Of a stretch of 64,000 nucleotides of DNA, positions 1-64,000 are shown piece after piece; within the stretch, counting starts at the first letter, position 1, and the number at the start of each line of letters is the position of its first letter. The position numbers and the translations under genes are program-made. This DNA is from Eledone cirrhosa (taxonomy: Eukaryota): NCBI GenBank assembly GCA_964016885.1, contig OZ024743.1, positions 147,560,001 through 147,624,000 on the forward strand. Direction: 5' to 3'. Under the pieces are notes generated by a model that was not told where the DNA came from, did not search any database, and saw nothing but the letters and a program-made list of their open reading frames with translations.

Positions 1-59
1 ACTTCATCCCAGTAATGTTCTTATCTGGTCATAACTCGCGTTGGACGTTTTGTCAGTAA

Positions 60-800
60 TTCTTTTCTGTGTAAGAGCTACCAGCAATCGTTGATATTTT
101 GCACGAATATACTGTCCAATTCAATCATAAAACGAAAGTCATGTTACATATACTGAAGAATTCTCCAGTGTCAATGCCTACCATCTTTATAGATGGATAT
201 ACAGTTGAATGCGTCTAAAACTGTATGTACCTCTGTACCAAAACACCTCACTGCAATTGCATCAATAAAGAAGTCGTGCGTCCAATACACAAGGTGAGAG
301 GAAGGGTCAAGAAGCTCAAGAATTCTAATCAAATTGCAGTCATTTCCCTTAAAAACACTTCGTCAGATACTCAAGATTGATTGTCAAGACGGATATCGAA
401 CCTGGACGTTTTGGAATGCAGCGGAATCATGATCATAACAATAATACACCAAGTTATTTTGCTTTGAGTTGGAGATGTCAGACCAAATAGCAATAGACTG
501 GCAAAAGCCATCCTCTATGGTGAGCATAAATGTGGAACAAAAAGGTTCAAGACTAGTTTCAATAGACCATGGCTCTGCAAAATTCCCTTTTCAACTGGAA
601 AAATGCAGCACAGGACAGCCAATGCTGGTGATCTCTTACAAAACACCTTTCAGAGCTGTCTAAACTTTACACTGACTAAAGAGGAGAGAAAGCCTCGTTG
701 TTGTGTGCCCCGTATTGAAATATCATCCATGTATGTTCCCATGACCGGCTGCCATGATGAGAAACATCATTCTCGACATCGACAATCTGTAAATAAAAGA
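60..800 (+). pseudogene. Decayed non-LTR retrotransposon (RTE-like LINE) RT C-terminal fragment
   Basis: Manual translation gives NHKTKVML..PTIFIDGYTVECV*NCMYLC...NKEVVRPIHKV, then LRQILKIDCQD and RLAKAILYGEH. These resemble RTE-clade RT domain 7/thumb motifs (KTxVM, F.YLGS, LR.IL.I.WQD, RLPK..LYGEL). Stops and frameshifts present. Confidence 0.7.
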
Positions 801-995
801 AGAAAATAGATGTGTAACCCGTCCCACATGCTCAAGAAAAATACTAAACATATATTACAGAAATAGTGATATAAAATATGACTAGTTTCTAGAATGCTTG
901 AATCAAGAGACACTTGGCCTCGCATTACAGGTTTAATTATTAATGTAAAACAATCATAACTAAAAAAACATTCTCATCATATATATATGTAAATA

Positions 996-1026
<31 letters not shown>

Positions 1027-1033
1027 CATATAC

Positions 1034-1131
<98 letters not shown>

Positions 1132-2040
1132 TATATATATATTATTTTATTATTATATGGCGATAAAAATGGTACAAACGAATTCTGAGCTTCAGCTATC
1201 CGCTCTAGATTGGCTATTGAAGATATTACAAATATTATCGGAAATTCTATTTTTCGGTATTTTTAGGATACCAACTGAGAACGTTCAGAATATAAGTTCA
1301 CCTACTGGGAACATTATCTAACTGGACAAGAGGCGAGTGACAAGCCAAAATATATTAGTTCCTGTCAAGGGACGAATAACAAAACAGAGCATAATTACAT
1401 AAAACAATTAGCAGGAGTGAGACAAGAAAATAGAACGTTAACACAAACGAATAAGCTGAAAGGGGAGCATTGAAACTGCCATAGACAAATTAAAGGAGCC
1501 AGTCAGGGAACTGAAAACAGAGGTGACATGAAGGAATACGGCACCAAAGCAAATGAAATTTGGCCTTGATGCCAGAGAGAGAAGAGGGAGTTATGGTTGG
1601 ATAATGAAGGGTCGAGAATTCGTGAGAAAAGTATGGAAGGTCAGAAAGTTAGAAATGGTCACGGTGGTTAATATGAAAGCAAGTTTAGTATGAATGCGGT
1701 GTAGGACTGGAACATTCTGTAAATCAAATATTAGACGATACAAACTGAATTAATAAACCATTTCCAAGGATATCACATATAGCAAAGGAAATCCTAGTTT
1801 TCAGCACCTTAAGGATGGTAACAACAACGGTAAAAATATGTGCCGGCTACGAGGAGAAATATCATAGCAGCTGTTCGAAATCAGACAGGTCAAAGAATGA
1901 CTAATAAAATCGAGTGTAAACTTTCGATTACATAACATAATTAACACGAGAGAGAGAGATAAGAAAATACAACGTTACCTAGACGAATAAGCATGCCTGC
2001 ACCTATGTATGTATACACACAGACATTCACACATACAGAG

Positions 2041-2117
<77 letters not shown>

Positions 2118-2124
<7 letters not shown>

Positions 2125-3414
2125 AAGTGAGTCCTTCATCAGTGACCCTCCAACCGTCCTCGGCATTTCATCGCTTTAAGGGCCATATGCCTCAGGTTGG
2201 TGCGAACAACGGCTAAAAAAAGTCGTTGGGACACGTAAATAAAGGGGGACGCTAGAGTAACAACAAAAAGGTTTAAGCAACGGAAAGTGAGTAGAAATAG
2301 ACAAGTCCCAGATCTCTATGAATATAAACTCTGTGAAATCGTGAACAAGAGACGAAAGACCATCAGACCTGGTTGAAATATGAGCAAGGAAAGAATTTCG
2401 CCCAAGTTTGACGGGGGGGGAAGAGAGAGAGAGAGAGAGAAAGAAAAAGGAGAGAAGAGGAAGAAGAAGAAGAAGAAGAAGAAGAAGAAGAAGAAGAAGA
2501 AGAAGAAGAAGAAGATAAGGGGCTCTGGTCTACGAATTCGGTAAACGCAAGTTTTGTGAAGTCACAGACGAAAGAGAGAGAGAAAAAAATTCCATACCAG
2601 CTCGGTCAAGACTGCGCGAGAAAAGAATTACACACAGGTCAAACTTGAAGGGGGAGGAGGAAAGAGGAGGAGGAGAGGTAGTGACAGAGAATGAGTGAGT
2701 GAAAGTTGAGGAGAGGGTAACAGAGAGGGAGACTGCTAGAAGTGGTAAAGATACAAGGAACGAAACAGACGAAGGCAGCATGGAAAAGTTATATGTGTAA
2801 ATATGATGATAATAATGGAGCTGCGGCGTTGCAAATGGAATACATATGAAAAAGTGAGTCCTTCATCAGTGACCCTCCAACCGTCCTCGGCATTTCATCG
2901 CTTTAAGGGCCATATGCCTCAGGTTGGTGCGAACAACGGCTAAAAAAAGTCGTTGGGACACGTAAATAAAGGGGGACGCTAGAGTAACAACAAAAAGGGT
3001 TAAGCAACGGAAAGTGAGTAGAAATAGACAAGTCCCAGATCTCTATGAATATAAACTCTGTGAAATCGTGAACAAGAGACGAAAGACCATCAGACCTGGT
3101 TGAAATGTGAGCAAGGAAAGAATTTCGCCCAAGTTTGACGGGGGGGAAAAAAGAGAGAGAGAGAGAGAGAAAGAAAAAGGAGAGAAGAGGATGAAGAAGA
3201 AGAAGAAGAAGAAGAAGAAGAAGAAGAAGAAGAAGAAGAAGAAGAAGAAGAAGATAAGGGGGTCTGGTCTACGAATTCGGTAAACGCAAGTTTTGTGAAG
3301 TCACAGACGAAAGAGAGAGAGAAAAAAATTCCATACCAGCTCGGTCACGACTGCGCGAGAAAAGAATTACACACAGGTCAAACTTGAAGGAGGAGGAGGA
3401 AAGAGGAGGAGGAG
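2118..3414. repeat. ~727-bp partial tandem duplication (about 1.8 units) flanked by (TA)n
   Basis: GAAAAAGTGAGTCCTTCATCAG starts at 2121 and again at 2848; near-identical units containing (GA)n/(GAA)n. Confidence 0.9.
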
Positions 3415-3483
3415 ATATATATATATGTATATATATAGAGAGAGAGTGTGTGTGTGTGAGAGAGAGTGAGAGGGAGAGAGGAG

Positions 3484-3532
<49 letters not shown>

Positions 3533-3779
3533 TATGATTTGATAGATATCTGTTTGGAGTAGCGAACTTTTGCGCTAACAAATAATTAAGAAACTAACTC
3601 AATAAATAAATTAGATTGAGATTTAGATTTACGATTGGAGGATATTCAGCTTCCATTAATAAGAACGTGTACATTTATATGCGTATTTATATATATACAC
3701 TCATACATCAATATATCTATACATACACATGTCTTAACACACACACACACACACAGACACCCCCCACCCCTCATCCCCC

Positions 3780-3834
<55 letters not shown>

Positions 3835-4591
3835 GTGGGTGTGTACGTATCTGTGTGTAAGTGTGCTTTTGTGTGTGTGGTATGTGTGTGTGAATTTGTG
3901 TGTGTGTGTTTGTATGTTTATTTGTGTTCGCAAAAACTGTGAACAACTTTTTGGGAACTTCTAGAAACCATGAATGATATTTTCATTATGTCATACGTCC
4001 AGGCATATTGTTTTGGTAAACATCTTTCAGAACGATAATCCTTTAGTTTGCTATTTTGCTGCAAGTAAGCTGCCATTTGTCTGTAGTATCTAGACTGATT
4101 CCAAATTTACTAAAATAAATAAACTATGTAAAACAGATTTTCAAAACTTTAAGTAAAGTATGCATATACGCAAAAAATACGCAAGTGCATATGAAACTAT
4201 GCAGTCACATATAATTGATGTTGTCTTCGTGCTAGTTTCTTTGGTGAGCTATAACTGTCTAATTCTTTGATTTCGTTATTGGATTATCTAGCACTAAAAG
4301 CAATTTGAACAAAGCCTGGCCTTCAAGTGCTTTTAGGGTATTCCACTCAACCTAAACTATCAGATTTCTTCTTTTTTAACGCCGGTTTCAAAACATCTGA
4401 TAACATATTTCCCAGGACACATCGGCCGATACTGAACCGCCGCCTAGAAGTGTTTGTAGATAGAGTGTAATAAGGACATGAAAATAGCGTCTCTCAACAA
4501 TTCCTAAATGTACGACACAATTTCGACGAGTACAGAATTAAACACTTCTCGCAAAATATAACTAAAGCCACCCCAATCTAGGCGATATTAT

Positions 4592-5385
4592 TGGCAATAT
4601 TCGTTGAATGTTGGACAACATGCTTTACGGCATATTACGTTCTTTTACGTTCTTGGTTCAAATCCCACTGATGTTAGCTTTGCCTTTCATCCTTACGGGA
4701 TCGATTAAATAAATCACAAGTGACGCATTGGGTCAATTTAATCGACTTTCCCTTCTACAAAATTTGTTGGTCTTAAGCCTAAATCAGAAAACATTATTTA
4801 AGGGCGGTGGTAGCATCAGTAGAGCGTCGTACAACATGATTTATGTCATAGGGTTACGCCTCTTTACGATCTGAGTTCAAATCTTACCAAGGTTAGCTTT
4901 GCCTGTCATCCTTACGGGGTCGGTGAAATAAAGTGACGCACTACGGTCGATTTAATCGACTTTCTTCCTCCCCTAAAATTGTTAGCCTTGTTCCTAAATT
5001 AGAAACCATTATTATTATTGGCATGCTTTGAAGCATAGAGTTACGTCCCTTTATGATCTGAGTTCAAATCCCGCCGAGGTTAACTTTGCCTTTCATCCTC
5101 ACGGGGTCGATAAAATAAAGTACCAGTAATGCACTGGGTAATTGCTGGCTTTGTGCCTAACGTAGAAACAATTATAATTATTGGCAATATAGGTGGAGCA
5201 TCAGACTACGTGCTTTGCGTCATATCGTTACGTCTCTTTACGATCTAGGTTCAAATTCCGTCGTGGTGAGCTTTGCCTTTCATCCTGATGGGGTCGATAA
5301 AATAAAGTAGTAGTACGCACTGGGTCGATTTAATCGACTTTACCATTCTCCATATTTTTTACCTTGTGCCTAAATCAGAAAACAT
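4592..5385 (+). mobile_element. Cluster of four head-to-tail tRNA-derived SINE copies
   Basis: Four repeats of B-box GTTCAAATC, core GCCTTTCATCCTTACGGGGTCGATAAAAT and 3' end CCTAAA.TAGAAA.CA(TTA)n at about 4592-4800, 4802-5018, 5019-5180 and 5182-5385. Confidence 0.85.
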
Positions 5386-5997
5386 TTAATCGTTTTTAGT
5401 ATTGTTGTTCTTGTTTTTATTACTGTTATGGTCCACATGTTGCTAACTGCTTCACTAGTCCGGGTGACAAATGGCAGGGATTGCGGTGTCATTGCTGGTT
5501 GTAAATTACATCTAGTTGCTACCGTGGAAGATCGGTGGGATGATGATGGCGGAGGGAATATGAGAGTGTGTATAGAGGGAGGGACTTGGAAAAGAATGAA
5601 GAAAAAAATGTGGGAGATGTTACTGGAGAGAGGGGAAGCAAGAGGGGTGAATGGGGGTGAGGGGGGGATAAGGGGAGACAGATGCTAAGAATTCGTGTAC
5701 GAAAGAAAGAAAATAAGTGGAAACTTGAGAGGGAAAGCTGGCCAGAAAGATAGACAGGCATTTACGTGTGTGAGTGAGTATATGTTAATGTATATATAAA
5801 TCTAGGGTGTTACTAGAAGTTTCAAACCCAAACTAGAGACCTACGGGAGTGAAACGGGAAATTCCACCATAGAGCCTAAGGTTCTAAAGATTAATTTTAA
5901 TTAACACGTATCGATTTCACTTTAAGTCTGGTCTTTGTTTTGATTCAGAAACATACAGATAGGCGTGCGCGCGCACACACACACATATATATATATT

Positions 5998-6029
<32 letters not shown>

Positions 6030-6681
6030 CATACATATAGTTCGTTTTTATGTTTTGTAGAATTCCTCATGCTATGAACCTGATATTGTTTAAATTTGGG
6101 AGGGACATGCCGCCGATAGAAGCCTGCGCACCAGGTAACTAATTCATTTCTCAACATATAAATATCGTTTATATATAACAAACAAAAATAATACGGGGGA
6201 AAGCTACTTACGCTGTGGTATTTTAAGCCGTGATCTAGTCAAGTATACCTCAGTAGCTCCATGAGAACGCCACATTTATTTCAATTTACACACATATACA
6301 CATTCATATACATAGACTGGGGAAGACGGTAAATCAGAATAGTACTGGATGTAGTTTATTTGTGAATATCGGGTAGAATGCTTTGCAGAATTTATTACAG
6401 CTCTCTGCGTTCTAATTTAAAATCCATTTCGTTCTTTCCAAATCGACAAAAAAGTAGAAGTCCAGCATTCTTCTATATTGCTTTATCAATTTCATTTTCT
6501 CTCTCTCTATCCTTCGCTGGAAGAAATCGGCTCTGCTCAGACCTGAAAAGGAATGCTATATGTATGTCATGACGGTACACCAACGACTAAATTAGGAATT
6601 ACGCCTCCACCATATATATATATATATATGTATATATATGTGTACATATATATATTTAAAGGAACGATGTATTAGTTTCAT

Positions 6682-7660
6682 TATAATAAATGTTCCGTAA
6701 ATCCATACGTACATATATATATGTATCCATGTATGTATATATATACATACTATTGTCTGTACGTCTGTATACATATATGTATGTACGTATACATACTTAT
6801 ATTTCAGTAACAGCCGTACTAAGAGTGAGAAATGAAATTTCGTTTCATTTTTTCCATTTATCGTTTTCGGTGCGCCCGGCCGATTAACTCACTCGATATG
6901 CAAATTAGGCTGCTCAGCCGTTAATATGCATAAGGAAAAGTATATACTTTCACTTCACAATCATCTGGCAGGAATATATACGGTGCTGACGATAGCTAAT
7001 AAGCTTGAAACTAGTACATCGTTCCTTTGTCAGTGTTTAACAAAAGGGCAACGATAGTTGCTAAACACTGTACGGCTTAATTCGGGATGTTTGTTTACAA
7101 ACAAACCGAGCATTATAATAAATGTTCGGTAAATCCATACGTATATATATATGTGTGTACATGTATGTATATATATATATACATACTACTGTACGTCTGT
7201 ATACATATATGTATGTACGTATACATACTTATATTTAAATAACAGTCGTATTAAGAGTGAGAAATGAAATTTCGTTTCATTTTTTCCATTTATCGTTTTC
7301 TGTGCGCCCGGCCAATTAACTCACTCGATATGCAAATTAGGCTGCTCAGCCGTTAATATGCATAAGAAAAGTATATACTTTCAGACATTCAATCATCTGG
7401 CAGGAAGGTATACAGTTCCGACGATAGCTAATAAGCTTGAAACTAGTACATCGTTCCTTTGTCAGTGTTGAACAAAAGGGCAACGATGGCTGCTAAACAC
7501 TGTACGGCTTAATTCGGGATGTTTGTTTACAAACAAACCGAGCATTTTAATAAATGTTCGGTAAATCCATACGTACATGTGTATATGTGTGCATGTATGT
7601 ATATATATACATACTACTGTACGTCTGTATACATACATGAATGTACGTATACATACTTAT
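6682..7660. repeat. ~432-bp tandem repeat (about 2.3 units)
   Basis: TAATAAATGTTC.GTAAATCCATACGT recurs at ~6684, ~7116 and ~7548; unit contains ATGCAAAT. Confidence 0.9.
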
Positions 7661-7983
7661 ATATATATATATATATATATATAATGGAAAACGAAAAATC
7701 AGTGATGCGTTGGAACTCAATTTTTTGTGTGTGACAATTGTTTCCCCGGTGAACAGCTTGAGGTGCGATCTGTGTGTGGATCAACCTGACTCTAAACTCG
7801 CAGATTCCTCGGACACGTCTATTGATTTCGGAGCATTTCCTCTTTCTCACTAATATATATATGTGTGTGTGTTTGCGTGTGTGTGTATGTGTTTGAGTGT
7901 GTGTGTGTATGTGCGTGTGTTTATATCTATTTATACTCGGTATATATCTGTCTATATCTATGTATTTATCTAACTGTCAATCA

Positions 7984-8072
<89 letters not shown>

Positions 8073-8120
8073 AGTTAAATAGAAAGTTAAATGTTCAAAA
8101 TTTAGCTTCGTTTGTTTATT

Positions 8121-8177
8121 ACCGCTATATATATATTTCAGTGACAGCCATCTTTGGCTGTGACCTCTTCAGGCAGT
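8121..8177 (-). ncRNA. Minimal type I hammerhead ribozyme
   Basis: Minus strand: ACUGC-CUGAAGA-GGUCACAGCCA(AAGA)UGGCUGUCACU-GAAA-UAUAUAUA-UA-GCGGU. Stems I and II pair; stem III is palindromic. Confidence 0.8.
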
Positions 8178-8287
8178 CCGAATTAGTGTGGTATAGACAA
8201 GTACATATGTTGTTGAGGTGTATAATTTTGTCAATACTATGATATGCCCAGTTCCTGGTTGGGTTGTTATTTCACTGAGGAACTGGA

Positions 8288-8343
<56 letters not shown>

Positions 8344-8479
8344 CTCTTTCTCTTTCTCCATAACCCAACGGCTTATTTAAATCTATTAAAATATCTGAAA
8401 CTAATTTGCATATTAGTATATATAAATTTATAACCCAACTATCCGGGAGCTTCCAACAGAAATGATCGCATTCTTTAAG

Positions 8480-8887
<408 letters not shown>

Positions 8888-8895
8888 GAGAGAGA

Positions 8896-9086
8896 GAAAC
8901 ATTAGTGTCTGCAGTTCTGTTCGCATGCCAACACAACGGCAAGAATGAAGTGTTCATTCTACTGACATGGCTATAAAATTGAGGCTTTTTTGCATAATTG
9001 CAAATGAATCGAATGTTATTATTAGTATTCGAAAAACTCAGATTACATTTATTGTAGTCAGCCATGTAGAGCGAAATCTTCTTTTA
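8896..9086 (+). mobile_element. Truncated copy of the 441-bp HHR (retrozyme-like) family
   Basis: Reverse complement of 62330-62505; starts at GAAACATTAGTGTC (HHR stem III and cleavage site) and ends in (TA)n. Confidence 0.8.
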
Positions 9087-9108
9087 TATATATATATATA
9101 TATATATA

Positions 9109-10043
9109 CAAAATTAAGATAAATCAAATGAATTTAATCTAAATCAAAATTATGGGTGTCATGCCAGAAAGAGATGCGCCATATCACCCGCAAAATAAGC
9201 TCGAAGATTCTAACGAGTAGGTCCGACCATTTTATAATAACTAGAAATTGATTAACATATAAATAAACATGAATAATCACAGGGGATAATTTTTACAAGT
9301 GTGTAACCACACATAGCTAGGTAGGTATCTAAATAAAGTTGACCAGAACTTCAAAAACAGATACCTTATAATATGATTAATCTTCCCTGTATATATTCCA
9401 TTAAAGAAATATATTTCACCAATTAATCGGATGGTAAACCATAGAAGTGGAGTGTGGATTTTCAACAAGGAAGAATTTCCAGAGATCCGTGTTTACACTT
9501 CAAGTTCAATCAGCGACTGGCAAGCACCACGTGTTGTATCTACTAGAAATACACACATCATACTAGCTTCGTCCCAGTGGCGTGAATAGGGTTATCGACA
9601 ACTAGAAACAGCAGTCGAGTCCTTTCAACAGAGTTAGATCTAAAATTAAGGAGCCGTACTTATATATCTATATCCAAAATTAAGATAAATCAAATGAATT
9701 TAATCTAAATCAAAATTATGGCTGTCATGCCAGAAAGACATGCGGCATATCACGCGCAAAATAAGCTCTAAGATTCTAACGAGTAGGTCCGAGCATTTTA
9801 TAATAACTAGAAATTGATTAACATATAAATAAACATGAATAATCACAGGAGATAATGTTTACAAGTGTGTAACCACGCATAGCTAGGTAGGTAACTAAAT
9901 AAAGTTGACCAGAACTTCAAAAATAGATACCTTATAATATGATTAATCTTCCCTGTATATATTCCATTAAAGAAATATATTTCACCAATTAATCGGATGG
10001 TAAACCACGGAAGTGGAGACTTGGATTTTCAACAAGGAAGAAG
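9109..10043. repeat. ~566-bp partial tandem repeat; family also at 60971-61084
   Basis: CAAAATTAAGATAAATCAAATG at 9109 and 9675; the second unit ends at ~10043. Confidence 0.88.
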
Positions 10044-10145
10044 TCTTCCTGCTATATCAAGTGTCAACCTAATAAAACCCTTCCATATACTGTACCGATT
10101 GTGTTGTTATTTCTGTTTACCTTTTACACACACATATATATATAT

Positions 10146-10621
10146 AAATTATAAATATAACCTATCGCCGTATTTTGACTAAAGAAATTAAAGAAATTAT
10201 TTAGCCTGATAGTGGGGTTAAGAACCCTCGGAGAAATGGAAAAAGATCAGTATTGACGTACATGGGAGCCGAACCCACATCTTTGGTTATCCAGACCACT
10301 GTGCTACCATTACACCAACACATCACCCGTTTTCTTCCATTCAAATTAGAAGCTATAATCTTAGCAACTGTAATGTCAAGTAAGAATATTTTCGAAACAT
10401 AGAGCGAGTTTGAAATTATAAATATAAGCTATCGTCGTATTTTGACTAAAGAAATTAAAGAAATTATTTAGCCTGATAGTGGGGTTAAGTTTTTCCATTT
10501 CTCCGAGGGTTCTTAACCCCACTATCAGGCTAAATAATTTCTTTAATTTCTTTAGTCAAAATACGGCGATAGCTTATATTTATAATTTCAAACTCGATCG
10601 CTGTTTCGAAAATATTCTTAC
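10146..10621. mobile_element. 267-bp-unit element: partial tandem plus inverted arm, containing a tRNA-like cloverleaf, inside (TA)n
   Basis: 10146-10222 is repeated at 10413-10489; 10490-10621 is an inverted copy of the unit; related copy at 26957-27124. Confidence 0.8.
10254..10324 (-). tRNA. tRNA-like cloverleaf (tRNA-Gln-like D arm, GGA in anticodon position); pseudo-tRNA or element-borne
   Basis: Acceptor GAUGUGU/GUACGUC, D arm GUGU/GCAC with A-box UGGUGUAAUGG, anticodon arm UGGU-CUGGAUA-ACCA, T arm GUGGG-UUCGGCU-CCCAU; T5 run ~10 nt downstream. Confidence 0.6.
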
Positions 10622-10639
10622 TATATGTATATATGTGTG

Positions 10640-10746
<107 letters not shown>

Positions 10747-11009
10747 ATGTGCTTATTTACATATATATGAACCTGTAGGGAACCCGAAAGAAGAAAGATG
10801 AAGAAACTTGCCTCAACACTTAATTTTATATCTTTAATTTTTAATTCTTTTTAATTGTAGTAGATTAGATGGATTTCAGTGATATATCGAAACCTGTTAT
10901 ATTTTATATAATTTATATACAGTATAAAACTCTTTTTAAAAAGAATTGTCTCTCTCATTTTTTCAGTAATGTCACTACTTAAATATATTTTCTCTGCTAT
11001 TTCCAATTT

Positions 11010-11071
<62 letters not shown>

Positions 11072-11076
11072 TTCTC

Positions 11077-11160
<84 letters not shown>

Positions 11161-11342
11161 TTCATTTATTATTATGGATAAGTAGTGAGAGTTGATACTC
11201 GGTAGTTTCCACTTCACGCGCACTCACGGGGTCTTCAGAGAAGGTGAAACTCCAGATTAACAAGATTCACTATTTAGTAAATGAAAATGAATATCTAAAC
11301 TCTACTTCAGTATTGAGTATTCTTTTCTATCATCCACCAACT

Positions 11343-11378
<36 letters not shown>

Positions 11379-11500
11379 GTCGTTTCTGAATTTGTTTAGC
11401 AAGATTCTTATTGGCAACATGACCCTTCCAAAGTATAACAATATATATATATGTATATATGTATATATATATATGTGTGTGTGTGTGTATATATATATAT

Positions 11501-12008
11501 GGTGGCTGCCAACTCGTTTTCGAGTACGGCCACTACTTTATATCCATGTAGGAGAACCCCTACTGATGCGCTGAACGATTGTGACTTTTTAGTCCAGCCA
11601 GCGACTTGAAAACTCTGGTACTAACACTACACTTGTGACAATTATTGACACATAGTGCTTTGCCTTTGGTACCATGTGACGACAAGTGCAGAGAGATCTC
11701 CAGATATAAAGCAATGCCTGTGCCGTGAAGCTTTTATAGTGGACAAAGGCACTGCACAAAGCCAGTCCCACTCTCTTAACCAAGATGATATTTACCAAAA
11801 AGAAGAACAAGTCAACATCATTGGATACCATCAGGGTTGCAGGTGTTATATCAGAGTTTTCCTTCTCCTAGAATTCTGCCTTGACAAAGGCTAAGGGGTC
11901 ATCTCTCCCAGTGATTTTGGATGGCCATTGACTGTTAAGAGCTCCTTTGCCCTTTGACAGGTTTTGTTTTTAGTCCTGCAGGATGTCCAAAGTCTCCCTC
12001 CTCACCAA
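11501..12008. mobile_element. ~605-bp non-coding interspersed repeat, truncated copy
   Basis: Near-identical to 12217-12722; starts GGTGGCTGCCAACTCG next to (TA)n. Confidence 0.85.
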
Positions 12009-12216
12009 CACATATATATGCATAGATATATACATATATACCAACACATATATACATATATATATATAGATACATATACACATACGTACATACATACACA
12101 CATACATATATATACATAGATACACACATACATACATACATACACACATATATATATATACATAGATACACACATACATACATACACACCACATATACAT
12201 ATATATACACATATAT

Positions 12217-12822
12217 GGTGGCTGCCAACTCGTTTTCGAGTACGGCCACTACTTTATATCCATGTAGGAGAACCCCTACCGATGCGCTGAACGAGTGTGA
12301 CTTTTTAGTCCAGCCAGCGACTTGAAAACTCTGGTACAAACACTACACTTGTGACAATTATTGACACAGTGCTTTGCCCTTGGTACCATGTGACGACAAG
12401 TGCAGAGAGATCTCCAGATACAAAGCAATGCCTGTGCCGTGAAGCTTTTATAGTGAGCAAAGGCACTGCACTAAGCCAGTCCCACTCTCTTAACCAAGAT
12501 GATATTTACCAAAAAGAAGAACAAGTCAACATCATTGGATACCATCAGGGTTGCAGGTGTTATATCAGAGTTTTCCTTCTCCTAGAATTCTGCCTTGACA
12601 AAGGCTAAGGGGTCATCTCTCCCAGTGATGTTGGATGGCCATTGACTCTTAAGAGCTCCTTTGCCCTTTGACAGGTTTTGTTTTTAGTCCTGCAGGATGT
12701 CCAAAGACACCCTCCTCACCAAGAAACCTTGGTGGGGTTGCCAGTTTAGTCGCCAACGACCCGACCATGAGACAGGTTGTACTGGGATACATGTTACCAG
12801 TAGCACCAACTGGTGACCTGAC
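12217..12822. mobile_element. ~605-bp non-coding interspersed repeat, apparently full-length (possibly a non-autonomous RTE-derived element)
   Basis: Both ends (GGTGGCTGCC... and ...GGTGACCTGAC) are shared with other copies. Opposite strand has CTAGGAGAAGGAAAACTCTGA, which I recall from RTE-type UTRs (not verified). Confidence 0.75.
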
Positions 12823-12874
12823 ATATATATATATATATATATACATACATACACACACATAAGTATATATGTAT

Positions 12875-12916
<42 letters not shown>

Positions 12917-13399
12917 GTAAATATATTCGTAAATATACAGATTTATAGACAATCACACATACACATAAATATACATGTGTGTTTCATGTAAACGTGAAGT
13001 GATGCTATTTATGTATGAATGTATTTTTATGACTAACTGCTTATACACATATTAAAGTGTAACTTTTTAAAGCAATATACACAGAAAAGCATGGGTAAAC
13101 AGTATATGTATATGTAAATTTGCATACCTTCATTGTAATTTATAAAAAGACACTAGCAAGCAATTTAAAATTAAAATTTTCTGTTTTATAAGAGAATAGA
13201 TTTACATTTTAATTCATTGAGGAAAAGTCCATAATGAATTATTTATTACATAAACCTCGAGGTATTCTCCATTTATCACTTTAGATAAACTCTATAGAAA
13301 TATTGTGTTCGGAAAACCCTTGCCTTTTGTTCACTAGTAAAGTTACTGTTGACTCATATTTCAGCAGATGCTTCATAGTCTACATCTTCGCATTCACAG

Positions 13400-13498
<99 letters not shown>

Positions 13499-13619
13499 AC
13501 ACACACATATATACACACACATATACACACACACATATATATATATATATATTTATATAAAGAGAGAGAGGGAGAGAGAGAGAGGGATAGTGAAATACAC
13601 ACACACATATATATATAAG

Positions 13620-13651
<32 letters not shown>

Positions 13652-13984
13652 CATGTATCTGTGTTTATGTTTGTTTTATGTGTGAGTGCATGCACATTCT
13701 TTTGTTTTAATCCCTCTTCAGACGTCTCAAACTTTACCATCTACAGATTCTTCTATCCATACATTCATACACAGATACATACATAAACACATTCATACAC
13801 AGATACATACATAAACACATACATACACAGATACATACACTCATACAAGAACGGTAGATCAATTGCTTTGAGGAAATATAACAACAAATTGAACCGACCT
13901 TTGTGTGGACTGATTCAATCTAATCCGATGAACTATAGTTTTGTTAATGTTCCAACATTTGAAGTTAATTCTTCTTCTCTGCAT

Positions 13985-14135
13985 TATCGTTACCATCATC
14001 ATCACCATCATCACTATCATCATTATCATCATCATTATCATGATCATCATCAGTATCATCATCATTATTATCATCATTACCTCCACCACTACTAGCATTG
14101 CCACCACCATCACCAATAGAATAACCACCACTACT
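13985..14135. repeat. Degenerate (CAT/CAC)n microsatellite
   Basis: Visible trinucleotide repeat. Confidence 0.9.
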
Positions 14136-14858
14136 TACAACAGCTACAACATCTAGAATAACAACGCAAATATTCAGTTGTTATTTTTTATTATTGCTGC
14201 GAAGTTTTTTTTTTTCTGTCAATAATGTGACTTTATTATCTGCAGTTGATGTTGCCTGATTATACTATTAGAAACGTTTACAAAGGCTAACATGAAAGAA
14301 ATTGCACGCCTTCTAAGAAACAAGCGAAAGAAATACAAACATACACATTATAAAAATATGTTTGTACGTGATGTATATATTTGTGTGTGGTTGTCTCTCT
14401 TTCTATCACTACATACGTACAACTATATAACAAGAAAATAAATTGTCTATAATAGCGTGTTCGCACATATATATATCATCGAACCACACGGTTGTAGCTA
14501 ACACTCATATTTGTATCTGTAACTATGTCTAAATATATACATATATGTCCCTATGAATTTATTCTATACTCCCTTACGGTTGAGTAAACCTTAGGCGGTA
14601 ACTAACTGCTTTTTCTAGCAATGAACCTACCTGTTATCCGGCCTACCCTTCACAACTCTTTCACTTTGACCGCTAGCCACGTGATGTTTTTCACCCCTTT
14701 TGAATTCGTTAATGGCGGCGATCACTTTAGAAACGTTGGTCCTAACTGAGGGAGTCTCTTGAAAAGCTCGGAGATTCATGAACAATACTATGATTAATCA
14801 TATCCACAAAGTACGAGCGAAACTATCGATAGTCGGGACTAGAAGAATTTTGGTAAAG

Positions 14859-15125
14859 TTTATCTATACATTTTCTTCAAACTTACATTTTAGATTTAAC
14901 TCCGTTTAATTGATTATTTGTCCAGTTAATTTCTACGGACTAAGAGGAAGGACTAGGTAAATTTTATCTGACTGTTCTTCACAGAGGAAAGCCTGTGACC
15001 TTTATCTGTTATTTCTTCAACGTTACATTTTAAACTTAAATCCGTTTAAATGATTATTTGTCTAGTTGATTTCTACGGACAATGGAGGAAAAGAATTGGA
15101 ATGATTTTGTCTGACTGTTCTTCAA
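14859..15125. repeat. ~142-bp diverged tandem duplication
   Basis: TTTATCT...TTCTTCAA...TCCGTTTAA.TGATTATTTGTC...TTCTACGGAC...CTGACTGTTCTTCA occurs twice (14859, 15001). Confidence 0.8.
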
Positions 15126-15130
15126 ACTTA

Positions 15131-15239
<109 letters not shown>

Positions 15240-15618
15240 ATGTGTGTGTGTGCGTGTGTGTCTGTCGTGTCTGTGTTTACGAGTGTGTGTGTGTGTTTGT
15301 GTTTGCGAGTGTGTGTGTTTTAATGTGGGGAAAACTTCCAGTTAAATGCTTCAAGTAAAATATTTCTTGAGACCGAAAACATTGGACGGAATCCTTCCGG
15401 AATCGAACCATGTAACTCCCGTAAACCGGACCAACGTGTTTAACTATTAGCATGTTACAATAAATTGCATCTGGCTGTGTCTTGCCATATCTAAGTGTCA
15501 TTCTAGAAGTGTAAACAACATTTTAAAATATGTAAGTATGCATGTATGTATATCGAATGTTTTTGCAGTCATTTTCTGCGTTTAGGATTCTCATAGCGCT
15601 TCGATAATTTAAAAAATG

Positions 15619-15719
<101 letters not shown>

Positions 15720-15782
15720 ACACACAAACACAAACACACACACTCATACATATATATACATATATATATATATATGCATGCA

Positions 15783-15816
<34 letters not shown>

Positions 15817-18800
15817 CATATATGTGTCTGCGTGTGTGTATGTCTGTATGCTTGCATACTAGTTTTTCTGTTTGGCAATTCATCAAATAATCTAGACATT
15901 CTTAATTAAGTATTATATAACTGACGATTACTTTGTTATCTTGCTTTGCTGGTCTCGAGTTTCCCCGTGGGATTCGAGGAAGGCTGAAAGAGCGAACTCC
16001 AGCTATTCTTCCGATCAAAACGTTTATTTTCTGCCTACGCAGAATATTTTGAAAATACTATGAACCTTGACAAGTACATTGTGCTATATGCATAATGTTA
16101 CTAAGTAACATCTATCAGACTGTTGTCATCTCAACGTTTTTCTTTTTACAATTTAATTCTCTTACTTCAGATCATTCATTAGTCCAGTATAGCAAGTAAC
16201 GTATGAGAACATGTTTCCTGTTAAATCCCCTACCATCTCTTAGGAAATGGGGAGGACTCCGTCTCTTTAATGCCAATGATCATCTTTACTTTTTCGCCTG
16301 ATTTGTTGCCAATAGCAATCATATTCCTTTCAAATTACACTCATCCATATTAAATATATAAAGGATACATAAAATAATTTAATTCTATAAGACCCTAAAC
16401 AAATGGATAGACAATGAAATATCTACGCCCATGGCTTATTGAAGTGCACCATTATTCGAAAGAAAAACAATTGCATAATGGAACTGCCGATAAATAAAAA
16501 AAACGTGAGAGAAATGGTGGGCTGGCTGGATAAAAAAAATCAGGGATGAATACCAATAGAATAAAATCCTGTGGCGAGAACAGCACACGAACAGTTTATA
16601 TACATTTACTGAAGTAATCCCTGCGGATGAGAAAGATGAGAGAGTGAAATTTTGACTTTTGTTTCAATATGATCAGGGGCGCATTCTTGAGGTCGTTTTT
16701 GTGTCAGAACACAATGTGATCGTGTTTGCCGGCTGTCCAGATACGACATATATGGTGTTTTTAGTAAGTGAGTTGGTAGGGTACTCTTGTGTATTTACAA
16801 AATGCTTAAACTGTTTGAAGATATTGTATTGCGTTTGGGCCTTTGTGGCAAATAAAGGAAATAATAATTATTATTTTTATTTCTCCTAGCTACAGATATC
16901 CGATAAACCGTAGCAACATTTTCATCGAATCGATAGACAGCCAGCATCATTTTAAGTAAAATATATTATCTCCTATTTTTGTATAAATAGGAGTGTGTTG
17001 TTTCCTAATTTACAATAGTAAAGTGTGATTTGAGGGGCAATTTAGAGGTTATTTCTAGCAGGTTGTGTAAAAGTTCCGAGTCCTTCGGGTGTTATCACGA
17101 AACAAACTATTTATATCCAGTTCATCCCTCATCAAAAAACCTATCTGCTGTGTCCATCTTTTTTATATACAAGGATTAATATTCTCTATAACCATCTTTA
17201 TTTTAGATAGTGGATGCGGTTAGAAGGAAATTTGACTGCTATTTTTACCATGTCATGCAACAATGTTTAGGATTTTTATTGAGAATCAAGACTAATAGAC
17301 ATGCATCTGTGATACCATTTAAAAAGGAGAACATTTTATTACACAGCTATGCAGTAGACAGGTCAAAAATCTGCTAGAAACTCATTCTTTCCCCTTCTCA
17401 AATTTTCTGTATCCTTTACCTTTCCTTCTATTTCACCTTCTCGCTTTCTCTCTCTCCCTCTCAATTCAACTTACTATTTCGTTAATTGAAGAAAGTTGTG
17501 GGAGTAAGAGACGATGGGAAATACGAGTTATTAAGGTGGTGAGTGGAATGTCTGGCGATATTTCGGTAACACATAAACATTCTTATATAAGCTTATTTGT
17601 ATTATTATCATTCTTATATAAGCTTATTTGTATTATTATCATCAAATTAAGATGAAAATGAATCTCTAAATTTTCAATCAAAACCTAATTGAAATAGCAC
17701 ATTTTATGTAATTAACATATTAAAACATATATAGATCACATCCCTAATACATACCCTATTTATTTACGAAAATTGATTTTGATTAATTTGATAAGTTACA
17801 CTTGCATAATATTTTAATTTAATCCATTTGACCTCAAGAAACCTTTCCTCATATATAATTATTGAATAGAGAAAGTTTTAAAAAATCAACACGAATTCAT
17901 ACATATATCGTATTGTATACAAAAATGGAAGACGAAAAAGGATTATTTACAATAAAACAAGCAATTTTAATGAAATGAAAAGAAAGGTTATTAAATAACT
18001 TTAAGCAGTTATATTCAGATAACTGAATTTGGTTAGGAAGGAAAGCATGCGACAGGAAGTTTGAAGAATAACTATGGAAGAATTGACACTGTTTTGGATT
18101 TGTTTTGAAGAATGTTTAATAAGATTATTGAAAATATAAGCAGCCGAATGTAACACATCAAACTTCATTGTCATAGCATTCTGTTTGAATATAATATCTC
18201 TGAAATGTTTGTTAATTTAATCTGTAGATTCATTCTCTTTGAGGTGGTAATGAAATCTAGGAATATATTTTAGTGATATTGTCTCATTCATCTCATGTAG
18301 CTCTAATCCATATAATCTAAGGATAACATTTCGGAATTGCTTAAGGTCTTCTTGTAGTCTTTTAAATAAATGATACGTGCTATATAGCATTTGCTAGAAG
18401 TCTCATCGAATACAAGTTAATACGAATTCTATTAAACTCTCTCACCGCTAGTCTTTGCATTTTTGGTGTAATAGTATTGAATTGCTTTTCTATTATATTG
18501 TTGTTGTTGTTGTTTAGCCCCCGAGCAACTGATTGATGACAGTTTATATCTATTTCTAGTCGCCATCTTCTTCCCATTACCGTAAGACAATAGAATGGAA
18601 ATGCTGCTGTCTTCACATCGTCGATTACTCTAACAACAAACACAAGTGTCTGGTCATAGTTATATTCTCCCGCAAACATCTGCCTTTTCAGAATATAATT
18701 ATTAAACAAGGTTGTAATAGTATTTCTGGTGTAGATAATTACAAGCTTTCTGACTAAACAACGCCTGGACCGAGAATAAGAAAATAATTTTGGTTCAAAC

Positions 18801-19156
18801 GAAAATGCAGTGTTCAGGCATGACTGTGCAGTTACGACGTTCATTCGGTATGAGACCGTATGTTGCCATGTTTATGGATTGACCAAACTTTTATAATTGA
18901 AATTTACTGTCGGGAAAGTGTAGGGAAGACAATCGAAGACTTCATTAATATTCTTAGATTTAATTGATCATCATTCTTTTCTTTAACATTTGCAAATGTG
19001 TACATTAACAGAAAACATTCTATTGTATGTATTTGGGATAGGTCTTCGGACTGAGGATGATTTTCGCAAGGGTTAAAGAATTTCAAATTTCTCCTTAAGC
19101 TAACTCATTAAAATTAAAATTTTCAGTAGCTCTAAGTTGAGATTTTATAGATTTTC

Positions 19157-19345
19157 TGCGGATTGGCAGTATCGGTAGAGGGTCGGACGCCATGCTGTGC
19201 AGCATAGAGTTACGGCCCTTTATGATCTGAGTTCAAATCCCGCCGAGGTTAACTTTGCCTTTCATCCTTACGGGGTCGATAGAATAAAGTACCAGTAATA
19301 CACTGGGATAATTGCTGGCCTTGTTCTAAAAGTAGAAACAATTAT
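19157..19345 (+). mobile_element. tRNA-derived SINE
   Basis: A-box TGGCAGTATCGG, B-box GAGTTCAAATCC, family core and 3' end. Confidence 0.9.
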
Positions 19346-22138
19346 TTATAAATATATCATATTGTAGTATAAAGACGTATTTGTCCTTATTTTAAATCAT
19401 ACTCAAGCTTACATTATTATCATGTTCGGTACATCGAGCTACACCCATAATATTCGACAACATAATATACTGTTCTATGGATCATTGGAATCGTTCATTA
19501 ATATGGTCTCCTGAACACGGCTTCTTCCGTGTGTGAACGACAAGTGTAAAAAACCTGTTGCTCTATGCCAAGGAAATGCAGCAGTGAAAGCACAAGTTTA
19601 AACGTGATTCATGAGTGTCTGTTGGATCTATCTTGTAATATTAAACAGATATCAGTGGGGACTTGAGATAGATATTTGTAAATGAGATAATTAAACATAT
19701 AATGATATGTTCTTGTTATCGAGCCGAAAGCCAAATTTAACTGAACTAATAAACATAAGATTAAAGCGTGTAAGCTGTGCCTATGTCATTAATTTTCTCA
19801 TACATTGCGTTAATAATAATTCATTATACAATATGCCTCACCTTTTCAAGATAAAACAGTGAAATTGAGAGGGTATTCTCAGCCATTTCTAGCGGAAAAA
19901 ACTGTGTGCTTAAGGTTAAAAGATGATCATTTGGGGGAAATGGCCACCATAACAAAGATTGTTAGAAATCATTAAACGACTATGGATATCTAATCTTACT
20001 TGGGACTTAAGCTAGGTAAAACAAAGTGCCATTAGTTCGTAATGATATGTATTTATTGGAAAAACACTCTCCATTTTCTCTCTCTCTCATCTTTCTCTCT
20101 CATCTCTCTCTCACACAGACATGAGTTAGGAAAAGCATATTAGTAAATACTGGATGTCACAGATACCATAACTCAGCACCAAGCGATAGTAAATATGTTG
20201 CAATATAGTATAGATATAAATAGTAATTTGTAATGATGATCTGCGTCGTGTGCGTGCATAACTTGTCTGTCATGGAGATACAAATATAATGATCAGTTCG
20301 TCAATTGAATTTCCATATGATAAAGAAAAGAGTTTTTCCAACTGCTGTATTATGACTTAGTATAAAATATACTCTTTTAGTATAATAGTTTAAATGATGT
20401 CAATTGTGATATTACGGTGATAATGGTGGTAGTGGTGAGAAGGATGAAGCTGCAGCTGATGATGATGTTGATGATAAATTTTGAGGATTATGTTGGCGAT
20501 GTTGATGCTGATCTAAAAATGACTGGTTGTATATCTAGTCATGATAGCTGAAGAATATCTCGAGGACTGCATGTGTCAATTAATAAAAAAAAATACTCTG
20601 CTTTTAACATAACTACATGTTTAATTCTTCTGGTTAGAAGACATGGCACTGGAACCTTAACAATTAAATATTTTTGATTTAAGTATCCTAATAACAATCA
20701 AGCTTATCAGACACCAATACCATTCTGCTGAAATCGTATGGAAAACAAATCTTTTACATTTTTGATCCAATTATACAATATTAATGAAACTTTCGATGAA
20801 ATATTAATAACATCAACGTCCTTTATCCAAAGAATTTCATGGTTTCACAATAAGTAATGTGAGTTATAATTTTTTCATATATTTTCTATCATATTCCATC
20901 TATTAATATATAAATTGAAGAGGAACCAAAACAAAACCTAAACAAAACAAAGAAAAAATAATAGAAACCAAATTTATTTTCAGTACAATGAAATGACACT
21001 AATAAAACTCTATATCGTCATTCATTGTGTTCTAGCTATCTAAGATCACATATTGTATCATTAACATTTATTATTTACATTAATTTATCTTCCTTCATTT
21101 GATTCTAGCGTAGCCCTTGCAATCCATATAATACGTATTTTTGTTTAACGTTGTTGTTGTTTTTGCTGCTATTATTATTTGTTGTCAATGAGAATGTTCT
21201 TGGAATTCTTTGGAGTATTTCTGTTGCCTATTTTTCAGGTTTTACTATTTCTTTTTTATTTAATATTGGCAATAATTAGTTTTATGCTTGCATTTAATAA
21301 CTTTGTATATACTATATTTATTTAAGCAGTTCTTTACCTTCATTCTTATTGTCTCTCAATCACCCTTCCCTTCTACATCTACTCTTTGTATTTCGTTTTC
21401 TCTCTCTTTCATATGAAGCTATGATAAAAGTAAAGTTGTGTACGATAAAATTAATAGTAATGAATCATTGTGCCTAATATGTCTAATATATCACCTTATG
21501 TAATTACCTGTTATAAACAATGTGTTTTGATAATACTGCTTATTGAAACATGTCACATTTGCTTTTATTTATTTTCATATATTAAACATATTACAATCTC
21601 ATTTTCAAATGGAATTTTCCCTAGAAAACACTTTGCCCAACCCCATCGTCCTTAGAACTATCTAGAATGTTGAACCATTATATTATTTAAGATTTTGCAC
21701 CAATCGTTTTCATTTAGAATTATAATTTAATCATTAACTCTGCTTACCTCCCCCAACATAACATTTTAGAGATGTTATAGCTTGTCTTCTTCTTTGCAGC
21801 AAGTTATGGAATATTTCAGAAATACATCTAGTAGGAACAGAAAACAGTTTTTTATCTTCAGTTTTTTACAATACCCGTCTTCAAATTCAAACTATATGTT
21901 CATTGAGACATGTTATAACATTTTGATATTGACGTGAGAATGGAAAATGATATAATTGCCCCTTTATCTAAAAAGAAACCCCAACAAATTAGATTCTATC
22001 AAATTTATTCCGACCACCCTGTATATTATGTGCGAAAATATAATGGGATGGTAATAATTGGAATGGATTGCAACATAGGTAAGTCTGCATGACAAAGACT
22101 GATCTGAGAGTAATCGACTGCAATAATATCATCGGGAG

Positions 22139-22424
22139 CGGCAGGCGGCTAGGCTTCAATTAGCATTGGTGTTCCAACATAGCGTTATACACATGTATGT
22201 ACGTGTTGTATATCGAATAATATACGCGATGTTTATGAAAAATATTTGAATGCTATTGGCTATGAATTTTTAAGGTTCTGACCAACGTCACCCATCCAGC
22301 GAAAAGCTTTAAAATCTTTTTCATAACCAACTCGTATATTATTCAGTATATAACACGTACATACATGTGCATAACGCTATTTTGGAGCATCAATACTAAT
22401 ATTTTAAACCCGACTACCTCGCCG
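22139..22424. mobile_element. Old inverted-repeat (MITE-like) element
   Basis: ~125-bp imperfect arms (ATAGCGTTATACACATGTATGTACGTGTT / AACACGTACATACATGTGCATAACGCTAT) around a ~35-bp spacer. Confidence 0.65.
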
Positions 22425-24639
22425 TATGTAAATGAACTTCATCAGCTCATATACATGAATAAAAAATCTATAAGATTCTAGCTTATTTTAATCTCAGCAG
22501 AAGCAGGGTGATATGTAGACTTGATAACCATGGTTGATGTTAGGGGTGATTATGAATGTTTATGAGATTGGTGTATGTATGATAAACATACAAGTGTCTC
22601 ACTATGGATGTCGTAAATCCAGAATATTTCGCACCTATGTCAGTAGCCATGTGAGAATGCCAGATATGTAATTCTGGATTTTTAGCCGTCATCGATATCG
22701 TTTACTCATATAAACAGGCATCCTCTAATCATGTTAAATATATTTCATATACTGGTGAAGTATATTTCAGTAAAAGAGCTTCAAGAACAAAATACAACAA
22801 TCGAATGAAGAGCGACGAAGAGTACAAAATACATAGTTATTAGATTTTGAGTGTAAGGAAGAAAAAAGAGATTGTTTCACGTTTCGGACAGCAGTTTCTC
22901 GAGGAAAGTGGAAACGATGAAACATATTTCTAAGGATAAAAGAAAAATACATCCTTTGAAGCGTGTCTCGCGTGGTGCAAAATAGAAGTAGTAGCTTCCT
23001 CATTTAGTCTAATGGTTATAAACTGGAATGTAGCCATCAACAGTTCAATGTCCACTCTCACAAACACTACGTGAAGCTCTTTTATCTTAAGCAGTTGCAT
23101 TACATTTGAAGGCAAAATATCCTGAAATTATCGTATTGAATCATTACATCTTAAATCATGAACTTAAATTCACTGCATGCATTTGCGTATTCCTATTTGC
23201 AAAATACTTTGTACGTTGTTTCTTTAGACAGACTACTGCCTCAACTCACTTATCCCTTGAGATATATTTCTGCGAGAATTACTTGATATAGGGATATGTC
23301 ATCCACGATTACATTTGAACTTCACCCACTTAACTAAGCGCTTAGGACTTTTGAAGTCTGTAAAAGGATTAAACATTTATATTGTATCTGTAACCCTCCA
23401 AATGGGAACATTCTGGAAAGAATATTAAGAAATATTTCAATCGGAAGAAACCTTGAAACCAATTATGCTTTCAGAATAAAATTATATAATTAACGGAATA
23501 AATAATTAAATAAGATTATTTACAATTTTATACACGTGAATTATTAGATATACAGCTTACCACCCCATACTGCCATTAGTTTAAGCGTTGGAGATTACAA
23601 ATTAGCCAATTCAACACATAAGAAATACATTTTTTTAGCACATTAGATGAGCATTCTACAATTTCTTCTAATAGTTATCACTTCAATTCGTGAACGGACT
23701 CAATATTTTCAAACCAACAATGTTCTGTAGTAAGAGTTTTCATGTGTAGTTGTGGTTTGTCTCCATACCAGCCGTGATTGAGAAGGCCTGTTTTCAAATC
23801 AAGACTTTACAGTTTCCTGATTTTTATCTCCTAGCTTTTATTGTCCAATATGTACTTCCTGGCTGATCAAGTGACTATGGATAGATTTCTTCATTGGCTC
23901 ACAAATTCTTACCTCAGGGTTTATAGATTTGTACTGAAGGTAACTTGAAACAAATGAAACTTATTTTCAACAAATTCAAATTTCAGTTCAAATTAAACGT
24001 TTAAAATATTTTAAACATTTGCTTCATCTTTTTTCATTTTGCTTTTTCTTTGATACTTGTTTATGAAAATATCGTAAATTTATCAATTTTATATTTCGAA
24101 GCCTCCCGCCATAGGAACGAAAAACGAAAAGAAAAAACAAAAAACAGAAACAAAACAAGAAAAGAAACAAAGAAACAAACAGAGAAACAAACAAAACATA
24201 CAAAGTATGCTATTAAAGTAAAGCGAAATTTCAATTTATATTCATACACCTGAAACGACGAACGAAATAGATTTAAGAAAGTGCGCAGTGTTTGTTTGTT
24301 TTATGAAGCAGATTCAAACAACTCGTATGTTTAATAGGTGAATTCGAGTGAAAAGTGCCTACTCTCAGCTGCCAAATATGCCTGAAGCTATATTGAAGCA
24401 TCGAATACATTAAAACTGCCATTCTGAGGTTTGTGACAAGACCATGCACTGATCACTAAAACTTGGTGGATATGCATAAATATGCATTTAATCATCTATG
24501 AACAAGCATATAATCACAAATACTCTCACAGACACACACGTGAACACACTGAATTATATGTATATATGAACATGCTTATATATGAACAAAATTACACCCA
24601 TACACACACACATGCATATATACATATACATATATATAT

Positions 24640-24691
24640 TTATTAAAATAACAGATTAAAGTTTAAGCAAAGAATCGCTGCTTTCACCGTT
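24640..24691 (-). mobile_element. 3'-end fragment of the CAGAAGA-hammerhead PLE family
   Basis: Reverse complement of 30991-31050; flanked by (TA)n and (TC)n. Confidence 0.8.
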
Positions 24692-24716
24692 AACGGGATC
24701 TCTCTCTCTCTCTCTT

Positions 24717-24750
<34 letters not shown>

Positions 24751-24794
24751 TGCGTAAACACATACCTATCTGTAAATATGTTTACACATAAATG

Positions 24795-24850
<56 letters not shown>

Positions 24851-25429
24851 CACCCACGCGTGTGTGTGTGTGTTTTAAATAAAAGCATATTTTGTATATT
24901 ATGAGAGATGTATTAAAATTACAGGAAAGGAATAAAGTGGATGTAAGCATAATGGTAAATAATATATTAATTATTCATTAAGCCCATTCAGCCAATAAAA
25001 TAATGGTATAAGTTATATGCTTCGAGGAAATAGAATAGAAATGTCTTTAACATTCAGATAATCGCCATCCATCGGAAAGAGGTATAATGGAATTCTAAAA
25101 AAAAAAGAATGAAAGAAAAACGTGCAGAACAAAAAAGAAGGCTGAACGACCGGGAGTTGTTAACGCCAACGCCATTTTTAATAAGGTCCTTTCCTTGTTC
25201 AGAATTGTAAGAGGTTGTATGTGATAAAACCTCTAATCAATATGACCCATTGTACACAGCGTTTTGTGCTAAAATGTATGTAGTTCTTTCTATCTCGTTA
25301 TAAACATACCTAGTCCTCTACACCTTTCGTTATGTATCGGACTCTCTTTCTGTATATATATGGTAAAGCACGAGTCCTGGTGTTTCACCAGTGAAAGGCG
25401 CATACAATAGTCCACTGCGATGAATAGTC

Positions 25430-25862
25430 CACAAAGAACTCTGACATCCCATCAGGTGTAATGACTCTGGGCTTTGGTGTTGGTATAGAGCAGTGATATC
25501 AGGTCCAATATCTTCTTGGGGATTCCATACGCCTGTAAGATTTTCATCAGGTAGTGATGGACCACAGAATCAAAGGCCTCCCTGAAGTCAATGAAAATCA
25601 TGACAGCAGGAAAGCTCCTTCTAAAATTCTCCTCAGCATCAGGATGCGACTGGTGGTTGATCTTCCCTCTCTGAAGCCGTTCTGGTTGTCTCTGAGCTTC
25701 TTCTCCATCTCGGGCTGGATCCTGTTAGGAATCATCCTGTTGAGGGTCTTTGGTTCAAGCGACGTCAGTGAGATCCCTCTGTAGTTGTTGGTGTTAGAGA
25801 GATCTCCTTTCTTTGGCACTGGGACGATGTTACTGATCCTCCACTTATCCGGGGCAACTCGG
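25430..25862 (-). pseudogene. RTE-like LINE RT fragment, domains 0-3
   Basis: VPKKGDLSNTNNYRGISLTS..K...RI......RDNQNGFREGRST...LRRILE, then FIDFREAFDSV...LQAYGIP...LYTNT. Confidence 0.9.
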
Positions 25863-25869
25863 ACTTTAC

Positions 25870-26070
25870 TGTAGCACAGTTAAGGCTAAACAGATATCAG
25901 ATGCTGAATTTGCTAACGACATAGTTCTGGTGACAAACAGAGTGTATGAGGCAGAGGAGTTGATGCAGGCGGTGGAGACTGTTGATGAGAGTGGGGCTCA
26001 TAATGAATGAGAGTAAGATGAAGTATCTAGTAGACAATATTAAGAAGCCAGAGAAGATTATGAATGTAGC
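25870..26070 (+). pseudogene. RTE-like LINE RT fragment, domains 5-6, inverted relative to the previous piece
   Basis: DAEFANDIVLVT (decayed FADD motif) ... VGLIMNESKMKY. Confidence 0.75.
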
Positions 26071-26527
26071 AAGTACGAAAGAAGCAGTCATTTTTATTTT
26101 ACCACTGTATCACGTGTCAATGCCTTCTTCCGTCTCAGGAGATTTACTCCCTTGCTACGAAGGCGTCAAAGAAACAGTCCTTTTTTCAGAGGGGTCTCTT
26201 GATAAGCAGTATCAGCCTCACAGCACTCATGCATTTTTATAGTGGAGAAACGTTGCACACGGATCGGCACAGGCGAAACTGCTGTAAGGAATCTGGAAAA
26301 AAAAAAGATATATTTTTGTCGATTATTTCCTCATATTTTGAAATTGGTAAATAGCTCTGATTATTGAGTTATTTTAATTACTTTGATTATTTTAGCTCTC
26401 TTGGCTCTCGACCAAAACTTGTTAAGGCGGACACCAGACACACATATATACATATGAATATGTGTGTGTATTTTATTATCATATTGTATATATATATATA
26501 TATATGTATGTATATATATATATATAC

Positions 26528-26565
<38 letters not shown>

Positions 26566-26956
26566 CCGCGCACACGTATGTGTGTATGTATGTATGTGTG
26601 TGTATGTGTGTGTTTATGTAGAAGATTATATATATATATATGTGTTTGTGTGTGTGTAAGTGTGGGGCCTCTGCGTGTGTGAATGCATTTGCTTCGGAAT
26701 TTAAGAAATGAAAATTTTCAAAACCATATATATTATTAGACATCGTCTTTGAGGCAAGGCTTTTACATCATTTATTTTCACATATAAAACAGCAATGTGT
26801 CTGACTATACTTTTCATACATGTTTTTATTCCTATTGAAAATTAACAGAATATGACACAACGAAGTAGACTGCTATATGGTAGTTAGACCTGTTTCAGTT
26901 CGCAGCCAAATTTCCCTCAATCATACTCATTCTGTAGGTATGTATATATATATATT

Positions 26957-27124
26957 AGCTATCGCCGTATTTTGACTAAAGAAATTAAAGAAATTATTTA
27001 ACCTGATAGTAGGGTTAAGAAATGGAAAAAGATGAGTATTGACGTACATATATAGTCAAAATACGGCGATAGCTAACATTTCTAATAATTTCAAATCCAC
27101 TCGCTGTTTCGAAAATATTCTTAC
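26957..27124. mobile_element. Fold-back copy of the tRNA-like 267-bp family
   Basis: Left arm matches 10161-10263; right inverted arm ends ...GAAAATATTCTTAC like 10621; (TA)n on both sides. Confidence 0.8.
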
Positions 27125-27126
27125 AT

Positions 27127-27157
<31 letters not shown>

Positions 27158-27829
27158 ATATATATATATATAATAGTAATAAACGAAAGATATATATTTT
27201 ACATCATCTTTATTTTATTATATATATTTCGAAGATGTAAAGTTTTATATATAACATAAAGAAATACATGTCCACTTCAAACAAAATATCTGCCTCCTTT
27301 TTTATTGATTAATATATATATATATATATTAAAGCATATACGATGAGTTTACATATAATACACATGCATGTGTCACGATATAATTGTAGTTATTTGTGAT
27401 CATGTCGTAGATATATGAATAACCGGTGAGAATATCAAACAATTGTTTCTAGATATTTTTCAGATTTATTATTACATGCATTCACTCAGTACAGAGACAC
27501 GCGTTTATTTGCACATGGAATATCCACTATTTATGTTCAGTTGCATATAGCGAGGACTTGACAGGCTAGGATTAATTCAGGCTAGGAATGAATCACAGAC
27601 ATTTCAGTAACGGAGCTGCTTCAGGACAATTATTTATGATCGGTTACATTTACTGAAACTGTATTTAGAAAAGAAAAAAGCTGAACCTTCTATATGTTAT
27701 GCACACGAAACACAAATGAAGATGTTACATTGAAGGGCCACCAGTGGTCGCTTCACATCAAATCACACATTGTTTTTACTTATGTTTTTATTTGAAAATG
27801 AAGGAGAATTTTTCGTAGGGGATAGATGG

Positions 27830-27861
<32 letters not shown>

Positions 27862-27890
27862 CACACACATATATATATATATATATATAG

Positions 27891-28078
27891 TAATTGTTTC
27901 TACTTTTTGGCACAAGGCCAGCAATTACCCAGTATATTACTGGTACTTTATTTTATCGACCTCGTAAGGATGAAAGGCAAAGTTAACCTCGGCGGGATTT
28001 GAACTCAGATCGTAAAGGGACGTAACTATGCTAGAAAGCATGTCTGACCCTCTACCGATACTGCCAATTCACCGCCCT
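27891..28078 (-). mobile_element. tRNA-derived SINE
   Basis: Reverse complement of the SINE consensus. Confidence 0.9.
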
Positions 28079-28732
28079 CAGATAGATATAGTAATAATAA
28101 AAAAATTGAAGACTAAAATCCAAAGAGGGTTCGATAAGGATAAATATATATGAAATATATAAGAACCGTAGAGCAAATATTTATTAAAATAACAGATTAA
28201 AGTTTAAGCAAAGAATCGCTGCTTTCATATGTACGCAGACGTACGTCAACCATATGGTTATGCGTATACATGAGTTTTGCGTCTGTGTGAGTATGCGGGT
28301 TCGTACGTATGCAGGGTGTGTGTATATGTGTACTTTGTGTTTTGGTCGACGTTGTCTGCGTACATATGTGTATTTACAGGTGGTATGTGTATGAGCGCGT
28401 TTATACGTATTTATGTGTGTATATTTCTATACGTTTATATAATTATATGTATACACGCACACTCACACACACACATATATATATTTTTATATATATATTT
28501 TTATATGTATTTGGTGCGGGTACAGGCGTTGCGTGGGGGTATGTATGTGCGTGAGTGTATTTTTTTGTTTTTTTGTGTACGTGCTTGTATTGATTGGCAT
28601 ACCCATTGCGGGTGTTGTCGCGTATGCTTGTGTATGTACGTATATGGTTGCCTGCATGTATATATTTAATTTCAATTACCTCTGTATTTTATTTACTTGA
28701 TTCCTAACTCTGAAGCCGGGATCATTCGGTTT

Positions 28733-29013
28733 CCTAATAGAATTTTAGTCTACGACTTCAGTTATACCATATACGTGGTTTTGTCTTTGCGTGTAATTGT
28801 TCTCAACGATCCACATAATGACGTATCATCTTCGTTTTTTCTGTTCATTGCCAGAGAACGTCTCCACGAACCACCTAATAGAATATTAGTCAACGACTCA
28901 ATTTATACCATAAACATGGTTTTGTCTTTGTGTGTAATTGTTTTCACCGCTCCAAATTATGACGTATTATCTTTGTCTTTATCCGTTCTTTGCCAGGGAA
29001 CGTTTCCACGAAC
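28733..29013. repeat. ~142-bp tandem duplication in PLE 3' region
   Basis: CCTAATAGAAT.TTAGTC.ACGACT at 28733 and 28875. Confidence 0.8.
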
Positions 29014-29479
29014 CTAAGTATCGTCTTCCTGTCTTCCTTCGGTTGCAACATTTTATATCGGTTAATTTAATTTATTCGGTCCTCAATGTTACCATTGACT
29101 GACCAACGGTAAAAAATACAGATATAATAGAGACACACACACATATATATAGTCTAACAAAGTTGCACATCTGCTACATCGTCAGTGGTGCTATTATGTT
29201 TCCTCCCGTTGTATTGTATGCCTACTCCATCTTTATTTAGTCTGTTTATTTATTTATTTATTTATTATTTTTCTTTTGTGTTCTCTGCGCATGCGTTTGC
29301 GTGTGTGTATAGTGTTTGATGTGTGTTTGTGTTTGGGTGACTCTGTATTGGTTATTGTATTCTATCTTAGTTTACTGGTGTGTGTTTATATGTGTTTGTT
29401 GTTATTGTGCTTGTGTGTGTATTTATTTATTTATTTATTTATACTTCTCTTAGGTCAGTATTGTTTGTTTGGGTGTTGT

Positions 29480-30830
29480 TGTTATTCCATTCAGTTTTTC
29501 TGTTTAGCCTTGGCCTTCTAAGTTCTATTTCGCTGGCCTCTCTGATTTGCCTATCTGCTGGGACATTTCTATGTTTAGATATTATTCTAATTTCTATGTT
29601 TTCTATGTTACCGTCGTGTTGTTGTCTGGCATGTTCGTATAGTACTGAACCGTTTTTTCGTCATTTTAGTTCCCCCTAGTATTGGTCTATCCTTTCACCT
29701 ATGCTACGAGCTGTCTCGCCTATGTATGTTGTTGTCATGTTTCTGCAAGTAACCTCTGTACATCTTATGCTATAGACTACGTTTATGGTTTTACAGTTTA
29801 TCCGGGGATTTACTTTACATATACTACTTTTCCTATTAGTACAGTGGGTTTTCTTAAAAGGGTAGGTTTTGCTGATCAGCGATTTTATGGTGTTTTCTGG
29901 CTTTTCTACCACCTTAATCTTTAAATGGGTCTTTTTCAAGGCCTTTCTACACTGGTTAGCTAATTTCCCTCCAGGGGTAGCGTCCAGAAACATGACACTC
30001 TGGTATCTCTGGTGGTCGTACCATGATGTGGCTTTCCCTATCTTATGTCTAGTCCTATCTAAGCTATTCGATGATTTTCTCCTGTATAATGGGCAAATTC
30101 CTTTCATGTCCAGTTCTATGAGGGTCTTATACTTCTCCGTGGCTCCTTCGTATACTCTGATTCTGTCTCTTTGGTTGTAGCCAGAGAACTGCATGCGGTT
30201 GATGAAGTGTTGGATGTGTCTTTCCGTTTTTGTTGGGTCGCACATGCGGGACACGTTCTTCATCACTCGTACCAAGTCTGCGATCAGAATATTAAACTTA
30301 GCACTACTGGACATTGCTGAGTTTTTGAGTATCAGGTATTTGAGGCCATGGGTTTAGCATAGTGTGAGTGGAGAATTTGGGCTCTCTCGTCTATAGTATT
30401 AATCCAGAGTTCCGTGTCTAATACAGGTATTCTATTGTTAGGGTGTTTGGTAGGGTAGTCGATAGTTACAGTTATACTCTGGTGTATGGAATTAGCTATC
30501 TGCTGGATGCTTTCCATTGTGCTACGTTCTAAATCAAACTTATTAGTACTCTCTTGTGGGGATGTCCTTATTACTATATTGGTGTCGTCTACGTAACGAG
30601 AGTACATGATGAGGTCTATGGAGCTCTCATCAAGGAAATCTTGGAGTCTCCTTTCCCACCATACCATAAAAAGGTTGGCAACGTCAGCAGCTATGCTGAC
30701 GCCAATGGCCGCTCTCTCATTTTAGGAGTAGATCTCGTTGAATTTGAATATGTGGCCCTTTAAGGTAGTTTTGATACTAGCCCCTATTGCATGTGCGACC
30801 ATTTTTCTTACCTGATCATTGTTTTGGGGG
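29480..30830 (-). pseudogene. PLE reverse transcriptase + GIY-YIG endonuclease, frameshifted
   Basis: AIGVSIAADVANLFM, YSRYVDDT, IPVLD, YAKPMAS, RMQFSGY, VVYSIRC...YIGETARS, HARQQH...RQIREA...LNRKTEW (ORFs 30332-30667, 29676-30314 and manual extension). Confidence 0.9.
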
Positions 30831-30980
30831 GTCCGTATAGCTTCATGGAAACGTTCCCTGGCCAAGAACGGAAAAAAACGAAGATAATACGTCAACGAAC
30901 CAAAATATCGTCTTCCTGTCTTCCTTCGGTTGCAACGTTTTTTGAAATATTTACTTCTGCGTTCACAGATTGCCTTTTTT

Positions 30981-31031
30981 AGTTTCAGAAGATCCCGTTA
31001 AGGGTGAAAGCAGCGATTCTTTGCTTAAACT
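30981..31031 (+). ncRNA. Hammerhead-like fold with variant core CAGAAGA
   Basis: AGUUU-CAGAAGA-UCCC(GUUAA)GGGU-GAAA-GCA(GCGAUUCUU)UGC-UU-AAACU. Confidence 0.6.
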
Positions 31032-32761
31032 TTAATCTGTTATTTTAATAAATAAATAAAATATATATATATATATAAACCGAACTTCTGCGACGCAGCT
31101 AGAGACTAGATAGAAAAATCAACAATGTCGCCTTGAAAGAGACACATACATACATGTGTGTGAGTGGGTTAATGTGTGTGTATGCATGTGAGTGTATGTT
31201 CGTACATGTTAGTGTATATGGCACATATTCACAGACACACGCGTATAAAATTAATTTCAAAGCAAATATACGCATTCGATAATCTGCCAGATTTCTTTGG
31301 TATCCAAAACTATTGAGAATTATCTTACAAAAATGTTCTCTACAAAAGCTATTGTCGTACTGTAGCTTTTAGAAAAATTTATCTAACACCTTTATTCAGA
31401 ATATATGGATATGTTTTGCCAGCTATTGATATAGGCAGTTTCCCAATGAATAACTAGTAATTTCAGAATTCGTACATGTAAAGTATGTTTTTAAGTTTGT
31501 AGAAAGAAAAATAGGATATAGTATATTTAATTGCTTTGACTTCCGATCAATATTAAAAAAAGTAAAAAAAAAAAAAAATCATAATATAAACCAAAACGAA
31601 AAACAATAAAACATTTTATTTATGAAGAGTGAAATAATCAAATTATATTCAAATTATCCCGCAGTCGGGAAAAAATAGAGGAGACTGAGAGGGAAAAAGA
31701 AAGAGAAAATAAAACTGAAACAAAACAAACATTCCTTAATTCTAGTCTTCTGTTCGGGAAATAACTGTCTCTTCTTAACGAAAAGGAAAATAGTTTAAAT
31801 TACAATTCAATTAATTTTAAAAGAAATTGGTGCAAACCAAGAAAAATTATATTTCTGTCTATCCAAGAAAAGCCGACGTATATAAGTTGGATTCTATAGA
31901 ATGTATTAAGGCATAGATATATTTAGATTTTTATTTTTTATTAAAGTACCCTCTGCTAGACTAAAGGAAACTAATCGCTTATTTCCCAGAGTGAAACTAT
32001 ATTCTTCAAAAGGTTAATTACGAATATGAAGACAGGCAGGACAGTAGCTCAGTGTGTACATTGACTCAATTACGAATCTGGGAATACCAAGTTCGAGCCA
32101 TTCAGCATTCTATTTCATTTGAATTTCACCCCGAAAAGTGAACGGTAAAGTTAACATCGTTATTTAAACAACATTAATAATACAGTCTTTTAAAGCAGAG
32201 ATGATTTATTACTAAATACTAGCAACAGAAACACACATACATAATGTCAACACACATTCCAGTGCAAATCAAATATTGTTGTTATTATCAGTCTCAGGTC
32301 AGCACTAATCAAGTAGACTAATGATGAAAGGCATTTAAAACGTGAGCAACCCGACGTTTTCCTATGTGCACCACTGAATACAGGACCATTTTATAAAATG
32401 GTTGCTTTTCTAATATGATGAGTCAGATACGAAACATATATGGCACCTATGTCTAGCAAGCCTAACAACAACCTAGAGGTCCTCTCATTGGCTTACATAT
32501 AACAGACGTGGATCCGGCGAGTGTACAATGGAGTTACGATCGTCTTCTAGATTTGAAAATGCGGATGGATTTCAGGTGAAGTAAAGAGTAGCATATAAGC
32601 TCCATATTCCCGTCTGCATTCAACTTGTTTTCGTAACTTTCGCAATATATGTTAACCAAGATTGAGAAGGTTTAGCAGATATAATTTGGTACTGTCTGCT
32701 GTGAATAACTAAAATAGCAATAAACAAAATTACTAAATTGAAAAAATATAAAGGAATAACA

Positions 32762-32830
<69 letters not shown>

Positions 32831-32996
32831 ATATATATATATATGTATATATATGTATATATATATATATTAGGGCGTATATGAAAGAGTATACAATATA
32901 CTATTACTGTAAATATATAAATATGTGTGTGTATGTTGTGTGAGTGTATGTATACAGAGCTACAAGCATGTTTATGTATAAGTATATATACATACC

Positions 32997-33080
<84 letters not shown>

Positions 33081-33183
33081 TATATATCCTAAAAGCTTGT
33101 TCTTCTTATTATAGTTTTTAATAGATATTTACTTCTCAAACTTGATTTTTATTCCTTTATATATATATATATATATATACATA

Positions 33184-33271
<88 letters not shown>

Positions 33272-33290
33272 TATATATATACATATATAC

Positions 33291-33327
<37 letters not shown>

Positions 33328-33339
33328 CATATATATATG

Positions 33340-33400
<61 letters not shown>

Positions 33401-33890
33401 AGGTGCGTATGAATGTGCGTGTTTATGTCTTTTTACATGTTAAAATGGTTTATTTTATCAAAAACCTAATTTACTCAGTTAATCTTTTCTGATACGTTCT
33501 AATAAACAAAAGAATATCCTATGGTTGGATTTGATGCCTTTGCTTTTGTACATTTTGTTATTGATGTTGTTATTGTTGTTGTTGTCATCGTTGTCGGCGG
33601 TGTTGTTGTTATTGTTGTGCTGGTAGTAATCATGGTAGTTGTGGTGGCTGTTAGTTCTGTGGTAATTTCAATGACGTCTCTTTGATCAACAACATATGAA
33701 ATTACATCAGCTAGAAATGGTAATAGCGACCCTGTCACCTTACCGTCACCACCATGCAGCTACCTCCAACAAATACCTCCATGCCAACACTCCTGCTCCA
33801 GCATACCCCCTCCCAACTGTCAACAATTTTATCCCGAATGACTTTGAAGAATTGTATTAGAAGTATAACTGTACACACAGACGGACGCAA

Positions 33891-34051
<161 letters not shown>

Positions 34052-34465
34052 TGTGTGTGTGTGTATATGTATATATGCATGTATGTATATATATATATAT
34101 ATATAGTGTATGATTTCCCTTACATTCAATTTAACTCCAGACTGTCTCCTCCACTCATACGCACAAGTAGAACCCCCCACCTCCTACACACACAAGTACC
34201 ACATACATACATACATATACACACAAATATATAATAAACTGTATATATACATTTACACACCATACAGACAGTCGCCAGACTAAATATCTTGAGGTATTTA
34301 ATTATGTTATTGTTATTTTCTTTAATCTTTTTATTTGATTATTTACTTTTACATTTTGAGTTCAAATTCCACTAAGGTCAACAGCGCTATTTCTTCAACT
34401 GGAATGTATAAAATAAGTTATTTATGTACCAGATTTGATTCAATCGTCTTTATCTGTAACACACA

Positions 34466-34537
<72 letters not shown>

Positions 34538-35189
34538 CGTACTAACCTACGCTTCCTTAAGCTTATACCAATAAAGTAAATTATTCTCAACATTACTACA
34601 ACATTACTACAAGTGGCAAACCATTATTTTATTTCTGCTGCCTTACTACATCAGATATTTCAAGCAACGTTAGCAGGAGGAATAAAACTTATGAGTCAAT
34701 CTTCAGATGAGAAAAGGTGTTACAGTGTCTTATTTTGAGGAGACAAGCATGGCTAAAATTCAAAACCCATCTAACTTCGAAGCGTAGTTACAACAATTAG
34801 ATCAACTATTGGCATCTGCTACAGAAGCAAACCTTCTGAAGCAGAATTTCTGTAACAGAACGAATTATTATGATCCACAAACCCATTCAAATTGATTATA
34901 TTTTTTTTATAAGTTAAGGATTTATTCTTTTCATTCCTAGAATTAAATATATGTGAGATGAAGCTTTCCTTGACAAGATGTAAATAACTGACAGTTAACG
35001 ATCTCCAAAATTCAGGTACTAGTTCCCGGCAGCTATGTAATATGAACTATAGAAAGTTAAGTATTGTATTTAGTGAGAAAAAAAGTATTACGTAGATCGA
35101 CTGTAGATATGAAGAGGGAAAACTATATCATAATCTCTCTCTCTCTCCCCTCTCTCTCTCATATATATATATATATATTTATCCCTCTT

Positions 35190-35228
<39 letters not shown>

Positions 35229-35231
<3 letters not shown>

Positions 35232-35469
35232 CGATATTAAACAAATGGAGACTATATTTATAAAACCATATTTATTTCATTATACATATTTCAGGGATAC
35301 CATATTAAATATGTATACCACTGAAATATGTATAATGAAATAAATATGGTTTTATAAATATAGTTTCCATTTGTTTAATATCGTATATCTACTCCAAAAC
35401 TTGTTGAGTGCTTTATATCAGTTATAAAATATTTACTCGTTGTAACCCAACAATTTTAAATAAAACTTT

Positions 35470-35472
<3 letters not shown>
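35229..35472. mobile_element. Fold-back mini-copy of the main PLE pseudo-LTR
   Basis: 35229-35293 is the inverse of 35321-35386; the right arm continues to AAAACTTTTAC then (AT)n; matches 54451-54602. Confidence 0.9.
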
Positions 35473-35498
<26 letters not shown>

Positions 35499-35503
<5 letters not shown>

Positions 35504-35681
35504 TGAGATTCTACAGACTACAACAGTTTCATTCTTTAGAAATCATCAGGAATCTGATGATTTCTATAGAATGAAACAGTTCTAGTCCTGTAGAATCTCA
35601 TCTATATTAAAACTTTTATACTGTGCTATGTACTGAGTACCTTACTTACTGTGGTTGCCTCCGATTCAACCCGGAATAACT

Positions 35682-35687
<6 letters not shown>
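35499..35687. mobile_element. Fold-back HHR mini-element (family shared with 61129-61270 and 48985-49055)
   Basis: 35499-35548 is the inverse of 35554-35604; core CUGAUGA-UUUCUAUAGAAU-GAAA-CAGU-UC; (TA)n on both sides. Confidence 0.85.
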
Positions 35688-35754
<67 letters not shown>

Positions 35755-35878
35755 TTTATTAGTTAAGCAAAACAAGACCACAAATTTCACAAGGAAGACA
35801 TTATTAAAAGATTATCAACATATTTAGTTTGATGTAAGGAATGTAGAGAATAATAATAATAATAATATCAATAATAAT

Positions 35879-36277
35879 AATTGTTTCTACTATTGGCACA
35901 ATGCCAGCAAAAACCCAGTACATTACTGGTACTTTATTTTATCGACCCCTTAAGGATGAAAGGCAAAGTCAACATCGGCGGGATTTGAACTCAGTCCGTA
36001 AAGGGACGTAACTGTGCTGCAAAGCATGGCGTCCGACCCTCTACCGATACTGCCAATTCACCGCCCATATTAATAATAATTGTTTCTACTTTAGGCACAA
36101 GGCCAGTAATTACCCAGTGCATTACTGGTACTTTATTTTATCGACCCCGTAAGGATGAAAAGCAAAGTCAACCTCGGCGGGATTTGAACTCAGATCGTAA
36201 AGGGACGTAACTATGTTGGAAAGCATGGCGTCCGACCCTCTACCGATACTGCCAATCCACCGCCAATCCACCGCCCA
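35879..36277 (-). mobile_element. Two tandem tRNA-derived SINEs
   Basis: Reverse-complement consensus at 35879-36066 and 36078-36277, each with an (AAT)n tail. Confidence 0.9.
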
Positions 36278-36730
36278 TATTAATAATAATAATGCCCGTT
36301 TACAATTGTTTCGCTATTCCGTATAATATTTCTGGATCAGATGACTATGTATCATAATTGATCTGGTTCAGTTGAAAATAATTAACATATTTAAAAAAAC
36401 AGAGTGGCTCATCGGAACTCAAAGGAATATAAATTAAAATAATGTTACATAATATAATGTTCCATATATTAGTTTTTACTATTTCCTTGTGAAATGTGTG
36501 GTCTTGTTTTGCTTAACTAATGAATATTTCCAGCTCTGCGCACCTAACCTCTGCATGAACCCAGCCACCTAGCTGCTTTCTACTGCATATTGCACATTGA
36601 GCACATGCCTTTACGCTTTGGCTTCTAACTAACTCACCAATCTTTCCTCTCATATCTCCTCTACTATCTCAATCTCTCTCTTTAAGATTGGTTACTCTTG
36701 AACTGTGTGTATATATATATATATATATAT

Positions 36731-37487
36731 GTCAGGTCACCAGCTGGTGCTACTGGTAACATGTGTACCAGTACAACCTGTCTCATGGTCGGGTCGTTGG
36801 CGACTAAACTGGCAACCCCACCAAGGTTTCTTGGTGAGGAGGGTGACTTTGGACATCCTGCAGGACTAAAAACAAAACCTCTCAAAGGGCAAAGGAGCTC
36901 TTAAGAGTCAATGGCCATCCAAAATCACCGGGAGAGATGACCCTTAACCTTTGTCAAGGCAGAATTCTAGGAGAAGGAAAACTCTGATATAACACCTGCA
37001 ACCCTGATGGTATCCAATGATGTTGACTTGTTCTTCTTTTTGGTAAATATCATCTTGGTTAAGAGAGTGGGACTGGCTTTGTGCAGTGCCTTTGCTCACT
37101 ATAAAAGCTTCGCGGCACAGGCATTGCTTTATATCTGGAGATCTCTCTGCACTTGTCGTCACATGGTACCATGGGCCCAGCACTATGTGTCAATAATTGT
37201 CACAAGTGTAGTGTTTGTACCAGAGTATATATATATATATATTGGGAGAGATGACACCTTAGCCTTTGTCAAGGCAGAATTATAAGAGAAGGAAAACTCT
37301 GATATAATACCTGCAACTCTGATGGTATCCAATGATGTTGACTTGTTCTTCTTTTTGATAAATATCGTCTTGGTTAAGAGAGTGGGACTGGCTTTGTGCA
37401 GTGCCTTTGCTCACTATAAAAGCTTCACGGCACAGGCATTGCTTTATATCTGGAGATCTCTCTGCACTTGTCGTCACATGGTACCAT
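36731..37487. mobile_element. ~605-bp repeat family, opposite orientation, with internal re-duplication (36731-37226; 37243-37487)
   Basis: Reverse complement of 12330-12822. Confidence 0.88.
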
Positions 37488-38240
37488 ATCATATTTACAT
37501 GCATATATATTTTTGTATAATATCAATATACACACTACACATGCTAGCAGAAAACCACCCGTAGAGGTAGTTTTTCTGCTAGTATAGTTAATGAAAACAG
37601 ACCAGGCGCTAACACACTGATGATTCGATTGTTTCATTCGTTTCACTGTGCCGAATAGTTAAGTAACTTACTTTGTATGTTAAATGTTTTGTCATATTTG
37701 ATAATACATTCAATGAGTTGTCTTCGCAGATATTGTCGGTTTCATAGAGTGGTTGAAGAAATATCTGGTGGCAAATGTAATAGGAGAGTCTAGCAAATAT
37801 TAAACATTTAATTTGTAGTAGTCACTACATTTGTTATGGTTTAAGCAAATGGAGAAGGGCAGCTTTCTTGAAATTTTCAGGATTTTCAACACCAATGGAC
37901 AAAGGGGCTGAGATAAAATTGATCGATGGATCACTACTAACATTTACTTTGAACTATGTAGGTAACCGAGAAGCAATATATATATATATGTATAGGTCAA
38001 ACGTAAAATTGAACAAAGATATATTTAAAGATCATCTTTTACTTTTTACCTCTAACATTGATTTGTATGGAATTTTAAAACCTTTTTTCTATTATATATA
38101 TAGTATTCAACTACAAATAACCTGGCCTCGAAAAGTCATCTTAGTCTATATATAAATATATTTTTTAGCACACAACTATCATATAAATATTTCTTTACGA
38201 TTTTCAGATCTGCAGTCATTATTTCATTTATTCTCCGCAA

Positions 38241-38430
38241 GGGGGGTGGAATGGCAGTATCAGTAGAGGGTCGGACGCCATGCTTTCCAGCATAGTTACG
38301 TCCCTTTACGATTTGAGTTCAAATCCCGCGGAGGTTGACTTTGCCTTTCATCCTTACGGGGTCGATAAAATAAAGTACCACTAATGCACTGGGTAATTGC
38401 TGGCCTTGTGCCTAAAGTAGAAACAATTAT
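38241..38430 (+). mobile_element. tRNA-derived SINE
   Basis: A-box, B-box and family core. Confidence 0.9.
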
Positions 38431-38517
38431 TTCATTAATTCTTTCTTAGAGACCTTTCGTAGCGACGGCAATGGAAAGATTCACACACACACAAATAAAC
38501 ATACATACACATATAGT

Positions 38518-38519
<2 letters not shown>

Positions 38520-38572
<53 letters not shown>

Positions 38573-38724
38573 CACACATATATATATATATATACACACA
38601 TATATATATGTGTATATATATATACACATATACACATATATATATACACACATATATATATATACACATATATATACACACATATATATATATATATATA
38701 ATTATATATATATATATATATAAT

Positions 38725-38760
<36 letters not shown>

Positions 38761-38830
38761 TATATATATATATATGTGTGTGTGTGTGTATATATATACA
38801 TATAAGCATATATACATATATATATATACA

Positions 38831-38878
<48 letters not shown>

Positions 38879-38979
38879 TACATATATATATATACACACA
38901 TATATATATATTCACACATATATATATATGTGTATATATATATACACATATACATATATATATACACACATATATATAT

Positions 38980-39025
<46 letters not shown>

Positions 39026-39036
39026 ATATATATAAT

Positions 39037-39099
<63 letters not shown>

Positions 39100-39162
39100 A
39101 TATGTGTGTGTGTATATATATATATACATATAAGCATATATACATATATATATATATATACA

Positions 39163-39232
<70 letters not shown>

Positions 39233-39240
39233 TGTATGTA
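38520..39240. repeat. Long compound (TA)n/(CA)n microsatellite
   Basis: Visible directly. Confidence 0.95.
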
Positions 39241-40205
39241 TGTGTGTGTGAATCTGGTAAGAAACCTCTTAAATTATCTCACCCCACGTCCATAGGCAGA
39301 AACAGCGGTTTTGGAACACTTCTCGGTGTTTACGTTAGCACCATTTTGCCATGCGTGTTTCCCAATTGCAAACATACCCAACAGATTGGCTTGGCAATAA
39401 ACAAACAATCAAACTCATGCCTCACACCATCTGCCAAGAATAGCTCACAAATTTCCCAGTATTGTTTAGTGTTAGTCTCCTCTCTGTTGTATATGTGATG
39501 GCCAAATATTTAGTGTTCGGGAATTATTCTTTATCATTCATTCAACCGTTTGAATCTTCCATCATTTCTATTTCTTTCCATCCGTTCCACTTGTATTCCG
39601 CTACTCCCCATCTCAACCATCTATCATTTGTATTGCTCACACACATACACATACGCATATACATAGATTCATCCACCTAAATAGAAATATGCACAAATAC
39701 ACACACATGCATACACAGGCACACCAGCACGTTTTCATATACCCACATAGATATATTCACAAATGATTACTCACATACACATTCAGACAGACTTAAACGT
39801 ACGCACATACAAACACACACAAATGCAAAAGTTTTGATTTGTTTCATGTATAAATATACATAGGAAAGAATGCTTTCAGAATGTTTCTGTAGGTAAAGTG
39901 TTTGTGTGTTTAGGTGTATGTTCGAATATTTGTGAGAGTATAGACAATGTAACGCATGCGCAGTTCAGGTACACAGCTCACAAAAGCAAGGTGGTGTGAA
40001 ACAAAGAGGAGAAACAGAGTAACAAAAGTAGTTATTGAAGATGTCACAATATGTTTAACGAAAATGCTTTGACTATCAACAATAAACAAACACCCGATTA
40101 TTAAACTAACCGACAGGAAATTACAATACTAAATTGAAGTGAAACTGAACTGGTGCATGTGTTTTTATTGAAAGAATGACCCTCCCAAATTACGACAATA
40201 CAAAC

Positions 40206-40245
<40 letters not shown>

Positions 40246-40569
40246 AATATACACACATATTATATTTATATATATGCACACACATATATGTACATATGTA
40301 CACATACACAAATTTATATATATGTTGATATATATGTAAGCATATAGATATTCAAAATTATTTATAAATATGCATTATTTCATCGTTGGAATATAATAAT
40401 ATTCTTAAGAATAGACAAAAATGCAATTACAATATAATAAATAGTTTTAAAAAAATTTCTGTATATCTCATTCAAATAACAGCCACAATTCTTGAATGTC
40501 ATGTACACATACAAATAACATCTCACCACACACACACAGACAGACAGGTACACTCACAATCTCTCTCTA

Positions 40570-40601
<32 letters not shown>

Positions 40602-40799
40602 GCGCGCGCTCACGCACACACATGCGTATATAATGTGTATGCATGTACGAGTGTGATGTATGTATGTTTCATATTGATACTGGTGTTTATAAACAAAGCA
40701 AGGAGGATCTAATATATGTATAAAATATATAATATTCATGTATAACTGTATTTAAAATTAAATTATATATATACGCATAGATACATACATACCTACCTA

Positions 40800-40840
<41 letters not shown>

Positions 40841-40866
40841 TATATATACTTATAAATATACATGTA

Positions 40867-41440
<574 letters not shown>

Positions 41441-41750
41441 TAATTTGTTAAATAAGTATTCAAATATCCTTACGTTACAGAAATAAATAAAAAAAATTCT
41501 GAAATCTCTCCAAGATGCAAATATATTTCTATACATGAATTATATACGTAAAGAAAAAAAAACAACTCCGTCAATGAGGTTTTAGATTTGCTTTCACTGA
41601 TGGTTATTATTTTATTTACACATTCATTCTTATGAATTCTGTCCCTTCACAATTTTGAATATTGCATTTCTTTCTGTCCAATTTACTACGTCCTGCCATT
41701 CCCCTCTGTATCTGTGGCATATATACATATATATTATATTATCATATACT

Positions 41751-41785
<35 letters not shown>

Positions 41786-41828
41786 CATATATTTATATGT
41801 ATATATGTTTACACACACACACACACAC

Positions 41829-41914
<86 letters not shown>

Positions 41915-41923
41915 GTATATATG

Positions 41924-41970
<47 letters not shown>

Positions 41971-42489
41971 AGATATGTATAATGAATGGATCTCCGTCTT
42001 TCTGCACGAAAGTTATTCCAGTTGTTCGTTCATCTGGGCTACCTTTCATTAGCTTGTAAGTACCAGAGCTTTCACCAGACACTTCTACAATTAAATTACT
42101 GGTATAAAAATTATACGACCTGTTAGGACAGTTTACGCCTGCCTAATTTCACTCATATTCACTGAGTCCATCTGATACTCTTTATCAAGACAACTTTTTA
42201 AGCACTGAGGACCTCAAACGTCATGTCTGTAGCATGAACACAAGAAGTATATGGTTAATTTGATATTGTGTAACGCGAAAACAAATTTGTAATTTCCTTC
42301 ATTAGAATCCGATTTTGAACCTGGTTATTTATATTTTTACAAGACATAGCAACTCTACTTCGAATATATGACACTTCTCTACATGTTGTACACCGTGATG
42401 TATACACACACACACACACACACACATAAATATATATATATATATAATATATATATGTGTATAAAGAGAGAGAGAGAGAGAGAAAATAA

Positions 42490-42837
<348 letters not shown>

Positions 42838-42961
42838 GTGTAGCTTGCTTGAAGCATTGTTGAATAGGAAACACAAATTTAAATAATTTTGAAAACCAAA
42901 CAATGCATTAGAAAGAAAATTAAATCGCTAAATTAACAAAATTATCTTACCTGAACAAATA

Positions 42962-43143
42962 TAATTGTTTCTACTATTGGCACAAGGCCAGCAATTAACC
43001 AGTAGATTACTGGTACTTTATTTTATCGACCCCGTAAGGATGAAAGGCAAAGTTAACCTCAGCGGGATTTGAACTCAGAATGGCAAGGGCCGTAACTCTA
43101 TGCGTCAATGCATAGCGTCCGACCCTCTACCGATACTGCCAAT
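42962..43143 (-). mobile_element. tRNA-derived SINE
   Basis: Reverse-complement consensus. Confidence 0.9.
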
Positions 43144-43495
43144 GATCCCAAATATGTTTGGGTTTAAAACCCCATTATCAAGGGAGTACCCCTAGGAGAG
43201 ACTTAAAGGATCGTTCAGAGTTGACTTGTTTGGAAGGCATATTTAAGTTAAATGTAATGAAAAGACGTTAAAATATTAAACGTGCGCGTTGTGGAATGTC
43301 TACAGAAAAGTGTATGCATGTGTGTTTGTGAATGTAAGTGTGCTTAGTGGGATGTCTGTATGTAAATTTATGTATTGAAAGGCGTGTGCGAATATGTATA
43401 TAACGAAAAGGGATATATGTATGTGTTTGTTTGAGTCTAGAAACGGGCCACTGGTGTGTTGGAATACAGGTTTTAAAATTATATATATATATATA

Positions 43496-43725
43496 TAAAT
43501 GTAATCTGAGTTTTTCGAATATTAATAATAACATTCGATTCGTCTGCAACTATGCAAACAAGCCTAATTTTTAACGCCGCCATGTCAGTAGAATGAACCC
43601 TTCATTCTTGCTCTTGTGTTGGCATGTAAACAGAACTGCAGACACTAATTTTTCTGGGTATCACCCTTCATCAGTACAGCTCACTGTCCAGCTGCCAACT
43701 ATCAGAGCTAGTGAAAATATATGCT
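43496..43725 (-). mobile_element. 441-bp HHR family copy with hammerhead at 43633-43682
   Basis: GAGCUGUA-CUGAUGA-AGGGUGAUACCCA-GAAA-AAUUAGUG-UC-UGCAGUUC. Confidence 0.85.
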
Positions 43726-43732
43726 CTCTCTC

Positions 43733-43820
<88 letters not shown>

Positions 43821-44124
43821 ATCTGCTTCGTAGAATCAAGACGCATGTGAGTACCTTGCGATTTTCAGAATCAGGTTCGATCATCACATCGACCGTGTCG
43901 CGAGCTGGTCGCCAGAGAAACGATTGTAATATGTCCGATAAATTCCATTCGTCGCAACACTGATGGTCTTATTTTCTGTGATAAATTAAGAAAAATCACA
44001 TATATATAAATAAATAAATAAAATAAACATGGCGTAAACACTACCATACAACACAATAGGAGGAAACATGATAATAGTACCATTGATGATGTTGCAGATG
44101 TGCAACGAAAGAACTTTGGTAGAC

Positions 44125-45150
<1,026 letters not shown>

Positions 45151-45629
45151 CCAAGCACACCTCACGATGCAAATGTGGATATAAGACATTGGGTGCGCGT
45201 AAAAATTCTTTCTAGATTATACAGGAAGAATGGAAAGAGGAGATGGATGTTCTCTTGCGTAGGGCATAACCTAGTAAAAGTGTTTTTTAAGGCAATTTAA
45301 AAAATATGGTCGAATGAATATAGTATTAGTGATTTATCATATAGCATTGTAAAGAAGCGTTGTTTCAGTGGAAGAGGAAAGTATATTAAGAGTTATATGT
45401 GATAGAGCTAGAAACTGTTACATAATCAGGGAGACTTAAAAATAAAACTGTTGGGTTATAGTTAAATTTAATTATAAAACTATTAGACTATTTTGTGAAT
45501 AATATTTAGTGAATAATATTTGTGAATAATATTTAGTGAATAAGACAAAATTAGTTGGGATTTAGTAAAAGGGGGAGGAATTTCTTATGCTAATTATTTA
45601 TATATTAATATATTATTATATTAGTATTT

Positions 45630-45762
45630 TACGGCCCTTTCCATTCTGAGTTCAAATCCCGCCGAGGTCAACTTTGCCTATCATCCTTGCGAGGTCGATA
45701 AAATAAAGAAGCAGCAATGTACTGGTTATTTGCTGGCCTTGTGCCAAAAGTAGAAACAATTA
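45630..45762 (+). mobile_element. 5'-truncated tRNA-derived SINE
   Basis: B-box, core and 3' end. Confidence 0.85.
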
Positions 45763-46052
45763 TATTAGTATTTTAGTGTGCTTGCGTTAGACATAGTTTA
45801 AAAGGCGGGAAGTTCTATCGATTAATACTAGCAGAGTTTACTTAAATTTAACTATTAATATGTTAAACAATTACATATATAACTATTACACTCACATACA
45901 CACACATACACACATGCACACATATACACACGCACACACACACACACACACATACGCACACGCAGACACACACAGACACACATACACACACACACACACA
46001 CACATACATACATACACACACACCCGCGCGCATATATATATTTTTTTTTTTG

Positions 46053-46160
46053 TTGAAATATTTACTTCTGTGTTCACAGATTGACTTTTTTAGTTTCAGA
46101 AGATCCCGTTAAGGGCGAAAGCTGCGATTCTTTGCTTAAACTTTAATCTGTTATTTTAAT

Positions 46161-46163
<3 letters not shown>
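46053..46163 (+). mobile_element. PLE 3'-end fragment with CAGAAGA hammerhead variant (46092-46142)
   Basis: Nearly identical to 30942-31050; ends in (TA)n. Confidence 0.8.
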
Positions 46164-46197
<34 letters not shown>

Positions 46198-46557
46198 CGG
46201 AACAAGTAAACATTAAACAATTTTTTAAATAAATTAAAATACGATTTAAATATTTACCTCTTCTAGTGCCATGACCGATATAAATTCAAATAGATGTGGA
46301 TGTGTCACTTTCTGCCCGGTGAATGAATCAAGCCGTTAAAATAGCCACCACACTAATGGGCCGTTAGAAAGAGCGAGAATAATAGACTAGTTTATATTTC
46401 ATGTTACTAGAAATAGCAGCATGATACAACATTCTTTTCTCAACATTAAGGACGATTCAGATAAATGATATAGATAATCCAGTAGGTACTAAGTACCCAC
46501 GGAAATATATATGGTGTCTATAATAGTCTTTGTTCCATGGTACTAATTTGAGATACA

Positions 46558-46683
<126 letters not shown>

Positions 46684-48871
46684 TGCGTGCGTGTGTGTGT
46701 CTTGTGTGTGTGTTGTGTGTGTGCCAGTATATGTGTGAGCAGCATATATTTGTATTTCTGCATACTGCTGCTCGATCGTTTCCTGATCTCTCTTGACACG
46801 ACGTGTTTCAAATCCGTTGGGATAATTCTTGCTTGCCCCGGGTCTGTCTATTGCTTCTCTGTCCACTAACACTTGCTATATTTTGTTTCACCTATAACTC
46901 ACTTTCATTGTCTCTTATAATCTTTCTCTGTGTCTAACTTAATCCGTCTCTGCCTGTTTTTCCCTTTTTATGAAACAAATTTCGATTTCCTATCACAAAT
47001 TGAGTTTGCATGTTCGATTGTGAGTTGGGTAAACGCCTGACTGGATAACACCTTTTTCATTTGAGGCAGTATGTCTCTAATATGGGACACCCTGTGCAAC
47101 TACACATCTCCCTCCTGAAGAAGGAGCCCCGGGTGATAGACTAAATGATGTAGCATATTCTGTTATTTGCTCTCCACAGTTATGCCCCTCTTATCTCGTC
47201 AGTGGTGCACACCTGAGTTATTTCTGCCTAGATAGGTGTAGAATCTGACACTTCATTCCCACTTCCCAAGTTTTCATTATTTAATCACTCTTTTTTCCTG
47301 TCCATTATGCAAGATATAAATGAAATTTTTCACCAATCTAAAATAAATAAATGATAAATAGAATTAACAGCAATCCATTTTACATTTCTCTGGTTAGAAT
47401 TGTTCTGCCTGAAACACCTTTACAACACAAATTTATATTTCACTTCATAAATTGCTTATATTATGATGTCATTGTAGGTTTAACGCATATGGCGAAGAAC
47501 ATCTTATAATGATATCAGTTCTAGTATCAGACGAGATAGTGTAAGCATTGCAGAAAATGATGTGAATAACTCCTGTGTAGAACAAAGTGTTTGGTCCGCA
47601 TCACTACTTGACAGAATTGAATGTGTTTGTCAAAGTCTACTCATTGCTATTATGTGATTTGAATGGCGTTATCGCACCTTCATAACAGTATATCACTCCT
47701 TGCAATGGTATTCCAAAACATTCTTAACCGACGGGATAAATTGCATTTTTTGTAATTAAATTGAGTAATATTGGATGCTAATAGTTATTGATATTTTGAC
47801 ACAACCATGGGCACTTACATACAGAAGGACAGATACAGACACACTGGCTTATAGACATACAAACAGACAAACACACACAAACACACACCACACTCAAATT
47901 GTTTCTGTCATTGGGTCATTTTGAGGCAGAATACTACATTGAGTCTAGACTGATTGTAGCTATCTCTAACGCATGGTTGTACATTGATTTCCCTATCTGG
48001 GCAGCATGGTTACTGATGTATCCTCCATTGAAAAGAAAGCATGAGGAGCTATTACTTAACAGACACTCTAGTTATTGAAGTGTAAGAATTGCGCTGCTCT
48101 TTAACCGACCTGGGGTTTTTTTCAGCCCCCTTCGCATTCCCCACTGCCACCCACGCTATCATTGTCTATCCATTTTGCCTCATTTCTCCCCGTTTTTGAG
48201 CACTTTTTTCCAAAAGTTGGCAGGTTTTCTTTTATGATGTGATCTCAACTCTCACCTATGTACACATTTGATTTTTATACTTCCAAGGTCAATAAAATAA
48301 GTATCGTTAGTGAATAAAATACATAGTGTGATCGATTTAATCAATCATATCTCAAAATGAAGCGGTATTCTGACACGATCAGCACAGTCTGTTAAATGAA
48401 AGCAGTAAATGAATAAAAGTGAAAACGTCTATCACTATTCTTTATTCCTCTACGTCTCCTCTTTCTTTCCTAACACTACTCCCCCTTCATTCTTACACTC
48501 AGTCGTTTCGGGTTAATATCCTTACCTAGTGGTCTTCTCTTCCCCCGGTGACGCCTCCTTCCCTTGTCCTACATACCAATTCAATTCAATTAAGATGGAG
48601 ATTAAGATAAAGTTAAATTTTAATTACCAACTAAACCTGTTTATTTACCACCTTCACATATTCAACAGATTGGTGTTTGATAAAGTAAATAGCGTGTTAA
48701 AAGGGTGATATAGTGATGGAAGAGGGGGTGACATTGTAAGTAAGACTATGAAATCTATTTCATTGTGTGTGTGTGTATATATATATATATTATTTAGAAA
48801 ACGTAAAAGAAACAAACATAAACAGAAAGATAATTCGGCTGTCTTCTGTGAATCACTGATGTTTCGAACGC

Positions 48872-48965
<94 letters not shown>

Positions 48966-48984
48966 ATATATATGTTTATCCCGG

Positions 48985-49055
48985 GTACAATCACGGACTT
49001 TCCTGATGATTTCTACCGAATGAAACAGTTCTACTCCCGTAGAAGCGTGTATTAA
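48985..49055 (+). ncRNA. Degenerate hammerhead of the 35.5-kb family
   Basis: CUGAUGA-UUUC(UACC)GAAU-GAAA-CAGU-UC; stem I imperfect. Confidence 0.55.
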
Positions 49056-49073
49056 ATATATATACATACATAT

Positions 49074-49112
<39 letters not shown>

Positions 49113-49146
49113 AATACATACATACATACATACATACATACATACA

Positions 49147-50129
<983 letters not shown>

Positions 50130-50149
50130 GTCGATCGACTATCGTCAAA

Positions 50150-50333
50150 TAGGACCGAGGAAACAATGTTTCCATTGATCTTTCCAATTGCAGATACTAT
50201 CTATCGGTTCCAACTCCTGGTAGAAGAAGCAACGTGAAATAAAGTGCCTTGCTCAAGGACATAACGCATCACTTGGTCCGGAAATTGAACTCTCAACCTC
50301 TCGATTTCGAATTCAATTCTCTAATTACTCACC

Positions 50334-50337
<4 letters not shown>
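50150..50337 (-). mobile_element. Old SINE of a second tRNA-derived family
   Basis: AAGTGCCTTGCTCAAGGACATAAC...GGAAATTGAACTC (reverse B-box). Confidence 0.55.
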
Positions 50338-50371
<34 letters not shown>

Positions 50372-50376
<5 letters not shown>

Positions 50377-50458
50377 AACCAGTAAGACCCCGACAGCTGA
50401 GCTCAAGCCGTTTCGACGGCTAATTCTGGACCTGGTTCCTTACCACATTTCCTTCGTT
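50372..50458. mobile_element. Internally deleted sister of the 42.6-kb fold-back element
   Basis: Same short inverted arm joined to the same terminal CCTGGTTCCTTACCACATTTCCTTCGTT. Confidence 0.85.
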
Positions 50459-50608
50459 ATATATATATATATATATATGCAAAGTTTTATTTAAATTGTT
50501 GGGTTAACAACGAGTAAATATTTATAACTGATATAAAAGCACTCAACAAGTATTCGGAGTATATTTACGATATTAAATAAATGGAAACTATATTTATAAA
50601 ACCATATT

Positions 50609-50674
50609 TATTTCATTATATATATTTCAGGGATATCATATTAAAAATATGTTATGCCTTCTTCAGACAACATA
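50609..50674 (-). ncRNA. Minimal hammerhead ribozyme in the inverted PLE copy
   Basis: Reverse complement of 54407-54472 with one stem I substitution. Confidence 0.75.
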
Positions 50675-52026
50675 CAATATAAACAGTCTTATAAATACAT
50701 AGATTCGACATACCTTTCAACTTCGACTTCTATTTGAAAAGTTGATTTGGTAGTGAAAAAATATTAGGGACAGTTATAAAAAGAAAGAAAGAAAAACGAA
50801 GAAAAAGAAGAAATGCATGCAACTAAATAGAGAGAGATAGATATAGAGAGATAGATATAGAGAACAAATTAATGTAAAGAAACAGAGAGAGATATATAGA
50901 GATAGGAAAAACACAGAAGGAGATAGATAGAGAGAGAGAGAAGAGAGGAGAGAGAGAGAGAGAAAATATAGAGAGATAGATAGAGATAGAGATAGAGAGA
51001 AAGAAACTAGGTAGTTGGGCACCAGTTGAATGACGTATCAATGATATATTTATTTATTTATTTATTTATTTAGCTCTAGTATTAATGTAGAGAGAGATAT
51101 ATGTGGTTAAGAGAGAAAACAGCCGTTACATAGTGAGAAAAGAAAAATATCCAGGCAAAAACGAGGCAGAATTAAAACACTATGTTTCATCAATGTAAAA
51201 ATATCAATTCGTATAAAACAGGCATTATAATGTAAATATCAGTATTCATGAATGAGACACGTATTAATAATGTGTGAAAAATAATGATCATATGTCTAGT
51301 TTAAAATTTCTAGGTTTATATTAGAGTTGAGATAAAATAGAAGGTTATCCCAGATTTTATACTATATACATCCATGTGAATTTACGTGATCAGCTCTGCA
51401 AATTCCTATTTCACACGAAAACATTCTCATTGTGCTATAAAAATTTAAGTATACATATATGTGTACATACACACAAATATATATAGTCTACATTAATTTT
51501 AACAATACTATTCATGTCTTTACTCTACATTATTATCGTTCAAGCATAAATAGAGAACAGATATCAATATATCAATAAAAATATCAGAAACAAAAAGTAA
51601 ATAAAAAACAAAAAAAACAAAAAAAAAAATAATTAAAAATAAAAATATTAAAAATATTAAAAATATTAAAATAAAAATAAAACATAGTATGCCCCGCAAA
51701 TCAACCACAGAGATCAACCCTTCAAAGTTAATTGACAATATACTGCCAAGTTCGTTATAAGCATCAGAATCAAAAGCAAACAAAACCAAAAATTATTTAC
51801 CAAATCCTGTCTAGCAGAAAACATTCCAAAGGTTTAGGATACCCACTTGATCTACAGATGGTCTTATATTTAATATAGAAGTTTATCTAGTGTAAAATTT
51901 ATTCGATATATTTGGAGGATCAGCTTTTAGGGTAGTTTAATTATTCATGAAGAATGTTTAAAATAAAAAGGAATCGAAAGATTTATCGGCGAGTTTCATA
52001 AATAATTATAAATCAAATTAAATATA

Positions 52027-54203
52027 CTACATTTTAAATTTATAATTATATTTAAAAGTTGAGTTCAATCTATGTCTGCAGCAACTCAATAAATTTGTCC
52101 GTAAATTAAGGGAATTTTTAGATTTTAGTATAAAGAATATCTCCTCCGCGCAGAGGTCACATGTCTCAGAGGATGAATTAAAAGGAATCCCTCTTGAGAC
52201 TATATTCCAAGCCGTTGAATATCCAACGTTATCATGCCTAAGTTGCCAGAGTAGGCCTGATAGTGATGTTGAGGATTTTTTGCTTGGATCTGTGAAAGAA
52301 TTCTTGTGGTTATTATAGCGAAGTTTAAATTCTGTCGAGGTGGAACCAACATAGTTAAAAGAATTTAAGTCCGTTTTAACATTACAGTTGTATATTATAT
52401 TTTTAACTAAGCAATTGTTATTTAACGGACATTTAGATCTATCTCTACAGTTACATTTGTTGACTTGGATATTATTTATGCTATTATCGGTATTTTGGCT
52501 AGGTTTTAAATTCCTATTATTTATTCTATTAATATTTTGTGCTAAATTTTTGGTGGATGAGTAGGTTAATTTTATAGTATGTCTATTGAAAATTGAGTGA
52601 TACCTATGTGTTCTAGGGAAGCGATTATCAAGAGCATTAAAAAATAGTTTAGCGATTGGGTTTTAATGTTTAGTGAGAAAGGGGGGGGGGGGCAAACCAT
52701 ATTATATTCCTAGTTCTATTTCTTTTTTGGCTTTTGGAATTATTGTAATGCTTTCTATTATAGTTGTTAAAGTTGTTGCCGTAATTAAAATTGTTGTTAT
52801 TTTGGTTAGTTTGTCTATTATTATCTATGTACATAATTTTATCACTATATCCTGCTCTAGCTAACGCTTCATTGTAATACTGGGCTTTTTCGTCGAAAAT
52901 CTTTTTATTAGATGAGATTCTAGAGATACGATTTTGAACAGAGTTTACTATAGTATTTTTAACAGATCTGGGGTGGTTAGAGTTAAAGCTGACATAGTTT
53001 AAGTTTTCATTCAACTTGTGAAATGGATAGTGAAGACATGTGTTGAGATTTAATGTTACATCTAGGAAATTGACTATTCTATGGTTATTCTCAATTTCTA
53101 TTTTTAGATTAAAGTAATTAAAAAATTGTGTAATTTGTTTTCTTTTCCTATTTAGTTCAGAGTTATTATTTTCAATAAGTAAAAGCATGTCATCTCTATA
53201 TAAACCTCCGGTAGCACCGGGTATTTTCCTATTCAGCGAATTGATTAAAAATAGGCCCACAAGGTCAGTTACCTGAGCTGAGTCGGATGATCCCATAGTA
53301 ATGTCGAAATTGTTATCTCTATCTGCTCTGGTCCATAGTTGGTCATTAAATTCTATCAGTGTTTTCCTAGCCGATAATATAATGTGCATTTCATTGCTAG
53401 TTAGGTCTGTATGTTTTAATGCGTAATTTAGTGCCTTATTTAGTAGATTAGGGGTAACAGATGAATAATAGTTAGCGATATCTAGTTGAATAAACTTATT
53501 ATTATTGTTATATTTAATTACCTTAAACCACTCAACAACCTCTCCAGTTCCCTTCCACAAGCTCAAGTTAGGTACACAATTCAAGTTTTTAATTTGCTGT
53601 ATCACTCTGTCTAGAATGTTTTTGCTTAGTTTACCCAGTCCGATTTTGATGGTGCAATCAATCTGACTGGCAGGTCATTTTCAAAATTATTTTGTGATCT
53701 TTCATATTGATCTTCGGTTTCCTGGGCACGAAAGGTTGTGTTCTGTTCTCAATTTCCAACTCATGCATTATACAAGATGCCTCAACATTCATTTTCTCAA
53801 GCTCGGCTTTATCTGCTACCTTGTACTTTTTCCTCAGTTCTTTCAGTATTAGGCCATTATACATGTCTTTTTGCACTCCATAGAGGTTGTTGGTCTTGTC
53901 AGATTTCACCAAGATCTTCTCAGTTTTCTCTAAGCTCTCAATATTATCCTTAATGCCTTTCAGATATTCCTGGCCTTTGAAGTTTCTCTTGAATTTGACT
54001 CCTTGTATGATAGAAATTATATCGTTTTCAAAGTCAAATAAAAGTTTGTTGGGGGGTGGATTTCTTTTGGATTTGAAAACTTTGTCTAAGTCCGAGACAT
54101 TTTCATTTATATTAGATTTATCAAAGTGGAATGCACGCCACCTGATTCTCCTTATAAAAGAGTCGGATTTATCTATTAATTGTTTAATAAAGTCTTTGTT
54201 TCT
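52027..54203 (-). pseudogene. Inverted, 5'-truncated, frameshifted copy of the PLE RT/GIY-YIG ORF
   Basis: ORFs 52670-53605 and 53658-53912 are near-identical to the 627-aa protein; indels near 53690, 53640 and 52680. Confidence 0.92.
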
Positions 54204-54602
54204 TTACATGAATTTCTTCTCTATATCTATCTCTCTATATCTATCTCTCTCTATTTAGTTGCATGCATTTCTTCTTTTTCTTCGTTTTTCTTTCTTTCTT
54301 TTTATAACTGTCCCTAATATTTTTTCACTACCAAATCAACTTTTCAAATAGAAGTCGAAGTTGAAAGGTATGTCGAATCTATGTATTTATAAGACTGTTT
54401 ATATTGTATTTTGTCTGAAGAAGGCATAACATATTTTTAATATGATATCCCTGAAATATATATAATGAAATAAATATGGTTTTATAAATATAGTTTCCAT
54501 TTATTTAATATCGTAAATATACTCCAAATACTTGTTGTGTGCTTTTATATCAGTTATAAATATTTACTCGTTGTTAACCCAACAATTTAAATAAAACTTT
54601 GC
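54197..54602 (+). repeat. PLE pseudo-LTR (3'-end copy placed upstream of the ORF)
   Basis: Direct repeat of 58017-58334 plus an ~88-bp extension, followed by a short leader and ATG at 54652. Confidence 0.88.
54407..54472 (+). ncRNA. Minimal type I hammerhead ribozyme in the pseudo-LTR
   Basis: UAUUUUGU-CUGAAGA-AGGCAUAACAUAUU(UUUU)AAUAUGAUAUCCCU-GAAA-UAUAUA-UA-AUGAAAUA. Confidence 0.8.
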
Positions 54603-54651
54603 ATATATCTTGCTCCAATACTGTTGAGCGCTTTATATTATAACTGGAAAA

Positions 54652-54885
54652 ATGGAATTCTTTAAGATTTCTTCCTCTTTAAAAGACATACCTCTACCTA
54701 GAAACAAAGACTTTATTAAACAATTAATAGATAAATCTGACTCTTTTATAAGGAGAATCAGGTGGCGTGCATTCCACTTTGATAAATCTAATATAAATGA
54801 AAATGTCTCGGACTTAGACAAAGTTTTCAAATCCAAAAGAAATCCACCCCCAACAAACTTTTATTTGACTTTGAAAACGATATAA
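54652..54885 (+). CDS. N-terminal part of the PLE ORF, separated from the main ORF by a 1-nt deletion at ~54850
   Basis: MEFFKISSSLKDIPLP...FIRRIRWRAFHF. The C run is C5 here and C6 in the inverted copy; C6 restores one ~740-aa frame. Confidence 0.75.
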   Translation: MEFFKISSSLKDIPLPRNKDFIKQLIDKSDSFIRRIRWRAFHFDKSNINENVSDLDKVFKSKRNPPPTNFYLTLKTI

Positions 54886-54989
54886 TTTCTATCATACAAG
54901 GAGTCAAATTCAAGAGAAACTTCAAAGGCCAGGAATATCTGAAAGGCATTAAGGATAATATTGAGAGCTTAGAGAAAACTGAGAAGATC

Positions 54990-56873
54990 TTGGTGAAATC
55001 TGACAAGACCAACAACCTCTATGGAGTGCAAAAAGACATGTATAATGGCCTAATACTGAAAGAACTGAGGAAAAAGTACAAGGTAGCAGATAAAGCCGAG
55101 CTTGAGAAAATGAATGTTGAGGCATCTTGTATAATGCATGAGTTGGAAATTGAGAACAGAACACAACCTTTCGTGCCCAGGAAACCGAAGATCAATATGA
55201 AAGATCACAAAAGTAATTTTGAAAATGACCTGCCAGTCAGATTGATTGCACCATCAAAATCGCACCTGGGTAAACTAAGCAAAAACATTCTAGACAGGGT
55301 GATACAGCAAATTAAAAACTTGAATTGTGTACCTAACTTGAGCTTGTGGAAGGGAACTGGAGAGGTTGTTGAGTGGTTTAAGGAAATTAAATATAACAAT
55401 AATAATAAGTTTATTCAACTAGATATCGCTAACTATTATTCATCTATTACCCCTAATCTACTAAATAAGGCACTAAATTACGCATTAAAACATACAGACC
55501 TAACTAGCAATGAAATGCACATTATATTATCGGCTAGGAAAACACTGATAGAATTTAATGACCAACTATGGACCAGAGCAGATAGAGATAACAATTTCGA
55601 CATTACTATGGGATCATCCGACTCAGCTCAGGTAACTGACCTTGTGGGCCTATTTTTAATCAATTCGCTGAATAGGAAAATACCCGGTGCTACCGGAGGT
55701 TTATATAGAGATGACATGCTTTTACTTATTGAAAATAATAACTCTGAACTAAATAGGAAAAGAAAACAAATTACACAATTTTTTAATTACTTTAATCTAA
55801 AAATAGAAATTGAGAATAACCATAGAATAGTCAATTTCCTAGATGTAACATTAAATCTCAACACATGTCTTCACTATCCATTTCACAAGTTGAATGAAAA
55901 CTTAAACTATGTCAGCTTTAACTCTAACCACCCCAGATCTGTTAAAAATACTATAGTAAACTCTGTTCAAAATCGTATCTCTAGAATCTCATCTAATAAA
56001 AAGATTTTCGACGAAAAAGCCCAGTATTACAATGAAGCGTTAGCTAGAGCAGGATATAGTGATAAAATTATGTACATAGATAATAATAGACAAACTAACC
56101 AAAATAACAACAATTTTAATTACTCCAACAACTTTAACAACTATAATAGAAAGCATTACAATAATTCCAAAAGCCAAAAAAGAAATAGAACTAGGAATAT
56201 AATATGGTTTGCCCCCCCTTTCTCACTAAACATTAAAACCCACATCGCTAAACTATTTTTTAATGCTCTTGATAATCGCTTCCCTAGAACACATAGGTAT
56301 CACTCAATTTTCAATAGACATACTATAAAATTAACCTACTCATCCACCAAAAATTTAGCACAAAATATTAATAGAATAAATAATAGGAATTTAAAACCTA
56401 GCCAAAATACCGATAATAGCATAAATAATATCCAAGTCAACAAATGTAACTGTAGAGATAGATCTAAATGTCCGTTAAATAACAATTGCTTAGTTAAAAA
56501 TATAATATACAACTGTAATGTTAAAACGGACTTAAATTCTTTTAACTATGTTGGTTCCACCTCGACAGAATTTAAACTTCGCTATAATAACCACAAGAAT
56601 TCTTTCACAGATCCAAGCAAAAAATCCTCAACATCACTATCAGGCCTACTCTGGCAACTTAGGCATGATAACGTTGGATATTCAACGGCTTGGAATATAG
56701 TCTCAAGAGGGATTCCTTTTAATTCATCCTCTGAGACATGTGACCTCTGCGCGGAGGAGATATTCTTTATACTAAAATCTAAAAATTCCCTTAATTTACG
56801 GACAAATTTATTGAGTTGCTGCAGACATAGATTGAACTCAACTTTTAAATATAATTATAAATTTAAAATGTAG
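54990..56873 (+). CDS. Penelope-like reverse transcriptase with C-terminal GIY-YIG endonuclease
   Basis: KSDKT, LDIANYYSSI, FDITMGS, GLYRDD, FLDV, SNHP, CNCR..CPL..CL, IIY...YVGST...FKLRYNNH, CDLC, LN.R.....CRH. Confidence 0.95.
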   Translation: MVKSDKTNNLYGVQKDMYNGLILKELRKKYKVADKAELEKMNVEASCIMHELEIENRTQPFVPRKPKINMKDHKSNFENDLPVRLIAPSKSHLGKLSKNILDRVIQQIKNLNCVPNLSLWKGTGEVVEWFKEIKYNNNNKFIQLDIANYYSSITPNLLNKALNYALKHTDLTSNEMHIILSARKTLIEFNDQLWTRADRDNNFDITMGSSDSAQVTDLVGLFLINSLNRKIPGATGGLYRDDMLLLIENNNSELNRKRKQITQFFNYFNLKIEIENNHRIVNFLDVTLNLNTCLHYPFHKLNENLNYVSFNSNHPRSVKNTIVNSVQNRISRISSNKKIFDEKAQYYNEALARAGYSDKIMYIDNNRQTNQNNNNFNYSNNFNNYNRKHYNNSKSQKRNRTRNIIWFAPPFSLNIKTHIAKLFFNALDNRFPRTHRYHSIFNRHTIKLTYSSTKNLAQNINRINNRNLKPSQNTDNSINNIQVNKCNCRDRSKCPLNNNCLVKNIIYNCNVKTDLNSFNYVGSTSTEFKLRYNNHKNSFTDPSKKSSTSLSGLLWQLRHDNVGYSTAWNIVSRGIPFNSSSETCDLCAEEIFFILKSKNSLNLRTNLLSCCRHRLNSTFKYNYKFKM

Positions 56874-58226
56874 TATATTTAATTTGATTTATAATTATTT
56901 ATGAAACTCGCCGATAAATCTTTCGATTCCTTTTTATTTTAAACATTCTTCATGAATAATTAAACTACCCTAAAAGCTGATCCTCCAAATATATCGAATA
57001 AATTTTACACTAGATAAACTTCTATATTAAATATAAGACCATCTGTAGATCAAGTGGGTATCCTAAACTTTTGGAATGTTTTCTGCTAGACAGGATTTGG
57101 TAAATAATTTTTGGTTTTGTTTGCTTTTGATTCTGATGCTTATAACGAACTTGGCAGTATATTGTCAATTAACTTTGAAGGGTTGATCTCTGTGGTTGAT
57201 TTGCGGGGCATACTATGTTTTATTTTTATTTTAATATTTTTAATATTTTTAATATTTTTATTTTTAATTATTTTTTTTTTTGTTTTTTTTGTTTTTTATT
57301 TACTTTTTGTTTCTGATATTTTTATTGATATATTGATATCTGTTCTCTATTTATGCTTGAACGATAATAATGTAGAGTAAAGACATGAATAGTATTGTTA
57401 AAATTAATGTAGACTATATATATTTGTGTGTATGTACACATATATGTATACTTAAATTTTTATAGCACAATGAGAATGTTTTCGTGTGAAATAGGAATTT
57501 GCAGAGCTGATCACGTAAATTCACATGGTTGTATATAGTATAAAATCTGGGATAACCTTCTATTTTATCTCAACTCTAATATAAACCTAGAAATTTTAAA
57601 CTAGGCATATGATCATTATTTTTCACACATTATTGATACGTGTCTCATTCATGAATACTGATATTTACATTATAATGCCTGTTTTATACGAATTGATATT
57701 TTTTACATTGATGAAACATAGTGTTTTAATTCTGCCTCGTTTTTGTCTGGATATTTTTCTTTTCTCTCTATGTAACGGCTGTTTTCGCTCTTAACCACTT
57801 ATATCTCTCTCTACATTAATACTAGAGCTAAATAAATAAATAAATAAATAAATATATCATTGATACGTCATTCAACTGGTGCCCAACTACCTAGTTTCTT
57901 TCTCTCTATCTCTATCTCTATCTATCTCTCTATATTTTCTCTCTCTCTCTCTCCTCTCTTCTCTCTCTCTCTATCTATCTCCTTCTGTGTTTTTCCTATC
58001 TCTATATATCTCTCTCTGTTTCTTTACATGAATTTCTTCTCTATATCTATCTCTCTATATCTATCTATCTCTATTTAGTTGCATGCATTTCTTCTTTTTC
58101 TTCGTTTTTCTTTCTTTCTTTTTATAACTGTCCCTAATATTTTTTCACTACCAAATCAACTTTTCAAATAGAATTCGAAGTTGAAAGGTATGTCGAATCT
58201 ATCTATTTATAAGACTGTTTATATTG

Positions 58227-58292
58227 TATTTTGTCTGAAGAAGGCATAACATATTTTTAATATGATATCCCTGAAATATATATAATGAAATA
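58227..58292 (+). ncRNA. Minimal hammerhead ribozyme at the PLE 3' end
   Basis: Same sequence as 54407-54472, 3820 nt downstream. Confidence 0.8.
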
Positions 58293-58332
58293 AATATGGT
58301 TTTATAAATATAGTTTCCATTTATTTAATATC

Positions 58333-58386
<54 letters not shown>

Positions 58387-58394
<8 letters not shown>

Positions 58395-58807
58395 AGATCA
58401 AAAGATGGTTAAAGGAGTTCAATATATTTTATTATGCGCATTTCAAAAACAAACATCATCAAACAATAATATTTGTGTTTTCATCAGATAAAACAGGAGA
58501 ACATGATATGAAGGCTAAAAAAACACTTGTTGATAGTGCAGTTTTAAATCAACATATGTTGATTTAAAACTGCACTATCAACAAGTGTTTTTTTAGCCTT
58601 CATATCATGTTCTCCTGTTTTATCTGATGAAAACACAAATATTATTGTTTGATGATGTTTGTTTTTGAAATGCGCATAATAAAATATATTGAACTCCTTT
58701 AACCATCTTTTGATCTTATATTATGCATACTCCAGTCCCACAAACTGTAGAGTGCTTCTTATCCGATATCTGCATTGCTTTATTGTACTACAATAAAACT
58801 CACCTCC

Positions 58808-58810
<3 letters not shown>
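58387..58810. mobile_element. Fold-back HHR element: 338-bp spacerless palindrome plus ~86-bp tail
   Basis: Centre at 58555/58556 (AACAT|ATGTT); arms 58387-58555 and 58556-58724; (TA)n flanks. Confidence 0.92.
58616..58686 (+). ncRNA. Minimal hammerhead ribozyme (mirror copy on the minus strand at 58425-58495)
   Basis: UGUUUUAU-CUGAUGA-stem II-GAAA-UGCGCA-UA-AUAAAAUA; palindromic stem III. Confidence 0.85.
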
Positions 58811-58866
<56 letters not shown>

Positions 58867-58993
58867 CCCTCTAATGTGTGTCGAAAGATTTCCACGAACT
58901 AACCAATAACTAATAATGATAAAGCTGAAGTGTAAGTCAATTATTGTGTGTGTTTTCATTGGCAAAATGGGCATCATGACCATTCGAAAATAT

Positions 58994-59077
<84 letters not shown>

Positions 59078-59189
59078 ATATTAAATAATATCATTGTTAA
59101 TTAAATGTGAAATTGAAGTGGAAGATTTTTTATCCGATCTAATAAATGTGTGTTTATGTTTATACCAGCGTTCTTTGAATTTTGTAGTC

Positions 59190-59616
59190 AACGACAACTC
59201 CAGAAAATGTAACTGTAGAATTAAATAAAACTGCCCTTTACAAAATAAATGCTTAGACAAAAACGTAATTTATAAATGCACAGTTAAAACTAGGGACAAA
59301 GTATTTAACTATATTGGCGCCACTTCTATAAAATTCAAAGAATGCTGGTATAACCATACGCACACATTTAATAGATCTGATAAAAAAATCATCCACTTCA
59401 CTTTCACAATTCATTTGGAACTTAAAAGACAACAATATAGACTATCTCGAAAGCACCTGCATACCGAAATATGGCATTCTCAAGATTCTGTAACTTGTGT
59501 ATCAAGGAAATTTTTTATATAATTAACTGTCAAAATTCTATTAATCTTAAAACAGAATTATTTTCTAGTTGCAGACATAGCAATAATTCCACTTTCAGAA
59601 GTATTTTTAATTTATG
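59190..59616 (+). pseudogene. Decayed PLE GIY-YIG domain (missed by the ORF track)
   Basis: KCNCRIK*NCPLQNKCLDKNVIYKCTVKT....NYIGATS..FKECWYNH...SLSQFIWNLK...CNLCIKEIFYI...INLKTELFSSCRH. Confidence 0.9.
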
Positions 59617-60756
59617 ATATTCATTACACTTGACTATATGTTATACACCTTCAAAATGATCCTATTTTCTTAAAAAATTAAAATTTTTTAAATGATCTTC
59701 CTTCTTAATATTTTTAATATTTCTACTATTTTTACCATTTGACATTAATTTTTTTAATTTTTTAATATATTTTTTTACTATTTTCACCTTTTGATATTAT
59801 TTTCTTAATGATACCCCTCTAAATATATTTTTTTAGATGTAGATTGATAATCTTTTATTGACATTCTGAAAGTTTATCCTCTTTACGATAGTTCTTCGAA
59901 ATGCACATTACTTTTGTCCTTTCAAACTTTCACACATCTTTCGACTAAAATAATATATAATTGGAATTAATCTCACACAAAATAATATATAAATTTCTAT
60001 ATATATTTTCTGAGTAAATCATTCATGAAATTTAACGGTTAACAAACAAGATTGGAGTTATCTTTCCCTTTTCAATCGTGCAAACAGAAACATTATATTA
60101 TAATATAATATGTATGATAAACTATATAACTTCGCTAAATTAACAATATTCTGAAAACATTCTCAATGTGGGAACAAAATATTTGAATCTACAAATTGTT
60201 CTCCTCTTACAACTTGAACTGCGTGTTTTTTTATGTAAAATGCAAAATCAACACCTTCGTAACTCATATTAGAAATGTAAACAACTAATAATTGTAAATT
60301 ATTTCTATTTCAATAATACTTATACATGCACAATTATTAATCTATATAGATATTTATATACTTACAACCTATTGTAATGTAATAAGATAAATTCTTCATA
60401 TAATCTAATTGATTATATATGCAATATTATAACTCATAATATAGCTAAATAAATTTAAATTCTGGAATCATATTCCACCATTCCCGCAAATTGTTAATTC
60501 CTTTTAACTTAACGTAAATACAAGCTCTTCTTTCATGTTTTCCTCTTCCTACTCAGAACATATATCCTATTTATTTAAATTCTGCATAGCGTCTAAAATA
60601 ACGTGTTTTAGCCCTATACCTCAACCTCATTTGCATACTCATCTTAATAATTTTAAATATCTGACTTTCCTTCTCTTTTCCTTCACTATAAAAGAAAACC
60701 TTGAACCGCTAAAGTATCTTTTCTTGGTTATGTTAACATTTATAAAACATACTTTG

Positions 60757-60819
60757 TATTTTATCTGATGAAAGCGTACCAAAGTTTTGGTACCCTTGAA
60801 ATATATATATAATAGAATA
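60757..60819 (+). ncRNA. Minimal hammerhead ribozyme
   Basis: UAUUUUAU-CUGAUGA-AAGCGUACCAAA(GU)UUUGGUACCCUU-GAAA-UAUAUAUA-UA-AUAGAAUA. Confidence 0.82.
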
Positions 60820-60970
60820 AATATGGTTTTATAAATATAGTTTCCATTTATTGAATATCATTGAATATTATACTCCAAAATCTGTCGAGTGCTCTGAATC
60901 AGTTCTAAACATTGATATTTGCTGAATAACCAACAAATTGAATATCCCTTTTGCTTTTATATATATATAA

Positions 60971-61084
60971 TGAATAGGTCCGAGCATTTTATAATAACCT
61001 GAAATTGAAACAATCACAGGTGATAATTATCACCTGTGATTGTTTCATATGTTTATTTATATGTTAATCAATTTCTAGTTGTTA
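60971..61084. mobile_element. Fold-back fragment of the 9.1-10.0 kb family
   Basis: Central palindrome GAAACAATCACAGGTGATAATTATCACCTGTGATTGTTTC; arms match ~9785-9860. Confidence 0.75.
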
Positions 61085-61128
61085 TATATATATATATACA
61101 TAACTCCCGCCGATATACATATATATAT

Positions 61129-61270
61129 AAATGAGATTCTACAGGACTAGAACTGTTTCATTCATGAGAAATCATCAGGAATCTCATCTATATTAAAACG
61201 TATATACACTGCTTTGTATTGAGTCCCTTACTTACTGTGGTTACTTCCCATTCAATGCGGAATAACTTAC
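61129..61270. mobile_element. Fold-back sister of the 35.5-kb element
   Basis: Inverted HHR arm joined at GAATCTCAT to the same terminal ...GGAATAACTTAC. Confidence 0.85.
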
Positions 61271-61619
61271 ATATATATATATACATACATATATATATAT
61301 ATATATATAAGGGATAACAAAATATCGTTATAGGTAATCCAGTTAGAGGTTGTGAATACATCGTATTATGGATAGTTTTAGTGTACGGCGTTGTTTGGCT
61401 CAACAAGAGTTTTACGTAGGTGGCGAGTTTATGATTTCACTTGTATTCCTATGTAAGTTTATGTTGGAGTAATAACATTGAAAAAGTGAAGAATAACATG
61501 GTCAACAGTACAAAAAAAGGGATTTATTTACAGTCTAACAATTGTTTCAGTAATTAAGTTGTCTAAACATTGCTGAACACTAGAAGCAGCGCCACTCAAT
61601 TTCAAATACGATGTTAGCT

Positions 61620-61671
61620 TAATCAGATCATCAGAGACAACTCATCAGAGTTGTCTCTGATGATCTGATTA
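61620..61671. repeat. 24-bp-arm perfect hairpin abutting (TA)n
   Basis: TAATCAGATCATCAGAGACAACTC-ATCA-GAGTTGTCTCTGATGATCTGATTA. Confidence 0.85.
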
Positions 61672-61721
61672 TATATATATATATAAGTACACACACACAC
61701 AGATATATATATATATTTATA

Positions 61722-61887
<166 letters not shown>

Positions 61888-61916
61888 TGCGTGTGTGTGT
61901 GTGTGTGTGTGTGTTA

Positions 61917-62954
61917 AATATAATCTGAGTTTTTCGAATAGTAATAATAACATTCGTTCGCAATTATGCAAACAAGCCTCAATTTTATAGCTATGTCAGT
62001 AGAATGAACTCTTCATTCGTGCTCTTGTGTTGGCATGCGAACAGAACTGCAAACACTAATGTTTCTGGGCATCTCCCTTCATCAGTACAGCTCACTGTTC
62101 ACCTGCCAAACTGTCAGAGCTAGTGAAAATATATGCTATTTTCAAAAATAAACAGTGACTGATTTGCCTGATTTTGCATATTAGTAAACTGGTTGATCAG
62201 TCAGATCTGCACATTAGCAGATCCACTGATCAGTCAGATTTGCTTATCAGTAGACTGGCTAGTTAGTTTCCTGTATACAAGCGATAAATGGCTGGCTTTG
62301 TCAAATTCAAATGAAAAAGAAAATGTCGATCTACATGGCTGAATACAATAAATGTAATCTGAGCTTTTCGAATATTAATAATAACATTCGATTCATTTGC
62401 AATAATGCAAACAAGCCTCAATTTTATAGCCATGTCAGTAGAATGAACACTTAATTCTCTTGCACTTGTGTTGGCATGCGAACAGAACTGTAAACACTAA
62501 TGTTTCTGGGCATCACCCTTCATCAGTACAGCTCACTGTTCACCTGCCAAACTGTCAGAGCTAGTGAAAATATATGCTATTTTCAAAAATACACAGTGAC
62601 TGATCGGCATAATTTGCACATTAACAGACTGGTTGATCAGTCAGATCTGCATATCAGCAGATCCACTGATCAGCCAGATTTGCATACCAATGTAAACTTG
62701 AGGCTTGTTTGCGTAATTGCAAACGCAAGAGAGTCGGACATGCTTTCCAGCTTAGTTACGTTCCTTTACGATCTGAGTTCAAATCCCGCCGAGATTAACT
62801 TAGCCTTTCATCCTTACGGGTTAGATAAAATAGAGTACCAGTAATGTACTAGGTAATTGCTGGCTTTGTGCCAAAAGTAGAAAGAATTATTAATATTCGA
62901 ACAACTCAGATTACTTTTATTGTATTCAGGCATGTACAGCGGAATTTTCTTTTA

Positions 62955-62955
<1 letters not shown>
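61917..62955 (-). mobile_element. Retrozyme-like element: ~441-bp tandem units each with a hammerhead (62044-62093, 62485-62534), plus an inverted arm interrupted by a SINE
   Basis: GAGCUGUA-CUGAUGA-AGGG.GAUGCCCA-GAAAC-AUUAGU-GUU-U.CAGUUC twice; internal ~33-bp sub-repeats; inverted arm at 62693-62727 and 62891-62955. Confidence 0.8.
62729..62890 (+). mobile_element. tRNA-derived SINE nested in the retrozyme-like element
   Basis: B-box, core and 3' end. Confidence 0.88.
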
Positions 62956-63004
<49 letters not shown>

Positions 63005-63040
63005 TATATAAGAAAATGTGGAGAAGGAGCACACGGGTTA

Positions 63041-63084
<44 letters not shown>

Positions 63085-64000
63085 ATAGGGAGAAAAAGAC
63101 GAATAATAGGAAGAAAAAAAGTTTTTTTTCCCTTTTTATCTTTTTTTTTTCTAGGTTAGAAAATGTTTAAAACAAAATATTTTACTTTGTGTGAAGTGTT
63201 AAGGAATTAGTTAATTAATTTATTAATTAACAATGGCATTTATTTATTTATTTATATATTTAATAATTGTCTATTACCGGTTTCAGCATTTTATACATTA
63301 TCAATAGGGGGAATTTGTGTTGGTGTAAAATGTTGGTGATGTTGAATATGCTAAGGAAATGGTGAAGAAAGAATAATGTTATTTTCAAACAAGGTTTTTT
63401 TCTCCCTATTTTCATATATATATATAAGGATTAATATTTTGAAGTAATATATATATATATATATATATAGTAAGTACATGGTCGGAAGTACATATATAAT
63501 ATATATATACATATATATATATACATATATATATATATTTTTTTTTATATATTTATATATATATGTATATATATGTATATATATATATATATGTACTTCC
63601 GACCACCCCACCACTAATAATACTAAAAATCCCCTCACCCACCTTCTTCCTCACCACACACACACACACTCATACCCAAACACGCACACACACACCATTA
63701 CTATACACTCACTCATACTGTCCCCAGCACCATCTCTCTCTCTCTCGCACTAACAACACCCCGCACTACCAACACCCACCCACACACATCCCACTAACAC
63801 CTCCCCTAATATACACACAAATCCCCCATTCTCCGCCACCCTCTCCCTCAACCTTTCACACATGCCCATCCCCCTTGTCCACCGCACCTCCGCACGCACA
63901 TACACACATTCCACACCACATACAGATCATCTCTAGCACTCGTCCGTCTGTCTTCCTCCCTACCACTGCCTGCTTGTCACCTTCCTACTGCTATCTCCTT

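Follow-up and report, generated by a model that had tools for sequence, protein, structure and literature searches.

A two-armed insertion in the genome of Eledone cirrhosa belongs to a large family of non-coding 267-bp repeats in which a tRNA-like cloverleaf sits within PLE-type architecture. We read this family, with a probability of about 0.55 and on the evidence of sequence, as a Pol III-promoted, PLE-mobilised element that would be copied from RNA reading through a T5 run downstream of the cloverleaf; the best reading is that of a PLE counterpart of SINEs and Helenus. Copies break off mostly at the T-loop and at the cloverleaf start, which makes it likely that the cloverleaf supplies the element with its promoter and probable that the cell handles it as a tRNA.

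In a family-model search, the window (the whole 64-kb stretch of DNA that was analysed) contained two insertions only, at 10146-10622 and 26957-27124. The first consists of a left arm and an inverted right arm whose outer ends both lie at TA repeats; the second retains cloverleaf positions 62-71 only, and its tail end matches that of the first. An earlier note on this DNA had described a 267-bp unit in partial tandem with an inverted arm inside (TA)n, and a second copy with the same end, all of which we confirmed. The sense strand is the tRNA strand (minus at the left arm), because the fixed ends are 3' ends. Cloverleaf positions are numbered linearly, with G1 at window position 10324 on the minus strand and tRNA position A58 at linear 56. 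The two insertions and their targets comprise:

10126..10145, no strand: left target, (CA)4(AT)6
10146..10489, minus: left arm, made up of one full 267-bp unit and 77 nt from the unit before it, with its 3' end at 10146 without tail and its truncated 5' end at 10489
10146..10412, minus: 267-bp monomer, subfamily A, with 90-97% identity to full-length units elsewhere in the genome
10234..10251, minus: trailer (+74..+91), which includes the T5 run; 3' strand of a predicted 18-bp stem
10240..10244, minus: T5 run, 10 nt past the cloverleaf
10254..10324, minus: tRNA-like cloverleaf of 71 nt, with a Gln-like D arm, GGA at 10290-10292 and U37
10265..10275, minus: B box / T loop; A58 in the family majority, G at 10269 in the window copy
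10307..10317, minus: motif that we take to be A box-like, of a type 2 Pol III promoter
10325..10342, minus: purine-rich leader (-17..0); 5' strand of the predicted 18-bp stem
10490..10622, plus: inverted right arm, 5'-truncated at T5, with the unit end at 10588 and a tail after it
10560..10606, plus: predicted hairpin whose loop contains the first 3' end
10589..10622, plus: PLE-type tail of 34 nt, which stops at the second 3' end
10623..10738, no strand: right target, (TA)n with (TG)n
26957..27049, minus: left arm of the second insertion, its 5' truncation falling at cloverleaf position 62, the hot spot of the family
27053..27124, plus: inverted right arm of the second insertion, with tail, in (TA)n

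The hairpin predicted across the first 3' end is present in both subfamilies, A and B, with one two-sided change between them as judged by eye, and the 344-nt left arm folds no better than shuffled sequences (z -0.38).

The cloverleaf at 10254-10324 is called tRNA-Ser(gga) on the minus strand by ARAGORN, which returned one match in 2000 shuffles of the 267-bp unit, and it scores 44.6 bits against the Rfam tRNA model RF00005 (gathering score 29). The full cloverleaf proposed earlier, with its Gln-like D arm, GGA in the anticodon position, short variable loop (4 nt) and T5 just downstream, was borne out. Compared with host Gln and Thr tRNAs only, it resembles tRNA-Gln in a nearly identical D arm, the 4-nt variable loop and 43-46 of 71 identical positions, whereas the acceptor, anticodon and T stems, the GGA anticodon and U37 are different. 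Its defects are five G-U pairs (acceptor, T and D stems), one G.A mismatch and U37, and at -13.9 kcal/mol it lies 2.4 kcal/mol above the minimum free energy fold (-16.3 kcal/mol), although two host Thr tRNAs were likewise not folded into a cloverleaf by the same program. Judged as a functional tRNA gene, the cloverleaf passes the Rfam cut-off but fails on the anticodon loop (U33, purine 37), with U37 throughout; U33 and G34 are altered in 11-12 of 86 insertions, which supports the earlier view that this is not a standard tRNA. Both U37 and the anticodon changes argue against a decoding role. The family adds false Ser(GGA) calls to tRNA gene counts.

Most family copies keep the A and B boxes and the T5 run intact, the window copy being slightly decayed by an A58-to-G change in its B box; among the first 100 genomic matches listed, T5 is kept in 88 and T4 in 11 (at least T4 in 99/100). 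Absent from the earlier note is a predicted stem in which leader and trailer pair to enclose both cloverleaf and T5. Across 71 insertions 93.7% of its cells are paired, against 53-60% in slid controls, and the most variable leader sites show nearly only A/G switches opposite U; all changes in the stem are one-sided. RNAalifold, applied to 47 of these 71 insertions, recovered the outer stem with an interior other than the cloverleaf.

Consensus sequences of subfamilies A (77 arms) and B (33), from 125 arms, show no difference over the 85 positions from G1 to T5, against 25 differences over 163 flanking positions (15%; Fisher p=2e-5). Part of this sample was retrieved with a pattern over positions 62-87; positions 1-61, which are free of that bias, are also without difference. 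If sequence was recently exchanged between the subfamilies, this identity could have arisen without selection. Across 86 insertions the shared variants lie mostly in loops or are neutral to pairing; a D-loop insertion occurs in 19, A42C restores one pair in 9 and G51A breaks one pair in 8. The covariation test that the earlier note had proposed found double changes in 0 of 21 cloverleaf pairs, a result that says little among copies about 95% identical. Strand-biased mutation is weak (G>A 0.022 versus C>T 0.016 outside CpG).

Two exact patterns matched the 3.0-Gb, (TA)n-rich host genome 3,061 and 4,003 times, with no match for the reversed controls, so the family has at least 4,003 arms; given 4% divergence, the total can fairly be put at about 10,000 arms. 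In a sample of 43 independent insertions picked by similarity, 29 are two-armed with an inverted, 5'-truncated arm, and 19 have an arm longer than 320 nt, i.e. partial tandems, with variable 5' ends. One array has at least 10 units; the units of the family abut directly, with no internal portion. Arm 3' ends fall at the unit end (31/75) or 32-41 nt further on (35/75), and of the 66 ends in these two clusters, 61 adjoin (TA)n against a background of 10%, as the earlier note had expected of the termini. Inverted arms meet at variable points, with no fixed terminal inverted repeats and no A-rich or LINE-like tail, and target duplications are unreadable inside (TA)n. Partial tandems, an inverted 5'-truncated copy, a 30-40-bp tail and a (TA)n target are among the PLE features described in PMC8557442, the (TA)n target being that of Naiads, and in the available account of PLE insertion in vitro the tail is the interval between two internal reverse transcriptase start sites and hammerhead cleavage is not needed (PMC11167929). 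Since the architecture of two arms, tandems, two 3' ends and (TA)n matches, PLE-type mobilisation, as first proposed from the window alone, appears well supported for the family.

The unit lacks a hammerhead core on its sense strand (CUGANGA..GAAA, even with one mismatch), as the earlier note had stated, and the same scan detected 3/3 PLE controls; a three-unit locus gave six Rfam matches with no ribozyme among them. A one-mismatch core on the antisense strand was rejected, its stem having only 3-4 bp.

A search for a partner by shared 3' end found none among three PLE families: the window elements at 50473-58341 and 29676-30721, and an abundant family at loci L062-L085. The first of these is a two-armed PLE whose open frame at 54801-56873 (690 aa) has reverse transcriptase and C-terminal GIY-YIG motifs, and which also carries a hammerhead core, at about 58235-58290; the second, on the minus strand, is a broken fragment of PLE-like reverse transcriptase and endonuclease. 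The L062-L085 family, presumably Penelope/Poseidon-like, carries the hammerhead core CCGAAGA, not CTGANGA, in the two copies scanned. Three PLE ORF pieces had no Pfam match, and their assignment is by motifs read by eye. In a tblastn search of the family loci, one junction chimera appeared (L002:2792-2890), in which a family fragment ending at position 56-57 is inverted and joined to a 5'-truncated reverse transcriptase of the L062-L085 family; it is a single hint of possible co-mobilisation. The absence of a shared 3' end in these three families, and the finding that only one insertion joins a fragment to a PLE reverse transcriptase, count against the PLE-mobilised reading. At 20 non-inverted 5' junctions no common donor was found, the adjoining DNA being host repeats or unique sequence. 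At two loci (L110:1326-1406 and L229) the inverted arms are separated by some 50-80 nt of DNA foreign to the family, which is GC-rich in L110.

The 5' ends of the copies concentrate at two places, the T-loop and the cloverleaf start, as seen in three samples whose ends are uncertain by a few nucleotides. Sample 1 comprises the first 100 matches listed on contig C1 to a 26-mer starting at position 62, so that ends 3' of 62 are invisible, and counts five symmetric junctions twice; 61 ends lie at 52-62, 8 at 9-51, 12 at -4..+8 and 19 further upstream, and 12 of the 31 arms that reach +8 stop at -4..+8 (8% expected, p=2e-6). Sample 2, for which the 3' hairpin served as anchor, holds 80 arms of young copies at 52 of 54 loci, with 34 ends at 55-69, 15 at -5..+10 and 4 beyond; among the 19 arms that reach +10, 15 stop at -5..+10. 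Because the B reference has a variant base, a few ends are displaced from 8-9 to 10. Positions 1-15 have 1,304 matches (reversed control 483), of which sample 3, scored by eye, takes the first 100: 14 ends fall at -7..+1, 13 of them tied to the family by context or pattern, none falls at -8..-17, one arm has a deletion and 85 arms continue upstream. Genome-wide, a pattern over positions 44-70 has 1,294 matches against 4,003 for one over 65-91, with 22 fixed bases each. The palindromes CATG, GTAC and ACGT lie beside the T-loop hot spot and symmetric junctions are often found there, but palindromes alone are no explanation of the pile-up because 21 of 38 non-inverted junctions share it. Allowing for microhomology, about five ends at 51-55 lie past a hard stop at 57 (by eye), and A58 shows no excess substitution (4/100 listed copies, versus 2 and 2 at control A's). 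A small cluster at positions 31-34, spotted post hoc, was kept out of the evidence. The observation that the right arm begins at T5 holds at 10146-10622 and fails as a feature of the family: 3/75 ends lie within 5 nt of the T5 start, one of them at this very locus, and 1/80 lies inside T5. T5 is no hot spot, and the junction there, which the earlier note had treated as a clue, is a coincidence.

The Pol III-promoted, PLE-mobilised reading would account for these patterns as follows. (i) The 5' ends of the copies suggest a Pol III start some 5-7 nt before the cloverleaf, and some transcripts, presumably made by Pol III, would run past T5 and, in tandem arrays, into the next unit; for Cassandra and Sm-alpha, too, transcription is described as passing from a repeat into its neighbour (PMC10886601, PMC6765202). 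(ii) A protein, presumably that of a PLE, would nick (TA)n and prime at one of two internal sites in and just past the 3' hairpin, giving the observed ends with or without a 32-41-nt tail. (iii) Reverse transcription would halt mostly just 3' of A58, at m1A58 or at the stacked acceptor/T helix, and otherwise at the RNA 5' end; the pile-ups are observed, and these are their putative causes. (iv) Microhomology, often that of CATG, GTAC or ACGT, would join two cDNAs, one from each end of the target, into inverted arms; the symmetric junctions at these palindromes suggest that two cDNAs may stall at the same place and then anneal. With its 5' end set by the promoter and priming at internal sites, the element would have no need of a ribozyme. 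TRMT6/61A is described as modifying GUUCRA 7-nt loops outside tRNA, as well as pre-tRNA, with m1A truncating cDNA imprecisely (10.1101/202747, 10.64898/2026.05.17.725798); a stop just 3' of A58 would fit m1A58, a structural stall being the alternative.

The main difficulty for a Pol III promoter is that T5 should stop Pol III, yet the run is kept in most listed copies; every copy with a downstream 3' end contains T5 as DNA, and the templates must therefore have read through it. As 85/100 listed arms extend upstream of positions 1-15, multimeric, circular or non-Pol III templates are needed as well. Also against this reading are the lack of any compensatory change in the cloverleaf, the preference of folding programs for other inner folds, the absence of excess substitution at A58 and the few ends at 51-55. 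The Pol III link drawn in the earlier note is upheld indirectly, by the intact boxes and T5, the conserved block and the 5' ends at the cloverleaf start.

The earlier note had further proposed that RNase P and RNase Z cut multimeric transcripts at the cloverleaf in place of a ribozyme, which we consider unlikely; on this model, monomers or circles would be supplied to a PLE reverse transcriptase. About 6 of the 14 cloverleaf-proximal ends in sample 3 would fit a cut at +1, and these ends allow for some RNase P cutting; but many ends retain 2-6 leader nucleotides that an RNase P product would lack, so the edge at about -7 is easier to reconcile with a Pol III start than with RNase P cleavage. 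Multimers or circles would yield arms of more than 320 nt and an array like the one of at least 10 units, and the absence of a hammerhead and the constancy of the whole cloverleaf between subfamilies, beyond the boxes, point the same way. However, arms beginning at the RNase Z site (position 72) number 2/80 only, an RNase Z cut would separate the 3' priming region from the cloverleaf, and the predicted leader/trailer stem would likely hinder cleavage, bacterial RNase P being described as inhibited by leader pairing (PMC9433436). Ribozyme cleavage is moreover reported as dispensable for a PLE in vitro, so nothing needs replacing (PMC11167929).

It is similarly doubtful that the cloverleaf is a mere passenger, a tRNA or SINE head carried in a PLE-derived unit under passive Pol II transcription, with truncations arising from RNA structure and junction microhomology alone. 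Read-through of T5, the upstream continuation of most cloverleaf-containing arms, the lack of covariation, a cloverleaf that is not the minimum free energy fold and the palindromes at the hot spot would all sit well with a passenger, but the contrast of 0/85 with 25/163 differences between subfamilies, the sharp 5'-end edge near -7 without obvious structural cause and the intact majority B box speak against it. It is very improbable, and largely refuted by the architecture, that the family is a SINE of the usual LINE-dependent kind or an element that spreads as DNA (MITE, Helitron-type or satellite) with a chance tRNA-like sequence: some single arms start at the cloverleaf and resemble a tRNA-headed SINE, and long arrays may expand at the DNA level, but the cloverleaf is internal to the tandem unit (85/100 listed matches), inverted arms join at variable points, and there are two fixed 3' ends with a tail of PLE type where a LINE-like tail or fixed terminal inverted repeats would be looked for.

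tRNA-derived SINEs are defined by tRNA-like A and B boxes, lack of coding capacity, a tRNA head and LINE-type ends. The Eledone family is like them in its boxes, its non-coding unit and the many copies whose 5' ends lie at the tRNA-like head, but differs in a head internal to the tandem unit, a T5 run directly after it and PLE-type ends. PLEs and their derivatives (Naiad; Chlamys-dependent MRC1) share the partial tandems, inverted copy, tail, (TA)n target (in Naiads) and lack of a canonical hammerhead, and non-coding derivatives of PLEs are known; the accessible text of that source mentions no tRNA-like or Pol III module, its sole 'tRNA' match concerning selenocysteine (PMC8557442). Animal non-LTR retrozymes, described as non-coding tandem units of 170-400 bp and thought to be PLE-dependent, have a type I hammerhead as their defining feature; the Eledone unit has none, and a cloverleaf with A and B boxes is found instead (PMC7229834; 10.64898/2026.07.22.740005). 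The Sm-alpha and Sj-alpha repeats of Schistosoma are reported as tandem SINE-like units apparently transcribed by Pol III, an upstream unit driving the next, but they carry an active hammerhead, whereas the Eledone family lacks one and bears the signature of inverted arms and a tail (PMC6765202). TRIMp3 elements (Helenus, tRNA-like; Cassandra and Ajax, 5S) likewise hold the Pol III promoter of a small-RNA gene in a terminal repeat, yet are described as LTR elements with PBS, PPT and 4-5-bp target duplications, none of which occurs here, where the ends are of PLE type (PMC10886601). The family fails membership of the retrozymes, Sm-alpha, TRIMp3, canonical SINEs and tRNA genes alike. What is known already is that non-autonomous PLE derivatives exist and that other non-autonomous retroelements carry Pol III modules; no published tRNA-bearing, hammerhead-free PLE derivative was found in a search confined to the main texts of the literature, and the accessible part of PMC13282606 gives PLE and SINE counts only.

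Taken jointly, these features tentatively suggest, at somewhat short of even odds, a third class of Pol III parasite, a PLE-dependent tRNA mimic without a ribozyme whose RNA would be handled as a pre-tRNA (m1A58) and whose leader/trailer stem would shield multimers from tRNA processing. If true, this class would follow SINEs, which depend on LINEs, and TRIMp3, which depends on LTR elements, and thousands of genomic copies would record in vivo the stalls of a PLE reverse transcriptase, the Pol III start and the annealing of cDNAs into inverted repeats. Which short RNAs are mobilised, why most carry hammerheads and how tandem and inverted insertions form are given as open questions in the PLE field, as far as the available texts go (PMC8557442, PMC11167929). 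A substrate of 267 nt that has no hammerhead, where Pol III is likely to start, priming falls at two fixed sites and truncation has a sharp hot spot, would offer a minimal test system.

Several other repeats and genes were observed. A second dispersed repeat (L088, L090-L098; e.g. G000:C5:99222941-99223013), longer than 1.7 kb, accounts for 10 of 16 Rfam tRNA hits in the genome; its start, about 315 nt upstream, has a terminal hairpin placed at TA (in inverted form in L098), and it contains an internal tRNA-like gene, mostly with a GGC anticodon, and a T4 run. It has the look of a DNA transposon. On C1, genes for tRNA-Gln and tRNA-Thr are clustered at 168.21-168.28 Mb (G000; L251-L255) and 243.65-243.68 Mb (L087, L089), and some Gln-like copies have CTA at the anticodon. 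Within the window, a 432-bp tandem repeat of 2.3 copies at 6679-7669 has relatives at other loci, and 35872-36264 is a tandem, of about 199 bp, of a common tRNA-derived SINE. A further dispersed repeat, at 11500-11890, 12217-12604, 36948-37486 (an inverted pair) and 49699-50087, is 95-97% identical between copies, has one end in (TA)n and is possibly another PLE-type end.

Follow-up and report, generated by a model that had tools for sequence, protein, structure and literature searches.

The sequence at 50479-58333 in the 64-kb stretch of Eledone cirrhosa DNA analyzed here (the window) almost certainly arose when an autonomous Penelope-like element (PLE) of the Hydra clade inserted once, and recently, into (TA)n. 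Its two inverted arms lie between two (TA)n tracts, and we lean toward a model in which both (TA)n strands prime reverse transcription, one per start site, and the two cDNAs are joined by microhomology. Judging from the sequence, the family may be active at present.

Structure of the insertion

The left (TA)n target tract (50458-50478) is also the right flank of a small insertion at 50375-50457. Beside it lies the inverted arm (50479-54203, minus strand), a 5′-truncated copy starting at codon 17 that comprises the ORF in three pieces, the 3′ UTR and a tailed pLTR with a hammerhead motif at 50609-50674 (minus strand, core start 50666). The tail consists of the ~89 nt that separate the proximal from the distal end site (50479-50567, minus strand) and opens with a bulged hairpin (50541-50560, minus strand) formed by ACTC, a 3-bp helix, a 2-nt bulge and GAGT. 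On the plus strand, the inversion junction (54197-54203) begins an upstream pLTR (54197-54603), a 5′-truncated tandem copy with a tail at 54514-54603 (one private change in the hairpin) and a type I hammerhead motif, which is followed by a 5′ leader (54604-54651) that is a diverged copy of the tail start, the RT-endonuclease ORF (54652-56873), a long AT-rich 3′ UTR (56874-58016) and a downstream pLTR (58017-58333, hammerhead core at 58235) that is tailless and ends at the proximal site. The right (TA)n target tract (58334-58389) is also the left flank of the insertion at 58390-58810. The element unit is 3820 nt, with 1460 nt from the stop codon to the proximal end.

Arms were compared by aligning the reverse complement of 50567-54203 with 54700-58334. 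Over ~3.63 kb there were 3610 matches, 21 substitutions (7 transitions and 14 transversions) and 6 indel events, bearing out the near-identical ~3.6-kb arms of the original prediction. Identity is about 99.1-99.4% (BLAST, 99.1% over 3648 columns), and the JC divergence of 0.0058 agrees with the young insertion that had been proposed. Five of the six indels fall within the 2.17-kb coding part, several of them in homopolymers; the excess of transversions, examined to tell sequencing error from mutation, is not significant when set against other repeat pairs in the window (Fisher p 0.16).

The description of the insertion as a 7.9-kb head-to-head palindrome stands for the inverted arms. It does not extend to perfect palindromy: the third pLTR copy (one of the three being inverted), the leader and the ORF start lie in a spacer of 496 bp (54204-54699), and the ends are unequal, with the ~89-nt tail on the left and none on the right. 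Each arm holds sequence absent from the other. The 7-nt junction microhomology, TGTTTCT, was found as predicted; it matches 54700-54706 in reverse complement, occurs again at 58017 in the 3′ pLTR, and extends to 10 of 11 nt if one mismatch is allowed. It exceeds chance, an overlap of at least 7 nt occurring in 0.13% of 200,000 random head-to-head junctions of the element. In a three-way comparison of the pLTRs, where two tail changes were polarized using related families, private changes numbered 4 (left), 1 (middle) and 3 (right). These were tried as tracers of the template; every copy has some, and the template of each arm was not identified by them.

Head-to-head organization had been regarded as unusual, but the legend to Fig. 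2 of PMC8557442 calls the arrangement frequent in PLEs, and the supplement of that paper lists a Hydra element to which an inverted copy is attached. Because an inverted, 5′-truncated copy beside an upstream pLTR is the published typical layout, the palindrome is not new. As far as the published figure and descriptions go (PMC8557442 Fig. 2; Adineta vaga Pen2a, PMC3846280; Penelope-13_HM), the head-to-head orientation and the tail at one end only are also shared, and the difference is that the inverted copy here, at 3.7 kb, comes close to full length and lies near the top of the size range.

Coding region

The first in-frame ATG is at 54652, after a stop at 54625, and the ORF ends at the stop at 56873, giving 740 codons read through with one −1 frameshift at 54847-54851, real or due to sequencing error, where the forward arm has C5 and the left arm C6. 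Missing from the left arm are the first 16 codons, and its frame contains four further indels (near 53689, 53638, 52692 and 52656). The intact ~740-aa ORF expected from complementation of the arms, the single 1-nt deletion in the forward ORF and the separate indels of the inverted arm were all recovered. The RT core (55410-55860, plus strand) has the motif A aspartate near 55422 and YRDD near 55704, both conserved across 45 aligned proteins. An Asn-rich in-frame insert (56079-56186, plus strand) is modeled with low confidence; the segment containing it is 47 aa long, versus 19-27 aa in 43 of 44 homologues. A CxCX5C linker and, at the C terminus, a GIY-YIG-type endonuclease (56445-56828, plus strand) follow.

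RWR, a conservative variant of RWK, is at residue 37, DKT at 118, CxCX5C at 599, CxxC at 697 and CxH at 724. DKG is found in none of the 45 aligned proteins. CCHH is absent from the endonuclease, which has one Cys only between its two Tyr motifs; its IIY...YVG, R, H, E and N match conserved alignment columns, and the published Hydra alignment agrees by eye. Nearest database proteins are 31-42% identical. A Pfam search with both ORF pieces (E 0.1) returned no family, and a PDB sequence search with the 45-protein profile returned no matches. For the structure model (pLDDT 85), TERT 3du5 is the top fold match in PDB (E 7e-9, TM 0.36), with bacterial RTs close behind. A selenoprotein (Naiad-type) reading was ruled out, the forward frame having no internal stop.

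Hammerhead motif and tail hairpin

In the upstream pLTR, the hammerhead at 54407-54472 (plus strand) was parsed manually, with the core at 54415, stem II at 54422-54452, a palindromic stem III at 54456-54463, a predicted cut after 54464 and a stem I of 8 bp including two G-U pairs. Parsed in this way, the core, the stems I-III and the cut site resemble those in the Hydra table of the PMC8557442 supplement, and the palindromic stem III, which covaries with a neighboring family, is the dimer-type form of PMC4209133. Rfam gave no hammerhead match for the local region, and none among the 150 of 257 matches listed for the window, which were swamped by microsatellite hairpins scored as miRNAs. Since the hammerhead was not the minimum in free-energy folding, either as monomer or dimer, the predicted ribozyme and its putative cleavage rest on motif parsing and covariation.

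The leader matches the tail start (E 2e-4; 1 of 1000 shuffles was as good) and keeps the hairpin through a compensatory change (54612-54629). In hammerhead-bearing families the tail opens with a bulged hairpin that covaries between families. Its upper helix differs in each, and for a pattern defined after inspecting the data, the shuffle p values in four unrelated families are 0.05, 0.002, 0.001 and 0.005. By eye, the hairpin is also present in the published Hydra-2_Amil and, with one mismatch, in Hydra-1_Crog. The hairpin pattern is weakly present in the 35502/61130 family (p 0.14 and 0.48) and in Hydra-1_Amil, and some copies have another fold of lower energy.

Clade assignment

Motifs, pLTRs and flanking (TA)n bear out the original prediction of a PLE with a (TA)n-targeting RT-endonuclease. 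On its sequence motifs the clade is Hydra, which comprises C-terminal EN+ PLEs including Hydra-1_Obim of Octopus bimaculoides (Craig et al. 2021, PMC8557442): the element shares the single ORF of ~700-740 aa, RW[K/R], DKT, CxCX5C, CxxC/CxH without CCHH, a hammerhead motif near the 3′ end, and the (TA)n target, which both ends adjoin. Naiad/Chlamys (N-terminal endonuclease, DKA, no canonical hammerhead) was rejected on the C-terminal endonuclease, DKT and hammerhead motif, and Penelope/Poseidon, Neptune and Nematis on the absence of both DKG and CCHH.

Hydra elements are "generally <3 kb" (PMC8557442), a descriptive rather than diagnostic tendency, from which the 3.8-kb unit departs. Other differences are the 1.46-kb 3′ region, the Asn-rich insert, the real pLTR and a tail of ~89 nt versus the 30-40 bp commonly cited. 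Motifs are common to the element and Hydra-1_Obim, but most positions differ by eye and the ribozyme sequence differs, indicating a different family; the octopus Hydra consensus known so far has no pLTR (PMC8557442 supplement). Recent octopus PLE activity is on record, with 336 recent insertions from 31 families (PMC13282606).

Insertion ends in the window

The large element had been proposed to drive the small elements nearby. These belong to about eight families with differing ribozyme and tail sequences; the nearest match its pLTR at about 92%, 80% and 75%, and one has its own endonuclease remnant (70% DNA identity). Because several other families are involved, a driver role is not supported.

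Every double-ended insertion in the window with both ends assignable (13 of 13) pairs one proximal with one distal (tailed) end: 50479-58333, 35232-35472, 35502-35686, 61130-61270, 42604-42781, 50375-50457, 58390-58810, 59073-60957, 10147-10621, 26956-27124, 60970-61082, 11157-11341 and 48974-49055. The binomial p is 1.2e-4 at the most favorable null of 0.5, or 0.004 if two symmetric, unassigned repeats that are possible exceptions (44125-44558 and 63081-63413) are counted against the pattern. At least four other insertions have a single assignable end. Three of the 13 calls are weak, namely 59073 (16 of a 17-nt end match), 48974 (~27 nt at ~80%) and 11157 (arms from different subfamilies), and three are in families where no hammerhead was seen and which may not be Hydra. 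Note that the pattern comes from one 64-kb window only, which counts against the model given below. Published passages on the typical layout give the pairing of one tailed with one tailless end as "often" or "optionally", neither counting it there nor linking it to two priming events.

At 50375, 61130, 26956 and 48974, the arms derive from distinct or scarcely overlapping portions of the parent, and hence neither arm, as it stands, copies the other; loss of the center of a longer palindrome after insertion could also have left such arms. The arms of 11157 are homologous and identical at only 40 of 59 positions, implying two templates if there was one event. Five junctions fall within or at self-complementary sequence, as would be equally expected under self-priming. 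In 7 cases the tailless arm extends further 5′, with 1 against and 5 near-ties (p 0.07); this was not used as evidence because that arm starts ~89 nt ahead anyway.

Mechanism of insertion

The model that we lean toward would begin with nicks made by the protein in the two strands of the (TA)n tract, which is self-complementary; each of the resulting 3′ ends would then prime a cDNA within the pLTR of a read-through RNA. One start would be proximal (the 54513/58333 position) and the other distal, ~89 nt further, with a few bases of TA pairing helping each. The right cDNA (4.1 kb) would pass through the ORF and then the leader before ending in the upstream pLTR, and the left would reach 3.7 kb. 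Their 3′ ends, complementary over 7 nt, would anneal and each would be copied on the other. Either one RNA (with strand displacement) or two could serve as template, and the bulged hairpin just past the proximal site may be an RNA handle that positions the protein. What the sequence itself shows is the anatomy, the motifs, the unequal ends, the microhomology and the pairing of one tailed with one tailless end; nicking, priming, joining and hairpin function are inferred.

In L1 twin priming, the second target strand primes internally and microhomology joins two cDNAs, giving an inversion as a minority outcome; there the pair of cDNAs represents neighboring stretches of a single RNA. Here, in contrast, both cDNAs would start in the pLTR and may overlap by kilobases, and the pattern looks routine.

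Two-strand priming is supported by the 13 of 13 mixed ends, the non-overlapping arms, the arm-specific sequence, the microhomology above chance and the hairpin varying between families, as well as by in vitro data for a Poseidon PLE (PAc, Anolis; Frangieh et al. 2024, PMC11167929). The purified protein, a predicted dimer, cleaves and extends both strands of an AT-rich target, starting at two internal sites by which the tail is bounded; the hammerhead is dispensable for insertion. PAc belongs to another clade and its ORF starts inside the pLTR, whereas the ORF here starts 48 nt beyond the tail. Its start sites are in an AC-rich stem-loop without target homology and are used alike on both strands; here both ends adjoin TA and short TA pairing is postulated, a difference that counts against the model.

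Self-priming has been proposed for head-to-head repeats with palindromic junctions (PMC3846280, Discussion): antisense RNA would fold back on itself where a short stretch is complementary and prime the sense copy, and the endonuclease would trim and insert the hairpin, leaving the tail at one end. It predicts a loop belonging to one arm, as in the large element, and the junctions of 42604, 58390, 60970 and 35232 lie in self-complementary stretches. We consider it unlikely, since it requires additional trimming at a fixed site and cannot produce arms from two subfamilies (11157), and in vitro the sense template is primed by nicked DNA, at two sites that correspond to the tail (PMC11167929). Single priming, in which the first cDNA folds back on the 7-nt match and strand transfer to the upstream pLTR supplies the tail, seems improbable too. 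The right-arm cDNA does have the partner 7-mer and a 317-nt direct repeat permitting transfer, and a long tailless arm with an internal tailed pLTR is also seen at 10147-10621 and probably at 61915-62953. However, copying would have to stop exactly at the distal site, and 50375, 61130, 26956 and 48974, with no internal pLTR and a longer tailless arm, would have no source of a tail unless later deletions occurred.

Hot spots such as (TA)n tracts, where other insertions adjoin both ends of the element, could in principle bring copies head to head by two independent insertions into one tract or by rearrangement after insertion. This is very unlikely, given arms 99.4% identical, a junction without a TA tract, and a regular pairing of proximal with distal ends that such events would not give. 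Still more doubtful is an assembly or library artefact (a fold-back read or mis-join) doubling one real copy. The clustering of indels in the coding part, often homopolymeric, and the 14 transversions to 7 transitions would fit, and some of the divergence between the arms may stem from sequencing error; yet the inversion goes no further than the element ends, the flanks having in common only one unrelated 100-bp repeat (77%), the end asymmetry is family-specific, and the layout is that of published PLEs and a dozen small neighbors. A circular-RNA template was also considered, as it would account for ends beyond the ribozyme cut, but read-through RNA accounts for these too.

Implications

The insertion adds a near-intact family, with both pLTR ends defined, to a thinly sampled clade. 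We judge the mechanistic side more useful than the element itself: how tandem and inverted PLE structures originate has been listed among the open questions (PMC8557442), and what follows initiation is "yet to be validated" (PMC11167929). As a tentative rule, with a chance somewhat short of even, inverted PLE insertions may arise by coupled two-strand priming, with one strand primed at each internal start site, positioned in Hydra elements from coral and copepod to octopus by the conserved hairpin. End pairing and the tail hairpin make this a prediction open to counting in any long-read genome and to testing with the existing in vitro assay, for which the almost intact element would be a ready reagent. 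If true, a single step would account for the head-to-head repeats together with the one-sided tail and the synthesis of the second strand.

Structure of the large element

The Penelope-like element (PLE) at 50479-58333 consists of two head-to-head arms between (TA)n tracts, the left arm being inverted. Self-comparison of the window gave a single long inverted repeat (50560-54203 versus 58341-54700, 99.1%) and further repeats involving 54193-54608, one inverted (416 bp) and one direct (329 bp). Aligned without TA, the arms matched at 3610 positions and differed by 21 substitutions and 6 indels, in agreement with the original prediction of near-identity over ~3.6 kb. The ~740-aa ORF of that prediction was also recovered, starting at 54652, ending at 56873 and spanning 740 codons if read through a frameshift. 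As predicted, the frame slips by a 1-nt deletion at a C5 run (54847-54851) where the other arm has C6, and the inverted arm, whose ORF begins at codon 17, has indels of its own (four further ones). Five of the six indels are in coding sequence and several hit homopolymers, so a sequencing error could account for the C5 break, in which case the forward copy would be intact. The junction was confirmed to lie on a 7-nt microhomology common to the antisense ORF start and the terminal repeat (pLTR); only 0.13% of random junctions have an overlap as long. Absent from the original prediction were a 496-bp spacer between the arms and the inequality of the ends, with an ~89-nt tail on the left and none on the right.

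This layout is not new. In PMC8557442, an inverted 5'-truncated copy adjoins the upstream pLTR, often with a tail at one end only, and Penelope-13_HM is listed with an inverted copy of that kind. PMC3846280 gives the same layout for a rotifer PLE, and also shows Asn-rich inserts similar to the short one found here.

The distance between arms (JC 0.0058) suggests an insertion age of about 0.8 My at 0.09 per 25 My, an octopus calibration taken from PMC13282606, assuming that all arm differences are real and that the host was an octopus. The true age would be younger with sequencing error and older with conversion between arms.

Clade assignment

Neither Pfam nor PDB profile searches of the protein returned a match. 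A protein search gave 57 relatives among the 8000 candidates scored, most of them without a name, with identities of 31-42%. An Octopus bimaculoides protein among these has the same unusual motif-B variant, which therefore looks lineage-specific and not a lesion. A structure model of the 673-aa frame (pLDDT 85) had telomerase RT as its best PDB match. Of the diagnostics given for the Hydra clade by Craig et al. 2021 (PMC8557442), we found RWR, DKT, CxCX5C, no CCHH, CxxC and CxH, a hammerhead and a (TA)n target, consistent with the candidate (TA)n-targeting RT-endonuclease originally proposed. By eye, the protein follows the Hydra alignment published there, and Hydra-1_Obim is a different family. 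The large element represents a new family, real, young and almost intact, within a known clade and with the usual layout.

Candidate ribozyme and tail hairpin

Motif parsing placed one type I hammerhead core in each pLTR (54415, 58235 and, on the minus strand, 50666). Stem I has 8 bp, stem II is long and stem III is an 8-nt palindrome, in place of which a neighboring family has another palindrome. An Rfam search did not detect the hammerhead. The candidate ribozyme is of the dimer-dependent type that PMC4209133 describes in animal PLEs. Both insertion ends lie beyond the predicted cut, so the template would be uncut or circular RNA. The template is likewise uncut or circular for PAc, the Anolis Poseidon PLE assayed in vitro, with which ribozyme mutants still inserted (PMC11167929).

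Directly past the proximal (tailless) end site, most hammerhead-bearing families have a hairpin whose lower helix spans 4 bp, with a 2-nt bulge on the 3' side and an upper helix of 2-4 bp that differs in sequence. The hairpin recurs in the ORF leader, where it has a compensatory pair. A strict pattern, defined after seeing the data and fitting one family poorly, matched 13 times in the window, against 2.4 matches on average and 11 at most in shuffled sequence; the 13 were seven sense copies in tails or leader, three antisense reads of them and three unrelated matches. Among the published Hydra sequences available, judged by eye, Hydra-2_Amil has the full motif, Hydra-1_Crog has one mismatch, Hydra-1_Amil is weak and two consensus sequences end before the hairpin.

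End pairing

A proximal end was paired with a distal (tailed) end in all 13 insertions in the window having both ends assignable (p 1.2e-4), three of these being weak calls. What is probably a fourteenth case, 61915-62953, was excluded, having a SINE between its arms and one (TG)n flank. Possible exceptions are the symmetric repeats at 44125-44558 and 63081-63413, neither of them assigned to a family; 13/15 gives p 0.004. Also counted against the pattern were an old palindrome that does not lie at TA (22159-22400) and four or more insertions in which a single end could be assigned (8068, 8341, 27173 and 37990). Arms come from different parent parts in four paired insertions, and in one (11157-11341) from diverged subfamilies, with 40/59 positions identical, above all 1000 shuffles.

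Neighboring elements

Segments between 104 merged (TA)n runs were scanned for inverted ends, after which all inverted pairs within 9 kb were sought and family seeds mapped. The large element had been proposed to drive the small ones. This was not borne out: the small elements fall into about eight families within the window, only three resemble its pLTR (about 92, 80 and 75%), and an endonuclease remnant of its own is present in 59073-60957. The preferred reading is that the small elements are truncated insertions from several autonomous families and not passengers of the large one.

Two close relatives of its pLTR use the same two end sites as the large element: 35232-35472 (about 92%) is double-ended, and 8341-8714 (about 80%) has one assignable end and an altered ribozyme core. 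A different family with a hammerhead contributed the head-to-head insertion at 58390-58810, which adjoins the large element via (TA)n and comprises a perfect palindrome of 338 bp with an ~87-nt tail at its right end. At 50375-50457 and 42604-42781 lie young insertions of a single family, the arms being 100% identical between loci; in the former the arms are non-overlapping parent parts separated by 4 untemplated bases. The head-to-head insertions at 35502-35686, 61130-61270 and 48974-49055 belong to one family, whose hammerhead is compact and canonical; in two of the three the junction is at ribozyme stem I. An older second Hydra family (59073-60957) retains a decayed endonuclease remnant (59166-59599) as well as a hammerhead, a tail and a long 3' UTR; all that is left of the inverted arm is ~17 nt of pLTR joined to 90 nt of endonuclease sequence, and the insertion is possibly an eroded palindrome. 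At 11157-11341, two homologous but diverged hammerhead-bearing ends are joined head-to-head, which would mean that a single event used two different RNAs.

A small family (10147-10621 and 26956-27124) has pLTR-like ends and an ~40-nt tail, with no hammerhead seen; 10147-10621 has the large element's layout, with a tRNA-like body (10253-10325, minus) between its ends. The family may be a passenger of some PLE that derives from a tRNA. A decayed PLE at 29676-30997 (minus), with a YVDD RT fragment and a C-terminal endonuclease whose Tyr motifs have two Cys between them, is of a different, non-Hydra type; related ends occur at 24640, 28178, 31060 and 46162. Another family (8850-9084, 43498-43782 and 61915-62953, the last apparently double-ended with a SINE inside) uses a pair of end sites separated by ~35 nt and shows a hammerhead-like half core. 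More short PLE-like ends flanked by (TA)n lie at 8068-8290 (clear hammerhead core at 8172, minus), 27173-27311, 37990-38092 and 60970-61082, which is double-ended and has a relative at 9209.

The 44125-44558 repeat is a symmetric palindrome of 434 bp, centered on (TC)n(TA)n(AG)n and flanked by (TA)n, with arms 98% identical; no ribozyme was found in it. Terminal-inverted-repeat or old fold-back elements at 63081-63413 (17-bp), 35749-36521 (~39-bp) and 22159-22400 (78% self-complementary) are probably MITE-like. Fragments at 25452-25879 and 468-809 resemble LINE-type reverse transcriptase. A dispersed SINE-like repeat (~150-200 bp, 88-94% identity), which we take to be of a kind typical of octopus genomes, occurs at 5022-5180, 19162-19362, 27873-28068, 35872-36264, 38241-38439, 42955-43141, 45629-45769 and 62739-62897. 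Together with the Octopus bimaculoides protein match, such SINE motifs suggest that the host is probably an octopus.

Mechanism

PMC11167929 reports that PAc, for which a dimer is predicted, cuts and extends both strands and has two internal start sites bounding the tail. On a self-complementary (TA)n target, one start site would be used per strand, and microhomology would join the two cDNA ends. We lean modestly toward this twin start, which would yield every structure seen without extra steps.

Antisense self-priming, the published explanation (PMC3846280, Discussion), is rather unlikely, and we give the same chance to cDNA fold-back with strand transfer; both keep some probability because arms that do not overlap could also result from a central deletion at a later time. 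Less likely than either are independent insertion of the arms, which we consider very doubtful, and an assembly or library artefact that made the inverted pair, which is very unlikely because the inversion stops where the element stops and the flanks are unrelated.

A literature search, mostly of journals outside subscription and of text without figure panels, found no count of PLE end pairing, no twin-priming proposal for PLEs and no description of a Hydra tail hairpin. With the end-pairing pattern and the tail hairpin, an open mechanistic question becomes countable and testable.
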